A stretch of 64,000 nt of DNA, from assembly GCA_021613535.1 (NCBI GenBank), contig CP075493.1:15066001-15130000 (forward strand). The letters run 5' to 3'. How positions within the stretch are numbered: the stretch's first letter is position 1; each line of letters starts with the position of its first letter. The DNA is from Adineta vaga (Eukaryota; Animalia; Rotifera). Positions 1-64,000 of the stretch are shown here, piece by piece. The notes beneath the pieces were generated by a model. That model worked only from the letters and a program-made list of their open reading frames with translations. It was not told the origin of the DNA and ran no database searches. The translations under genes were made by a program, and so were the position numbers.

Positions 1-3000
1 TTAGTACTGATTGTCTTGATGGCAGTGACGAAGGTGAAGATCGTTACGCTCCAACTTCATTAAGAAATATGTTTTGCTCACTTACGTCCACATTTCGATG
101 TCAAGAACGTATTGGTCGATATCCTAAATCTTTTCAATGCGGTGATGGTGAATATTTACTTAATTATGTTCTACCAAATGATAGAACATTTTGTTTAAAT
201 GAGAAAGATAAAAAAGTATCTCTAGCGATACTAACGAGCATGGAACATATTTCAAATATTGATTGTCAAAAAGCATTCTATTGTGCGCTTCATGCCAATC
301 GAAAATTTGGTTACGGAGGTATAGATCATACAGGTATTGAATTATTTCTAATTTTGGAAGATATTAGAGATGAGGATTGTGAACCTTTATCTAAACATTG
401 TAAATCGGAATGGTTAGTTATACCTGCTGTTCCAGTTTTATTTGGATTCTTTCAATTTGTGTATTTTACTAATCGATCTGTGGATGATTTCAAAGCATCG
501 ATAGAACCTGATCTCGTATGTTTTCATGCACGAGCATGTCCTCGAGTGGTATTGGATATAGTTCCTATTCAAGTTACTAATGGATTAACATGTTTTTCTC
601 CTGTGAATTTCTCATTGTTTTATAAATTAAACAATTTTAATGATGCATTTGACATATTTTCACATTACAATCGATATTGTCGAACGACAGGTATTGAACA
701 ATCCTGTATCAATTCATTTGATTTCTATTGTAACGAATCGATGAAATGTATTTCATATAATCGCGTTGGTGATGTTCAATCTGATTGTTATTACGGCGAA
801 GATGAACAATTTGATGCATGTCATTTGAACGATTCAAATCGATTTAAGTGTTCATCAGAGCCAAATAAATGTTTATTACAAGTTGCAACTGGTGATAACA
901 TAATCAATTGTCGTGGAGAAGAAGACGAAATGTTTGCTTATACTCAACATTTCTCTATATTATTACCTTATGCATATATATGTGATGCGGATTCACATTT
1001 GTACAGTTATTTCTATACAATGAATGATACAGATGAATCGAATTGTCATTGGTGGCCTTGTAATAATCCCTACACACATTGTAATCAATTATGGAATTGT
1101 CCAAATGGTATTGATGAACGTAACTGTCCGGATTCAAAATGTTCTTTTAATGAACATGAATGTTATAATCAACAATCGAAATCATTTTATTGTATATCCT
1201 TAACGAATATTTATGACAAATACTTTAATTCATGTAATGAAACATCTTTTGAACGTAATGTTTACTTTTACAATGGAACAGATGATATTAGTAAAGATTA
1301 CTTTTCTTGGAATAATAGTCACTGTCTAAATTTCGATAAACTCTGTCGAATGAATTCTTATTTAGAAATATCATCTTCCGAAGAAAACATTTGCCTGTAT
1401 CCATCCGAAAATTTCTATTGAACGATTGAAAAAACCATCAAACTTATTCCAAATGATGACTATCTTTGTGAATCTAAAATAGCTTTTCGTGGAAATACTC
1501 TTCCTTTTTTCAAAACATCTCGACTAGGATATTCTCCATCGTTATCAATAAATCAGTCGAATTCAGTTCAACTTCAAACAACTCCAATGAAAAAACGCAT
1601 ATTAAACATGGATACTGAATCGATTTCCTATTGTCATCGTGGTATTCTCGTGTTACGTGGTTCAAATCAAACAAAAACATGTTTCTGTCCACCGAATTAT
1701 TTCGGATCTCAATGTCAATGGCAAAATCAACGTGTTAGTTTAACTATTCAATTCGTATGGCGTAGTATGACATATCAAATGGCAATATTTGAAGCAATTA
1801 TTATGCTTATTGATGAACATGGACAAATTGAACCATATCATGAACGAATTACTTATATGCCCGATCGTGATTGTAATATAAAATACAATCTTTATTTACT
1901 TTATCCAGATCGACCAAAATCTTTATCAAAGAATTATTCAATTCGTATTGATATTTATGAAAAAATTAATTTAATCTATTGGTTAAGTTGGTATCTACCT
2001 ATATCTTTTCGATTTTTACCGGTTAATCGAATTGCTACTCAAATACCAATTTCCGAACTACCAAATCACAATTCATGCTCTCTTACGTGCGGTGAACATG
2101 GTAAATGTATGAATTATATCAATAACAAATCATTAGTTTTTTGTTTATGCAACGATGGATATTCCGGTACTTATTGTAATGTTAAACATGCATGTCATTG
2201 CTCAGATGATTCATTCTGTTTGACTTCAACCATATGTATTTGTCCATTGCATAAGTTTGGTTCATATTGTCATTTCAAGCATTCGATGTGTCAAACAACA
2301 AGCAACAATTCATGTGAACACAGTGGAGTTTGTATTCCAAGTGATGATCGAATGAATTTAACAGATTTTACTTGTTTGTGTCCAGAATATTATTCCGGAG
2401 AACGATGCCAAAATATAAATAGTCGAATTGATGTACATTTAAATAAAGACATACGATCTAGTACATCGTTAGTATTAATACATTTCATTACAGCATTTGA
2501 TCACACTGATCATCAACGAAGAACTCAATTAAAAAAGATTTCTTACAATCAAAAGATTTTAACAATTTATGCCACTCAACCATTCCATATACTTTTTGTA
2601 CAAATACCAAATCAATATTATTATTTAACAGTACTTCGAGAAGTATTTCAACCTGCGGAACATATCAGTACGGAAATACAATTGAAAAAACGTTGTTTTT
2701 CAATCGATCAACTACTGAACGAAACTTTTCAACAATATGAATATTTACGACGAGTGAAATATTATCCATTATTATGTCGAAAGAATCTCGAATTAGAATG
2801 TTTTCATGATTAAGAACATATATGTTTATGTGATCAAGATCGATTTGCTAATTGTTTTCTATTTAATCATACAAGCAATAACAATTGTCAAGGTTATAAT
2901 TATTGTGAAAATCAAGGTCAATGTTTTCAAGATAATGCAACATGTCCAACAAAACTGACATGTATCTGTCGGGATTGTTATTATGGTGGTAAACGTCAAT

Positions 3001-3998
3001 TTTCAACGAAAGGTTTTATATTTTCCCTTGATACGATTCTTGCCTATCATATTAAACCAAAGATTTCACTGACTCAACAATCATTCATCGTTAAAATAAG
3101 TATTCTTATTAGTACGATTCTGTTGGTCGTTGGAATAATCAATGGTTTATTAGCATTTGTTACATTTCGTCGAACTAAAGTTAGACAAATGGGAAGTGGT
3201 TATTATCTTTTATCTTCATCGATCGTTTCAATATTGACAATAATTACATTAACATATAAATTTTGGTTATTAATCTTATCTCAAATATCACTTATAACTA
3301 ATGTAACTTTGCTTCATTTCAATTGTATTACAATCGATGTTCTTCTTCTAATTCTTCTTTCATCAAGTGAATGGTGTAATTGTTCTGTATCGATTGAAAG
3401 AATGTTTAGTGTTATTATGGGTACTCATTTTCGAAGAAAGAAAAGTGTCAGATTTTCTAAACGGATCATCATAATTATATTTATTTTGGTAACATCGACA
3501 CATATGCATGAACCATATCATCGTCAATTGATTGATGATTTTGATATTGATGAACATCGAATTTGGTGTTTTGTTCGATATTCATCTTCGATTCAAAAAT
3601 ACAATTCATTTATTACTCTCTTTCATTTTCTTACACCTTTTTCAATTAATATCGTTTCTTCTCTTTGGATGATTATTCAATTAGCTTATAGACGACGTGG
3701 TGTAGAACGTGGTCAAACAATACAACATCATTTAAGACATCAAATTCAACAACATCAACATCTTTTATATTCACCTTTGATATTAATATTATTAAGTTTA
3801 CCTCGTTTGATCATTTCATTTACACGTACTTGTATGAGATCAACACGGGAACCATGGTTATTTTTGATTGGTTATTTCCTTTCATTCGTACCATCAATGT
3901 CAATATTTATTGTTTTTGTATTACCATCAAAAACATACAAGACAGAATTCAATGCAGTCATCGAAAAAGTGTTAAAAAAATTTCGTACAGCGCAGTAA
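1..3998 (+). pseudogene. LDLa/EGF-repeat rhodopsin-type GPCR (5' end outside window) with two in-frame stops
   Basis: ORFs 69-1421, 1587-2813 and 3123-3998 share one frame, broken only by TGA 1419-1421 and TAA 2811-2813, and the sequence between them stays open and Cys-rich. LDLa (DCLDGSDE, NCPNGIDE), EGF repeats and a 7TM region with SIER are present. An expected EGF Cys reads Arg (YYGGKRQF). Confidence 0.75.
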
Positions 3999-4187
3999 TC
4001 TTATAAAAATCGCTTCATTCTCTATTTGCTTTGTTCATCTTGATTCACTTCGGTTTTTCAGAATATTAAAGAGGTTGATAATTACAATCGACGCCATATG
4101 TATGAGTTATTCGATATATTGGTCTATGTGATAGGTAGAAGATTTGTGAAGTATGTGAAAGGATAAAACAAGAAAAGATAACTTAGA

Positions 4188-5238
4188 TCATCCTCTAACA
4201 GGATTGCCAGTACTCGTAATCGTTGCAGGATGAATTAAACGTCTTCTTGTTCCAGTTAAAGCCCAACATTGTTTTCGAAAACTACGGTTTGATAATATTG
4301 AAACGTAGAAACTTCCAGCAGCAAATAAATAGGATGATAATCGAACAAAAACAATAATCAAATCTTCTACAGCAATTTGGAAGGATGATTTTATCCATTC
4401 ATCCGTAAACATAAAATAGAGCGAAAAAGCTCCAAATGGAACATAATTAATAATAGCAATAATTGACTGTAGAAATAACATAATTGTTAACTGTGAATCC
4501 ATCTCGTGATTAGGTGTTTGACTATGAAGAGCCGCACGTCGTTTAGCCATACTACGAATATTATACCAAAGTAGACTTGCCAGTATGATAACAAGCAAAG
4601 GAGAACCTATTGCCGAAAGAGATACATCCAGATAAGTATCAAAAGTTCGATAAATTCCTTGTTGCGACCAACAAAATCCATCTATAACCGTATAATAAAT
4701 CAATCGATGACCGCTGAGCACTAGCCAAAGAAGAGCGTTTAATACTATAATTTTGTAAGCTAGTGGAACACGGTTACTCCATTTTCGTAATTCTAGAAAA
4801 AAAGACTTAAATGAAGATAATAAAATATTAAGTACTATGCTTACTGGCTGAACGTTGTACACATAGAATTCTGTCCAATGCAGCATATAAGAACAATGTA
4901 TTTTCATTTTGATACATAAATAATGAAATAAATTCTCGAATTCTACAGAATGGTTCTGATGCACTCATCAATGGTATATGAAAGCTATTTTGTAATATGC
5001 GTGTTAACAGTATACAATCAAGAATAAATAAACTAGCAATTGTTTCCCAGAATAAATAGATAAAACAAGCTTGTCGACGATATGCTTCGGATCGAAATAC
5101 AAGTATATTTCCAACACATCCGATGTTTCCAGCCACTAATAGAAAGATTCCACCATAGGTCATTATATGAATACTAATACTTGTGATTGTACTTTCAAAA
5201 GTACTAGTTATTGTGTCCGTTGTTGTACTATTGCTCAT
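4188..5238 (-). CDS. Rhodopsin-like GPCR, 2 exons
   Basis: Start MSNSTTT at 5238. GT-AG intron 4793-4844 joins ALDRILCVQRSA to KLRKWS in frame. GN motif in TM1 and SFYV in TM7. Confidence 0.85.
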
Positions 5239-5978
5239 GTTTTGCGATATTAAAATCCTTCTGTTTTTGTGACGAATAGTGTTTAGAAAGTAGTCCAAGT
5301 GAAAGTATAAAAAGTGTGAATAGGGATTTATATATATACATCTCTTTTGATGGATTTTTAAGTGTTTAAATGCTAATGGAATAGCATTATTTTTATCACG
5401 TTTGTCAATGGTACAATTATTGATGCAATTCCGAAATGCCTTTTAGCTAATTTGACCCAGTTCAATAACTTGAATATGAATATAAGAAAATGTTATATGT
5501 AGGGACATTTTTCTCGAGTACCCGTTTTTGTAGAATACTGAGAGCAATTATATTCAGTAGATGAATTTCCCACTGCTTTTCGATCGTCAATTGTATGATA
5601 TCTAGATCAGGAGAAAGAGTATCCAACATGTCTTAAATGCCCATGTACATTCTTTATCTGTTACTGTACCACAACTATGCAAGATACAAGGACACATGAG
5701 TGAAAGTTCTGTGTATATCTTCTATTTGAATCAACTTCTCATATCATTGTTTTGAACAGATAAAAGAAAATAAAAATCGAGGTCATTTTTTGTTAAACCG
5801 GTTTTTGTACTTTCAGTTTGCATGTGAAATGACATGTGCACTAGAGATAAGGAAAAAGAAGTATAAATAATGATCTTATAACTTATTATAAACTAAATAG
5901 AAGAATAAGGTAAAAAGCAGAATACCAGAGAGATTTGTTATTACTTCATTTTTATTAACTTACAAATGGTCTTCTAGA

Positions 5979-6338
5979 TGTTCTCAAAGTCAATGTTGTT
6001 ATTTTACGAATCAATAAACGATTAGTAAAGTATTAAATAATCCGAATAAATTATCGTTTATATCTGAACGAACTGGTGCCACTTGTTCAACAACGAAATA
6101 CGAGAATATTATAGATTTTCCGAACGGTTCTTCTTTCATGGATTCAACAGGTCCAAGATCAATAATCTGGGTAATAAATAAAAATAATACCGCTATTGCT
6201 GCCGTCGATTATCAATATACGAATTGTACATCCGAAACAATAAATATAACAAACTCAAGTATTAAAAATAATGTTTACACGATATATATGATCATTATGA
6301 TTAACTTCGTTGTATTAATCAAATGGTTTTATGTATAA
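5979..6338 (+). pseudogene. Possible remnant exon of a small Cys-containing protein with hydrophobic C-terminus
   Basis: After an AG acceptor at 5976-5977 the frame reads CSQSQCCYFTNQ*TISK... and runs into ORF 6138-6338, which has a hydrophobic tail. One in-frame TAA. Confidence 0.3.
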
Positions 6339-7345
6339 AAACAAAACTAATAGTACTTGGAAATTTAAGGGTGTGAGTAATTTATTCGTGTATCATCCAC
6401 AGCCTCAAAATAAAATATATTGAATAAAAATTGCTACGAGATAAATAATGTTTGTTTTCTTCATTGTGAGAATTCCCAAGATTCATCTTATTTTTAGTTA
6501 CGATTTTTGATTGAAATAGAAGGAGGTATATTTTATTGTTATTATTTATCATAGAAAACTAAACAACTCATTTGTGAGCATCTTGCGCATTTTTAGCGAT
6601 TGTATAGGTTGTAGCATTATGATTAGTTCGACGAATTGTAAGTGGAAGGATATTTCTATACTTATATCAATCGAACTATAGTCACAGATTGCCAATGGTT
6701 TATTGATGATCGGATTGGTACCTAATGGACGCCAAACGTTGATTATTTGAAACCAATTTTGTCTTACCTTTTCACTCTCTTCTATGTCAAAACAATCATC
6801 TATCCATTCTCGAGCTGTAATTAGATCAGCGTCGACATGAGGATGAAATACCGGATTTCTATAAGTATCGATGAGGGTGGGTGTGAGTGTATATAAATTT
6901 GTAAAAAGGCGCCCGCACCCTCAAGGTGCAAATAAACGATTTTGATATTTTTTGCTGTTGTAACAATTGTTGTTTTTGCTTGTTTTCTAAATTGATCATT
7001 TTCTGATAACAAAAAGGTTCATTATTTAGATATTGTATGATTTCCAATGCCCATTCATTACAGTTCATAAATATGCACGTAATGTGTCTTCGCTTACGAA
7101 TTGTATTTATGACTAATAAAGTCTAAATGTTTATCGATTGAAAAAAATATCTATGAGCACTTTTTTGAAATCGTCATTTATATTCGAAGTCGAATTAGAC
7201 AGCTACTCGATTATATTATTTATTTATTTCAAATGTGTAAAAATATGGATATTCTTTGGAACTTTCATTAACAGTTTTGAAGGAGATTTGAAGTACCATG
7301 AATGAACATTATTTAAAAGTATTAAAAAAAATTAAATAAAATAGT

Positions 7346-8943
7346 CTACAACAATTCATACTTCATTACTTTCCCATTGGCTAAGAACGCATACATATTC
7401 ATATGTGAATCAAATGCAATATCGACTGGATCATAATTTGTTGTTATAACAACGTTACCCACCGTTGAGTTAACACAATACATCACTATTCGTGAATTAC
7501 TCATGTCTGCAACATACAAATTACCTTGCGGATCTCGTTTCATGCCTCTGGGGTTGCTGAGTGTTAAAGGACTACTAATAACATTGGTATAAGTTACATT
7601 GGGTGTTGAGTCTCCAAATATCCATAAAAACACATTGTTACCGCTTTCATCACTCATATATATTTGATTTGGTGTGCCATGTGGAAGTAAAAGTGCAGAC
7701 AATCTGGCGACGTAACTACTAGTATTAATAACAGTGATCAAACTCGATGCATTCGGAGCTAATTGTACCACTCTCGTGGCAGATTGATCCGCAATATAAA
7801 GATTAAAACTGTCATCAATAGCAATACCCGTAGGATGACTAAGAGTACCACTGACAGATGATCCCGTTCCAGCAACGATTGTTCCGCTGGGAGAGCCTGG
7901 TGCGTAGTTACGTACTCGATCGGAAGCGTGATCGTTTGTATACATGTATCCAATTTTATCAAATGTGATATAATCAATGTGATCACCATAGATTACTGTT
8001 GCTGCACTCGTGGTTGTTCCGTTACTTGGACACATGAGTACTTGTCCAATGTTATGGCCACTAAGGTAGATGATGTCAGTCGAATCTATGTAAATACTTG
8101 TAGGGTTTGATATAGAACTTGAACTAGTGCCAGCAACAGCAATACCAGTTTGATTCCAGCAGTAATTCGTACCTTAGGGAATTGATGTATTAGATAAATG
8201 TAACTAAAATTGGTAGAAATATTCACATGAAGTACATCCGGTCGTGGTAGTCGTTGTACTAGCAGTACTTGTTGTCGTTGTTGTTGTTGATGTCGATGTT
8301 GTTGCAGTACTTGTTGTTGTTACTGATGTTGTTGTGCTGGTACTGCTTGTTGTCGATACTGATGTGGATGTCGCTGCACTAGTTACTGATGTCGTTGTCG
8401 TTTGTGTTGATGTTGATGTTGTAGTGGTAGTGGTGACGGTTGTACCTGTTGATGTTATTGTAGTTGTTACTGATGTTATTAGATAAAAATATTCATTCAA
8501 TATTATACAACTCTCTTTCTCTCATAATAGTTCACTTACCTGCTGGTTGTGCGTTTGTATTTATGCCATTTTGGGAATTATGTGCTAAAATTTGAGAAAA
8601 AAAAACTAGAAGCACTTGTATACTACACCAACATCCTTACTTGACAGCGGTTTTAGCCACAGTGTTAAGATAACAGCTAAACCGATACTTGCAACTAGCG
8701 CACCAATTAATAAACCAACTAAACATGCTTTACACTCGAAACAACATAGGATATAACCTGCTGCACGCCTAGATTGATTATTGATCAATATAACGGAACA
8801 TAATATAAATTAGTGTATGATATACTTTGTATCACTGTATTGATCATCGTCATCATCCTCATTGCAAACGTTGATTGATTGTTGTTTCAATGTCTAAAAT
8901 AATTTCATATCGACTAAGTATCATTCATAACGTTACTCACCAT
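7346..8943 (-). CDS. Membrane-anchored NHL-repeat (beta-propeller) protein with Thr/Ser-rich stalk, multi-exon
   Basis: ATG at 8943 followed directly by a GTGAGT donor. TM exon ~8640-8760, Thr-rich exon ~8235-8480, last exon with NHL repeats (LSHPTGIAID..NLYIAD, LSNPRGM..NLYVAD). Confidence 0.8.
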
Positions 8944-9071
8944 TTTGATTGTATTAAGTCTTTTCAGATTCTAAACAATTGAAAAGTATCGGTTTTATTC
9001 TGAAAGATTTTTTTTCATAATAAAAATATTCGCTCCTAGACAACCCTTGAAAATAACAAGAAAAAATCGTG

Positions 9072-9074
<3 letters not shown>

Positions 9075-9101
<27 letters not shown>
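9075..9101. repeat. (TA)n microsatellite
   Basis: Uninterrupted TA run. Confidence 0.9.
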
Positions 9102-9105
<4 letters not shown>

Positions 9106-9732
9106 TTATTTATTTCTATGTCATCTTTTTGGAGTAACTCAATCCGATAATTGAAATTCTGTTTTCTTCCTTAATAATGACATATGTTTCGATTGGGTTT
9201 CCAAGTAGCATAATGTTTATACAATTTCATCGCTCGATGCAAATTCTGTTTGACAAATATTGAAACAAAATATTGTTTGAAATTGAAAGTTTTCTTCGAG
9301 AAAAATGAATAGTCTGAGAAAAGATGAATGCGAAATGAACATGAAAGTTGATAAAGCATCAATTAATCCTATATTTTCAATATAACCTCTAATGAATAAA
9401 TCATGTGTGATGTTGTTTACGAAAATGAAGCTGAGGGTGTGAGTGGCCACTCAATTTCATCCTCATACCTATACCCACCCACATGCACACCCTCAACCTA
9501 TGTTAGCAAAGATATTCTATTTCTCGAGTATAAGTAATTTATACGATCTACACGATCATCCAACTTTAGAAGATCGCACATTAGTTGCACTTACTAATAA
9601 CTACACTCTCAAGTTTATTTTAAAATGTGTTTAACAAAACTACAAAGCAAGGTTCATATACAAAGTGATCTATGATAGTATAAGAGATTTCTAATATAAA
9701 CTACTGTAGAAGCAATGAAATGTTTCATTAGT

Positions 9733-12700
9733 TTAAACCGATGCTGAACATTCGATAAATCTTGGATTAAATGATTGAAATGGATATTTTCTTGTCTTAT
9801 TACGTTGATCAATATCTTTCGATAAATTTCTTAAATCATTTTTAAATTCTTGATAATTCTTCAAATTTTTTTGATAATTTTGATCATGTTCAATTAAATG
9901 ACTCCAATCTTCTAATAATCCAGGCATTCGTAAACCAGTAACAACAGTTAAAATAAGTATTTGTGTATATGTTTGAATATTTTGCATTTCTTTTCCTTCT
10001 TGTAATTTTGCTCCAATAAATCGTGGATCAATCATATAACCACTAATTTGACCAACATGTTCATGTATACCAGTACTATCAGCAATCAATTGTGATAAAA
10101 CATCAACAAAACGTTTCAATGAAGTAATACCAGGTATTCCAAGTTGTTTGCATAGATCATCAATAAAATTCATCATATACGAATCGACTGGTAATTTATC
10201 ATCGGATAAATTCGTTTCGACTTGTTCATCATCGATATCGATGTGTAAATTATAAGTTATTTCGAAGAAATTTGCAACATATTGTTGTATAATTCTCCAA
10301 AACTCTTTAATATCCAAATAAATTGGATAGACTTTATCCCATTCTTTCTTTTCCGCATCACCTTTCGGAAACATTGATGGAGAAATAAATTCTGGTAATA
10401 ATCGAAATTTATAATTTGTTGATATATAATCACAAACTTTCAAAAATTCATCATAATCAAATGCCCATATTCGATGAACTAGACCACGTCGATTGACTAA
10501 TGACATTGCTGCTTGATAATTAACTGAAATATTATGATATGTAAATGGTTTAAGAAATGATCTTAATGGATGATCTACTGGTAAACATTTTCGTGTTGCA
10601 GTAACAAATGCATTACATTCGATCATATGTGTAACAATGAGATGATCACATATGGTTACATATGCAAAGAATGATGAACGCCAAACATATTTTGCATGTT
10701 CCCAAAATTGATCATCTTTTTCAACTAAACGATTAGCATGACACCAATAAATAGCAATCAATTGAAAATCTTTATCGAAATATGCAGCTGCTCCATAACG
10801 TTCAAATGGTTTTCGTACATTAAAAATCGATAAAACTGTCATATCATTAACATAGAGTGCAGCATTGTCTAAAGATCTTTGTTCCGGTATTCCAAATCCT
10901 GGTTTCCATTTACCTTCAATACGTTGAGTATAATGACATGCACAGCCAAAAAATGCTAATCGACTCATGGCTTCATCGGAGAACATATCGGTATAAACAA
11001 TATTTGGTAAAGGTAATGCAGGAAAGATCTTTGAACTCCATGCAAGTGCTTGTTCTAATGTTTCAAATTCAGCTAAACAATCATAAAAATCCCAAAGAGT
11101 ACTGTTAACTAACCAACGAGCAAATTTTCTTGATAAACCTGAACCATCTGGTTCATCTTCATCCCATGATGGAATAAATTTTGCCATATCAATTCGAATT
11201 ATTCCAAGTTTTTCGATCGGTAAATTCAATGGTGGTCTTATATCAATAGCACGTGATGGAGATGTATTGGATTCTTTAACAGCTGTTTTCATTAATAACC
11301 AAACAAGTTTTGTATATGTATCTAATGTTTTCCAACATCGACGCTTTTCTGTATCATTTAATTTTCGAATTTTTCTCTTGAATAAAACCATTTCTTTTTC
11401 ATTGGAATCATTTTTCTCTTCTTCTTCTTGATCAGATGATGAACTTTGTTTTTGTTCATCGAAATCATCGATAATTGGTAAAAATCGTTCAGCAACATAT
11501 TGAATAACATCAAGAGCTAAATCATGTCCTGGACAATAACGTATTGGTCGTTTAGTTCGATCTGGATTGATAATATCTTCTTCAACACCATTCCAAACAA
11601 TAAGTTTGTTTAAATCTGATCGATCGGGTAAGAATTCTTCAGGATTTTGAAAAATAGTTTCATCACGATTTGCATTAACAAGTGAACAATGAATCGGTGT
11701 ATTTTCCGGTATGTGAATATGTTCATTTTGAATTTCATTGATAATTTCATTTGTTGCTAAGACATTCACTGTCGGAACAACTTTATCAAGTCGTGCACAT
11801 TCTTTAATGAAATTATGTGGATTCTTCTTAAATAAAGGAACATTTTTTTCCTTATCTGTCCATAATCGATCAATAACTGTCACTGCTAATTTTGCCGGTG
11901 CTGGACTTCCAGCTACACAAAAGACGACGGTAATAAATTTGAAAATTTCTTCACGAGATTTTTTCATTTCAGCTGCAGCTACAGCAGCTTTAAAAGCTGG
12001 TCCATTTTCATATCGTGAAAATGCTTGAAGAAGAGTATAATAACTACGTAAATTCTTCCGTTCAAAATAATGACCATTTAATAAGAAATTAAACCAATTT
12101 GGAAAGAATATCAATGGATTTTTAACACAATCAATAAAAGCTGAACGTTCTTGTTTTGTTAATTCTCCATTTGTTGCTAAGAAAAACATAACTTCACCAA
12201 CTGCTTGATAAACTAAATCATCCGTTGGTTTTTCATTCATTTGACGTGGAAGAATTCGTGCTAATTGTAATCGTGTTTCGAAATTTCCATTTTGTAAATT
12301 ATGAGGAAATGCATGTAACCATTGAAAGATTATCTTTCGACCTAATTGCATATCAGGATCGTCTGTAGAAAGAAAAATGGTTGTAAAATTACAAAATGTT
12401 TTCAATGATTGTGAAACTTCCCATGCTAATAATTCACAATCTTTACGTGGTCGAAGTTCTTGAACAAATCGTTTAACTAATTGATATGAATTCACAGCTA
12501 AACCATTACCCAAAACAAAATAAGGAGAATTATAAACATGACGAAAATAATCTTCTAATGATTTGAATAAATAAACAGGTTGTGCAGAATTCGAAATATA
12601 TTCAATAAATGTAGCGAATTGTAAGAGAAGAGATTTCAAATGCCAAAGATGATTTCGTTTGTCAATCGATGTATTGAGTAATGTTAATCTCATATTTGCT

Positions 12701-13434
12701 GTAACATTACGAACAAATTCCGGAACTTTTTTACTCGGTGATGGTGATGATGATGGTGGTGTTCGAGATTTATAGATAATTCGACAATAAATTATTAGAA
12801 TAAAATAAGCAGGTAAAACGATAGTAAATAATGTTAATAATCCAATAATTCCAAGTAGAAAATAAGAGATTGTACGTAATGGTTGAGGTAATTTATCAGC
12901 AAATCGAACAATGTGAGAATTATTGAATAAATGCGTTTTAACGTGAAAATTTTCAATAAAACCTTGACCTCGTTTGATAACAATTCGTTCATTGGTTCGA
13001 TATGTTTTTAAAAACGTATATTTTATCAAATGATAGAGTAAGAAACCAAATGGTGCTGCTAGATAAGTTATAAAAAGAAGAATTGTAAGAAGAATTCTTC
13101 CAGATGTCCATGATTTATTTGTACCAGTATAGGCAAATGTATATCCTGTATAAAAATCATATACCATCCATCGAGCAACCCATAAATCCATTACAGAAAG
13201 ATGATTTCTACTATCATTGAATGATATTTTCCAAATAGATAAATTCCATTGAGAAATATTCAAATCTCGAAAGAATAATATAAATGTATATTCTATCGAT
13301 AATAATAAAGCAGGTAGAAGAATTAAATATCTGGAAAGTTTATGAAATGGTGCTAAGATTAATGCAAACCATCCGATAAGAATAATATGATTTAATTTAA
13401 ATAGATTTTCCGATGTAAAAATATCCAATGCCAT
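9733..13434 (-). CDS. Fusion protein: ABA4/DUF4281-like membrane domain + CYP74-like cytochrome P450 + lipoxygenase
   Basis: Single 1233-aa ORF. N-terminus has HLSVMDLWVARWMVYD..APFGFLLY. P450 part has ExxR (KECAR), ANRD..F.NPEEFLPDR and heme Cys in VWNG..RYCPGHDL. LOX part has W..AK, HLIVTH, HPL..FLKP, TGIHEHVG and C-terminal ECSASV. Confidence 0.85.
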   Translation of the reverse strand: MALDIFTSENLFKLNHIILIGWFALILAPFHKLSRYLILLPALLLSIEYTFILFFRDLNISQWNLSIWKISFNDSRNHLSVMDLWVARWMVYDFYTGYTFAYTGTNKSWTSGRILLTILLFITYLAAPFGFLLYHLIKYTFLKTYRTNERIVIKRGQGFIENFHVKTHLFNNSHIVRFADKLPQPLRTISYFLLGIIGLLTLFTIVLPAYFILIIYCRIIYKSRTPPSSSPSPSKKVPEFVRNVTANMRLTLLNTSIDKRNHLWHLKSLLLQFATFIEYISNSAQPVYLFKSLEDYFRHVYNSPYFVLGNGLAVNSYQLVKRFVQELRPRKDCELLAWEVSQSLKTFCNFTTIFLSTDDPDMQLGRKIIFQWLHAFPHNLQNGNFETRLQLARILPRQMNEKPTDDLVYQAVGEVMFFLATNGELTKQERSAFIDCVKNPLIFFPNWFNFLLNGHYFERKNLRSYYTLLQAFSRYENGPAFKAAVAAAEMKKSREEIFKFITVVFCVAGSPAPAKLAVTVIDRLWTDKEKNVPLFKKNPHNFIKECARLDKVVPTVNVLATNEIINEIQNEHIHIPENTPIHCSLVNANRDETIFQNPEEFLPDRSDLNKLIVWNGVEEDIINPDRTKRPIRYCPGHDLALDVIQYVAERFLPIIDDFDEQKQSSSSDQEEEEKNDSNEKEMVLFKRKIRKLNDTEKRRCWKTLDTYTKLVWLLMKTAVKESNTSPSRAIDIRPPLNLPIEKLGIIRIDMAKFIPSWDEDEPDGSGLSRKFARWLVNSTLWDFYDCLAEFETLEQALAWSSKIFPALPLPNIVYTDMFSDEAMSRLAFFGCACHYTQRIEGKWKPGFGIPEQRSLDNAALYVNDMTVLSIFNVRKPFERYGAAAYFDKDFQLIAIYWCHANRLVEKDDQFWEHAKYVWRSSFFAYVTICDHLIVTHMIECNAFVTATRKCLPVDHPLRSFLKPFTYHNISVNYQAAMSLVNRRGLVHRIWAFDYDEFLKVCDYISTNYKFRLLPEFISPSMFPKGDAEKKEWDKVYPIYLDIKEFWRIIQQYVANFFEITYNLHIDIDDEQVETNLSDDKLPVDSYMMNFIDDLCKQLGIPGITSLKRFVDVLSQLIADSTGIHEHVGQISGYMIDPRFIGAKLQEGKEMQNIQTYTQILILTVVTGLRMPGLLEDWSHLIEHDQNYQKNLKNYQEFKNDLRNLSKDIDQRNKTRKYPFQSFNPRFIECSASV

Positions 13435-13484
13435 TATGATTAATTATATCTAGAAAAAGAAAAGATTAGTTTTATTCAAACTTT

Positions 13485-15221
13485 TCAATATCGATTTCCT
13501 TGAACAATATAATTCTCATAAAAATACACAAATGCTTTATAATCTTCTTCAGTCTTTAATACTTCCCATTCTTTATCAAAGATTCCAACAAATTTTCCAT
13601 CATCTAACGCCATAGATTTTGTCATTTTATAATTTAATTTCATTCGACGTATATTACTAAATTTCGCCAAATTACTTCCAATTATTTCAATAAAACTACG
13701 TGGTGCATCCATCAATGTATTCACCAAATAACCTTTATTCATTATCCATCCAAGATAACCACCCCAAGTCGATGGTGATAATGTTGTATTATAACAACCA
13801 GTACCAATAGAAAGTAAATGATAATTTGCCGGTTTCTTCCATTGCATTCGAATTGCCCATAGGGCAGATAATTCCGGATCATTAGCAAATACACCACCAT
13901 CAATAAACAATTCCGATGGGCCATCCTTTTCAAATTGATCATTTACTTTTTTTCCTGTAGAAATTTCCATTGGTGGAAAATAAGTTGGAGCAGCCATTGT
14001 TGCTTTTAAAACATCAGCAATACGATAACCCCAATGTTGAGAATAACTCGTATTAAATATCATAATACTATTCGTTGTTGTATTATATGAAGTAATAAGT
14101 AGAACTTTTTCACGATTAATTCTATGAAAACTATAATTTTCAGTAATTCGATGGACATTATCATCGATATTCTTAATATCATCAACAAATTCTAATAAAT
14201 TTCCATGATTTGAAGCAGCACGTAATTGAGCTTCTTCATTTGTAATAATCTTTTCTGGATTTAAGATATTACGTATATCAAGTAATGTCGCATTTTCCGC
14301 TGATAATTTTGTTCCATCTTTAAATGTAAGACTATTAATAATATCATCAATCTTTTGATGTATACGTGCTGGATTATATTTAGAATAAATGATTGGTCCT
14401 AAATAATTTCGCCAGAAATAATGAGAATATTTTGCATAAATATCCATCATTTCTAATATACTATAATTCATTGCTAAACAAAAAGCAATTAGACCACCTG
14501 TACTTGTTCCAACAAAATAATCGAATTGTTCAGTAAATTTAATTTGAGCTTTTTCAAATAATTTCTTATGTTCAATATTACGTGAATCAAGTGGTTCATT
14601 TAAAGACAAATATTTTTGTGTAACTAATTGAGAAATGATTTTTATTGGCATATAACCACGTACACCTATATACGAATAAGAAAACAAAATCAAAGAATTG
14701 TAATTATTTAAATTCATCTTACCTCCACCATCTAAACTTAATACACGTATATTTCGTTCATGTGCTTCTAAATGATATCTTGCAAGTAAGGAATCTAATC
14801 CATGCCATTCGATATCTTTTGTTGATGAAAGATTTTTCATTTTTTCTAATTGATCCATAACAATTGACATATCATAATCATTACAAATTTTCTTTTCTTT
14901 TTCTATACGTTTTAAATGTTCTTCTCGAATTTTATTTCGAACTGTTTGTCCATTGATTTCAGCTTGTTCAACTAATATCCATTCAATGCAATCATTTGTA
15001 ATTAATCCATGTTCAGAAAGTTCAATATGTCTTTGTAAATGATCGTTACGAACACTATCTAATAGTTGATTGTATTGTAATTGACCACATGTATGACATA
15101 AATCAAATATTTTGCAAATTTTACATTGTCTCCAAGCAACATCATCAATAGTAATACCACAGTGATCACAACGAAAATGTGTAGAAATTTCACTGGCTGA
15201 TTTCATAAGACGCGACGCCAT
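13485..15221 (-). CDS. Patatin-like phospholipase with N-terminal ZZ-type zinc finger
   Basis: CDHC..CKIC..FDLCHTC zinc finger. Removing the 57-nt GT-AG intron 14666-14722 restores LSLDGGGVRG. GTSTG nucleophile, AAPTYF and DGG catalytic Asp present. Likely start MASRL at 15221. Confidence 0.9.
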   Translation of the reverse strand: MASRLMKSASEISTHFRCDHCGITIDDVAWRQCKICKIFDLCHTCGQLQYNQLLDSVRNDHLQRHIELSEHGLITNDCIEWILVEQAEINGQTVRNKIREEHLKRIEKEKKICNDYDMSIVMDQLEKMKNLSSTKDIEWHGLDSLLARYHLEAHERNIRVLSLDGGGKMNLNNYNSLILFSYSYIGVRGYMPIKIISQLVTQKYLSLNEPLDSRNIEHKKLFEKAQIKFTEQFDYFVGTSTGGLIAFCLAMNYSILEMMDIYAKYSHYFWRNYLGPIIYSKYNPARIHQKIDDIINSLTFKDGTKLSAENATLLDIRNILNPEKIITNEEAQLRAASNHGNLLEFVDDIKNIDDNVHRITENYSFHRINREKVLLITSYNTTTNSIMIFNTSYSQHWGYRIADVLKATMAAPTYFPPMEISTGKKVNDQFEKDGPSELFIDGGVFANDPELSALWAIRMQWKKPANYHLLSIGTGCYNTTLSPSTWGGYLGWIMNKGYLVNTLMDAPRSFIEIIGSNLAKFSNIRRMKLNYKMTKSMALDDGKFVGIFDKEWEVLKTEEDYKAFVYFYENYIVQGNRY

Positions 15222-15797
15222 GATTTCTATAACTAGAATGAAATAAAACAACAAGTCGAATAAATAGATGTGTTTTTTTTTCTTCTTCTCTCTCTATATC
15301 ATAGGGTAACAATATAAGGGAAATAGTCTATCGATGTTTTTCTCCCGATAGAAAAGAAAAAGAACGTTATTTTCTCCCACATGATTCATATCGATGACCT
15401 AGATCGAAAGAACGATAAAATAGATCAATATTAAGGGCATATTTATCCGACCAATACAACGAAAGCAGACGAATATATACATATCAGTAAACAAGGAGAA
15501 AACGAGAATGTTTTTCTGTTTCATATTCACACGTACTCTCACGATGACCTACTTTTTTTATTTCGTTTTTCCAAATTTGAACTTTTTGGAATTGTAGAAT
15601 TCTCCAAGAAATATCAACACAATGTTCTTGATTTAAAATAATTCTATAAAGTCTCGCATCAATGAAATTAGATTATCATATAAATAATTTAAAAGCATAC
15701 ATTATGATTTTTCTACAAGAAATTAATTACACAAAAATATACTCATTATATTTTTATTTTTTACATAAATTCATCTTTTTTTCTGCAAAGGAAAATA

Positions 15798-16500
15798 ATG
15801 TCATCAATACTTCTATTGGCAAAGAATCTTCAACTTATGAAGGACTTTCCTATTCCATATCCTGTTCGATTTAGGGTTTATCTTGTTTCTGATATCTTAT
15901 CCTTACCATGTTGTTTATTTGTTTTATACCATCTTCTATTGAATCGAAATCTTCTTGAAGCATTGAATAATCATCTTATTATCGTTATACTACTATCGAC
16001 TTAATGGAAATTGGCAACTTTCACGTCCATTTTTCTAAACTTTGTTTTTTTTTCAACACAAACTATTGTTTAACATATTATGGTTTAAATATCTTCTATC
16101 CATATTCATTTTGTGAATATATCGATATTCAATCGACAATCATTGGTATAAATCTTCTTTGTCTTTTTCCGAAATTCAATACATTTCAAAGTAGATTTGA
16201 TTCTTCATCAGATAATTCCAATATTTATTATTATTATCTCAATTTTTGCACTTTTCTGTCGTTTCTTACGACAAAGAGCTCATATGAAACGATCTATGCA
16301 ATGGAAAAAATAAAGAAAACTAATCATTCAAGTCTTATTAATTTTCATTATCTTTGGTATTTTTCAATTTCCATGGGCAATTTTACAATTATGCAGTCTA
16401 TTTGATCTATCATTAGATTGATTACAAATTATTCAAAATTACATGTTTTTCTTTGACTGTTATGTTGTAGATCTCTTTCCCTCTGTTTGCCTAGGAACAA
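15798..16500 (+). pseudogene. Degraded GPCR
   Basis: TM1/TM2-like text (VSDILSLPCCLFVLYHLLLNR..ALNNHLII) followed by stops and frame changes. The 3' limit is approximate. Confidence 0.55.
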
Positions 16501-17619
16501 TACCTGAGATTGGTAAGAAAATGGCAACATTATTCTTCTGGAAAAGTCAACATCAAAGAATTGTTCCTAATTCAGTATTTGGTCCGACTTGAACACTTTC
16601 AGCATCATACCGACATGAATAAGTTTCTATTTTGACCTTCAATGTCGTCATTTTTGTTTTTTGAAGAAAAAAAGTTCTTCATATAGATATATGTGTATGT
16701 GTTGTCAACATTACTATTCTAAATAAATCTCTCATTCTGGAAACAAGAAAACCGTCGATTTTTATTTCTATTTATTATCGATTTTTAACTCAATCAATTG
16801 CTGAAAAGAATAGGTAAATAAATTCTTGTATTATATTTGTTTTCGTTGATTAGGATCATTCAGATACCCATACAAGCACCCATTTTCCCGTATTTCGCAC
16901 GGAAGTTGTAGTATCGCTACTACTGTCGGAATCTGATGATTGGATTAAAACACAACAACCACAGCATATTAAAATACCAAAGAAGTTAGTCATCACTATT
17001 CCTGTCACTTTCACAAAGTTTCTTACAAGAGCATCACATCTAAAGAGATATAAATGATAAAATAGAATAGAATTTAGAGTATTTTTTTTTAAAGTACAAT
17101 ATCAATAGTTTTACTAGAACCGCTAAGCTTGTCGAGAAGTAGCAAATATATAAAAGAAGAAAGAACTTCTGATGAAAGCGATAGAGACTTACTCATACAT
17201 AGAAGTAAAATCCTGAAACATTATTTCCTATACTCATAATTACAAGTACATTACTTCCTCATCATTTTCCCTTGTAATCATTATTTTCTGTTCTGTTTTC
17301 TATAAGACAGTTTCATTAAAAGAGATGGCAAATTTTTTAAACGGAAAAGAGTTTCCAATATGGGAAAGGACTCTATAAATCTTCACAAAAAAAAGTAATA
17401 CACAATCAATTTTAGTTTAAAGAATCTTCTACAGAACGAAATATTCTGAAAAAGTTCAATTTATAGAATACTCAATGAAATAAATATACTTTCACAAACT
17501 TTAACTCGGCATAAACCTTTTTTTTATCAGTCTGGAAAACCATGATAAAAAGTTTTACCCTGAAGCATCTTCTAACTTGCCATGCCATACTAATCCCTAT
17601 AGATTAAAACAGACTAAAA

Positions 17620-18015
17620 TTAATAAAAATGAAGTTTTCCAAATTCTTGTAATTTTACCGTGATACTCCAAATAAGGAGGAAAATAAGTAAGAATACGAG
17701 TGGTATAGAGATTGCCTTAGTTGATTTATTGTATGAACATAAATGACAAACTATCTGAAAAATAAACATCAAAAGACAACGTTTTAGAGAATATTTTGAG
17801 GATAAATGTGGATTATTTACCAAATAAATTATCCAAAAACAATTAAATCCAATACCAACACTTCCAAGAACAATCAACCAAATCGGCAATCGAGGTTCGC
17901 CATGACATTCATTTTTTCGAATCGCACTAATAATAAGTGTCGCAAAGAAAAAAGCGTTCTGTATTAAGCAAAATAAAATACCGAACAGTGATCCACATAC
18001 TCCAAAAGCATCCAT
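17620..18015 (-). CDS. Small multi-pass membrane protein (TMEM272-like), probably intron-containing
   Basis: Hydrophobic segments flank ECHGEPRLPIWLIVLG. Likely intron ~17756-17820; 3' end unresolved. Confidence 0.5.
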   Translation of the reverse strand: MDAFGVCGSLFGILFCLIQNAFFFATLIISAIRKNECHGEPRLPIWLIVLGSVGIGFNCFWIIYLVNNPHLSSKYSLKRCLLMFIFQIVCHLCSYNKSTKAISIPLVFLLIFLLIWSITVKLQEFGKLHFY

Positions 18016-18381
18016 TCGTCTCTATCTAAAAAATCGAAAAATTCAAAGTTATTTGTATCTAACGAACTAATTAAAATTTTTATTGTCATTTAATTTCGAG
18101 AAGTAGATAAGCAGTTCAATTCGTAAACATTTGCCTCAGCACCCTTTGTATTTCTCGTTTCATTCATGTAATTCTTCTTTGCATTTTTATCAACAGCTTA
18201 CTTGGTATACACTGGCGAGTTGAGTTTAAAATTCGTTAAAAATTTTTTACAATGTTGTTTATCTTCGCTTTATATATAGGTGAGTTTGATATATAAGTTG
18301 GATAAAAACTTCTTTTTTTTGCCCTATTTCGAACTTATCTTGTGTAATTCCGAGATGATAGATAGATGTAAACTTCTAACA

Positions 18382-18454
18382 TCTTGAGGATGTGGATGTG
18401 TGTATATTTGAATAGCTTAAACACTTCTCCATACCCACACCCACATCCTCAAGA
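18382..18454. repeat. Short palindromic element with TGTGGG-like arms (clearest copy of a dispersed family)
   Basis: Perfect 14-bp inverted termini TCTTGAGGATGTGG / CCACATCCTCAAGA. Confidence 0.85.
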
Positions 18455-19250
18455 CGCATCAGTTACATATCAAAATCTTGATCTTAATTACTTTTCTTTA
18501 TTAATTTCATTTGGTTCAGCTCAATACAATGCATCAGCGAAATTTTTTTTTGTCATGGAAATCATTATGCTATATTCTTGAATTATATCTTATTGATAAA
18601 GATGATTTAAGATATAATCCAATTTCAAATTGTTATCGAAATGAGTTTATCTTTTATTCGATTTATTTTGATTTTTTTGAATATTTTGCTATTTGAATTT
18701 TATGAATTCCTACATAAATAGAAGAAAGTAGTTTCGATTTAAATTATAAGAGACACGTTGCTTTGGAATACTGATTCTATTTTTCTATCATTTCTCAAAA
18801 GCTTCTCATCTGTATCATTGCTTTATAATAAAATGAATAACAGTTTGGTTATGACGAAGTATGGGACAAATGACGGTGTACAATATAAACAAGCGTAGTA
18901 ACTTCTATTTCGTTGTTTGTTATTCTTCGCCTACTCAAGAACATTTATTTATATATTGTATTTACAAAAAAGAATGATCTTGATGGGGAAAATAGTCAAT
19001 GGGAAAAATCCCTTTGGTAAAAAAGAACGATATCTAACGTAAAGGTAATCGAAGTATAAAAGGTGACAGTCTGAATAGGTGCTCATACAATTGCTTATAC
19101 ATTCTCTTATTCTTCACCTTGTCTTTTAGTGATACTCGTTCTACTCTTTTTTATGATGCATATTCTTCTATAAATATCTATAATATCGATCATTAATCAT
19201 TGAAGATCTAGAAAATTCCATTGAATTGACATATCATACTATTTTAGATA

Positions 19251-20026
19251 ATGCAAAATATGTTAACGAAATCTATCTTTCACCTTTTGATCGTTGCTAC
19301 ATGTCTCACTCTATTCGTGAGTGTGACTAACAGTATGCCTCAACCGTCTACTAGCGGCAACACTGTTCCTTCTCATCTGAAGAAGTCACGCCTTTTCTAT
19401 CGTGGAATTTATAAAACAACAATTCAATCTCTCGGACAAGACTATGCTAAGGGAAAGTCACCAACAGGTCATACAAAGGATGCAGGTGACTTCGCTCCTG
19501 AAGGTGTGGGTGCCTTTTATGTGTTCGATGTAAGTTTTTCTTCCGTATGATATAAATTGTTTATTTTTATTTCTATGTACAGAATGAACAAGAAGCATTA
19601 GATTGGGGACGCTGTCATACACAGGGTACAGCCATTAAGACGTATGTTGTGGTTACCTACCAGTATACACCAAAAACAGATCTGAAGAAAAACTCTTTTA
19701 CCACTGCCGACAAAACTTGGCTCGCGGTTTGTAAATGTGCTATACTTTCTGTAATCGACACCTTATCATTATCTATTTAGTTCGTAGAAAGCAACTATGC
19801 GCCAACTACAAAAAAGAGCCCTTATGACATTGTAGAAGGTCCAATATCGGCACCTTTCAGAGATGCCAATGGTAAAAAGATCAAAGTAGCATATATTAAA
19901 AATGGAAAATCTGTCTGGCAAGGAGCTTTCATTACTCCAGCTGCTTTAAAAACTCTTGTCGTAGCTGATATTAAACAATACTCGGTGCCTGACAAGCAGA
20001 ATTCACTTTCATGCGTTATTCAATAG
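19251..20026 (+). CDS. Secreted DUF3990-like (ADP-ribosyltransferase fold) protein, 222 aa, C-terminal CaaX
   Basis: Exons 19251-19529, 19583-19726 and 19781-20026 with GT-AG introns. Signal peptide; FYRG, GDF..G.GAFYV, EALDW, WLAFV..N, YDIVEGP motifs; ends SCVIQ*. Confidence 0.7.
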
Positions 20027-20410
20027 AAATGGTCGTATCTGCATTGTGACTATTGTACTTTTATGTATTTTTTCGTTATTTTATGTATATAATTACATTG
20101 TTTTTCAATAAGTTCTATGGTGTCGGTAAAATAAAATCTCTTTATTATTTCTTTTAAATTGTAAAGAGGGATCCATAAAAAATAAGTTTTATGCTTGTGT
20201 AACTTTATGTCTAACATGCAAAGCCTGTTGTTCCCTTTATATGCCCTATAATGGAAGTGTATGTGCATACGTGTAGGTATAAAGAAGACACCCACACCCA
20301 TACCCTCAAGAATATACTAATTACATAAGTTAGTTATATACTGAATTTGAATACAAATTTATTTTCATAACCAATAAAGAGTGATCAGAAATCTGAAACA
20401 AAAATTAAAT

Positions 20411-23400
20411 TTATGGTTCATAGTTTATAAATGAAAATTGCTCAAGAAATAAATCTTTGTCGGTCATAAATTTCACAGCAATCTCTTCAAGCCACTTGAC
20501 AAAGTCTTCATCATGTGCATGTACAATATTATGTGCCAGTTCATGACATGTGACCATAAAATAAAAATTGACGATTGTGTGTATAATAGGAGTTGATGGG
20601 GAAGATATTCTAAGATAAGGTTTTAGTTCATCGGCATATACCTGTTCGAAATAACGAAGATTAAAGAAAAGTGATCCTCCATAATTGAATGCTATTTTTG
20701 CTAAACAACAAAATGCCGAAGAAAATTAAAGGAAAGGATTATCTACTCTTACTTCCATTGATATCTCGAAAAAGATGTATTGTTTCATAAGCCATGTTGA
20801 AAACACGAGTAGCAAGACCTTTAAGAAGATAAGCAAGTTGATATCCTTGATCGATCATTGCGTTTGTTATGATCACATTTTCTTCAACATATAACGGGAT
20901 TGAATGAAAAACCATATCAAAACGTGTCATATTCTCCGAGGGAATTTGTTCACATATAGTATTAATCTCTGTTTTTGTATATGGTAATCGAATGAGTTTC
21001 GAATGATTATAGGCTTGACTTTTGCGAATCTTTTTCATATAATTTTGGCTTTCTTTCTTGTTACGTCCAAAATCTGGCATCGGAGTAGGTTTATGAAATG
21101 AATGGGTGTGCGTAGTATAGTCACCTCCAACACCTATGATCGGAGAAATTTGATGGTTTTGATCAGTAGCTTTACGACCATTATGAGCAGCTGTAGTCGG
21201 ACCAGCTTTAGGTTGATGGTTATTCACATCAGGAGAAATGCTACTATTTTTTCCTTTTCGACCAAATGGCAACCAGCTGAAAACAAATAGAATTAAATTA
21301 AATTAAGTTAAGTTAATCTATTAAGAATAAACAGTGAGTCCAAAGGTTGCATGAATCAATGTCAGATGAAGATTTATATATCTATTCTTCTGTCTTAGAG
21401 ATCATATATGAAAAGATGAATTCAATGTAAACAGAAATGATGATAGTTATTTAAAAAACTCTTGAAACCCCCCAAAGATTGTACATGACTGCTCAAAAGT
21501 CTCCGAGAAATATCTAAATACTGACCTGCGTAAGTTTTGAAGAAACGTGGATTTCTGACGTGGTTGTTGCTTTTGTTGTTGTTGTTGTTGTGGTGGTGGT
21601 GGTGGTAGTTGGCGTCCCATTCCGTGTACGGAAAACAATTCTAAAAACTTATTGCTTGCTATTAATTAAATTCTGTATGCTAGTTTAACTGACCTTCTGT
21701 GTGTGTACTTTGGAGCAAACGATCAACAGGAATACCTCTTCGTCTGAGTATTTCTATGGATAATCCAAGTTTATCACTGATGTCATGTACGTAATTAACT
21801 TCTCTTATAAAACAAAATGCATGTATCTCAGCTGCAATATCGTAATAATCTATGTTAGTTATATCTTTTCGAAGATATAACATCACGTTCTTCGTATCAT
21901 ATACAAGCATACACCAACTCGCATTTTCCGACTATAATTTCGAGTGAAATCAGAATATTGAAAACAAAAATACTAGTATATTGGTTCTTACGTCAAGTTG
22001 AATAGTTTGGTTTTTAAAAGTCAATACACTTTTGATATGATCGACTTCATAGATTGAAAGTGTTGTACGTAATAGTTTGATATGTTCTTCGATACAACCT
22101 TCGAGACGTTCTTCCTAAAAGAGAATACTTTTTGAAATTGAACTAGTCGTGAATTGTGCAAAAATAATTACCCGATTATTGACAAATAACATTGGAAATC
22201 GATATTGAATCAAAGCTCGTAATTCATTGGTTTTCACGGAAGTGACTGGTTTACCTTAAATACACAACAAAAGAAATCAATTGTATTTCTCGTTTATTCT
22301 TGAATATTTTTCAAAACAGATTCTTTATTCATAATACTATGTAAGTGAAGGATGTAATATGAGCTGTAAAACTATTGATCAGATCAAACTGTACCTATGC
22401 ATGTTCTTGTTTTTGTGACACAATCAGATAACCATTTTGCTCCGAAGTGTTGATATAGTGTAGGTAATTGTGATATTTTTGGTGGTAATAATGGTCGAAA
22501 TTTTTCTGCACACATCGGACTATCATCAAGATATATTTCATCTGGTTTAACAATTTCAAATATTTGCTCTCTTGTTCCATTTTCATGATCAATATTACGA
22601 AAACCAAGGCACCAAGCACTAGTTTTCAGTCGCGTGTATAACGGTTCCTGTTGAAGCTCATTTGAACAAGTATAAGCAACTATAAGTTCTTTGAGACAAT
22701 TAATATATACACGCATCTTCTTATTCAACATGTCTTTGTTGCCTTCTGCACTTGCAAAATATCTAGCCTGTCGGTCAATCATAAGTTCGGCAAGAGCTGA
22801 AGATTTAGGATGATTGACAACACCAATAGTAAGAAGAAATGCATTGGCATCAACACCAAAATCAACATAATCAATAAGACCACTTGTATCTATATCAGTG
22901 ATTTCGTCCGTATCAGTTTTACTAGATGTATCAGCATTTGAACGAATAAAAACTTGTGATGGTTTCGTCAATATCGTATTGTTCGAAAGATCTAAATGAA
23001 TTTAATACAAGTCTGTTATCTTTCCAAATATATAAACTAACCTTGTATTGGAATGAAATTACTATTCGATACTTTTTTGATAAATGTTTGATCTATTCCT
23101 TGGAGTCTATTTAGATAAGCAAATATCTTCGGTGCTGATTGTTTTGTTAAAAAATTTGTTGATTTTCCCAATAAAGTATCAAATGCTTTTGAAAGACTTG
23201 GATGCTCTCCGATGTCAAGAGACGAATTAATGAAATTTTTCTGGAATAAAATAAGCACTTCTGGTAAAAGACTAGGACATAATGGATTTACACTTTTGTA
23301 TACTTCATCTGGTGCTAAGAGTACTACATCATTATCGTTGTTATTTTCGGGTAAATATGATGGTAAAAAACGATACTGTCTGATTGTATCCAATTTCCAT

Positions 23401-26400
23401 GAATTGTAATAGTATTGTTCAAAATTTTCGGCAAAAAAAGTCAATGCAAGTGGTATTTTATATTTTCCTTGTGTATTTTGATTTTGTTTCTCAATATTAT
23501 GTTCTTCAATGATTTGTTCGATGAGTATACGTAAACTAGGTACTTCTTTCACACCAAGTTCTTTGAGAAAAGCATATTCAGATGAACTTGGATTAATATC
23601 AAGCCAATCAATAATCAGTAGTGTAGACCATTGCATTTGAATAGCTGCAGATGGAAAATGAAGATCTCGAGGTATATATTTACGCGTTGTTTCTTTTGTT
23701 GGCACGAGAGTTTTACCTAAATGCACAAGAAGTTTACACATTGATTCATATTAAAAGATTAGTGTCACATATTCCACACTAAATGCGGCATCTCCCGCCG
23801 GAGACCTGCTCCTTCAACTGACCTTTCAATGATGGTTTTTCTTTTAATTCATTGAAATCAGCTTGACTCATGTTTTTTCGTTCTTTAACTAATCGTCTTA
23901 TGAACATTTCCATAGTGTCTGAACTAGATGAAACTGATGGATTATCATCATCATCATCAGGTCCATTGAAATCCAACATACGACAACCAATTTTTTTCAA
24001 AAAATAAATAGAAACAGGATTTTCACAATTTTCATTCAGTTGTTTGTCTTCATTACCATTATTATCCGTGTTAGATTGTAATATATTAAGTACAATACAA
24101 GGTAATTGAGGTGAAATGGATGCTGATAAAACGAATGATTCACAAGGTAATTTCATACCTTGTGTTGTCGGTATACATTCAGTTTTAGACAACGTTTTTA
24201 TTATTGAGTTCCATTCACTTTCTATCAATTGTCCAGAATGTGTTGAAATGAGACTGAGTAGATATGGATATGTTTTAGAAATTGATAATTGTCGCAACTG
24301 TTTATCATCCAAAAGAAAATTGAGTAGATTTTTCAGTTTCAAAGGTAATAAACATAATTGTTTTTCTAGTTGTTCTTGAGAAAGAATAGTTGATATTTCT
24401 TTTGGTATAGTATTTAAAGGAAAAGGTAATGATGATGGAATATCTAAAACATCATAATAGTTGATTTGTTTAAATGAAATTTCTGATGCATGATTATGAT
24501 CGTGAAAACGGACATTTGATAGAACACGTTTTGCATACACTTTATCTGTAACATCATTACTAAATAACCAATTTACTAATTCGATAAATTCAGGTATTGA
24601 AAGAATGGATGATAAGAGTATTTTTTCTATCATAGATTTGTCTACACAATCGATTAATTGACGTTGTACAAGATTTGTTATAAGACCATTTGATTTTAAT
24701 TGAAATGGAACGAGAGGAAGTGTCAGAAATCCATAAACTTGTTTTGAATCAGGCAGAAAAGCTTTTGTCGATGGTAAAATAGAAAGAATATATTCAGATG
24801 GTTTTGTTTGTACAGGTACGAGAATATCTTTGTTTGACGCAAAAAACCCATCAATAATCACTTGACCTATTCAATAAAATAAAATATTGTTAGAGCAATA
24901 AAAACTATATACCGATTTGATTATTTGGTACTGATGGTTGGAAGGAATACGGTGCGATGATAAGTGAATATTTATTAATTATTTCCTGAGTTTTTTTAGA
25001 ATTTATCAGCATTTCTTGATCATAGATTAATCGAGCAATTTGTCCAGCTGAAGCAAGAATTTCTTTATTCCATTTAGCAATATATGCATCTTGTAAATCA
25101 ATATTTTCACGTTCGATTGTTGGAATTAAATGGCTATAAATATGCATTCCAATACCAGTCGTTTGATGTGTTCCAAGACCAATAAATATATGACCTGATG
25201 GAATAATATTATCATTTTCAAACTTCAAAGGTATCAAAGTACTGAGCATATTAGTATGATGATTATCATTAATGGATGATATTTCTTCCTGTTGACTAGC
25301 AATAAGCTATATAGAGAAAAGAAAAAGAGACAGAGAGAGATAATAGTATGAATGTTATGAAAGTATAGACATATTTACACTACTCGATGCAAACAAGAAT
25401 TGAATTTGAATATTGGGTGGTAAGCTTTTTTTTATTATACGTCGAATATGATTATGAAATTCTTCATCAATAGTTACTTGTGCATCGACAGTGATATGAT
25501 TCAATGTTATTGCAGAATTATTGGTAATAGTAAATGTTTTTTCAGTTTGTACAAATGATTTGAGTAGTAACATATTATTGATAGAAGATTGTTTTTGAAA
25601 TGGTAATATACCGGAAATAGATGGCATGTTTGTTGTCGTTTTGTGTATTTCAAATACTGTAAAACCATTTATTTTGATAATAAGTTCATTAATATATTTT
25701 GTAAATGAAAGAACTATTTAAAAGAACAAAATGACATAGAAAAAATTTAATTAATTAATTGTTTGTAATACCTTTTGTGAAATAGATCTGTAGTTGTCTT
25801 AGATCAATTGTGGGCACATTTTCTTTCATAACTATTTTGTTTTTAGTTTTTTTCGTTGATTTGATATCGCGTTCATTAATATTTGTTATCTCATCAGTAT
25901 GTAATATATATTTAGTTCGCATTTTAAGAATAATAGAAGTTAATTTTGATTGTTGTTCAACAGGTAATTTATGACGAAATGTTGTCAAAGAATTATCATC
26001 TCGCCAAACAAATGTCATATATTCATTTCCAGATGTAATAATTGGTTCTTCAGAAAATGAAAAAACAGAAAAAAATCCAACACCAAATTGCCCAACTGAA
26101 TCAACATTGTTATTGCCTTCAGCAATAGATGCTACACGTTTCCAATCAATTTCATTAAATACAAGACCATTGTTAATCGAACGAATTTCGGTTATTGTAC
26201 TATTATGGAAATCTCGTGCTTTGTTTGGTACAGCGATAGGCATGTCACATGTTATTTCAAAATGGAAAAATGTTGCATGAGCATCATCCGAATTTTGAAT
26301 TAGTTCTCGACAAACAGCGAAATTAGATGAATAACGAGCAAGCATTTTATCAATTAGCATTCTCTGATTAACTTCGACACGTTGTTCAGAACCGTTCTGT

Positions 26401-26438
26401 AATGCTCTTAATCGAAGATCATCTCGTGATAAGGACAT
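20411..26438 (-). CDS. Sacsin-like GHKL ATPase / DUF3684-type protein with C-terminal HExxH motif, multi-exon
   Basis: VEVNQRMLIDKMLARYS..RELIQNSDDA, NNG and GQFGVGFFS (GHKL); IFIGLGTHQTTG..IPTIERE; last exon FFNLRYFE..CHELAHN; stop TAA at 20411-20413. Confidence 0.85.
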
Positions 26439-28916
26439 GATGATGAATAAGATTCACGTACTTTTGTCTACTATATCTGAAAAAGGTATGTATGCTATTT
26501 GTATGGGGTTTGAGGATGACTGCTCGAAAAGAAATACTAACTGTGCGTAGAAATATGTATTTAGAAAGTATGTTAGACATTTTGCATTTGCTTACCGTCC
26601 ACAACGCTGTGTAATGATGCAATGGCAATAAAATGTTTGACTTGTACTTTTTCTTATATAGGAAAAGAATTATTCATTTTTTTCGAACAGCGAAAAAAAG
26701 GAAGTGTCTTGAAGGCATGTATTCGAAATTTATAAAAATGAGAATTATTTTGTTTAGCTTCATGACTCTGAAATGAAAAAAATCTCTTAAGAATGAGTAA
26801 ACATGAAGAGGAAACCATTGTCCTCACTCTCTCCTTGAAGTACTATACTTTACTTGGCAAAAACCAGCTTCATAAGAGTAGAAAAATACCGTTTTCATAC
26901 CGAAAGAATTTCGATTTGAAAGTTAATTTTTTCGAATTAGTCATAAAAATTAAAACAGTTGCGAAAGAAATACTTTAGTTGCCTACGTTTTGCGCTCTAT
27001 GAGTCATAACTGAAAACGTCATGAAAAAACAAACATTGAAATTGCAAAAGCTTCCTTTCTCTTTACCATAAAAGGTGATAGTTCGACATAGGTATCGTGT
27101 GGGGATCATTGTCTCTCCTCTGAAAAAAGAAATATTTTTACAATCGGAGCGAAAAAATTGAAATAAGAAAAGTTTGCTTTTCTTTCATCTTTTTCTTCCA
27201 ATCCATTTCAGACTATAATCAAAACATCAAAGTCATGAATAATTATCATCACAAAATTTTACAATTCAGTTCAATAATTATAATCATGCCGCACACCCTC
27301 AAGATTCGAGAATAATCATTGTTTTATTTTGTTAAAATTACGAAAGGTACAGCTTCGTAAAGCATACAGAGAGAGAGTGAGTAATTTTAATATTGGAAGA
27401 TAATTTTTCTTCGAAATGGTAAATAAACTTATTTGAAACTGTATCTACTATGTTCAATGGTTATTAATTCTCATTTTATCACTTTTTCGCAAGAAAAATT
27501 TATAAAAACATTTTCAAAATCATTGGATTTTTCTTCACGTGACTATTGATCTATCAATGTCCTTAGACTTTTATCGAAATGGACATTATATATACTATAT
27601 TCAGTCTTCGCTTTTGTTTTCTTCAAGCATACTCCATCCAACATTACATTTGGATGGTCTTCGGCTTCTTTGGCAAATCAATTGGATTTTTTACTCACAT
27701 GACGAAAAGTAGATTTGAACGTGTGAACCATCAATCAGAAGTCATGAACATACATTACTGAGCTATACTTACTAGAAATCTAGTCGACCATTGACTTTAG
27801 ATGCTAGATATATTAACGAAAATAATTCTCTCGTTTCTTCATAAAAAAAATTTCAATATTTTTCATGTGTTTTTGAGTGAGCCTGGTAATTTTGGATAAA
27901 CTATCTTCTTAATTTCTATTCTGTATAATAAATATTAGACAGATTTTTCTAAAATTTTATTATAAATTATTTTTGAGAAATTCTTCTTATTGAAATATTA
28001 AATGAAGTCCAAATGATCCGTACAAATACATCAAACGATAGTTTTAACTATAACTTCGACATATTTCATTTGTCGACATAGATGAATAGTTTAGCAAAGA
28101 CTCTCAAACTCATCCACGCGATTCTGACTAGCAGTGATGTGTTCTACATAAGATTTTACGCATTTAAGCATCTTCCAAAATAAAAAGTAAGATCTGAGAT
28201 CTAAAGTCTTCGTTCTTTTTTTTTCTTTTTAAGTAATAATAATAATATTTTAAACATAATGCGAATTCGTGCGTTTCTGATGAATGACTTTTTTTCTTTC
28301 TTTGAGGATATGCCATGTCACCAATTTCTTTTATCAAAGCCATCAATCAAAATCAGCTTTTTGTTTTAAGACTCTTTCTACTATAAATCGATGCTATTTC
28401 TCATGACGATTTTCAATCGAATACTCATTAGAATGCATTTTGTTGTATGTTCTGAATATTTCCAGAACATTTTCCGAATGAAAAGCCTGTAACAGTTATA
28501 ACACATACGTTCTGGATACAATGAATGTACTTTCGCTCTTATCTTAATAGGGAATATGAATCAAATTAAAATTAATATTATTTGTCTATAATACTTGAAC
28601 TTTTTGACATTTGAACGTAATCGACTCTGCAATAAATGATCTCACAGTTTTTTCTTTGACGTAAATGTGATTATTTATCAAAATTATATTAAAAACATGA
28701 TATATTTCTCTAATCTATATTAATTAAAAAGAACCGCTCTTTAATTACAGTTGTATATTTGTTTTTGAAGTTATGAATAGAAATAATAATAATTGAAAAA
28801 CATGCATTGCTAATTCTTTCATTTTCTAGTTTATGTGATATCGTAAGATAGAAAAAAAAACACATTAGTCTTTTATATATACATAAAATAATAGAAGAAT
28901 TATTTAAATTAATACA

Positions 28917-29909
28917 ATGTCATCTTTAAGTTCAATAACAAGAAATATTATTCTTGGAATATCGTTCTCTGCATTTATTCCAGGTGTTTTTGGATTAATT
29001 TTTAATATTATTATCTTTAGTCGAAAAAAATTTCGTTGTCAACCATGTGCATTTTACTTTTTTTATGGAACAATATCTAATTTATATATTGTATTTGTAA
29101 TATTACCTGTTCGTATTCTTTCAAATGGTTATTCTATTAGTCTATCAAGTACTAATCGTGGTATTTGTAAATTTGAAACATATTCATTTAATATGATGCG
29201 TGTTTTATCTTGTTGGTTGATTGCATTGGCATGTGTTGATCGTTATTTTCATAGTTCACCACATACTCAAATACGTCGATTAAGTTCGATGAAATCAGCA
29301 AGAATTCTTACTGGAATTACAACGATTTTCATAATTATTTCATATATTCATTTATTCATTTATTATGACGTTGTTAGCACAGTTAATAATTTGGGTATTG
29401 TTATATATTCTTCCTGTTATAGTCAAAATAGTTCATATAACACTTTCTTTGGAATTTGGCATATGGTTTTCTATTCACTTTGTCCAACTTTTCTAATGAT
29501 TTTATTTGGTTGTCTTACAGTGAATAATATTCGACAACAACGTCAAGTAATGGCAGTGAATGTTGTAAATAATCCAGTTCGTAGATACACGAATCTTCAT
29601 CTATTACGTATGTTAACTGCACAAGTTCTTGTCATTATAGTATCTACATTACCTTTTTCGATCATGCGCCTATACTATTTAAGCACTCCAGATGTAGTTC
29701 GAACTCCTGAACAACAAACTATAGAATATATAACTAATTCAGTCGTCACAACAATTCCATATTTTGCTCATGCAACCAGTTTCTATCTTTATACATTGAC
29801 TGGAACTGTTTTTCGCAAGGAATTTATTAAAATTATAACTTATTGCTTGTCACATACTAGAGTAACTCAAGCTTTTATCACACAAATCAGTGGACAAACT
29901 GCTCAATGA
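28917..29909 (+). CDS. Rhodopsin-like GPCR, intronless
   Basis: 330 aa, seven hydrophobic segments, CVDRY and SFYLYTL..FRKE motifs. Confidence 0.9.
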   Translation: MSSLSSITRNIILGISFSAFIPGVFGLIFNIIIFSRKKFRCQPCAFYFFYGTISNLYIVFVILPVRILSNGYSISLSSTNRGICKFETYSFNMMRVLSCWLIALACVDRYFHSSPHTQIRRLSSMKSARILTGITTIFIIISYIHLFIYYDVVSTVNNLGIVIYSSCYSQNSSYNTFFGIWHMVFYSLCPTFLMILFGCLTVNNIRQQRQVMAVNVVNNPVRRYTNLHLLRMLTAQVLVIIVSTLPFSIMRLYYLSTPDVVRTPEQQTIEYITNSVVTTIPYFAHATSFYLYTLTGTVFRKEFIKIITYCLSHTRVTQAFITQISGQTAQ

Positions 29910-31221
29910 CAATAATCATGTTATTTATAAAAACAATAATTAATTAAAACTAAAAACTAAGTTTAATTTTTCCTTTCTATTAATCCCATTAGATAGAAAT
30001 CCAGTTAACTAATTATATTAAGAGATCATTTTTATTATTTTTTTTGTCTATTCATACATCATTCTTTATTGTCATTAAATAAAAGAAAAACTACAAATGG
30101 CATTTCGATTTCGTCCGAAATACAAGATGAGATGTGAAGCGATTTATTATGCTTGTGTTACAATAACAATAAATATATATATATACATATATTTTTAGAG
30201 GCATAATTAAAAAGAAAAATCAGACTTTAAAGCACAATAATAAACATTAGACAAGAATATTTGTACAATACATTTAAGCACGCCAGTTATTGTTTTTAAT
30301 CACAATAAAACTTAACAATTTTCAATTTTGTTATGACATGACTCATTATTAGCGATAGTATGGTGAGCGTGATGTTAGTGCTGTATATATCGCTTTTCAA
30401 GGAAAAAATAATAAATCTCTGGATTTGCTATGTATACATATTATTGAATGATAATAAAACCAAATGATGTGTATTTTGATTGATGTGCAAGAAACTCTTT
30501 AATATTGTGTTGTAGTAGATCAATACAATTCGTATGCATTTGCCTTTTTACTGTTATCCTTGGCACACATCACCACTTTTAGTCTTATTCTCCTCAGTTT
30601 CATTTTTACTATTCCTTTTACTCGTATAACTTTTTATAACTGCGCATCCAACCGTAAAAGAATATCAACACGCTCTTATACTATCCAAGTGTGAAAAGAG
30701 AGAATATTTCCAAATGAAATTCTTCTTCGCATTTTGTTCAATATCTTGCCTGGTGTATGCTGTGAAGTTGAGTTGGAAATTCGCCAAAAATGTATAATGC
30801 GATTATTCGTCTTCTCTCTATATAGGTGAATTTGATTTACAGTATGTTGGGAAAAGTTTACCTCTTTTATCTCATTTTGCAAACAATTGCTTTCTTATTT
30901 AGAACGCGAGATGCTAATTTTTCTTTCATACATCAGAGAAGAAAGACGGATGGATGAGGGTGGCAGTATTAGCATTTATGAATGAAGAAAAAACATTTCC
31001 CCCACACCCAGATACCTGGAGAAAATTCTGCAAAAGTAATTCAAAAATTGATTATATCGAAGAATTGATTAGTCAATATGAAACGATGTTTGCAGGATCA
31101 TTGGATTACACTTTTCGTGTTTACGATCGGTCATCTTCGGGAATGATATGTTGACCTGATGAACGTCTGTATTACACATTTTGTTTCGTTTGAAAAATTT
31201 GTTCGTTCCGTCCTTGAACAT

Positions 31222-34012
31222 TCAAATGCTCCTTTGGATGTGTGAGAACGGAAATTTTCCAAGTGCTAAATCAAACTCACTCATTTCGCAGAATATTAAA
31301 CCAATGAACCACAATGACCATGCAACATGAGGATGGTTTCCGAAAAGTTTCGTTTCGAATTCGAGTTGAAATTGCCGATAGAGGAGACTTGCCAAGAATT
31401 GTCCTCTTTTTAAACACCAATGACTAATAAATTCCAGACAACAGATGTTTGAATGCATATCCAGTGATGTGTTATTTTCATCAGAATGAATTACAGTTCG
31501 ACAAACGTAAAGAAATCCATTCACAACAATTTCACAGAAGCTGCGATCAGATATTGAATATTCAATTTTTACGTGAAACTCCTATTGATCGTCTATATGC
31601 GCCATTTTTAACATTTTCAGACGCTGAAGAATACATTTCCACTTTTTACGTGTACTACCACTACTGAATTCTGCTCGGGGGAGACAGTTGAGAACTTTTG
31701 AGCCAAGAGCAGCAAGCATAGTGGCTAGTATATATATATTATATTGAGATAGAAGATAATGTAATGCTTGTTGTATTCTGTTATCATTATGTTTGTAAAT
31801 AGGTTTTTCGAGTGTTTCTGTTACACAGGGATACAAATCCATTGCTGCACTAGTCATCTTAAATGCTTCATATAAAACTCCATTTTTCCACGAAAGTAGG
31901 ACTTTTTTTAAATGAAGCGAAGGTAAATATCGTTCGCACACTAGTACCAAGGATATTAAGTCGAGGGATTCTCCAATAAAGCCAAATCGAAAGTTTGCCG
32001 AACAATCGATTAGAACAAAGTTTGTCCATATGTTATCCAACACTATCTCTGGTGAAAAATAATTTCTTTCCGTAGCTATGCTAACAAATATCCATAATGT
32101 TGTACTGCTTTATCTTTCATCATATTTTCCGTATACCAATCGCCTAGCATCCAATGGCATCGACATGATTCAACAGAATTGTTTTCACAGACGTTCACTG
32201 CACGTTGAATGAATATTTTACTTTTTTGTTCTTCTCGTCAGCGTATTCAAATGCTTTTTCTAAGTATAGTATATAGTACGAGAAGTATCATTCTTTGCTT
32301 CACATTGCTCACTTATATATTGAATGAAACGTGTTCCTCTCAGATCATTGTTTGAAAGTTTCCGAATCTTTTCTAAGACATTACAACTAACTTTCGCCAA
32401 CAATCTTCAAAAGTTGTTACATTTGTTAATACTGATATCATTTCATAAATATCAAAAGCTTTTTGGTAACGTTGATACGCTAAATTAATTGAAACGTTGC
32501 ATTCAAAAAGAACACCGATATTCTGTAAGAAATCTGCATGTTGAATGGTATTCGTAACGAATACTTGTTCATAAATAGATAATCTGAACTTCAGCACTTC
32601 GATATTTTGTATTGGAATGTATTCTTCATCATTATCATCAGCATCAATTAATTAGAATGACGAAAGTTCGTATATTTTCGTTTTATCTAATTGGAAGTAT
32701 ACCTTGTAATAATTGGGTACCAAATCAAACTTCATTGCAATTTCGCATAGTTCTGCCATATATCCTACATATTCATTTAAAATCTCTTGCATATTAGATC
32801 ATCCTTGCTCGCCCATTTTCAATATTTTACTTAGATAATTAGTTGCGTCTTGTTTAAAACCGAGTTTTAGACTGTAACGAACCAATTTTATCCATATATC
32901 TTTATATTCCTTATTCATGGGCAAGAGCATTACCTGACAATATTCGAACACTCGTTGAAAGTAGCTTAGAGCTTCACTGTAGTTCTTTATGCGTTCGCAC
33001 AACTGAGCAATTCTTAATGCACTATTCATACAAGTTGGATGGTGGGTGAACTGAGAAAATTTGAGAATACATATCGTCAGCTCTGATGTATAAGGAAAAA
33101 GCAGTTTCATCATCATACATTCTGTCTTTGAGTATTCCACAGTTACCTAGTAGATTTGCTTTGAAAATGCTAGTTTCAATCTTTGCATTTTCCAAAATTT
33201 ACAATGCACGCTCATAGCGCTCTAATGCACTGCTCCGATTTTGATTGTACACTTCTGCTATTTCTGGATGATCAGCACGTAAAATTTTGAGAAGCATCTG
33301 AAAATATTCATCTGCACGATCAATCTGGTTCATCTCATTCAACAATAATATTCCAAAATATATTAATGGACTATATACCTGCAATTGTTGCTTTTGCGCG
33401 CTCAAGAATGAGTTCAATATCTTTGAACCTTCATCCGTAGCAGTTAATAGAAGTTTTCCAATCGATCGCGTTTCATCAAATTCGCAATCATTGATTCGAA
33501 ACACAGCTCCCAAAGAAAAGAGAACTGCCTGTTCCGATTCAAAGTCGCTTAGACGACTTATATCGGCGAATATCACTTTCAATACTTGAAGTCGATAAAA
33601 AACCATTTGTAGCTATGAAAGATCCAATATTGCTTTTCAAATTCTCGAACTCTTCTTTTGGTGCTTGTTGACCTCGATACGAAACGAGTAGTCCATTCTC
33701 ATTCTGAATTAAGTGCTCTTTTCCAATGTCAAGCTGAGAACACAGATCGGTAATAAAGAATCGAAATGTATACAACAAGGTGATATCTTCAGTACGTAAA
33801 GCCTTGTTTAGAAGTCTATAGAGAAACGAGTTTGCCGTATAATATTTAATTACATCGTCAGGAGTATATGACGTGTGAAAAGCTTTTATTTTTTCAAGTT
33901 CGTGCCTGTTGTTTCGGTAGTAAGCAGAACAATAATCTAATATTTCGTTTTTTGCTTGATCATCAGTGCGCATTATTCTCGACAAGTCTAATTGTATTAG
34001 ATATTGATTCAA
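31222..34012 (-). pseudogene. Degraded ADP-ribosyltransferase + TPR-repeat gene
   Basis: Fragments in shifting frames: YTANSFLYRLLNKALR, YRGQ, GFLSTS, SEQAVLF..FRI, then TPR units (DHPEIAEVY, HPHVAWSL). Many stops and frameshifts. Confidence 0.8.
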
Positions 34013-35176
34013 TTAACTTATCTCGATCGGTATAAATATCAATAATTTGTCATCGTGATTGACAGTGTGTGGTATAATTCACAAAATGTACTGCATTTCT
34101 AAAAACTAAAGAGCACATATTTTATTATTGAAAGAAAATCAATTTTCAAAAAATAAACCCTTGTATCTTGTGAGGGTTTGGGTCAAGAACTTATGTTACT
34201 CACGTTTATAAATCGGTCTACCGTAAACTATTCGTATTACAATATGTATCTTGCAAAACAAAATAACGAGAGAGTCGATCAATTTGCTCTGTTATATTAA
34301 GTATCAGAGAAAGCATTCACAGCGTATGAGAGTCTATATAAGAATAGGTGAGGATGTAGGTATGTTATGACTGATGTACGCACTATCATACCCGCAAAGC
34401 TGTTAATTTTGCCAACGTCATCAAATTTCGATTTTTTTTTCAATTTATTCGAAAATAAAAAATTAATTTAACAATGGAAAAGTTGAAAATAAATATTGTA
34501 ACCTCGAGAATGCCGAATTTGTTATCTTCTTTTTGCCAAATTGATAAAATACCATACTTTATGTATGCTTCTTTTTTATCTTCGACCAAAGTTTGGTTTA
34601 CTCTGCTATATGCCGTCGAAGAGAACAAATCTTGATAATATTGACTATTTATACTATTATAATAAGTCAAAATAATAACAAATATTCTATTTATAAAACT
34701 TAATTTTGAAAAAAATGATTTATAAAATCGATTTTTATTAATGTACGGCGCGTACATTTTGATGATATCATTAAATAAATATCAAGGTTCTATTTTCGTT
34801 TTATTTGCGCAAGTACATGGATAAGAAACGCAAATTTCAAAGTTTTCAAACCAATTCTATTATTGATTGAAAATTGATTATGATCCTCATATTTTTAATT
34901 ATAACTTCAACTACCAAATGTGAACAGATATAATTCAATATTTAAAATTATTATCGAACAGCACAATGTTCGATTTTTCTTTATTAACTTATGGAGTACT
35001 TTTTCTCGACCTTGAAAAAGTTCGTTCTATTTCAAGTATCACAATCTTTCGTTCATTTTTTTTCGGCAAACAAATCTTTATCTTTAATAAAACTAACAGT
35101 GTAATTCATGACTTCATTTTTTCTGTATATAAATACCTGGTTTTTTCTTTCGAAAGAATTTTATCAAAATCTAAAT

Positions 35177-36910
35177 ATGGTTTCAAGTAAAGTGATTCAT
35201 TGGTTAATAGCTATTGTATCAATTTTACTCAGTGGATTATTTTATTTATTTAGTCAAATGAAATGTCTTCATCCGCATTGTGTTGAAACATATGCAAAAC
35301 AGAGCATAACAATACTTTATACTTTCTATTTAATGTTTATTTTTATTACAGCTCTTCTATGTAAATTAATTCCACAATTACCATTTAAAATTCGATATTG
35401 GTTAGAAAAAGATCTTCCAACATCGCCATGTCTTGGTTGGTTTCAAGGATCATTCCTTGAACTTTTAACTTTATTTGGAGTATTCGGATTGATTACAGTT
35501 AATTTTATTCTCTATTGGAATTTAATGTTATCAGTAGCAGAACATCCATTAACAGAAAAAGCGTATTGGAAAGCAGCATTGATGGGCAGTGGACATATGG
35601 CTGATGTTTTATTAGGTTTATTATTGATTCCATTAGGTCGTCATTCATTTTTACCATCTTTACTCAATATACATATTGATAGTGCACTTCGTTTTCATAA
35701 ACGTTGTGGAAAACTACTTGCTCTAATTAGTATTTTGCATGGATTTGTTATATGGACAAAAACAACACGATTTCTTGATCCACCTTCGTATTTCTATTGG
35801 ACATTTAATATCGGTGTTCAAGGTCCCAAATGGATATTTTATGTTTCAAAAGCAGGTTTTATGACAACATTTGGTTTTATTGCAGGTGTTGCTTTATTTA
35901 TTCTTTGGATTTTTACTTTTCCAACTATTCGACGACGTTTGTATAATGTTTTTTATATAGTTCATATTCTTTTTGGACCTATAATGATTATAAGTGCAAG
36001 TTTTCATACAAGTAGTATTTGGTATTATTGTATGCCAGGGGCTTTTCTTCTTTCAATTGATTGGATGATTCGATTATATAATTTTCGAAAGAAACGAAAA
36101 GGTTTAATACGAAGAGAAGAATGTGGATATCTTCGAATTGATATCATCGATAAGATTAATGTTAATGTCGGAAGTTTTCTTATGGTTAAAATCGAAGAAC
36201 TTCGATATCAAATTAGTCATCCATTTACAGTTGCAAATGATACAAATGAAGATTCATTAGTTTTATTAATTAAACCTTCATTATTAACATCAAAATGGAC
36301 GAATCATTTAGCAAAACTTCTTCCATCGGAATGCTTATCAAAAGAAATAACAATTCGAATTGATGGATCATTTGGATTTTTGAAATTTCAGATTTCAAAA
36401 ATGAATTTAGTGGCTTGTTTTGTCGGAGGAATTGGTATTGCAGGTGCATTAGCAATTGCATCACATATTTTAAAATGTGACATTGGACCAAGTTTAATTT
36501 TTATATTTTGGGCTGCACGAGAAACAAATGCTGGCAAGTTAAGTGTACTTCAACAATTAATAAATCGACAGGATTCTCGATTACATATTTATCTCTTTGG
36601 ATCAGCAGCGAACGTTTTATTTAATCATAAAATAGAAACTAATGACGAAACATTAGCGATAGAAGAAGAAAGAAATATTTCTGAATCTTTAAGATATGAT
36701 ATACAAACAAATGGGATCAAAGGAAGTTTAGAAAGAATGATTCCAGAGGAATTATTACAGCAAGTTGTATTACCATGTGTAACAACATCAGGAAAAGTTG
36801 GAATTTATACGTGTGGACCAAAATCATTGATGGATTCAGTACAGAAAGCATGTGAAAATGCTCGTAAAAAGGCGGAAATCTATTTACATCGTGAATCTTT
36901 TGAATGGTAA
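35177..36910 (+). CDS. Ferric reductase-like transmembrane flavocytochrome (FRE/NOX family), intronless
   Basis: Heme His pairs (RFHKRCG..LHG; FYIVHI..FH), FAD-binding HPFT, NADPH-binding GGIG and CGP, terminal ESFEW. Start could be 35108 instead. Confidence 0.9.
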   Translation: MVSSKVIHWLIAIVSILLSGLFYLFSQMKCLHPHCVETYAKQSITILYTFYLMFIFITALLCKLIPQLPFKIRYWLEKDLPTSPCLGWFQGSFLELLTLFGVFGLITVNFILYWNLMLSVAEHPLTEKAYWKAALMGSGHMADVLLGLLLIPLGRHSFLPSLLNIHIDSALRFHKRCGKLLALISILHGFVIWTKTTRFLDPPSYFYWTFNIGVQGPKWIFYVSKAGFMTTFGFIAGVALFILWIFTFPTIRRRLYNVFYIVHILFGPIMIISASFHTSSIWYYCMPGAFLLSIDWMIRLYNFRKKRKGLIRREECGYLRIDIIDKINVNVGSFLMVKIEELRYQISHPFTVANDTNEDSLVLLIKPSLLTSKWTNHLAKLLPSECLSKEITIRIDGSFGFLKFQISKMNLVACFVGGIGIAGALAIASHILKCDIGPSLIFIFWAARETNAGKLSVLQQLINRQDSRLHIYLFGSAANVLFNHKIETNDETLAIEEERNISESLRYDIQTNGIKGSLERMIPEELLQQVVLPCVTTSGKVGIYTCGPKSLMDSVQKACENARKKAEIYLHRESFEW

Positions 36911-37679
36911 AGAAGAATTGATAACATTGTGTTTTTCTTCCTTAGCTTTTATTGATTGTTAGAATGTTTTTGATTTTTATACGATCAGTGAATAAAATAG
37001 ATGTTTAAGACAAGTAATTAACATTATCATTCATAAATGTGTAATAGAGAATCATTATTTTAAGTTTCGTGTCTTCATCCGTAGCAAGAAATAAGATTTT
37101 GATAGAAGATCGTCTGCATAAACAAAGGCGACTTCAAAATTTTTACAAGATATCTGCTGCAGTAAGATTCATTTCATAACATATTTGACGAAGAAATAAA
37201 TTGTACATTTTTTGCTTACATTGTTAGCAACAAAAAATAACTGTACTAAAAGCTTTAATATTTTAAGAAAGTAAAGTATATAAACATTCTCTCGTTGTTA
37301 TGTTAATGCCACTCTTAACAGCATAGAATTTCAAGCATATCACAAGAAAAGAAATCGAACAAGGCGGATTTTTTCATTACGATTCTCTTTCTGTCGTCAA
37401 AAATAAACATCACTATGCAATAAAGATAAATAGTCTACAATTTATATTCAACGTCGTTTAATCAAAATGAAAAACATTATTGCATCTCTGTAGAATCGAA
37501 AAAAGCAGCAAAACGTGATGAAATTCGTTACTTGAGGACATTCTTTTGTAAAAACGTTTGATATACCGTATTGAAAACAAACGACCATTAATTAATTCAA
37601 TAATTAACTTTTCTTTTAATTTTCTTTTTCGTTTCAGCAATATTCTATAAGTAACAGCATTTAGATATTTCAATTGAAT

Positions 37680-38542
37680 ATGGTCAAAACTAATCAAAAA
37701 AAGTTCAATAAAATATCTAAGGAAAAACTCGACCCGGCATCTTTACAAGCTACTTCTCAAAATCCTCCCCACTACTCTAAAACTGTATATCAAAATAATT
37801 TAAACATCATTCCATCTACTCCATCCAAATCTTTCTGTTCAAAGTTAGTCATTTACACTTGCTCTTACATATGAATCTATTATAAAAGTATTGTTCGGAA
37901 CAATTAGATGCAGTGTGTCACGATGCGTTTGTATTCAATTGTTGATTTTTTTGGGTCTGTTGGTATTAGCAGCTATCATTATTCCAATTTTAGTTATTAT
38001 ACTAGGTGAGTAGAAACTAGTACTAGTATTAGATTAGTTAAACGTCATGTTTTTTGTTTCTTTTAGACACTCAAGCATCACGTAAGTTTTTCTAACTATA
38101 TTTTGTTCGCGTATGTTCCACTATTTTCATTGCAGCATGTGCGAGAACATATTCTCAAAGTTTTACGACTGGTATTACTCAAGCAGCTCAGTGTACAGCC
38201 TGGCAGCAATTCACGACCGGTTTGACTTGTATCAGTTATTCGAAGATGCGAATTTATGGTTCAAATGATGCAACTGGTATAACAGTAAGTGATCCGAATG
38301 TTGTTACTGCTCTAGCAGTTGCTTTACGTTATAATACTACACTTGCTCTTACACATAATGGAATTTCATGGCGAGTATGGCAATGCAGCAGTGGTTATGA
38401 AATAACTTCATCAGGATCTGCTTGTAGCTGTACAGTAGGCTACACAATTAGACCATGCCCTTGGGTCAATGGATGGTGGGGTGGCGTTCAAACTACATCA
38501 TGTAGTGCAGCATCACAAACATTATCTCTTTATTTTGAATGA
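37680..38542 (+). CDS. Type II membrane protein with Cys-rich extracellular domain, 4 exons
   Basis: Exons 37680-37843, 37908-38005 (TM), 38067-38081 (15 nt) and 38136-38542 splice in frame with GT-AG ends. Confidence 0.7.
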
Positions 38543-39884
38543 ACTCATCACGGAAACATGATTGGAACGACATCGATTTTTTTTATGTGTTTCCTCTGCA
38601 TGATAAAAAAATAAAATCTTTAGAATGTGTGTGTGTGTTTGTACAGCATTTATACATCCTTACCCTTAAGATGGTTCATCTTCGACTCATAGGACACATA
38701 TAATGATACAATTCGATATTTTACTTAGAATCATAATACATCAACTTTGATTTCGGAAAAAGATTAACTTCGTACGAATCATTAATACACGATTGAAAGA
38801 TACTACGTAATATTTAAAAATATACTTTCGCTTATTTTAGTAAAAATGTAATTGTCGGCAAAAATTCAGCAAAGTGCTACTTTGTTTTTCCAAACTTCTA
38901 GATATTCACCATTCCCTAACATCTGTATGAAATCGGCGAATAATAATTTTCTTTCCGAACACCTGGACACGTTGCCAGATGTTCGGAATGGGTGGTACGA
39001 AACATAGTTCATCCATCACTGTTTAGTCCAAAATTGTTTTGCTATAAAATTTAAATTTGGAAAAATCATATTTCACCACAAGAATGTTTCATATTCATAT
39101 TGACAGTTAAAATAGTAAAGATCGCTAAATCTTTCTATCCACATTCATTTGCTTTTTCTTTATGTTCGTCTCTTAAACTGATTGTGTTTAGTGCTCTTCA
39201 TTTATTTATCAAGGATTTATTTATAAGCAAACTAAATTTATAAATCACTTACTTTAGGACTCAACAGTGACGTGGATGTGGAGTGAGTGACAGTGGGAGA
39301 ATACAAAAACCCACACCCACACCCACCCTCAAGATGTTCCTGTACGTTAATCTCTCGCTACATATGCATTTTTCAGGAACATATTATTCTAGGCATTCAA
39401 CATTCGTTATATCCTTGTTTATTTAACTACGGAATTTACATGATTCGAGAATTTTTATGGGCTACTCATTCAAAATGATTGTTTGAACTGAGTGGTTCTA
39501 GTGTTTCTTTATTAGTGATAATAATAAAAGATATCGAAAAAAACGTACATTTATCGATTATATGAAATTTCTATAGAAAACTAAATTCGTCGTCCATAAT
39601 TTTCATTATTCGTTGTCATATTTTAAATGGGCCCACGTTAATTATTGTTCATTGGCTTTAGTTTTGTTTATGTAGTGGACTAAAAACAAATTGTAGTTAT
39701 AGTCAGTTTATATGACAAAACAAACAGGTATATTGAGGTCGCAAAGCATTTTTGCTTTTCTTCATTCGGACTAGAGATTCAGTGTTTCAAAGCAAGATTA
39801 TATCGATTATAAAAATTCCGAAATTTCGATTGCAAAAGTTAACAGATAACTTAGGAGAGAGAAATTTACCGTATTAGAAGTGCT

Positions 39885-42370
39885 TTAAGAAAAGAGTCTA
39901 GGATTTGTGTAAGGAGGAATGACATCTCCGTTTGGCTTCAGCTTTTCGATAACATCTTGTGGTAGCAGAAACCAAATCAACTTTTGGTATTCAAGAGGAA
40001 TGTTTAATGGTGGATCAGGTGTACGCCGGATGGAACTGACACGTGACACAGTGTTTTCCACTATTCTCTTGGCTTCACCGAGAAGATCTGATGGGATAGA
40101 ATCTTCTGTCAACGAATCAGCCGTAAAATTCTAAAAGCAGACCAATTACTACACTAATGAGAAATGTATCATAAATCGACTTACAGAACGATCGTTTTCA
40201 GTAGATGCACGTTGATTGGCTGAATGATCTGATTGAGTGTCATTATTTCCAAAGTTGACATCTCGGATACTATGTAGCCGTCTCATAGGATTATCAATGC
40301 TATTGGAGGAGTCACAATGACGCCATACGGCTGTCGTAGGATCGTATGTATACTATAATAAATGACAATGATTGGAGAGACCGAACATTAAGAAAACAAA
40401 TCTACCAAAGGAAGTAATTTCCAACCATCCTTGACGATGAAGTCAAGAGCGTCCAATATAAAGTTGATTTCTTCATCACTAGCAAAATATGTCAAATTGA
40501 ATCGAGCGAAACCCGGTTTCATCAATGCATTTTGCTCGAATGGGTTATTATGTTCATCAAGTCGATTTCTGATAAGTGCACAACAAAACTGATCACAAAT
40601 TTTTAAAATTATTAATTACTTCTTACTCAGGATTTTCTGTTAAAAATCTGCTTAACACATTCGCTGTATTATCATCAATATCGAGCAAATCCTAGAAGGG
40701 CAAACACGTGCATGTATTTTATCGAAATATTTTTTTCTAATGGTATACCATGACATAAGGTCCGGCACAAGCACATCCAGAGCGCACTTGAATTCCAAAC
40801 AGATCATTGAGTAAAGAACAGACAAAATTATGGTGCAGGAATTTGTTGTTTAAATCTGGTACACGAACAAGAAACGAAAAAATAGCCAAACGTGGAGGGT
40901 GAGGTGAACCTAATACGATCAATTTGCTGTTATCCCGAAAACGAGCGAAAAATCTTTGAACAAGATCTTTTTCACGTTTATCTATTTCTTCGGAACCGAC
41001 AGTATCTTTAAGATGAACGGCTAAACCTGCCCGAATTGAACCGAGTATATCAGGTGTTCCGCCTTCTTCACGTATTTCAATATTTTGTGTATATTCAACA
41101 GAATTACGAAGAACATATACCACAGTGCCACCTCCATGGCTGTCCGGAATTGGGTTTCGAAACAGATCCTTTTTAGCTACTAGAATACCTGAATATGCAA
41201 AGAAATCATTAGTTTCTTTAAGAAATTAGAACTATGATATAATTTTCATTTATTTTCTTGTTGTAGAAGAACGAACCCTACGAAACTAGCTGTATATCTA
41301 CCTGGTGTGTTTGGCCCACCGACAAACTTATGCGTCGAGATGAAAATAGCATCCTTGTGGCTTCCATTCAAAGAATTCATGTCGATTTTGACATAAGGAG
41401 CAGCGGAAGCATAGTCCCAAAAGGCATAGCCATCATATTCATGAATGAGCTTGGAAACAGCATCGACATCCGTTTGAATACCTGTCACGTTACTCGCCGC
41501 ATTGAACGAACAGATAATGCCTTTTTTCTCAATATTCTTATAATACTCCAGTTTTCCTTTCAAATACTCTTGATTCAATAGACCACGTCTGTCCATCGGA
41601 ATGCGTTCGGTCTACCATAAACACGGAAACAGGAAAATACAAGAAAGGAATTATGTAATTAAATTAGCTTACTTTGCAACCCACAGTAAGCCAAGGTAGA
41701 ATGTTTGAGTGATGTTCAAATGCGCTATAGAATACAACTGTTTCATTTCGATGCTCGTCACTCTCCAAATTGAGAACACGGATAAGTTTATGAATTGCTC
41801 CTGTCGTTCCTAAAAAATCCGCATCAAACTGTTCTCGTATCTGTTCAGATCGTACGCATATATTTTACCTGTTCCGGTGAAGATAAGAACATCATTATCT
41901 GAAGCATTAACCGACCTTTTGATCAATGCTCGTGCGCTTTCACGAAATTGTGTAGTTTGCTCTGAACAAGCGTTGTTTTCGCTATGCGTGTTGCTGTATC
42001 TAGAGGAAATGATAAAATTAAGTAAATCTATTTCAAATATCAATAGCCAACGTACGTCGGCATGACGTATTTCCTCATGAAATCTTCGATAGATTCAAGA
42101 CATCGACCCGATGCGGTATAATCAGCATAGATCACTGAAATATAACCGCACTAATATATGTATGCAAACAACCTATAATAAAAAACGTACGGATGCGCGG
42201 TCCCCATGGTCCGAATATTTTGTGATTTCGACCAATAAGATTCTCATCGATGAATCGAAAGCGATTTGATCCACCTAAAAATAAATGTTCAATCATTCGA
42301 GTAGAAATTAACTAGCATATAATCTTGAGACACTTTTAAGATTTGTTAGGTTACAATCATTATTGTTCAT
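39885..42370 (-). CDS. Class-V PLP aminotransferase / cysteine desulfurase-like protein, multi-exon
   Basis: YADYTASGR, YSNTHS, EHHSN, ASNVTG, WDYASAAPY, STHKFVGGP (PLP Lys), REEGGTP, RSGCACAGPY, KPGFARFN. The first exon is tentative. Confidence 0.9.
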
Positions 42371-42914
42371 TCAGAACTAGTTTAAACCACTCGTCAAAAT
42401 AGACAAAAAAACAATAACAAATGTTAATTCTAACCATAAGAGTGCACCGCAGGTGACTGTTGACTATTGTTGTTCGTAGTGGGCACAGGTTGCCCATCGC
42501 TGGTTGGTAAAAACGAGCGATTGGATGCAGGAAACTGATCTGAACAAAAAAGTGATAGTTTTGAAAACACGAAAAAGACGAGACGATACGAGGTTGTGTA
42601 ATGTTGAAGATTAAAACAGCGCTCTAAAAATAAAATAAGAACAGTGACGTGCGGCTAGTGAATTTTGACGCACAGCCTCAAGTAATAGCTGGTGGATTAC
42701 GATAATATTCTCTCTGTTACTCGATATCAAGGGGTACAAATATCGTTTGACCCATACGAGCAAACGAGATAGAGAAATATTTAAGTGAAAAGATGCAGAT
42801 GTAAGGTGAGTGGCGATGAATTTTACAGGTTCTGTTGGATGAGAAAATTTCTGGGAACGCTATAAAGAACGGTCAGAAGTAATCGATACATCTTTTTTAG
42901 ATGCATACATAACA

Positions 42915-43030
42915 AGAAAGTGTATTACCCAAATTTTTGAAATTATCGAAAAAATATTTTAATTCTCATTCTCATCTGATGCTATGGAACGTGTATTCGC
43001 TTCAGTTAGTGTCATCATATTCTAAATGAT
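42915..43030 (+). mobile_element. Possible hAT transposase C-terminal remnant
   Basis: Frameshifted LPKFLKLSKKY...SSDAMERVFASV resembles the hAT dimerization motif (ERxFS). Confidence 0.3.
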
Positions 43031-43868
43031 AAGTAACACCAATTCATAATCGGTGAATGGACTTATATAAGTCTGATATGGCTAGGCTATTTGCCACGTT
43101 TTCAGAGATGAAGCTGATGGGGAAAGGAGAAATCAATACCCTGTATATATTTGGTAGAGAGTTAAATTTTCTTACTATATCTTCTTCAGTTTACAGAAAA
43201 TCAGAGTCCCAGACAAATATATCGAACAGTTATATGTCTTTCAAGAAGAGTATTTACTTCCAGATCCCAGTTAATATCCGTAAGGAAATTGATCACAGCT
43301 TGAGTGTCGCCAGTCCAGCGTGTTATTGCCTGTCGGCAAACAAAAAGCAATAAGAGATGAAATTTAACATCAGATGAAATCCTACTATAAAATTAGCGAT
43401 AATTTCTTCTCGCGTTTGTTCCATCGAATTCATCATGTGAACTAAAGAAAAAACTATTATCACATTCAGATGTTCTATGAATAAATCAATTAGCTAATTA
43501 TATTTAAAATGAATATTAAGAGGAATAACAAGTGTTTCTAGCAGCATAAGTTCCGCAATGATGCTACACAACGACAATCACTGAGACGCCCACTGCTTGT
43601 GTTATCAGAAGTTTCAGACTTTTCTCGTTAATAAACAATATCATTCGTGAAATGCCTAATTCAATGGTATACTATTTTGAGTGACAACACTTGCTAAAGA
43701 AAGTAAACATACGAAAATCTCGAATACGAATCCCAGTACTATCTGTACTGAAAAAAAGTAAAACTGACGTCAATGTGCTTTTCATCAAACTGTTTAAAAG
43801 AATCTATTTATATTATTATTATACATGAGTTTTTCATAGTTTTCGTGAAGTGAAATATCTAAGAGACC

Positions 43869-43996
43869 ATCTCGAGGGTGTGGGTGTGGGTGAGAGTGTG
43901 GGTCACGGTGAGGGCGCGGGTGGGTGGGGGTTAATACAGAGAAAACTGACACCCACACCCTCACACCCACCCACCCCATACCCACACTTACAAGAT
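43869..43996. repeat. Longest copy of the TGTGGG-armed palindromic element
   Basis: ATCTCGAGGGTGTGGGTGTGGG... followed by ...CCCACACCC...CCCACACTTACAAGAT. Confidence 0.85.
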
Positions 43997-44160
43997 GGCA
44001 GTTAAGCGAAAAGGACATTTTCAAATATTGGACCAATTATTAGAAGACATTTTTCTCAAGGACATTTGGTCAAAAGACGTTTTCTAAAGGACAAAATATA
44101 AAGGACATTTTTTTCGAGGACCAAAATTTGAGGACATTTCCTAAAGGACATTCCTGCCAT
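43995..44160. mobile_element. Small MITE-like element with internal AGGACA repeats
   Basis: Termini ATGGCAG / CTGCCAT with several AAGGACATTT-like direct repeats inside. Confidence 0.55.
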
Positions 44161-44165
44161 GATTC

Positions 44166-45113
44166 ATTCAGACAAGTACGATAGAAAGTTTGGCGGTGCT
44201 AGATACTACGGCGACTGAATGTATAACGAAAAGGCAGGCGCAAAATATGGTCTTCTTTACCTATATATATATATATACGTGACATTTTCCATTGAAATTT
44301 CTTAAATCCTCAACTAACTATTCTCATCTGTGAACTCTACTAAAATATTGATGATATGAAACTGTGTACAAAATTTCATGACAACTGGGTTAGCCTTTCA
44401 GAATTTATTGCGTAAAAAGACGGCCGTAAAGATTAATCGAATCTATAGTATACTCACTTTTGTTTTCAATCCGCAAAACAGTGCACTGTTTTATAGAATG
44501 AGAGAATATTTGCAGAGAAAACCGTCTTTATATGGGACGCAACACAGAATGATTATTTCACTTATATTTACCTACTTCAAGCGAAAACATGTTGTCGGTA
44601 TCAGTGTACATTTCTGGTGCATGCAGACGCGACGCGAAAAACTACTAAGGATTCTTCCCAAAGAAATGTTTACTGACACTCACAACATGTTTTCGCTTGA
44701 AGTAGGTAAATATAAGTGAAATAATCATTCTGTGTTGCGTCCCATATAAAGACGGTTTTCTCTGCAAATATTCTCTCATTCTATAAAACAGTGCACTGTT
44801 TTGCGGATTGAAAACAAAAGTGAGTATACTATAGATTCGATTAATCTTTACGGCCGTCTTTTTACGCAATAAATTCTGAAAGGCTAACCCAGTTGTCATG
44901 AAATTTTGTACACAGTTTCATATCATCAATATTTTAGTAGAGTTCACAGATGAGAATAGTTAGTTGAGGATTTAAGAAATTTCAATGGAAAATGTCACGT
45001 ATATATATATATATATAGGTAAAGAAGACCATATTTTGCGCCTGCCTTTTCGTTATACATTCAGTCGCCGTAGTATCTAGCACCGCCAAACTTTCTATCG
45101 TACTGGTCTGAAT
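44166..45113. mobile_element. Foldback / large-TIR non-autonomous element
   Basis: Arms 44166-44595 and 44682-45113 are near-perfect reverse complements around an 86-bp spacer, producing mirror ORFs 44378+ and 44899-. Confidence 0.9.
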
Positions 45114-45155
45114 TTCACGATAGGTCTAGAAGGAATGCATACCATCAACAAGAAA

Positions 45156-45365
45156 TCGTGGGAAATGTGTTGGGTGAAATTTCACCCAGCCACTATGTTA
45201 AGTGAAAGTTTTTCGGTTCAATAGCTAGAATTGTCAAACTTTCTATTGTACTATCATAGGCATAAAGAAAGGTCAGGAGCGGATACCGGTTGAAATTGTA
45301 TTTACACCTTTAACTAACCGTAGTTTGGTTCCTGAGAAAAATGGGATCATGAAATTTCCCACGAT
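45156..45365. mobile_element. Possible small MITE
   Basis: Inverted pair ATCGTGGGAAAT / ATTTCCCACGAT. Contains a degenerate copy of the foldback terminus (~45225-45252). Confidence 0.4.
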
Positions 45366-46255
45366 ATCTTTCGTGGTCTAGAGATCGTTCGAGAAAGGAT
45401 AAGCAAACACTAAGGAGAGAGGGAGCAATGCTACGACATTGAGACAGCCCATCTTCTGTTGACTATCGCTTTTTCCTATGGGTGAGCATATATTCATATC
45501 AGAAGTGCTTAACGTTCGTATATAGTCATATACCATTAAGCACAAATGTCTATAGTTTCTAGTTTGTCTGATCTTCGCATGTCACCCAATAAAGCTATGA
45601 TACAATGATTTAATGCTGCTGACATTGATTTGGAGAATCTTTACTTTTTCGTCGTTGGCTTCATGTGATATATTTCAGGCAGGAAACTGATAAAAATTTG
45701 TAAGTTTTGTTTTTAATAGCAAACTCAGGAGGCGTACTGCATCAAGTAGCTAGTCAGCAAACATGGTACTGTGGCAAAAACGTTTCTTTTGAACAAAGGA
45801 AATCTATAAAATACAACTACTGTTAAAAAGAATAAAGAACTTTTAAAACAAATACGAAGTGAGAACCTAAAGGCTGAATAAAGATCATGCTCCAAGATCC
45901 ACTAGTAGAAGTAGGACGTAGTGATGTTCTTTCCTTTTACGCCATATATGTACTGTCTTTAGGGTATGAGCGTAGAAAAAGAAGTGTAACCTGCATCCTT
46001 GTCTGTATTAAATAAAAGGATTCATTGATGCATTATTAATGATATATTGATCGCAATATTTATCTAAAAGTAAGCGATAGAATTGGTTCAGCCTGAATTA
46101 TTTGGATAGGAGTTTTTTGAACATTCTGATTGAAAAATACCCTCTCTTTATAGAAAAAGATTCCTAGTTTTCAAAGTTATAATATTTTGTTTGAGTCGAT
46201 TGAACTTGAGAAAAACTTGTAATATTTATCTCTCTTATTTGCAGAAGTAACGATC

Positions 46256-47341
46256 ATGTCGTCAATCATCAATGTTCACTTTTCTCATATCGGTGGTAAC
46301 AAATTTACAGGTCAGTTACGAGAAGGGTATACTCAAGCTGATATCCGTAAAATAGTTGCTGATAGATTGAATAGTGACAATTATCGACTTATTGTCAACG
46401 GACATGAGATTCAAGATGGAGATTCAGGGGCAAGTTTCGAAGAATTTAAGAAAAAGAACATAAAAAACAACTCAACTATCTACATTTGTCAAAGAATGGA
46501 TGGTGGTTTGGCCTTGGTCGATATTCAGACGCACAAAAGAACAATTCTTGCTGATCTGCCAGATGAGTTAAATAAGATGAATGCGCTCCCAGGTCTTAAT
46601 GAGTGTAATATTTGTATGGAAATGACATCGTGCATTCGCCTCTGCTATATGAGCATTTTATGCAAGGAGTGCTTTCCAAACTATTTTCACAGACACGACT
46701 ACAAGTTTAAATGTGTTATTTGTTCTAAAATTCTCGCATCCGAAGATCTTTTTATCACTCCTGAGTTCATCGCATCGGTCAATCAAATTCATGAAACAGC
46801 GGAGATGGCACGTAATATTGATTTTCAAATCTGTATTTGTGGTGCTTATTGTATCAATAGTACGATGTATGCGAAGCAGAAATGTAATAATTGTCAACGA
46901 TGGATGTGTTTCTTTTGCAATAACGATTGGGATGAGACCAAGAATATGCAAAATATCAAGTACACATGCAAGGTCAATTGCTTATGGGAAACCAAAATCA
47001 CCTATCAGTTGGTTAAATTGGAATATAACAAGGAAATGAGTGTGCCTAACAGACGATGTTGTCCACAATGTCAAAAATGCGGTTCGTATGATCAAAAGTG
47101 CAAGTATCATACGTGCACATGTGACCACGAGTTCTGTTTTATATGTTTGAAATCGAAGGAAGATTGTATTTTACAGTTCAATTCACAGTTTGATCGTCCG
47201 TGTGGTTCCATTGCATCACAAACGTTTACGATTTTTCCACGTATTTGTCCCGAGAAAAATGGGAGCACATGTAACAAAAGTTTATCCGATCTACTCAAAG
47301 ACGTTTTGAAAAATTTTATGCATCGGATGAATCACACATAA
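46256..47341 (+). CDS. Ubiquitin-like domain fused to RBR-type (RING1-IBR-RING2) E3 ligase
   Basis: N-terminal UBL (RLIVNGHEI..NSTIYICQRMDGG); CNIC..CKEC..CVIC; CICG..CNNC..MCFFC; CPQC..KCKYHTCTCDHEFCFIC. Confidence 0.75.
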   Translation: MSSIINVHFSHIGGNKFTGQLREGYTQADIRKIVADRLNSDNYRLIVNGHEIQDGDSGASFEEFKKKNIKNNSTIYICQRMDGGLALVDIQTHKRTILADLPDELNKMNALPGLNECNICMEMTSCIRLCYMSILCKECFPNYFHRHDYKFKCVICSKILASEDLFITPEFIASVNQIHETAEMARNIDFQICICGAYCINSTMYAKQKCNNCQRWMCFFCNNDWDETKNMQNIKYTCKVNCLWETKITYQLVKLEYNKEMSVPNRRCCPQCQKCGSYDQKCKYHTCTCDHEFCFICLKSKEDCILQFNSQFDRPCGSIASQTFTIFPRICPEKNGSTCNKSLSDLLKDVLKNFMHRMNHT

Positions 47342-47509
47342 AAGTCAATAAGTCTAAGAAAAAGAATGCATAAACATTTCCCATTTAACGACATCAAGAA
47401 AATATGCGAATCTACTAATTAGTTACATTTATTGTCTGTGAATGTCATCTTAAAAGATTTCCACAAATAAACGATTTTCTGCTATTTTGTTCTAATATCT
47501 ATATTTTAG

Positions 47510-49012
47510 ATGTTGCATTGCTTTCAAATGGAAAAGAAGAAAACTACGACAAGAACACGAAGTGTATCATTGCAAGGCGAGAAAAGGTTAAGATGCGCGC
47601 CGCGAGCAAAATCTGTTGCAAAACTAGTAACTCCATCCAATGTTGCTCGTGAACGAATTTGTTCAAAACGTAAATCGTCATCAAACAGCATAATACGAAC
47701 AAATACACCCATCACAAATAAAATGATCTTTCCGAAACAGAATCACTATTCTGAGGAATTTCCGAGTTGGTTGACTGGAAAGCCTTTGTTAGACCTAAAA
47801 TGCTTGTTCACATTTTTTAGGTGCCGATAAACTAATTCCTTACAAGCCAAGTACAACACTACTATTTTCGAACACACGAAAACATCAATCGGAAATATTT
47901 TACAGTAAGAATTATTATTCGATATCGATCATATTTTTGGTTCACTTTGTTCTATTGAAGATTCAATCATACCACATAGGTCACAAGAATTAACTCAGCT
48001 GGGAAAAAAGACTGCATGCCAAGTTCAAAGCGAATCTAGCATTGATGTTTGGGAAAATTGCTGCGATAAACCAACATTTAATACACCTGGTTTATGTGGT
48101 TTGATGAACATCGGTAATACATGTTTCATGAATAGCGCTCTTCAGTGTCTGAGCAATATACCTGAAGTCATCCGATGGACTAATAAACAATGCTTTGAAT
48201 TCATGCGGGATAGATGTGTTGATCGAGAATTTGTTTCATTGATACAAGCCATGTGGTCAGGTCGGTATGCATCCATCGATCCTTCGAAGATCAAAGATAG
48301 TGTTAGTCTTTCTGCTCCAATATTTTCTGATTATGGTCAAAAGGATTCACATGAATTTATGAATTCGCTTTTAAATGCATTGGACACGTCGGGTTCGACA
48401 TCGAACATTGCTGATCTCTTTCGTATCCATACTCAATCCCAAGTGACATGTACTGGATGTCATTTCATAGACATAGTCGATGAAACAACAACGTTTCTCT
48501 CACTTTCATTACAGGAAAAAACTTCAACACAAACTGAAGTTTCACTCGAAGATTTAATTGATGACTTTAATCGTGAAGTTGTATTAGATGGATCATATTA
48601 TTGTCTTTCATGTAACAATATGACTCAGGCACGACAGAAAACAATTATTCGTTCTCCGTTGCCTCACGTACTCATAATTCAATTAAAACGATTTCCATTC
48701 GATGGTACTACGAGAAAATTGGATACATTTGTTCGTTATCAATTACAACATACAAATTTATTATCGAAACATGATGCATATGAATTGTGTGCAATATCAA
48801 TACATCGAGGAAGCCTTGGTGGTGGTCACTATACGACTATGGCAAAAAACCATCGAACAAATAAATGGTATACATTCAATGATAGCTACATCGATGAGAT
48901 CGATTCGCGTTATATATCAGAAACTGTAATTACACGTCATGCTTATATACTCGTCTATTCGATGGTAAACGATGAAAAATCAAGTCCTAATATCGACAAT
49001 ATTCTGCTTTAA
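47510..49012 (+). CDS. USP-family deubiquitinase, short 5' exons plus catalytic exon
   Basis: Cys box GLMNIGNTCFMNSALQCL, QKDSHEF, LKRF, His box HRGSLGGGHY, FND. The 5' exon structure is approximate. Confidence 0.9.
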
Positions 49013-49662
49013 ATATACAGATTTCAACGAATAACATATTCCTTCGAAAAATGTACGTGTCTTTCATGAGAATAAAATAATAAACAAAAAATATTTTTAT
49101 CACACAATAATGTAAACGGGTGAGGGTGTGGGTGTGGATACGACTGAAGGTACAATAGCTTTATTACACACACCCACATTCTTTGATAATAGAGCATCTC
49201 AAAAAATAATCCTTGGTGTTGTTGTTAGTACAACACTATTTATTTAAAAAGAGATAACATGGTTGATAAGCATAAGTTTGAGAAAGAAATCATGGGATGA
49301 TTGGCTGGCTTTTTGTACAACTGTGCGCTTTCTGCGTGCTATTGTATGCAGTACTACCATCTGTGGAGGGTGGTTGAGGATCAGGGTGTGAGAGAAGCAG
49401 AGATCATAACAGTCATACTCATACCCATACTCTTATCCTCATATCATTCGTAAGATTGTCGAGAAGACATTTGGTGTGTTACTGGTAAAAAAAAACAAGA
49501 AAATTTTTTTTTCGCGTTCTCTACTTCTATCGTGTGATTTCACAAGCAGCATAATTTTGCCACACTACTTATCGATATGACACAGCAAACAACATTTGTT
49601 TTCTTCCTCTCATTTTTTTTGTCGTTCTTTCAGCACGTTACCCTTACCAAAGTCATTCAAAA

Positions 49663-50702
49663 AATGGCTACATCATCAATTGGTAGAACACGTTGTTTCA
49701 CGTGTAATAAAGAAAAAGCGACATCAAAATGTGCTGGTTGTTTGAAAGATTTTTGTTACACTCATTTGGGTGATCATCGACAACAATTAGCGAATCAACT
49801 CGATGAAATTGAAGTTCATCGAGATCTTTTTCGACAGGCACTCAATGAACAAATTACGGATCCACAAATACATTCATTGATCAAAGGAATCGACCAATGG
49901 GAACAAACTTCTATTAATAAAATTCATGAAACAGTCAAAGAAGCCAAACAAATATTATTCCAACATAATATTCATCACACTAATCAATTGGAAGAGAAGT
50001 TAAAAATATTAACTGATCAGATTCGAGAATGTCGAGAAGAAAATGATATCCTAGAAACAGATTTGATTCGATGGCAAAATGAACTTGTACAACTCAATGA
50101 ACAACTAATTAAACCACAAAATGTAACAATTGAATTTGATTCTGCACCACTTGTAAACAAGTTTCGTGTCATAGATGAATCAAGCAAAGTTATGTCTTCG
50201 GTACAAACTATTCTATCAACATCAAATTCCTCTAATAAAAGTAATCGTTTTGTTTGTTTCTTTTCTTTGTAATATACGATGTTTGATCTGTTGAATTCTC
50301 TGTTACTTTTTCTTTCCGACTAATAACGTACAGACAATATATATTCATTTTATTCTAGATCAAATGGCAACAACAACCGTTCCGTACGTACATCATGTAA
50401 GTTCAAAGAATTCAGAAATATATTCTCGTACAGGGACATCAACTAAGTCTTCTGGTAAAATAATCCAGTTGTCAAAAGCTTTATCTTGGCTTCTACGTCA
50501 TGCAGTGATTAGAGAAGGTTTACAATATCAATACGATGGATATGTCTTTGTTGAAGATGTACTTGAACATCCAACATTTGCTAATAAATATACAATGCAA
50601 GACATATATCAATGTGTAGAAACAAATGAAAAACAACGTTTCGCTCTAAAAATCGATCCAACAACAGGTAAACAAATGATTCGCGCACAACATAGACAGT
50701 AA
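49663..50702 (+). CDS. B-box/coiled-coil protein probably spliced to a Tpt1/KptA N-terminal domain
   Basis: CFTC..KCAGC..FCYTH..H plus coiled coil. A phase-1 intron 50241-50358 joins in frame to LSKALSWLLRH..DGYV..NEKQRF..IRA. No C-terminal Tpt1 lobe found. Confidence 0.65.
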
Positions 50703-51194
50703 TATCAATATGTATAAAAATAACATATTTGGTCGATCTATGTAATGCATTTCTGACATATGATGACTATTTGTTGGTTCTTCTTGTATTTCATTGGAAA
50801 TTTACAGCATTTGCAGAATGAATACCTTTGATTTGTTTTTCGTCATTTTCCAATGTTTTCTGTCGAATGTCATTTAAATCTGTATCAATATCTTCTTTTC
50901 CAGATATTACTTATGGTTATTCTATAGCTTGTCTGTAATTTTCGAATTATTTGGATAGCCTTAAGATATGAACTATCTGACAAGTTAGCAAGGACAAAAC
51001 CAAATCGACCCATTTTGTTTAGATTCATTTCGATCATTTTAGCAATTGCAAACGACCTCGTTTAGAGAGATCTAATTGTTTTATTATTGATAATTCACTC
51101 GTAATAATAAAATAGAGAAGAAGCATACACAACACAATACATAAAGCAGTGCTTTAATATCAATTAGTTTGTCTTAATTTTCAATATAATAACT

Positions 51195-54100
51195 TTAATT
51201 AGTTGATGGATTAAATGGTCCGACTGCTGTCCGTTTGCGGTTTTTAATCCTGAAAACAATATGAATGATGAATTTTGAGAGAATCTGTATTGGAATCGTT
51301 ATACCACCATATAAAGCCACAATAGTTGTTACTATATAAGGTATATCAGAATTTTGAATGTATGAATAAGTACAATGCAACGGACGACATTGCTCATAAT
51401 AATTTTGGTAAGAATGAGTGATATTCCATTCATTAACAAATAATCGATCGATCATTTGTTGAACCGTTTCATTTATTTGAAAAGAACTATTTAATAATAA
51501 AGATGAATTAAGTATTTGAAAATTATTCTCATTAAATATTTGTTTTCTAAAAGAATTTATTATTAAATCCAAACATTGTTGGTCGTATAAACATTCTAAT
51601 GATGATTGTAATAATGATTCAGTTGGATAACAACCAATAAACAAACCATTCAATTTTGAATTTAAATTATCATTAAGTATTACTTCTTGTGAGCATTTTG
51701 ATGAAGTAGCACAATTACATGAATTACCATAAGATTGAGGATTTGTATAGACAGGTGCGCTTGAATAAGTACCTAATAGAGTGAATTTCCAGTTTGTTTC
51801 ATATGTTGTTATAAGTGCATTACCATGAATGAAATTGTTGAGTATATTCAATGCTTGTTTAAATGTTTGAGGCATGGCTTTTTCAAAAGAATTAACAGTT
51901 GAATCAACTTGAATCTTTAACGAGTCCGAAGAAATTAATTGACCACTGGTTAATTTTGTTGAATAAAATTGTATAAGACTAGTATTAACAGTCTCTTGTG
52001 CTTGTTTACATAATGATGAAAGAATTTGAAATTGTGCTGAAGCTGTAGCATGATAATTTTTCTCATAAGTTTTCTTTTCATCATATAAATATTCAAACCA
52101 TTGTTGAGTGACAAAATCAGATGAACAGATTTGATGATAAAATGGATTAAGTTCTATAAATTGATTATAACTTATAGAAATATCAGTACAAGGACAATTA
52201 ATTGTTGTTAGATATTTCATTCGTAAATCATTATATTGATTTGAACTCTGTAATTGTACTTTAACAGTTATTGATTTTTGATTTAATAATATATATGATA
52301 GAAGAATAGGAAAAATAATGAATAAAATAATTATATAAAATCTAGTTGTATAAAACTGTTTTCTAATTGTATGATTATTTGTTGAACGCGTTTGAAATAA
52401 ATTCAAATTTAATAATTTTGTTTTAACTAGTGGAAATATTTGCCAAATTCGATCAGACAATGGTGTTGCTAAAAATAATTAGTATATAATTGAAAATGAA
52501 AATCTATATTGAGGGTTTGGGTGTATTAATATTATATTCTTCACCCCATACCCAAACTCACACCCTCAAGATGCTTAATATTGTACAAATCAAAAGCGAG
52601 AACAATTTCTTTCTATTGAATTCTCATATTGAATCTTTATATCAAAATAGAAACAGTATTATGGAAGCACACATAAAAAAAAATACCCGCCCAACGCTCA
52701 ATCGATCGAAGAATTCACAGAGATCAATCAAAAATTGTCTCTGCATTCATCTAGTCTGTTCTCTCGCTTCTGATAATGAAAATCAAAACATATATATTAC
52801 CTATTGTCTGTATGGGTTTTCGTCTAATAAAATTAATAATAGTTGGTATTAAAATCTTCATAATGATCGTTAAACCACCATATATTGCAATTAAATTTGT
52901 TAATATATAAATAGAACTTGGTTTTTCTTCAATGGTATATGAACAATAAGATGGTTGACATTGATCATAATATTGACTATAAGAATAGATTTCATTCCAA
53001 TCTTCAACAAATAAATGATTAATAAGTATCTCCATTGTTGTATTTGCTTGATATTGACTGGATATGGACGTATTCAATGGTTGTAAACGTTTATATATTA
53101 TTTCTGTTGGAATCATAAAAGACTTGATTGAATTTATACAATCTTCGCTGAAAAAACATTCTGTTGTTGATAATAATGATGTATAGATAAAAAAACAACC
53201 TTGAAATATTCCTAATAGATTATATTGTCTAGTAGAAGAATATAAAATCATTGGTTGTTTGCATAAGAAATCAGTAGCACACGAGCAATTATTCAATGTA
53301 CGTATAACTGAATGATATTCTACACCATACTTGCCACCAAAATGTGCGAAATAACCGTTTGTATATCTCTTATTAATCAGTTGATTTCCAGATATAATTC
53401 GCCCAATTAAATTTATGCGAAGTTGAAACGATCGTTGTGTTGTAGTTTTGAAAACTTCAATGAATGAAGTTATTTTACTACTAAATATATCGAACGAAAC
53501 AACTTCTGGTGTTAGATATTCATTTTCATTGAAGAGAATTAAACTATTAATTACTGTATCATCAGCTGCTTCACATAATATTGATATATAGTGAAAATAA
53601 AAACTTGATAGAAATCTAAAATTATCCCAACGTCCGTTACTAGTATCTTTCCAATATGTATTATCAGTCCATAACTCAGATACAAATATACTTGAACATA
53701 TTTGATGATATCTTGGTTGAAAAGAAATAAATTTATTGTATTTAATTGATATGTGGCTACATGGACATTGTAAATTATTAACTGAATCATTTTTAAGTTG
53801 TTCATATTGATTTTGTGTTGGATTATCAATATTTATGATTTTAGTTTGTTTATTTAATGATAAATAAACACTAAAAATACTTAATAAGATTGGTAATGCG
53901 ATCAAAAACAATCTTGTCGACAATAATTCATTTTGTTTTATATGTTCGTCGTTTGATTCACTCTGGAATATATTGAGATTTTTAATGAAATTGACACTTT
54001 GTTCCATTAACTGATTCCATCGAGTTTTCGTAGATACTATTCAGTATTTAAAAAAACCGGTACAATAAGAAAAAATAAAAGAGTGTCAAGTCTACAACGG

Positions 54101-55494
54101 GTGTGTGTGTGTTCTATTGTTACTTAAACTTACATCCACCCACACCCACACCTACACTGTCAATGAAACTTACCCCGAGATAAAATAACGTTAGTTTCTG
54201 CTTGAGGGTATTGACGTTTCTTGAAAAAAGAATTGACGATAACTAGAATGATAAATGGTAACAGACGTCTCAATCCACCATACAAGCTAATAATTGAAGC
54301 CAAAATAGACGTCCAACTTTGTCCTATTTCATCTGTATATTGACAATCTAATGGTTGACATTGATCAAAATAATCATTAAAAGATTTACTCGTAATCCAT
54401 TCTTGAATAAATAAATTATTTATTAATGTCTCATAAGTTGTTTGTGATACAGATAAAGATCGATTTAATTTAGAAAATGAATCAATTGATATTGATGTAT
54501 AATTAATATTATAACCAATTTGATTTAAACATGTTTCCTTAAATAAACATTCAATTGTTGAATAGAATAATGATTCAATAGGAGCACAACCAACGAACAC
54601 ACCAGTTAATGGAAATGTAGCATTAATCTTCCAAGTATTTGAATATTGCTCTATTCCACTGGTAGATCCAGCATAGTAATATCGAGTTATATTATTATAA
54701 ATACCTCCTGGCAGTTTACAGACTAGTGCATCAGTACAAACACAGGAGAAGGATTTACCTTTCGTTTCATAATAACCAATTGTACTTACCACTACATATT
54801 CAAGATCACTTTCTGCACAACAGTTAACAGTATATAATGTTCCCATTCCTGAAACGAAGAGATGTTCAAGAAGGATCCGTCGAATCAAGCTCAATATTTC
54901 GAGAAGTAATGGTGGTGTGGTTCGTTTGAACAGTTCAATAAATGAATTTGTTTGAATGTTAAATGTTTCTATAGAAATCAGTTGATTTGTGATAAATTGA
55001 TTGGAATAAAATTGAGTTAGACTGTAATCGACAGTCTGTTCTGCTTGTTCACATAACATACGAAGAATTTGAAATTGAGCTGAGGCACTATGACGAAAAT
55101 CAAGTTGAAAATAGTAACTACTATTTTCAAAAAATAAATAATCAATCCATTGTTGACTAACGAAATCCGATGAACAAATTTGATGATAAACTGGTAAAAT
55201 ACTAAGAAATTCTCCATATGGAATAGTAATTCGTTTACATGGACATTTTAATGTATTAGGATATTGTTTGATTAATTCGGTATACTGTTCTATAGTTGGT
55301 TTAAGAATAGAAATGGGAGTTATGTGAATAATTGATGCTATATAGAAAGCATATGCATACAAAATGATCATAAATAATATTAAATAAAGCCGACTTGATA
55401 GCAGTTCCTTTTTCTTAATATGTTCATCATCTGTTTCTGTGTTGTAAAAATTTTGATTGAATATATATTGACGAATTCGATAATATTTAAGCAT
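51195..55494 (-). CDS. Membrane protein of three tandem ~420-aa two-TM / Cys-rich ectodomain modules (~1276 aa)
   Basis: Exons 55494-54174, 54036-52801 and 52468-51195 are joined by phase-1 GT-AG introns. Each has RL/FY-TM, CPC..YHQICSS, YxxQCxP..CxY and YGG-TM. Confidence 0.8.
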
Positions 55495-57593
55495 CTTATT
55501 ATATCTAAAATAAAATTTCCAACATTTTATCGTACTATATTACGACGTCATCCATTTCGAGCGAGGAGGTGCTAAAACGTCAAAAGAGAAAATGTCGGAA
55601 ATATTTTTTTTCTAAAGTCCTTGATATCCACATAAAAAGTTAAGATTTCGCCCTCACCAACACTGTCGGTTTTTGTTACTTCGAAGTTACTAATTTTTGA
55701 CATTTTGTCTTTCAAAATTCTCACTTCGGATCTTTTGCAACTTTATTAGAAAGAGCTGAATTCATGAGTATAGGTTATCCCAAGAAAATTTTCATTCAAT
55801 GAGAATACAGCTAATTTGTTTTAAACGCTTGAGTTTATTTAGTGATCGACAGATCTGCTGGATATTTGACAGTCACTAGATGATACTATTCTAGTTCAGG
55901 TATTTTTCCCTTTCGTCATGCTTTATTTCCAAGTGTCATCGACTTTTTCCTATTTCACTTATCTCTATATAGTTTTCGTTTAGAAAATAAGGATTATGAC
56001 TCAATATCAATCAGTTAGATCAATCCTCCGCTGACAAGTATGAATAGATCGCTTAAAAATCCAAATGAAGAATCTCCGTTGCCAGTCTCGCTGCCTTTTG
56101 ATTCACGCGCAAAAACATTTACACGAATAACAGGAAATATGTAATCCTGCGTCAGGACACATGTCTTCGACTCTTGCTCAATTGAACATAACATCAGCTC
56201 TAATTCAAACTCAGATATAGACAGATACAAGTGATGTTCTCTTTTCAAGTTAAGTTTTCGCTGAAAAGTCTTCGGCTAAGTCTATTCCGAACGGCATCAA
56301 TGCATTGGTCAACGAGCTGACGAATTAATAAAATCGTACTTTTTAGCTCTAGTGGTTTTGAAACCGCCCATGGTCAGAATACTCAGTGTCAAGTGATGTT
56401 GCTTTTTTAGTTTCTTATTAGTTAATTTTCATCATTAGTAAATAAACCGTGCTGGTAATTCCCGTTCTTCTTCGAATTTCAACTTAGTGTCAATTTTTAG
56501 AGAAACTGACTATCTTCTGAGTTTTTTATTTCCTTTTTCGTCTAAAAATATTATCTACCACAGCTATTTAACTACCTCTGAGAATTTACACTATCTCTGA
56601 ATTGATAAAAATATTTATTAACACTACTTTAGACCGAACCCAAGAAACGTCATAGGCTAAGCCCTATTCTAGCACGATATCCTGGTTCCGCCACTAACTA
56701 GGATCATCAGAGTGTGGGTATTCACACTAAGATTTATACCCGACAGGTATGTTGTGCCGTCTTCGCTTGAACCTTCAGGGGAGAGAACACGTTGGTGTTT
56801 GTTTCGTGGTACCAACAATGTGGCAAAAGTTGCGGGTGTCACCTGTTCTCCGGCAATAATTTCTTTTTCTAGAACTGTGTCAGGCTTTCAAAACTTGATT
56901 GTTTTCTGGAAAGGCTTCTCAATTTTCCGAGAGTCACATGATTTTCCTGGAAAAGCAATTAATGCATCATATGATCTATTTCACAAGTGTTAACCATATC
57001 CCAAATGTCTAGGCGCATATGCACAAGGAATACTGGCCAAAACTATCTGTCATCCAGCACTTCAGGTGAAACTCCACCCAAGGGTTCTGATCGCGACTCC
57101 CCCTCTTAGCTGACATCGTTCGATGGAGAGTTGTATTTTCTATATATCCCGGAAGTCTTAGCGATATTTCAAGGCTCTAGGCGAACATCTGTAAGATAAA
57201 CTCGATTCCGCTGCTAACATTACCTACGTGTGAGGCTAGTACCCTTAGCGATGCGCAGTATCAGTGAAAACACTGAAAAACTGAGTGTTATACTGGCACT
57301 GTCGGCATTGAAAGTACACTGTACACTCGGTTCAGACAGTATCGGTGTAGCACTGATGCAGTGGACGTCAGTATCAGTTTATCGGTTTTCAGTACTCCGA
57401 ATAAGAGTTTTTCTGAAACCACAACAAAAGGTTCAGTAGAATACCAAAAGCTTCCAAATGCGTCAGAAGTCCCATACGAACGAACCTCGAAATCGACAGA
57501 ACTTTCGAAGCTTTTAGTATTCTACTGGATCGTTTGTTGTGGGCTCAGAAAAACTCCTTTTGTTTCAGAGTATACTGAAACTGCACATCCGTA

Positions 57594-57790
57594 CACTGTT
57601 AAAAAAAAAAGGAGTTTTACAGAACCTGTATCAAGGGGAAGATCCTTTGAGGTTTCGCAGCAATTTACTGAGCCTAAAAACGTTCGGTTGAATATTCACC
57701 AATCTTTTTTTAGTGTGACAAATCGATACTATATTTCAAAGTATCTTCCTCTAGATACAAATTCGGTAAAACTCCTTTTTTCTCACAGTG
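57594..57790. mobile_element. MITE with CACTG termini and TA flanks
   Basis: TA|CACTGTTAAAAAAAAAAGGAGTTTTAC ... GTAAAACTCCTTTTTTCTCACAGTG|TA. Confidence 0.75.
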
Positions 57791-60700
57791 TAAGTATCCT
57801 CATCTCAAGGATACATGAATATACATCGGAAAACAACTTTATATCGAAAAATTGAACATATTTTTCTGAAAAAAGATATCAATTGTTACTCGATAGAAGT
57901 AGATATTCTGGGTTTATTCGTAATATGGTTTCCGGCTTTTTATGTATACAAAGCAAGTAATAGTTTCAACACTATATTACTCTTAAAAATCTTTCTTCTA
58001 TCCAAAAAGTACTTCTAACAGCTATTCGATACTAAAATGTTTTTCCGCTATATAGTTGGTGGCTCTCTGTCTCTCTTTTCCCAAGAAAAAAAATAACGCT
58101 TCACTGCTGCCTTCGTTTTCTAATGCGTAGCAGCAGATGTAATGCTGCTCTTCGTTGTTTTCTGAGCAGTTAAGAAGATTGTTTTCTAGTTACATTCATC
58201 GTTTCTGAATTTTTCTGCCAAAAACGTAAAGGTAAATATAAATGAATATTCTCCTCAACCAGGTGCATATCGCAGAGCATTGCCTTTCCAGTTAGTTTTC
58301 AACATAATTATACATCCCTTACATTTTTCTTTGACGTCACCCTTTTATTATTATAATATGGTGAATCGACGGCAAACCAAACATTTTTCTTAAAAATTTT
58401 TTTTATGAAGTTTTTTTCTCTAGTTAAACTCACAGTCATTAGAAAATAGCTTTGTCTAAGGAGTTTCGCTTTTCGAAGGATCATAACTAAAATATCACTA
58501 TTTCGAGTTAAGTGGTTTTCTCAGTAAATCTTCAAAGTTCGTTTTGATTGAGAATGTCATGTTTTGGTTGCAATCCTTCGAAAAGATAAATGCTTTGGAG
58601 GTTTTACTAGTCAAGTATCCACTAACCTATGCTGAAGATCGGAGCTTGAAATATTCGAATAATCAGAGTAATCCATCGTCATTATAGTTGTTCAGAGACA
58701 ACAGTTTGAATCTTCACTATGTCAACTACTAATCAGGAGTTTGTTCTGCGAAAACTATTTTCTAACAACTATGCATTTGACTACAGGAATAAACTTCATG
58801 AAAATAAGTTTTTTCAGAAAGTGTTTGGTTTCCCACAACCGTGTCGTATTAGGAATTAAATATGTGTGTTATTTACTTTTCGATTTGTGACCGAGTACAT
58901 AATTCGATTAATAACATTTTTAGTGTTTGGTAAGAGTAAAACGTTTAAATATAGGAAGTACTTTTCAGAAGCAAGTTTGCAGTTTTATGAACCCTACTAA
59001 GCTAAACCTTAGAGGTGCGGAGACATGGTCTACAGTATTGACTAATATGTTGCTGAACTTATAAGTATTTCCGTAATAGAACTGTAAGCTGAAGTCTTGA
59101 TAGGCGACGATGGCTGATATTTTTCGGTATTTTTTTCAAAATTCCTTTTAGCTTTCAGAAATTTGGAAGAGAAAAAACGAGAATAATAATACCGGACATT
59201 CCGATAGAAAATTAGATTGGTAGAAACATAAAAGCTGCTTTTGAGCAGCGAAAATCTTCAAACATCTGATATTCACATTTATATCCCGACTGCGGCGCGA
59301 TTAAGAATGTTGAGTATCGACGGTCATGACTCCGAAATCTTCAAATTTGTTTACTTACCCATGACAAAGTCAGGTTTCTTTTTAAATCGGCGGCAACAGC
59401 TCCGCTGGTCGAGTTAAGGTTCTACCTCCATAATATGGTTCTTGATAAGCAATGCATACCTCTGATACTATAACAGTTGAGAACCTATGAAAATTATAAT
59501 AGATGAATTTTAATGGATCGAATAAATTCAGAAAGCAGAATGTCAACAAAAAGACGGGCAGCTTCCTTTTTCATATTCATCCTTTTAGGATTTGAAAATA
59601 ATCTGAATTCGAGAACGATTTTTATGTGAGAAAGTCGAAACATCTTTAGTTATACTAAGTTATTCGTAATCCTTTTTTTCTTGAGAATATGATGCGTCGT
59701 TAAATCCTCTCTAGTAAAAAAGTTTCAGATTTTTCAGCAAGAAGAGTGAATTTTTATGTACGCTTTTCCGTTTTTTTGCGAAATTTTGTTGCAAATATCT
59801 CTTTAGACCCTCGCCCCCAATCTTAGGACCTTCGCGCAGCCTCTAACCATACTCCTTTTTTTTTATTAGAATGTATGGATACCTCAGCAATCGATTAATG
59901 AGAGCAACAATAAAAACCATACGCTATTAAAGTGACTATTCACTAGAAATCGAAAATGCAAGAAATGAGAGAAAGATTAGAGAAATTTGCACGCTATATA
60001 TATCTATGATAAATACCAGATAGATGCCGACCGTTCGGGTTTGGCCGTTGTCAGAGAATTGTGAAGAGAGACTAGAAGTAAACCGAAATAAGAGATTTCA
60101 AAGTAGTGTAAGATAAGTCTACATACACTAAAATAGATGATTCACAAAATGCAAAATTACAGAGATTCAAGAGAAATTGATAATGTTAAAATAATCCCGA
60201 ACGCGAATTCGACCGAACTTTAGAGTGCGTGTATTATTGTTTATGTCTTCGAAAATGATTAAAGACTTATATCGATAATCGAAACTGTCTGAGTTCGTTG
60301 GATAATGCCCGTACCGTTTTAATTGAGCCTCGGAAGAAGGCCACTTTTAGTGCTCCAGAGTCGGCCTCGAATTATCTATGCCGATCCGACCTGAGAACGA
60401 TTTTCCTCCGTTAGTTAAAAGAGCTTCCGGCTGGTCTTGCTAACTGATGAAGTGTGTGCGGAAGATGTTGCAGGAAAACTAGTATGGTGCTCTAAACGGA
60501 ATAGTAATACACATTTTGAGGTATTTGTCTCTTCCACCAATTATTTAATTAACTGACTTTGAATGCTATGTCAAAACGCCATCATCACTGTCATCTTTTG
60601 CGCAATGCTTCTTTGTCAGTTCTCTAATAAAAGATCTTGAATTTTTCGTTTGTTGATATACAACATAACGATATAGTTCGTTTAATAATCGATGAGCATA

Positions 60701-61628
60701 GATGTGAGTTTTACTTATTTTGTAGTCGTTTATTCTGAGACTTTCGTTGGATCGAACCTCGAACTCACATTCAAATTTAATGTAGATAAGAATCGAAGAT
60801 GATTCATATGGAGCATACTTCTTTTTCGGTCTCAGATCATACGCATGTCTTTTATGCTAGGGATCAAAGTCAAGGTGTAGCTAGAAGTAAGTATAAAGAG
60901 AAAAATGAGAGTTCATAAAGTAATGGTGCCCTTCTAACGCTGAGCCTCCTTACAAAACTGTGCAGCGGTTCTCGTCTCACATTTTTTTGAAGCTGCCGTT
61001 GACGCATGTGAGCGTTTAATCCATCCTTGCCAAAAATTTATGAAGGTACCGCTAGGTCCCTGAACACCTAGTGATAACTACTATCATATACGATATGTCC
61101 AGCGAGGACTAAGAAATGAACCAAATTCTACGGACTCCATGGTCCGATGTGTGCGTAGATCGTTTAGCACATGGGTGATCGGCTGTGAATGCAGCGACAA
61201 ACTCAATGATACGGGACGTGATAGGAGCGAAAGGAAATCTACACGAAGCGGTTGGTATATAGACTTTTCCCATCGCATCATATCGACTCATAGAGTCTTC
61301 TATCTGAGATACATTTCATTAATACATCTTTTGGGGACAGAAAATCTGAAGAGAAATTTATTGAAAGACGACAAGAAATATTATATTTTAGTAATACATA
61401 AATGAGTCCTTAAGAAAGAACTCGGACTGATAATAGATAACCTAATGGAAATATATTTGTACTTTTCATGTTATATGTTTCAGATTTGAATAACGTTTTT
61501 TGTTAACAGTATATTAATATTATCCGAAGCATCTGTCACGTTATTATTGAAGTGGAATTATTATTGGTAACTTTCCATTAAATTGCTAACTGCAACTGTT
61601 TTCATCATACGAAGTGATTGTCGACACG

Positions 61629-63687
61629 ATGCGTGCCGTCCAAGCCATTATTGAAATAACAGGCACAGTGTTTGTGCTAGGGATATTGATTTTCTCATTT
61701 GTTTATTTCACTAAAAACAGAAAACAACAAACTTTATCCATAGGTATGTCTTTTTAGTTAATTTATCGAAAACACCAAAAGTTGTATTTTTGGTGTCTTC
61801 GATCGAGGTCCTTCCAAAAGAAGAATACATTCTAAAAAGACTCTCACTCATAAAAACCTGTAGAGTATTTTTGCCTGTTTTTGTCTCAATATAAATGTTT
61901 ATACAGGTTTTTCAGGATAAAATTTCCTAAAAAATCGAAAACTCTCGGAAACTTTTCACGCTTATTTTTGGCACGATAAATTAAGAACTGATTCAAACTA
62001 AAAACTTTTTCTAAAATCTAGTTCCAATAGCCTTTAAACTATAATGCATATTAAATTCCGGACACTTCGATAACAAGTTCAAGATTCTGGTTCTTTTCCT
62101 CCTACAAAATATTCAAGATTGTGTACCGAGTGCTGTTTGAGAATTATTTCTAAGTATATGATTATGATACATACTTATCTAAAACTATAGCTTCTCTGAG
62201 CTACTAATATGAAAATGGGTCTCTTGACGGTATTGCGATTCTTCTTTCAACCAAATCATTTATTTATGCGTTGTTTGCACTCTAGATAGGAGGAGATCAA
62301 TCTGCTACGTTAGACTGCCAAATTGAAAGTGATTTGGTCGTGAATTGGATATCTATAATGCTTTCTTTAAAAACGGGTATTCGATAGTAAACATTGGGTG
62401 AGTGGGTGTGGGTGAGAATTTATGGATGATATCTTCATAACTCATCCACACCCTGCGTCTATAGTAGATTGTGCTACATGTACATATGACTGAAGAACAG
62501 CAAGAAGAAAGTCAATGTAAACCATGTAGTAGCTGTGATATTATGCGATTTGAAGTCTCTTGTGTCTGTCTATTGCTTGTGTCTGAATAGTATAAACGAC
62601 ATTTATTTAATAGTCTTTTATTTTCAGGTACTTCAAACAGTACTACAATGATATTTGCAGGTATCACAAACAGTATTACAATTAACACGACAACTATTGG
62701 TTTGACAAGTACAGGTATAGCACATAGATGAGTTCATTTATATAAATATAAAACATCGTGTATTCGTACACATAGCTTTAAAAATGTATTATTTCAACTG
62801 AAAAAGTTAATTCTCCATGTTAAGAAAAATATGAGAAATATCCTTGACAAAGTATCGTCAGTTATCACTGAACACCTTTTATAAACAGATATTTAATGTA
62901 TCTAACTTCCTAATGAACATCATTTTGAACGCCTTTTCCGATCAAAACTGCCATTAAATGTGCATAATCTTACAGTTGTTCGAATCGTCCAAAAAGAAAA
63001 TACCACATAATCTCTGGATTAATCCGATCGTCAATCATGATTAGTGTTAACAAAAGTAGACAAACATCTTTCTGGAATCGTATTGGCTGATAGGAACGAT
63101 ACCTAACCAATTAAAGGGTGGATAAGGATATGAAGAAGATGGATCGTAAGCGATGAAAGTCTTCTTTTTTGCTGTTCCCTTATTTCACATCTTCATACTC
63201 TTCGGTTCACCTGTTATTTAAAAAAAAAAAACGATCAAATCAAATGAAGAAACTAACATAATTTTCTATTTATCAAATAGTTACTTCATTGGCAGTGCAG
63301 TCGAATTACTCTTCTACTTTGACAAGGTCTAGTTCAGTATATATCCGTCCCAAAAGCTACTGGTCAACATCAGGCTTTTTCTACGAAGCTATTGAAATCA
63401 ACGTAGCGACAACAGGAATGTATACTATCTCATCCGATAGCACTATGGATACACAGGGCTTTATATACAATAATAGTTTTAACCCTTCACTTCCGGATCA
63501 GAATTTAATGTCATTCGACGATGATGCTGGTGTTAATAAACAATTTATACTCACAGTTGTTCTTCAAGCTACGACAAAGTATATTTTATTTGTAACTAGC
63601 TATGCGGGAAATACATTAGGAGAATTTTCAATCATCGGACTTGGTCCAGCAACAATCAATTTTTCGGCAAGTAAGCAAAATATATAA
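61629..63687 (+). CDS. Membrane-anchored protein with Thr-rich stalk and PPC-like beta-sandwich domain
   Basis: TM exon ending 61743, Thr-rich exon 62628-62715 and last exon 63281-63687 (FYEAIEINV..G.YT..MDT.G..NL..DDD) are phase-1 compatible. The start is uncertain. Confidence 0.6.
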
Positions 63688-64000
63688 AATACAAACTGAC
63701 ACTATGAGAAAACTTTTATCCAATAAAAAGAATATTCTCGATATGTTTGTTGGTGAAAACTTTATCGTTAACATGAGTCGATAAAGTTATAGCAAGACTT
63801 TCGCGACATTCTGTTTGAGTATAACAAATTATACAGTCATCCAAAGAGACCGACTTGACCGAAAGAAATTCTAAGAACTTTAAGTCATCTATATCAGTTT
63901 TATAGACATTTATCGTTGTCGCACAAAATTTATTTTATGAAACACAATAATGTCAAAACTGGAAGGTGAATTCAACTATTCACTTGAACACCCTTCGTGC

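What the first reader, a model, noticed from the sequence alone, without database searches (positions are those of the whole stretch)
9733..13434. Single-chain ABA4-like / CYP74-like P450 / lipoxygenase fusion
Seen: one uninterrupted ORF with a TM domain (aa ~1-140) resembling the ABA4/DUF4281 HxxxxDLxVxRW..P.G.L.Y pattern, a P450 (ExxR ~aa545, heme Cys aa634), an acidic linker and a LOX domain. The P450 I-helix (FCVAGSPAP) lacks the oxygen-activating Thr and the heme loop carries an insertion. Established: both traits mark hydroperoxide-rearranging CYP74-type enzymes (AOS/HPL/EAS). The LOX fusions I know use a catalase-type AOS (corals, cyanobacteria), and fungal fusions pair P450 with a heme dioxygenase. 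Plant ABA4 is needed for neoxanthin formation, an epoxide-to-allene conversion. Inference: LOX makes a fatty-acid hydroperoxide, the P450 rearranges it without a reductase, and the ABA4-like domain anchors the protein or acts on the epoxide/allene oxide. I do not know this architecture from the literature.
Basis: partly seen in the sequence, partly recalled or inferred. Interest (0 to 1): 0.92.

Follow-up and report, generated by a model that had tools for sequence, protein, structure and literature searches.

The report
Membrane-anchored P450–lipoxygenase fusion in a rotifer
A bdelloid rotifer (Adineta vaga) expresses a single 1233-residue protein that joins a small membrane domain, an unusual cytochrome P450 and a lipoxygenase; this undescribed architecture also occurs in many protists and probably makes lipid signalling or defence molecules in one chain.

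Summary
Window 9733-13434 (-) is one uninterrupted 1233-aa ORF. RNA-type contigs from three studies cover it end to end with no joint, and one carries the bdelloid spliced leader 17 nt before the ATG.

- **Domains.** All three are real: ABA4-like/DUF4281 (16 of 19 family members hit PF14108), a heme-thiolate P450 (ExxR, invariant Cys634, P450 fold Z 19.8) and a lipoxygenase without a PLAT domain (Pfam above cut-off, LOX fold, 3 His plus C-terminal Val).
- **P450.** It lacks the I-helix acid-alcohol pair. It is not demonstrably CYP74: there is no specific profile or fold affinity, no catalytic Asn, and the "heme-loop insertion" is only about 4 residues.
- **Distribution.** The architecture is not unique to this gene. 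A. vaga has three copies and all sampled bdelloids have it. Related P450-LOX or ABA4-P450-LOX proteins occur in Amoebozoa, Heterolobosea, Foraminifera and dinoflagellates. No other animal has it, which suggests an old horizontal acquisition.
- **Neighbour.** A patatin-like phospholipase gene lies 50 nt upstream on the same strand, and this order is conserved in A. ricciae. The pair looks like an operon.
- **Best reading (0.6).** The phospholipase releases a PUFA, the LOX makes a hydroperoxide, and the P450 rearranges it without a reductase.

I found no paper describing this. Other readers of this scan had already noted the same idea on this stretch and on the two paralogs elsewhere in the genome.

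The parts
9733..13434 (-). Complete coding sequence of the 1233-aa fusion protein (stop codon 9733-9735)
   Evidence: ORF list and translation. Single RNA-type contigs span 9608-13426, 9732-13448 and 9587-13451 with no joints.
12985..13434 (-). ABA4-like / DUF4281 membrane domain (aa 1-150, four predicted helices)
   Evidence: PF14108 at 23.2 bits on this protein. It is hit in 16 of 19 family members, best E 2.2e-10. Helices 8-27, 32-58, 66-96 and 111-147 in the model, pLDDT 50-67. dN/dS 0.42 against the C5 copy.
12763..12885 (-). Long hydrophobic helix (aa 184-224) before the P450 domain; probable fifth membrane span or P450 anchor
   Evidence: Model helix 184-224 at pLDDT 83-87. It is conserved in the Acrasis homolog, whose alignment starts at aa 181.
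11470..12717 (-). Cytochrome P450 domain (aa 240-655)
   Evidence: Pfam p450 at 27.2 bits. Foldseek to P450eryF/BioI/CYP106, E about 1e-7, TM 0.6. VIA-align Z 19.8, 338 residues aligned. dN/dS 0.24.
11890..11922 (-). I-helix segment F505-K515 (AGSPAP): the acid-alcohol pair is replaced by Pro/Ala
   Evidence: Family alignment. HMMER alignment to the CypX I-helix.
11791..11802 (-). K-helix ExxR (E545, R548)
   Evidence: Invariant in 18-28 sequences.
11524..11550 (-). Heme-thiolate loop R629-H637 (PIRYCPGH) with Cys634
   Evidence: R632, C634 and G636 are invariant across rotifer and protist members.
11383..11472 (-). Acidic, low-complexity interdomain linker (aa 655-684)
   Evidence: Composition. 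pLDDT below 50. dN/dS 1.2. Relatives carry a short intron here.
9736..11337 (-). Lipoxygenase catalytic domain without PLAT (aa 700-1233)
   Evidence: Pfam at 33.6 bits. PDB profile search gives FgLOX 6ns2 at 8.5e-17. Foldseek to 5-LOX, PA-LOX and CspLOX2, TMq 0.60-0.64 over 500-530 columns. dN/dS 0.31.
10627..10644 (-). LOX metal ligands H931 and H936 (DHLxxxH)
   Evidence: Invariant in all 42 LOX-domain sequences compared.
10051..10065 (-). Third His ligand H1124 in HEHVG; the usual Asn/His fifth-ligand position is Gly1128
   Evidence: HMMER alignment to FgLOX. The motif is conserved across the clade, including the bacterial LOX-only members.
13435..13461 (-). 5' UTR (13435-13449) and trans-splice acceptor (polypyrimidine tract plus AG at 13451-13450)
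   Evidence: Sequence. The contig of run X10 continues beyond 13451 with the reverse complement of CTTACCAAG, the 3' end of a 17-mer present 44 times in the genome against 0 for the control.
9587..9732 (-). 3' UTR (contigs end at 9587-9628)
   Evidence: Contig ends in runs X1, X10 and X6, with no coverage at 8700-9587.
13485..15221 (-). Upstream patatin-like phospholipase gene with N-terminal ZZ-type Cys/His motif; probable substrate-releasing partner and first cistron
   Evidence: PF01734 at 1.5e-14. GTSTG and DGG catalytic motifs. AATAAA at 13476-13471, about 20 nt before the acceptor. Same gene order and 50-nt spacing in A. ricciae.

Best explanation
The ORF encodes a membrane-anchored, self-contained oxylipin synthase of the bdelloid rotifer Adineta vaga.

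Shown:
- It is one expressed, unspliced, SL-trans-spliced mRNA.
- It has three real domains in the order ABA4-like membrane domain, heme-thiolate P450, PLAT-less lipoxygenase.
- The catalytic motifs of the P450 and LOX domains are conserved under purifying selection.
- A catalytically intact patatin-like phospholipase gene lies 50 nt upstream in a conserved, operon-like arrangement.

Inferred:
- The phospholipase frees a polyunsaturated fatty acid from membrane lipid.
- The C-terminal LOX adds O2 to give a fatty-acid hydroperoxide. The product is probably S-configured, because the Coffa position is Ala975.
- The N-terminal P450 lacks the proton-relay acid-alcohol pair and has no reductase domain. 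It would use that hydroperoxide directly and rearrange it to an allene oxide, epoxy alcohol, divinyl ether or aldehyde-type product, as CYP74, CYP5A/8A and the fungal DOX-CYP fusions do.
- The ABA4-like domain plus one further helix hold the enzyme in the membrane next to its lipid substrate.
- The family is old in protists and reached bdelloids by horizontal transfer before they radiated.
For: - **ORF and expression:**
- **Domains:** Pfam. P450 fold: Foldseek E about 1e-7 and VIA Z 19.8. LOX fold at TMq 0.60-0.64. PDB profile hit to LOX at 8.5e-17.
- **Catalytic residues:** ExxR and Cys634 are invariant. The I-helix AGSPAP has neither Thr nor acid. LOX residues H931, H936, H1124, C-terminal Val and Coffa Ala975 are conserved in 42 sequences.
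- **Selection:** dN/dS is 0.24 for the P450 and 0.31 for the LOX against the C5 paralog, while the linker is about 1.2.
- **Non-classical P450 matches:** among solved P450s, the K-helix-to-L-helix profile places AOS CYP74A (5e-7) and the CYP152 peroxygenases among the few full-span matches.
- **Phospholipase neighbour:** it has an intact Ser/Asp dyad, and the order is conserved in A. ricciae. An unrelated PLA2 (PLA2G12) lies next to a GC-rich non-rotifer homolog.
- **Analogy in domain order:** coral and cyanobacterial AOS-LOX fusions also have the heme domain at the N-terminus and the LOX at the C-terminus (abstracts listed: PMC3925239, PMC5617202).
- **Distribution and tree:**
Against: - No biochemical data exist.
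- The P450 shows no specific kinship to CYP74. One search lists none. In one search AOS is rank 12 at Z 18.5, tied with many others. The heme loop searched alone finds none.
- It has no I-helix Asn, the catalytic residue of CYP74 and fungal hydroperoxide-converting CYPs.
- Lack of the conserved Thr does not exclude monooxygenation; P450eryF is the top Foldseek hit and is a monooxygenase.
- The LOX fifth ligand is Gly. The model is low-confidence around H1124 and the C-terminus, so the geometry of the metal site is unverified.
- The patatin gene is absent next to the two paralogs.
- The Acrasis homolog has a shortened heme loop, so the P450 part may not be catalytic everywhere.
Confidence: 0.6

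Rival explanations
1. The P450 domain is a conventional, reductase-dependent monooxygenase (fatty-acid epoxygenase or hydroxylase). It would act before or after the LOX, using the cell's separate NADPH-P450 reductase.
For: The best fold matches are ordinary monooxygenases such as EryF, BioI (a fatty-acyl P450), CYP153 and CYP106. EryF also lacks the Thr. The membrane anchor helix resembles that of microsomal P450s.
Against: Both the acid and the alcohol of the proton relay are replaced by Pro/Ala in all close relatives. Covalent fusion to a hydroperoxide-making enzyme is the hallmark of hydroperoxide-using heme partners. The canonical FxxGxRxCxG is reduced to PRxCPG.
Confidence: 0.15
2. The P450 acts as a peroxygenase. 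It would use the LOX-made hydroperoxide as an oxygen donor to epoxidise or hydroxylate a second lipid (co-oxidation), rather than rearranging the hydroperoxide itself.
For: CYP152 fatty-acid peroxygenases are among the full-span profile matches (E about 1e-5 to 1e-4) and appear in the fold list (CYP152N1 at Z 17.6). Like CYP152, the I-helix has Pro at the acid-alcohol site.
Against: There is no CYP152-type I-helix Arg next to the Pro. The scores are no better than for generic P450s.
Confidence: 0.1
3. One domain is a non-catalytic remnant. Either the P450 serves as a scaffold, or the LOX serves as a hydroperoxide isomerase or lipid binder. The protein then has a single enzymatic activity.
For: The Acrasis homolog lacks 11 residues of the heme loop and the AGxPAP segment. 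The LOX has Gly at the fifth ligand position. The LOX model is weak at the third His and the C-terminus.
Against: In bdelloids and most protist members, Cys, the preceding Arg, ExxR, three His and the C-terminal Ile/Val are all invariant. dN/dS is 0.24-0.31 for both domains.
Confidence: 0.1
4. Artefact: contamination or a mis-joined gene model rather than a rotifer gene.
For: The closest non-rotifer relatives are protists.
Against: The gene lies inside an 18-Mb chromosome-scale contig. Its GC of 0.29-0.32 matches its flanks. It is flanked by animal-type genes: GPCR, EGF/NHL. There are two paralogs on other chromosomes and orthologs in five bdelloid genera. The mRNA carries the rotifer spliced leader.
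Confidence: 0.01

Closest known systems
Catalase-related allene oxide synthase-lipoxygenase fusions of corals (Plexaura, Capnella) and cyanobacteria
   Same: One chain carries an N-terminal hydroperoxide-converting hemoprotein and a C-terminal lipoxygenase. The LOX product is handed to the heme domain, and no reductase is needed (PMC3925239, PMC5617202; PDB 3dy5 appears among the LOX profile hits).
   Different: There the heme domain is a small catalase-fold protein with a Tyr ligand. Here it is a Cys-ligated P450 fold. The coral LOX has a PLAT domain and an Asn/His fifth ligand. There is no ABA4-like membrane domain.
Fungal dioxygenase-cytochrome P450 fusions (9S-DOX-AOS, 7,8-/5,8-linoleate diol synthases, EAS)
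   Same: A fatty-acid oxygenase is fused to a self-sufficient P450 that isomerises the hydroperoxide without O2 or a reductase (PMC13049297 abstract; references in PMC10813956).
   Different: The oxygenase there is a heme peroxidase/cyclooxygenase-like DOX, not a non-heme-iron LOX. The domain order is reversed (DOX N-terminal, CYP C-terminal). The fungal CYPs use an I-helix amide residue, which is absent here.
CYP74 family and clan (plant AOS/HPL/DES/EAS; CYP440, CYP443, CYP5164)
   Same: These are P450s without a proton-relay Thr that act on LOX-derived hydroperoxides, independent of a redox partner (PMC10813956). Arabidopsis AOS is among the better PDB matches for the C-terminal half, and guayule AOS gives the longest structural alignment (371 residues, Z 18.5).
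   Different: They are stand-alone proteins, never fused to a LOX. No specific profile match exists for the whole domain or the heme loop. The I-helix Asn is absent. The heme-loop excess is about 4 residues rather than 9.
PLAT-less 'mini' lipoxygenases (Cyanothece CspLOX2; myxobacterial/deltaproteobacterial LOXs)
   Same: The catalytic domain is the same size and there is no PLAT domain. CspLOX2 gives the best TM scores (0.64/0.61). Deltaproteobacterial LOX-only proteins share the HExVG motif and the C-terminal SVS(I/V).
   Different: Those are soluble single-domain enzymes. CspLOX2 keeps the Asn-type fifth ligand (from general knowledge, not tested here).
Plant ABA4 / DUF4281 (PF14108)
   Same: A small four-helix membrane protein family. 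The N-domains of the fusion family match the Pfam model nearly end to end (positions 7-127 of 127).
   Different: ABA4 is a stand-alone plastid protein linked genetically to neoxanthin formation. No enzymatic mechanism is established for it. Here the domain is fused to oxylipin enzymes in organisms without plastids.

Membership tests
Lipoxygenase (PF00305) | Profile match above the curated threshold | tested here: met
   33.6 bits against a cut-off of 23.6. The family profile against the PDB gives 8.5e-17 to FgLOX.
Lipoxygenase (PF00305) | LOX catalytic-domain fold | tested here: met
   Foldseek E 6e-11, TMq 0.60-0.64, 500-530 aligned columns to 5-LOX, PA-LOX and CspLOX2. Model pLDDT is only 62.6.
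Lipoxygenase (PF00305) | Metal ligands: HxxxxH, a third His, and the C-terminal Ile/Val carboxylate | tested here: met
   H931/H936 are invariant. H1124 aligns to the FgLOX His. The C-terminus is ...SASV.
Lipoxygenase (PF00305) | Fifth ligand Asn/His/Ser four residues after the third His | tested here: not met
   The position is Gly1128 in the whole clade, including bacterial members. The effect on catalysis is unknown.
Cytochrome P450 (PF00067) | Profile match and P450 fold | tested here: met
   27.2 bits against a cut-off of 22.8, covering the K-helix and meander only. Foldseek TMt about 0.6 over 390 columns. VIA Z 19.8.
Cytochrome P450 (PF00067) | ExxR and the heme-ligating Cys | tested here: met
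   E545, R548, R632, C634 and G636 are invariant.
Cytochrome P450 (PF00067) | I-helix (A/G)Gx(D/E)T oxygen-activation motif (classical monooxygenases) | tested here: not met
   The motif is AGSPAP. The acid and Thr positions are Pro/Ala or Ser/Pro, depending on register.
CYP74 clan | Specific sequence or phylogenetic affinity to CYP74 | tested here: inconclusive
   The whole-domain profile gives no CYP74 among 94 PDB hits. The C-terminal-half profile puts 2rch at rank 7, 5e-7. The heme loop alone gives none. By fold, 3dam has Z 18.5 against a best of 19.8. I could not obtain a CYP74 profile for comparison.
CYP74 clan | Catalytic Asn in the I-helix groove | tested here: not met
   There is no Asn or Gln in F505-K515 in any close relative. 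The register rests on sequence alignment only.
CYP74 clan | Insertion of about 9 residues in the heme-binding loop | tested here: not met
   The family consensus aligns to the CYP76AH loop with 2 extra residues, and A. vaga has about 4.
CYP74 clan | Turnover of hydroperoxides without O2 or a redox partner | not testable with these tools
   Needs an enzyme assay.
ABA4-like / DUF4281 (PF14108) | Profile match above the curated threshold | tested here: inconclusive
   This protein scores 21.6-23.2 bits against a cut-off of 27. 16 of 19 homologous N-domains match at E<=0.01, best 2.2e-10, over the full model length.
Catalase-related AOS-LOX fusion | Catalase-fold heme domain N-terminal to the LOX | tested here: not met
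   The N-terminal heme domain has the P450 fold.
Fungal DOX-CYP fusion | Heme-peroxidase-type dioxygenase domain | tested here: not met
   No such domain was found. The oxygenase is a LOX.

The most novel reading that the evidence does not exclude
ABA4-P450-LOX proteins form an ancient, undescribed class of membrane-bound, single-chain oxylipin synthases found across eukaryotic supergroups (Amoebozoa, Discoba, Rhizaria, Alveolata). Bdelloid rotifers captured this enzyme by horizontal transfer. They then wired it, through an SL-trans-spliced operon with a phospholipase, into a two-gene pathway that runs from membrane lipid to a rearranged oxylipin. The ABA4-like domain would be an active participant, handling the epoxide or allene-oxide intermediate in the bilayer. 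That would give the first biochemical handle on what ABA4/DUF4281 proteins do.
Probability: 0.25. Interest if true: 0.85.

Novelty: new variant of a known kind. Interest (0 to 1): 0.7.

Why it matters
Natural fusions of a fatty-acid oxygenase with a hydroperoxide-converting hemoprotein are known in only two forms: catalase-type AOS-LOX and DOX-CYP. They have been key to understanding substrate channelling in oxylipin synthesis.

A third form, P450-LOX with a membrane domain, would matter in four ways:
- It would assign enzymes to so far orphan oxylipin pathways in dinoflagellates, foraminifera, amoebae and perhaps diatoms.
- It would add a functional, expressed, foreign metabolic gene to the bdelloid horizontal-transfer catalogue, one that sits in a candidate operon with its substrate-supplying phospholipase.
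- It would offer a self-sufficient biocatalyst.
- It would make the unknown function of DUF4281/ABA4 experimentally approachable outside plants.

Tried and rejected
- **CYP74 membership.** The whole-domain profile against the PDB, Foldseek, VIA-align against 48,161 chains and the heme-loop profile gave no specific link. Only the K-helix-to-L-helix profile ranks AOS high. I had no tool-derived CYP74 sequences for a profile-profile test.
- **A separate two-domain class.** The roughly 700-aa 'ABA4+P450 only' proteins are gene-calling artefacts, at least for P0033. A 47-nt GT..AG phase-1 intron joins it in frame to the adjacent LOX ORF. The A. ricciae ortholog also has about 54 nt of intron.
- **Phospholipase next to the paralogs.** tblastn of the patatin protein found nothing in the C5 and C6 loci.
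- **Language-model atlas.** The P450 part returns generic bacterial P450 clusters, and the N-domain gives no usable hit.
- **Word-based homolog search with the N-domain profile.** It found only five fragments.
- **Literature.** Eight text searches found no paper on a P450-LOX fusion, bdelloid LOX or DUF4281 with LOX. One search concerned the spliced leader.
- **Contamination or mis-assembly.** Rejected (see rival explanations).


Full report
**What is there**

The window lies on contig C1 of a 100.8-Mb, six-contig genome with about 31% GC. Database hits name it as the bdelloid rotifer Adineta vaga. Positions 9733-13434 on the minus strand hold one uninterrupted ATG-to-stop ORF of 1233 codons.

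I laid Logan contigs of four public runs on 8700-14600.
- Single contigs cover 9608-13426 (X1), 9732-13448 (X9) and 9587-13321 plus 13295-13451 (X10).
- There is no joint or indel inside the ORF.
- There is no coverage of the downstream intergenic stretch 8700-9587, and there is a break at about 13450-13500.

This pattern is that of transcripts, not genomic DNA.

The X10 contig runs on beyond 13451 with nine letters whose reverse complement is CTTACCAAG. On the coding strand, the genome there reads a polypyrimidine tract, then AG (13451-13450), then 15 nt, then the ATG. From memory, the bdelloid spliced leader ends ...TTACAACTTACCAAGAG. That 17-mer occurs 44 times in this genome, often in divergent pairs and clusters, against 0 for the reversed control. 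This is what SL RNA genes look like. So the mRNA is trans-spliced 15-17 nt before the start codon and carries the whole ORF unspliced.

**The three domains**

On the single protein, Pfam gives Lipoxygenase at 33.6 bits (cut-off 23.6, aa 906-1068), p450 at 27.2 bits (cut-off 22.8, aa 541-605) and ABA4-like at 21.6 bits (below the cut-off of 27, aa 15-134).

- **N-domain.** 16 of 19 homologous N-domains hit PF14108, the best at 2.2e-10. The match spans model positions 7-127 of 127.
- **P450 domain.** An AlphaFold model of aa 1-700 (pLDDT 71.8; P450 part 75-92) matches P450 structures. Foldseek gives E about 1e-7 and TM about 0.6 over roughly 390 columns. VIA-align gives Z 19.8.
- **LOX domain.** A model of aa 691-1233 has pLDDT 62.6. 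The core helices reach 80-90, but the region around the third His and the C-terminus is below 50. It matches LOX catalytic domains over 500-530 columns at TMq 0.60-0.64. There is no room for a PLAT barrel and no Pfam signal for one.
- **Membrane helices.** The model shows four helices in the ABA4-like part and a long hydrophobic helix at 184-224 before the P450.
- **Linker.** aa 655-684 is acidic and disordered.

**Catalytic residues**

In alignments of 18-33 family members:
- E545-x-x-R548 is invariant or nearly so.
- The heme loop ...P-R632-x-C634-P-G636 is invariant or nearly so.
- The I-helix reads A508-G-S-P-A-P513 (AGxPAP/AGxAAP in relatives).

Whichever register is used, the acid and Thr of the classical (A/G)Gx(D/E)T motif are replaced by Pro/Ala or Ser/Pro.

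In the LOX domain:
- D-H931-x4-H936, H1124 (aligned by HMMER to the His ligand of Fusarium LOX 6ns2) and the C-terminal S-x-S-V/I are conserved in all 42 sequences compared.
- The Coffa position is Ala975, which predicts S-oxygenation. That rule is taken from general knowledge.
- The usual Asn/His fifth ligand is Gly1128 in the entire clade.

dN/dS against the C5 paralog is 0.24 (P450), 0.31 (LOX), 0.42 (ABA4-like) and 1.2 (linker).

**Is the P450 CYP74-like?**

Only in a functional sense.
- A whole-domain family profile finds 94 PDB P450 sequences at E<=1 (best 9e-5), and none is CYP74.
- Foldseek's top 50 are bacterial and microsomal monooxygenases.
- In the exhaustive VIA-align search, guayule AOS (3dam) is rank 12 at Z 18.5. 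It has the longest alignment (371 residues) but is within about 1 Z of many unrelated P450s.
- A profile of the K-helix-to-L-helix part built from 28 diverse members does place Arabidopsis AOS at rank 7 (5e-7, full span). It sits beside a 'P450 oxidase'/BcmD pair, CypX and the CYP152 peroxygenases.
- With the heme loop alone, CYP74 disappears. The family consensus aligns to microsomal CYP76AH with only two extra residues. The A. vaga loop has 28 residues between R605 and C634, about four more than CYP76AH.

The review PMC10813956 confirms that CYP74-clan enzymes need neither O2 nor redox partners and differ from monooxygenases in the I-helix groove. That property is what this domain shares with them. 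Kinship is not shown.

**Distribution**

- **In A. vaga:** three full copies exist. These are C1 (this one), C5 (75% identical) and C6 (42%). A fragment with stops lies on C3.
- **In other bdelloids:** full-length orthologs of two deep clades (A and B) occur in A. ricciae, A. steineri, Rotaria and Didymodactylos.
- **The 'two-domain' class:** an apparent roughly 700-aa class is a gene-calling artefact. In L007, a 47-nt GT..AG phase-1 intron in the linker joins it in frame to a 573-aa LOX ORF.
- **Family size:** an exhaustive HMMER search of 1.84 billion representatives with the ABA4+P450 profile returned only 323 hits at E<=0.001, so this is a small, distinct P450 lineage.
- **Architecture of the hits:** I classified them with local HMMs. 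Dozens are P450+LOX or ABA4+P450+LOX.
- **Named members:**
  - Soliformovum irregulare (Amoebozoa): a 1431-aa transcript with all three domains.
  - Bolivina argentea (Foraminifera): P450+LOX.
  - Acrasis kona (Heterolobosea): 32% identity over aa 181-1233, but with a shortened heme loop.
  - Effrenium voratum (dinoflagellate): P450+LOX.
  - LOX-only relatives in a diatom, a haptophyte and deltaproteobacteria.
- **Other animals:** the only non-bdelloid animal hit is a conventional fish LOX.
- **Tree:** on a quick maximum-likelihood tree of the LOX domain rooted on the bacterial proteins, bdelloid clades A and B group with Soliformovum and an unnamed 64%-GC eukaryote (SH-aLRT 99). Acrasis, the foraminifer and the diatom lie outside.

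With host-like GC, a spliced leader, and introns in some copies, this fits an ancient horizontal acquisition from a protist before the bdelloid radiation. Direction and number of transfers were not tested with an AU test.

**Genomic context**

- The ORF directly upstream on the same strand (13485-15221/15254) is a patatin-like phospholipase (PF01734, 1.5e-14). It has an intact GTSTG serine and DGG aspartate, and an N-terminal Cys/His zinc-finger-like motif.
- Its stop codon is 50 nt from the fusion's ATG. An AATAAA sits about 20 nt before the trans-splice acceptor. A transcript contig of the patatin gene ends at 13449.
- A. ricciae has the same patatin-fusion-NHL gene order with the same 50-nt spacing.
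- The C5 and C6 paralogs lack a patatin neighbour.
- A 55%-GC non-rotifer homolog has an unrelated PLA2 (PLA2G12) next door.

This is suggestive of a phospholipase-oxygenase functional pair and of an SL-resolved operon. Contigs cannot prove co-transcription.

**Mechanism and verdict**

The best reading (0.6) is a three-step route.
1. A lipase releases a polyunsaturated fatty acid.
2. The LOX forms a hydroperoxide.
3. The reductase-independent P450 rearranges it.

All of this would take place at a membrane, held there by the ABA4-like domain.

The rivals are:
- a classical reductase-dependent monooxygenase (0.15);
- a peroxygenase-type co-oxidation (0.1);
- one dead domain (0.1);
- an artefact (0.01).

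Eight text searches found no description of such a fusion. Earlier first-reader notes of this scan on the same stretch and on the two paralogs proposed the same ideas. I reached the patatin and operon points independently and tested them here.

I class the finding as a new variant of a known kind, namely oxygenase-hemoprotein fusion enzymes of oxylipin synthesis. It is of clear interest to oxylipin, P450 and bdelloid-HGT specialists, but all function remains inferred from sequence.

Noticed in passing
window 13435-13484 and 13485-15254 (-): A patatin-like phospholipase gene ends 50 nt before the fusion gene's ATG. AATAAA lies at 13476-13471, the trans-splice acceptor AG at 13451-13450, and a spliced-leader tail sits on the downstream mRNA. 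This is a candidate two-gene SL operon. The same order and spacing occur in A. ricciae (L011 4220-5950 and 6001-9831).
   Followed up: partly
G000:C5:9884356-9925969, C5:10912931-10934587, C2:8684673-8691979 and others: The 17-mer TTACAACTTACCAAGAG occurs 44 times (control 0). It often appears as divergent pairs about 160 bp apart within clusters, which probably mark spliced-leader RNA gene arrays.
   Followed up: no
L005 (G000:C3:1222685-1222801): A short LOX-like fragment (56% identity to aa 1023-1061) carries four stop codons. It is probably the decayed remnant of a fourth copy.
   Followed up: no
L006 773-1459 (-) beside 2056-6810 (+): In a 55%-GC, 1x long-read metagenome contig, a non-rotifer ABA4-P450-LOX homolog is broken into three frames, probably by read errors. 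It lies next to a group XII secretory PLA2 gene, a second and unrelated phospholipase neighbour.
   Followed up: no
L011 6001-9831 and L007 8078-8124: Orthologs in A. ricciae and an environmental bdelloid carry a 47-54-nt intron in the P450-LOX linker. The A. vaga C1, C5 and C6 copies are intronless ORFs. The intron was therefore either gained after acquisition or lost in A. vaga.
   Followed up: partly
P0141, P0152, P0165, P0179, P0193, P0199, P0204, P0209, P0222: A second, unnamed subfamily of 1250-1400-aa P450-LOX proteins has a roughly 300-aa spacer between the domains. Its I-helix is different (FAGxxGTTH). The organisms are unknown (metagenome and Logan contigs).
   Followed up: no
window 23037-26438 (-): Adjacent ORFs with DUF3684 and sacsin/HATPase_c_3 matches look like exons of one large sacsin-like gene.
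   Followed up: no
window 1587-2813 (+), 3123-4964, 7346-8035 (-): Animal-type neighbours are present: a teneurin-like EGF repeat protein, two rhodopsin/Srw-type GPCR ORFs and an NHL-repeat protein. The fusion gene therefore sits in ordinary metazoan gene context.
   Followed up: no

What the first reader, a model, noticed from the sequence alone, without database searches (positions are those of the whole stretch)
9733..15221. Phospholipase plus LOX-P450 fusion: a two-gene oxylipin pathway cluster
Seen: a patatin with intact GGxRG, GTSTG and DGG motifs lies directly upstream, on the same strand, 50 bp from the fusion gene. Established: lipase, LOX and CYP74 are the consecutive steps of oxylipin/jasmonate-type synthesis. 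Inference: a self-contained lipid-signal or chemical-defence system in an animal genome, with gene order matching the first step of the pathway.
Basis: partly seen in the sequence, partly recalled or inferred. Interest (0 to 1): 0.88.

Follow-up and report, generated by a model that had tools for sequence, protein, structure and literature searches.

The report
Rotifer lipase plus P450-lipoxygenase operon
In a bdelloid rotifer, a bacterial-defence-type lipase gene and a three-part membrane-anchor/P450/lipoxygenase gene are transcribed as one unit and cut apart by trans-splicing. This looks like a small lipid-signal pathway, but the pairing exists only in a few Adineta species and the P450 is not of the plant CYP74 type.

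Summary
A 559-aa patatin (13485-15221, minus strand) ends 50 bp upstream of an intronless 1233-aa ABA4-like/P450/lipoxygenase fusion (9733-13434).

New here:
- Both genes are expressed. The patatin's 57-nt intron, which interrupts DGGG|VRG, is spliced out in RNA-derived contigs.
- The fusion mRNA carries the rotifer spliced leader at the AG 16 nt before its ATG, and one spliced contig spans both genes. The pair is therefore an operon-like unit.
- The same pair with a 50-bp spacer exists in A. ricciae, and both genes are under purifying selection (dN/dS 0.075 and 0.13).

Against a conserved pathway cluster:
- No intact patatin lies beside the other two A. vaga copies, the A. ricciae homoeolog, or the Rotaria, Didymodactylos, metagenomic-rotifer and two non-bdelloid loci examined.
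- A. steineri keeps only a decayed, inverted patatin remnant.

- The P450 is a divergent orphan. No CYP74 affinity appears in sequence or fold rankings.
- The patatin is of the CBASS CapV effector type (E 7.8e-46).

P450-LOX fusions also occur in amoeboid protists, and no paper describing them was found. The lipase-to-LOX-to-P450 reading is plausible but unproven. The same stretch was noted elsewhere in this scan (s1-505210, s1-505507).

The parts
13485..15221 (-). Patatin gene CDS (559 aa after splicing; A. vaga I4U23_004989). Exon 1 is 14723-15221, exon 2 is 13485-14665 including the TGA stop at 13485-13487. An RNA contig begins at 15234.
   Evidence: ORF; sequence; spliced model equals P0038; Pfam Patatin 4e-18; PADLOC CBASS phospholipase effector PDLC00758 E 7.8e-46; PDB best hits are CapV-type patatins.
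14666..14722 (-). In-frame 57-nt spliceosomal intron (GT..AG) that interrupts the oxyanion-hole motif DGGG|VRG.
   Evidence: Sequence. The 57-nt skip is present in contigs of runs X1, X5 and X11 (table 5).
15027..15170 (-). N-terminal ZZ-like zinc-finger pattern (CxxC...CxxC...CxxC...HxxxH, residues 18-65), followed by a charged, probably coiled region up to about residue 160.
   Evidence: Cys/His pattern read directly. The Pfam ZZ match is weak (E 0.044 on the N-terminal piece, below cut-off), so this is an inference.
14496..14510 (-). GTSTG nucleophile elbow (catalytic Ser). Its partner, the Asp of DGG, lies at 13893-13901.
   Evidence: aligned to the CapV catalytic regions.
13435..13484 (-). 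50-bp intercistronic spacer. AATAAA is at 13471-13476, the polypyrimidine tract at 13452-13464, and the trans-splice acceptor AG at 13450-13451. The 15-nt 5'UTR (13435-13449) follows.
   Evidence: Sequence. The X1 contig ends at 13451 with the loose letters CTTGGTAAG, whose reverse complement CTTACCAAG plus the genomic AG gives the 3' end of the rotifer SL GGCTTATTACAACTTACCAAGAG (PMC3795323 Table 1). X11 contig 3 crosses the spacer. The X6 patatin contig ends at 13449. A. ricciae also has a 50-bp spacer with GATAAA and polyY-AG.
9733..13434 (-). Intronless 1233-aa fusion gene (P0001), with its stop codon at 9733-9735.
   Evidence: RNA contig X1 covers 9650-13451.
13033..13392 (-). ABA4-like (DUF4281) multi-pass membrane domain, residues 15-134. 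Hydrophobic segments lie at residues 10-30, 35-56 and 111-137. A further TM segment at 185-223 (12766-12882) and a Pro/Ser hinge (12733-12759) come before the P450.
   Evidence: Pfam PF14108 at 21.6-23.1 bits, below the 27-bit cut-off here, but above it in homologues P0159 and P0163. Hydropathy scan.
11365..12732 (-). Divergent cytochrome P450 domain (residues 235-690). Motifs: ExxR (ECAR, 11791-11802), PERF-like (11620-11643), extended Cys loop WNGVEED...RYCPGHD (11521-11595), and I-helix VAGSPAPAK without the acid-alcohol pair (11890-11916).
   Evidence: Pfam p450 at 27.2 bits. Alignment A2 shows the motifs are invariant. AF2 model pLDDT 81.8. VIA Z 24-25 to bacterial P450s. Foldseek, ESM Atlas shape search TM 0.75.
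9736..11262 (-). PLAT-less 'mini' lipoxygenase domain (residues 725-1233). Metal ligands: DHLIVTH (10627-10647), IHEHVGQ (10048-10068, with Gly where canonical LOX has Asn/His), and C-terminal Val (ECSASV, 9736-9753).
   Evidence: Pfam LOX at 33.6 bits. PDB profile E 1e-18 to FgLOX with residue alignments. Model and Foldseek TMq 0.6-0.68. Family-wide motif alignment.

Best explanation
This is a spliced-leader-resolved two-gene operon specific to the Adineta lineage of bdelloid rotifers.

Shown:
- One transcription unit runs through a CapV-type patatin lipase gene and, 50 bp later, a gene for a membrane-anchored ABA4-like/P450/lipoxygenase fusion.
- The patatin message ends at about 13449, roughly 20 nt after AATAAA.
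- The fusion message is capped by trans-splicing of the rotifer SL at the AG at 13450/13451.
- The three fusion genes are the only lipoxygenases in the genome.

Inferred:
- The LOX domain has three His ligands and the C-terminal Val carboxylate, with Gly at the weak fifth-ligand position. It oxygenates a polyunsaturated acyl chain to a hydroperoxide.
- The fused P450 lacks the I-helix acid-alcohol pair needed for O2 activation. It rearranges that hydroperoxide into an oxylipin such as an allene oxide, epoxy-alcohol or chain-cleavage product. This is by analogy with the coral catalase-LOX and fungal DOX-P450 fusions.
- The patatin plausibly supplies free fatty acid.

That last link is the weakest. 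The juxtaposition is evolutionarily labile, so the pair is best seen as a lineage-specific co-expression unit, not as a conserved, self-contained pathway cluster. The P450 is not a demonstrable CYP74.
For: Anatomy and motifs.

Expression and processing:
- The intron is removed in X1, X5 and X11.
- The X1 fusion contig ends in CTTACCAAG+AG, the 3' end of the rotifer SL (sequence from PMC3795323 Table 1).
- X11 contig 3 (5477 nt) is spliced and spans both genes.
- The X6 patatin contig ends at 13449.

Conservation:
- A. ricciae has patatin at 6220-7950 and the fusion at 8001-11831, also a 50-bp spacer with polyY-AG.
- The flanking genes are not collinear between the two species.
- dN/dS is 0.075 for the patatin and 0.13 for the fusion, at dS about 0.9-1.2.

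Folds: P450 Z 24-25; LOX TMq 0.6-0.68.

Catalytic residues:
- LOX ligands are invariant across 25 homologues and in protist relatives.
- The P450 Cys loop and ExxR are invariant, and there is no I-helix Thr.

Other:
- All 3 LOX loci in the genome are fusions.
- The same P450-LOX architecture occurs in Soliformovum, Acrasis and Bolivina. A fusion kept in such distant lineages suggests the two domains work together.
Against: No intact patatin lies next to:
- the A. vaga C5 and C6 fusion copies;
- the A. ricciae homoeolog;
- the R. sordida, Didymodactylos and JGI-rotifer loci;
- the non-bdelloid loci L029 and L030.

The closest Rotaria and Didymodactylos patatins stand alone. A. steineri has only a frameshifted remnant on the opposite strand, so the fusion works without this neighbour.

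From my own knowledge, metazoan operons usually do not group functionally related genes.

Logan contigs cannot prove that a single RNA molecule spans both genes.

No biochemical data exist for any member. The LOX lacks the canonical Asn/His fifth ligand. The class and reaction of the P450 are unknown. The patatin belongs to a family known as membrane-degrading immune effectors.
Confidence: 0.6

Rival explanations
1. Fortuitous operon. The two genes are co-transcribed only because a rearrangement put them in tandem in an Adineta ancestor. The patatin acts in membrane turnover or immunity, independently of the P450-LOX enzyme, which obtains its substrate elsewhere (other lipases, or esterified lipids directly).
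For: The pairing is absent at 8 other bdelloid loci and 2 non-bdelloid loci, and it is decayed in A. steineri. About 11 patatin loci exist in the genome. From my own knowledge, genes in animal operons are mostly functionally unrelated.
Against: The prior for a lipase landing next to one of only three LOX genes is about 0.002. The pair and its 50-bp spacer survived to dS of about 1 while the flanks rearranged. The A. steineri remnant shows that the neighbourhood is older than the A. vaga/A. ricciae split.
Confidence: 0.35
2. Immune module. The CapV-type patatin is a nucleotide-signal-activated lipase, as in bacterial CBASS. When triggered, it attacks membranes, and the co-expressed P450-LOX converts the released PUFA into a danger or defence oxylipin.
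For: PADLOC CBASS phospholipase effector model E 7.8e-46, against Pfam Patatin 4e-18. The top PDB hits are cGAMP-activated CapV structures. Two Mab-21-domain loci exist in the genome.
Against: There are no SMODS/CD-NTase hits. The Mab-21 loci are unlinked and may be developmental Mab21 genes. Nucleotide-binding residues were not examined. The N-terminal ZZ-like extension suggests a different mode of regulation.
Confidence: 0.1
3. The P450 domain is an ordinary monooxygenase (fatty-acid epoxygenase or hydroxylase) that uses a redox partner and acts in parallel with the LOX, not on its hydroperoxide. Alternatively, the LOX domain is a non-catalytic lipid-binding module, because it lacks the Asn/His ligand.
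For: The nearest structural neighbours are class I bacterial monooxygenases. There is no CYP74 signal. Gly replaces the fifth LOX ligand in the whole family.
Against: The I-helix lacks the acid-alcohol pair (VAGSPAPAK). No reductase or ferredoxin domain is present. The three His and the C-terminal Val/Ile are conserved from rotifers to protists under strong purifying selection (LOX dN/dS 0.10). From memory, the soybean LOX-1 Asn694Gly mutant keeps activity. All known natural dioxygenase-heme fusions process the partner domain's hydroperoxide.
Confidence: 0.15

Closest known systems
Coral (Plexaura) and cyanobacterial allene oxide synthase-lipoxygenase fusion proteins (PDB 3DY5, 3FG1)
   Same: One polypeptide carries an N-terminal heme domain and a C-terminal LOX. 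The LOX domain of the model superposes on coral 8R-LOX. The presumed logic is that the hydroperoxide is made and converted on one chain.
   Different: The heme domain here is a cytochrome P450, not a catalase relative. There is an extra N-terminal ABA4-like multi-pass membrane domain. There is no PLAT/C2 domain. Gly replaces the Asn/His fifth ligand.
Fungal dioxygenase-P450 fusions (PpoA, linoleate diol synthase, 9S-DOX-AOS; cited in PMC10813956)
   Same: A fatty-acid dioxygenase is fused to a P450 that isomerises the hydroperoxide without a reductase.
   Different: In the fungal proteins the dioxygenase is a heme peroxidase/COX-like domain and lies N-terminal. Here it is a non-heme-metal LOX and lies C-terminal.
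Plant LOX -> CYP74 (AOS/HPL/DES/EAS) pathway and metazoan CYP74-clan enzymes (PMC8124189, PMC10813956)
   Same: The proposed chemistry is lipase, then LOX, then a hydroperoxide-transforming P450. The I-helix lacks Thr, and the Cys loop is lengthened (28 residues from PERF to Cys).
   Different: No CYP74 entry appears in the PDB profile, Foldseek or VIA rankings. The catalytic I-helix Asn is not evident. In plants the enzymes are separate proteins.
CBASS CapV cGAMP-activated patatin phospholipases (PDB 8ZR9, 9KH6, 9WN0)
   Same: They are the best HMM and PDB matches. The Ser-Asp dyad and the C-terminal region are conserved.
   Different: The gene is eukaryotic and has a spliceosomal intron. It has a roughly 160-aa N-terminal ZZ-like and charged extension. 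There is no adjacent cyclase. It forms a multi-copy bdelloid family.
SL-resolved operons of nematodes, tunicates and chaetognaths (PMC1657053, PMC12460157), especially C. elegans SL1-type operons with no intercistronic gap
   Same: The genes are on the same strand with a very short spacer. The downstream mRNA is SL trans-spliced. The upstream poly(A) site is about at the acceptor.
   Different: This is in a bdelloid rotifer, where I found no operon catalogue in the searched literature. The two cistrons have a plausible biochemical link and non-metazoan-type ancestry.

Membership tests
Patatin-like phospholipase (PF01734) | Oxyanion hole G-G-x-R/K-G, GxSxG nucleophile, D-G-G/A catalytic Asp, and HMM score above cut-off. 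| tested here: met
   DGGGVRG (after intron removal), GTSTG and DGG are present. Pfam score is 66.8 bits against a 27.7-bit cut-off.
CBASS CapV-type effector phospholipase | Sequence membership in the CapV clade. | tested here: met
   PADLOC PDLC00758 E 7.8e-46, 154.9 bits. The top PDB hits are CapV/CBASS patatins at E 8e-15.
CBASS CapV-type effector phospholipase | Genetic linkage to a CD-NTase and activation by a cyclic nucleotide. | tested here: not met
   No cyclase was found among the window ORFs scanned (only some were scanned). There is no SMODS hit in the genome. Two unlinked Mab-21 loci exist. Activation itself cannot be tested with these tools.
Lipoxygenase (PF00305) | LOX catalytic fold, with the His-x4-His pair, a third His and the C-terminal Ile/Val carboxylate as metal ligands. 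| tested here: met
   Foldseek TMq 0.6-0.68 over the whole domain. HLIVTH, the H of IHEHVGQ and the C-terminal V are aligned to known ligands and are invariant.
Lipoxygenase (PF00305) | Fifth ligand Asn/His/Ser four residues after the third His. | tested here: not met
   Gly occupies that column when aligned to FgLOX. The position falls in a 2-residue deletion when aligned to human 12-LOX. This holds family-wide, including the protist members.
Cytochrome P450 (PF00067) | P450 fold, Cys-ligand loop (RxCxG), ExxR and PERF. | tested here: met
   VIA Z 24-25, rmsd 3.4-3.7 A over about 340 residues. RYCPGHD, ECAR and PEEFLPDR are invariant. Pfam score is 27.2 bits against a 22.8-bit cut-off.
CYP74 clan (AOS/HPL/DES/EAS) | Closest sequence or structure relatives are CYP74 enzymes. 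| tested here: not met
   None of the 61 PDB profile hits at E<=1 is an allene oxide synthase or other CYP74. None appears in the Foldseek top 50 or VIA top 50. The Atlas neighbours are bacterial P450 clusters.
CYP74 clan (AOS/HPL/DES/EAS) | No I-helix Thr, a catalytic I-helix Asn, and an insertion in the heme-binding loop. | tested here: inconclusive
   Thr is absent (VAGSPAPAK), and the PERF-to-Cys distance is lengthened to 28 residues. No Asn is evident at the expected place. No CYP74 sequence was available by reference for a direct alignment.
SL-resolved eukaryotic operon | Same strand, short intercistronic distance, downstream mRNA SL trans-spliced, and RNA continuous across the spacer. 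| tested here: met
   50-bp spacer. SL 3' end on the X1 contig at AG 13450/13451. The spliced X11 contig spans both genes. Caveat: contigs are not single molecules.
Conserved metabolic gene cluster | The pairing recurs in relatives and in paralogous copies. | tested here: not met
   The pair is intact only in A. vaga C1 and the A. ricciae ortholog. A. steineri has a remnant. It is absent at 8 other bdelloid loci and 2 non-bdelloid loci.

The most novel reading that the evidence does not exclude
An animal operon built from two genes of non-animal type. The first is a CBASS CapV-like lipase, regulated through a ZZ-finger or a nucleotide signal. The second is a member of an undescribed ABA4-like/P450/LOX family shared with amoeboid protists. 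Together they would form a trigger-to-mediator unit: the activated lipase liberates PUFA at a membrane, and the membrane-anchored fusion converts it in two steps to a new class of rotifer oxylipin used in wound, desiccation or infection signalling.
Probability: 0.15. Interest if true: 0.85.

Novelty: new variant of a known kind. Interest (0 to 1): 0.58.

Why it matters
If the coupling is real, this would be a rare animal example of a metabolic operon whose gene order follows the pathway. It would have been assembled from a bacterial-defence-type lipase and a protist-type oxylipin synthase.

It also offers a compact two-gene system in which to discover what oxylipins bdelloids make and why.

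Independently of the pairing:
- The P450-LOX fusions are the only lipoxygenases in the A. vaga genome.
- The architecture recurs in Amoebozoa, Heterolobosea and Foraminifera.
- No description of it was found in the searched literature.

It would therefore be a third, independent way of joining a fatty-acid dioxygenase to a hydroperoxide-processing heme enzyme, after catalase-LOX and DOX-P450.

The locus also gives direct sequence-level evidence for an SL-resolved operon in a bdelloid.

Tried and rejected
- **CYP74 membership: rejected as unsupported.** The PDB profile search, Foldseek, VIA second look and two Atlas searches all point to generic or bacterial P450s.
- **Conserved synteny across bdelloids: rejected.** This rests. 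A permissive tblastn for patatin remnants near the other fusion copies found nothing except in A. steineri.
- **Patatin next to non-bdelloid fusions: not found**.
- **Contamination or a non-integrated foreign contig: rejected.** The neighbours are animal GPCR, EGF, NHL and sacsin-like genes. GC is uniform at about 0.30. The patatin has a spliceosomal intron and the fusion is SL trans-spliced.
- **The ~700-aa 'P450-only' homologues as separate genes: rejected.** They end at the linker, where A. steineri and Didymodactylos have an intron or a stop. They are probably truncated prokaryote-style gene calls on metagenomic contigs.
- **Literature searches** for a rotifer LOX/P450 fusion, CYP74 with Adineta, and P450-LOX terms found nothing relevant.
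- **IQ-TREE via treekit** did not finish in time. The tree reported is FastTree only.
- **Complex prediction was not used**, because I do not claim that the two proteins bind.
- **How the spliced patatin was searched.** Database searches used exon 2 by reference, or the stored identical protein P0038. The joined CDS was assembled only inside local scripts, for coordinates, local tblastn and dN/dS.
- **Active-site geometry** of the models could not be measured, because coordinates are not exposed.


Full report
**Where the window comes from.** The window lies at 15.07 Mb on an 18.1-Mb contig of a 100.8-Mb, six-contig assembly. The spliced upstream protein is identical to Adineta vaga I4U23_004989. 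Neighbouring ORFs encode ordinary animal proteins: rhodopsin-type and Srw-type GPCRs, EGF, NHL and a sacsin-like protein. GC is uniformly about 0.30. The locus is therefore resident rotifer DNA.

**Observation.** Both ORFs are on the minus strand.
- The patatin CDS runs from ATG 15221 to its stop at 13485-13487.
- The fusion ATG is at 13434, which leaves exactly 50 bp between the two genes.
- GTSTG and DGG are intact.
- The oxyanion-hole motif is split by an in-frame 57-nt GT..AG intron (14666-14722). Only after splicing does it read DGGGVRG.
- The fusion is a single 1233-codon ORF.
- Pfam detects three parts in the fusion: ABA4-like (residues 15-134, just under cut-off), p450 (27.2 bits) and Lipoxygenase (33.6 bits).

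**Expression and RNA processing.** One read-laying run on four public runs gave Logan contigs that lack the 57-nt intron in three runs (X1, X5, X11). These contigs are therefore RNA-derived.
- *Trans-splicing.* In X1 the fusion contig (9650-13451) ends with nine non-genomic letters. Their reverse complement, CTTACCAAG, followed by the genomic AG at 13451/13450, reproduces the last 11 nt of the rotifer spliced leader GGCTTATTACAACTTACCAAGAG (PMC3795323, Table 1). The fusion mRNA is thus SL trans-spliced 15 nt upstream of its ATG, at an AG preceded by a polypyrimidine tract.
- *Upstream 3' end.* AATAAA lies at 13471-13476. In X6 the patatin contig stops at 13449 with seven unmatched letters. The upstream poly(A) site therefore appears to coincide with the trans-splice acceptor. 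This is an inference, because I could not see those seven letters.
- *Read-through.* In X11 a single 5477-nt contig is spliced at the patatin intron and also runs through the spacer into the whole fusion gene. Contigs are not single molecules, but this shows RNA reads that are continuous across the spacer.
- Together these are the defining features of an SL-resolved operon.

**The fusion protein.** An alignment of 25 homologues (A2) shows these P450 motifs:

| Motif | Sequence | Conservation |
|---|---|---|
| ExxR | ECAR | invariant |
| PERF-like | PEEFLPDR | invariant |
| Cys loop | WNGVEEDI..KRPxRYCPGHD | invariant |
| I-helix | (V/L)(A/G)(G/A)(S/A)xAPAK | no acid-alcohol pair |

- The AF2 model of the P450 domain (pLDDT 81.8) is clearly a P450: VIA Z 24-25, rmsd 3.4-3.7 A over about 340 residues.
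- Its best matches are small bacterial P450s (CYP109, CYP199, XplA, CypX).
- No CYP74 or allene oxide synthase appears among the 61 PDB profile hits, the Foldseek top 50 or the VIA top 50. Atlas neighbours are bacterial clusters. The 'CYP74' label is therefore not supported.
- What remains in favour of hydroperoxide chemistry is the missing Thr, a PERF-to-Cys spacing lengthened to 28 residues, and the fusion to a LOX.
- The LOX domain (A3; model pLDDT 72.7) superposes on human 12-LOX, the Cyanothece mini-LOX, Pseudomonas LOX and coral 8R-LOX at TMq 0.6-0.68. It has no PLAT domain.
- Three His ligands and the C-terminal Val align to known ligands and are invariant: HLIVTH, the first His of IHEHVGQ, and the terminal V.
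- The fifth ligand (Asn/His) is replaced by an invariant Gly, family-wide. From memory, the soybean LOX-1 N694G mutant retains activity, so I regard the domain as probably active.
- Four hydrophobic segments and a Pro/Ser hinge precede the P450.

**Distribution of the fusion.** The fusion is present in all sampled bdelloids in two old clades, at about 60-80% and about 38% identity to the query.
- The own genome holds three copies, on C1, C5 and C6. These are the only Lipoxygenase-family matches in the genome.
- An exhaustive profile search found the same architecture outside rotifers:
  - Soliformovum irregulare (Amoebozoa): ABA4-like + P450 + LOX.
  - Acrasis kona (Heterolobosea).
  - Bolivina argentea (Foraminifera).
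  - An EF-hand variant.
  - Many metagenomic proteins.
- I found no paper describing a P450-LOX fusion.

**The patatin.** Its best matches are CBASS CapV-type phospholipases: PADLOC PDLC00758 at E 7.8e-46, and PDB CapV structures at E 8e-15. It is not of the animal PNPLA or plant patatin type.
- It carries a roughly 160-residue N-terminal extension with a ZZ-like Cys/His pattern. The Pfam support for this is weak (E 0.044).
- It belongs to a multi-copy family found across bdelloids.

**Is the pairing conserved?**

| Locus | Patatin beside the fusion? |
|---|---|
| A. vaga C1 (this window) | Intact, same strand, 50-bp spacer |
| A. ricciae ortholog (79% identity) | Intact, same strand, 50-bp spacer with polyY-AG retained; flanking genes not collinear |
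| A. steineri (two assemblies) | Frameshifted, stop-containing remnant (residues ~234-406), about 1 kb upstream, opposite strand |
| A. vaga C5 and C6 copies | None |
| A. ricciae homoeolog | None |
| R. sordida, Didymodactylos, a JGI metagenomic rotifer | None |
| Non-bdelloid loci L029 and L030 (Acrasis kona) | None |

- Both genes are under purifying selection between A. vaga and A. ricciae: dN/dS 0.075 and 0.13, at dS about 0.9-1.2.
- The closest patatins of two Rotaria species and of Didymodactylos have no fusion beside them.
- A FastTree phylogeny groups (A. vaga C1, A. ricciae with patatin) as sister to (A. vaga C5, A. ricciae without patatin). Rotaria and Didymodactylos lie outside this group.
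- The neighbourhood is thus an Adineta-lineage feature that has been lost or has decayed more than once.

**Verdict.** The genes, the spacing and the motifs are real. The pair is an expressed, trans-splice-resolved operon, conserved as a unit in two Adineta species.
- The biochemical reading (lipase, then LOX, then a hydroperoxide-converting P450) is coherent. For the two fused domains it is supported by analogy with all known dioxygenase-heme fusions.
- The lipase link rests only on co-transcription, and it is weakened by the patchy distribution of the pairing.
- The CYP74 and jasmonate labels should be dropped, and the lipase should be described as CapV-type.

**Method notes.**
- Database searches of the spliced patatin used exon 2 by reference, or the stored identical protein P0038. 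The joined CDS was built only in local scripts.

Noticed in passing
L015:6675-7081 (minus strand; also L016), A. steineri: A decayed patatin fragment of the same family lies about 1 kb upstream of the A. steineri fusion gene. It consists of collinear HSPs covering residues ~234-406, with frameshifts and a stop, and it is in the opposite orientation.
   Followed up: yes
G000:C1:15076231, C5:3724387, C6:1297424: The only three Lipoxygenase-family matches in the whole 100.8-Mb genome are the three P450-LOX fusion genes. No canonical animal LOX was detected.
   Followed up: partly
P0163, P0175, P0254, P0169, P0159 (L029, L030): The (ABA4-like)-P450-LOX architecture also occurs in Soliformovum irregulare, Acrasis kona (annotated '12R-lipoxygenase', KAL0485054.1) and Bolivina argentea. 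An EF-hand-bearing variant exists as well. This suggests a protist family that bdelloids may have acquired.
   Followed up: partly
window 9733-13434 versus G000:C5:3724060-3727722: The synonymous distance between the two A. vaga copies (dS 0.44) is lower than between A. vaga and A. ricciae orthologs (dS 0.89), although the protein tree pairs orthologs with 100% support. Possible causes are gene conversion between homoeologs or saturation and codon bias.
   Followed up: no
L015:10064-10208 and L020:4335-4498: In A. steineri and Didymodactylos the fusion gene is interrupted in the P450-LOX linker. The ORF ends at L015:10139, which implies an intron. In A. vaga the gene is intronless. Metagenomic '700-aa' homologues end at the same point.
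   Followed up: partly
window 8204-8500 (minus strand): A Thr/Ser/Val-rich low-complexity ORF (mucin-like) lies next to the NHL-repeat ORF at 7346-8035. It may be an exon of the same gene.
   Followed up: no
window 22384-26438 (minus strand): A string of ORFs separated by 40-65 bp carries DUF3684, Sacsin and HATPase_c_3 matches. This is probably one multi-exon sacsin-like gene.
   Followed up: no
window 3123-3998 (+) and 4188-4964 (-): Two convergent GPCR-like ORFs (rhodopsin family and Srw type) lie downstream of the operon. The A. ricciae homoeolog locus L014 shares a gene that matches window 2165-4008.
   Followed up: no
G000:C1:16514915-16516090: A paralogous ZZ-patatin (52-59% identity, I4U23_005381) lies 1.44 Mb away on the same chromosome. 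It has no large ORF neighbours and no fusion gene beside it.
   Followed up: partly
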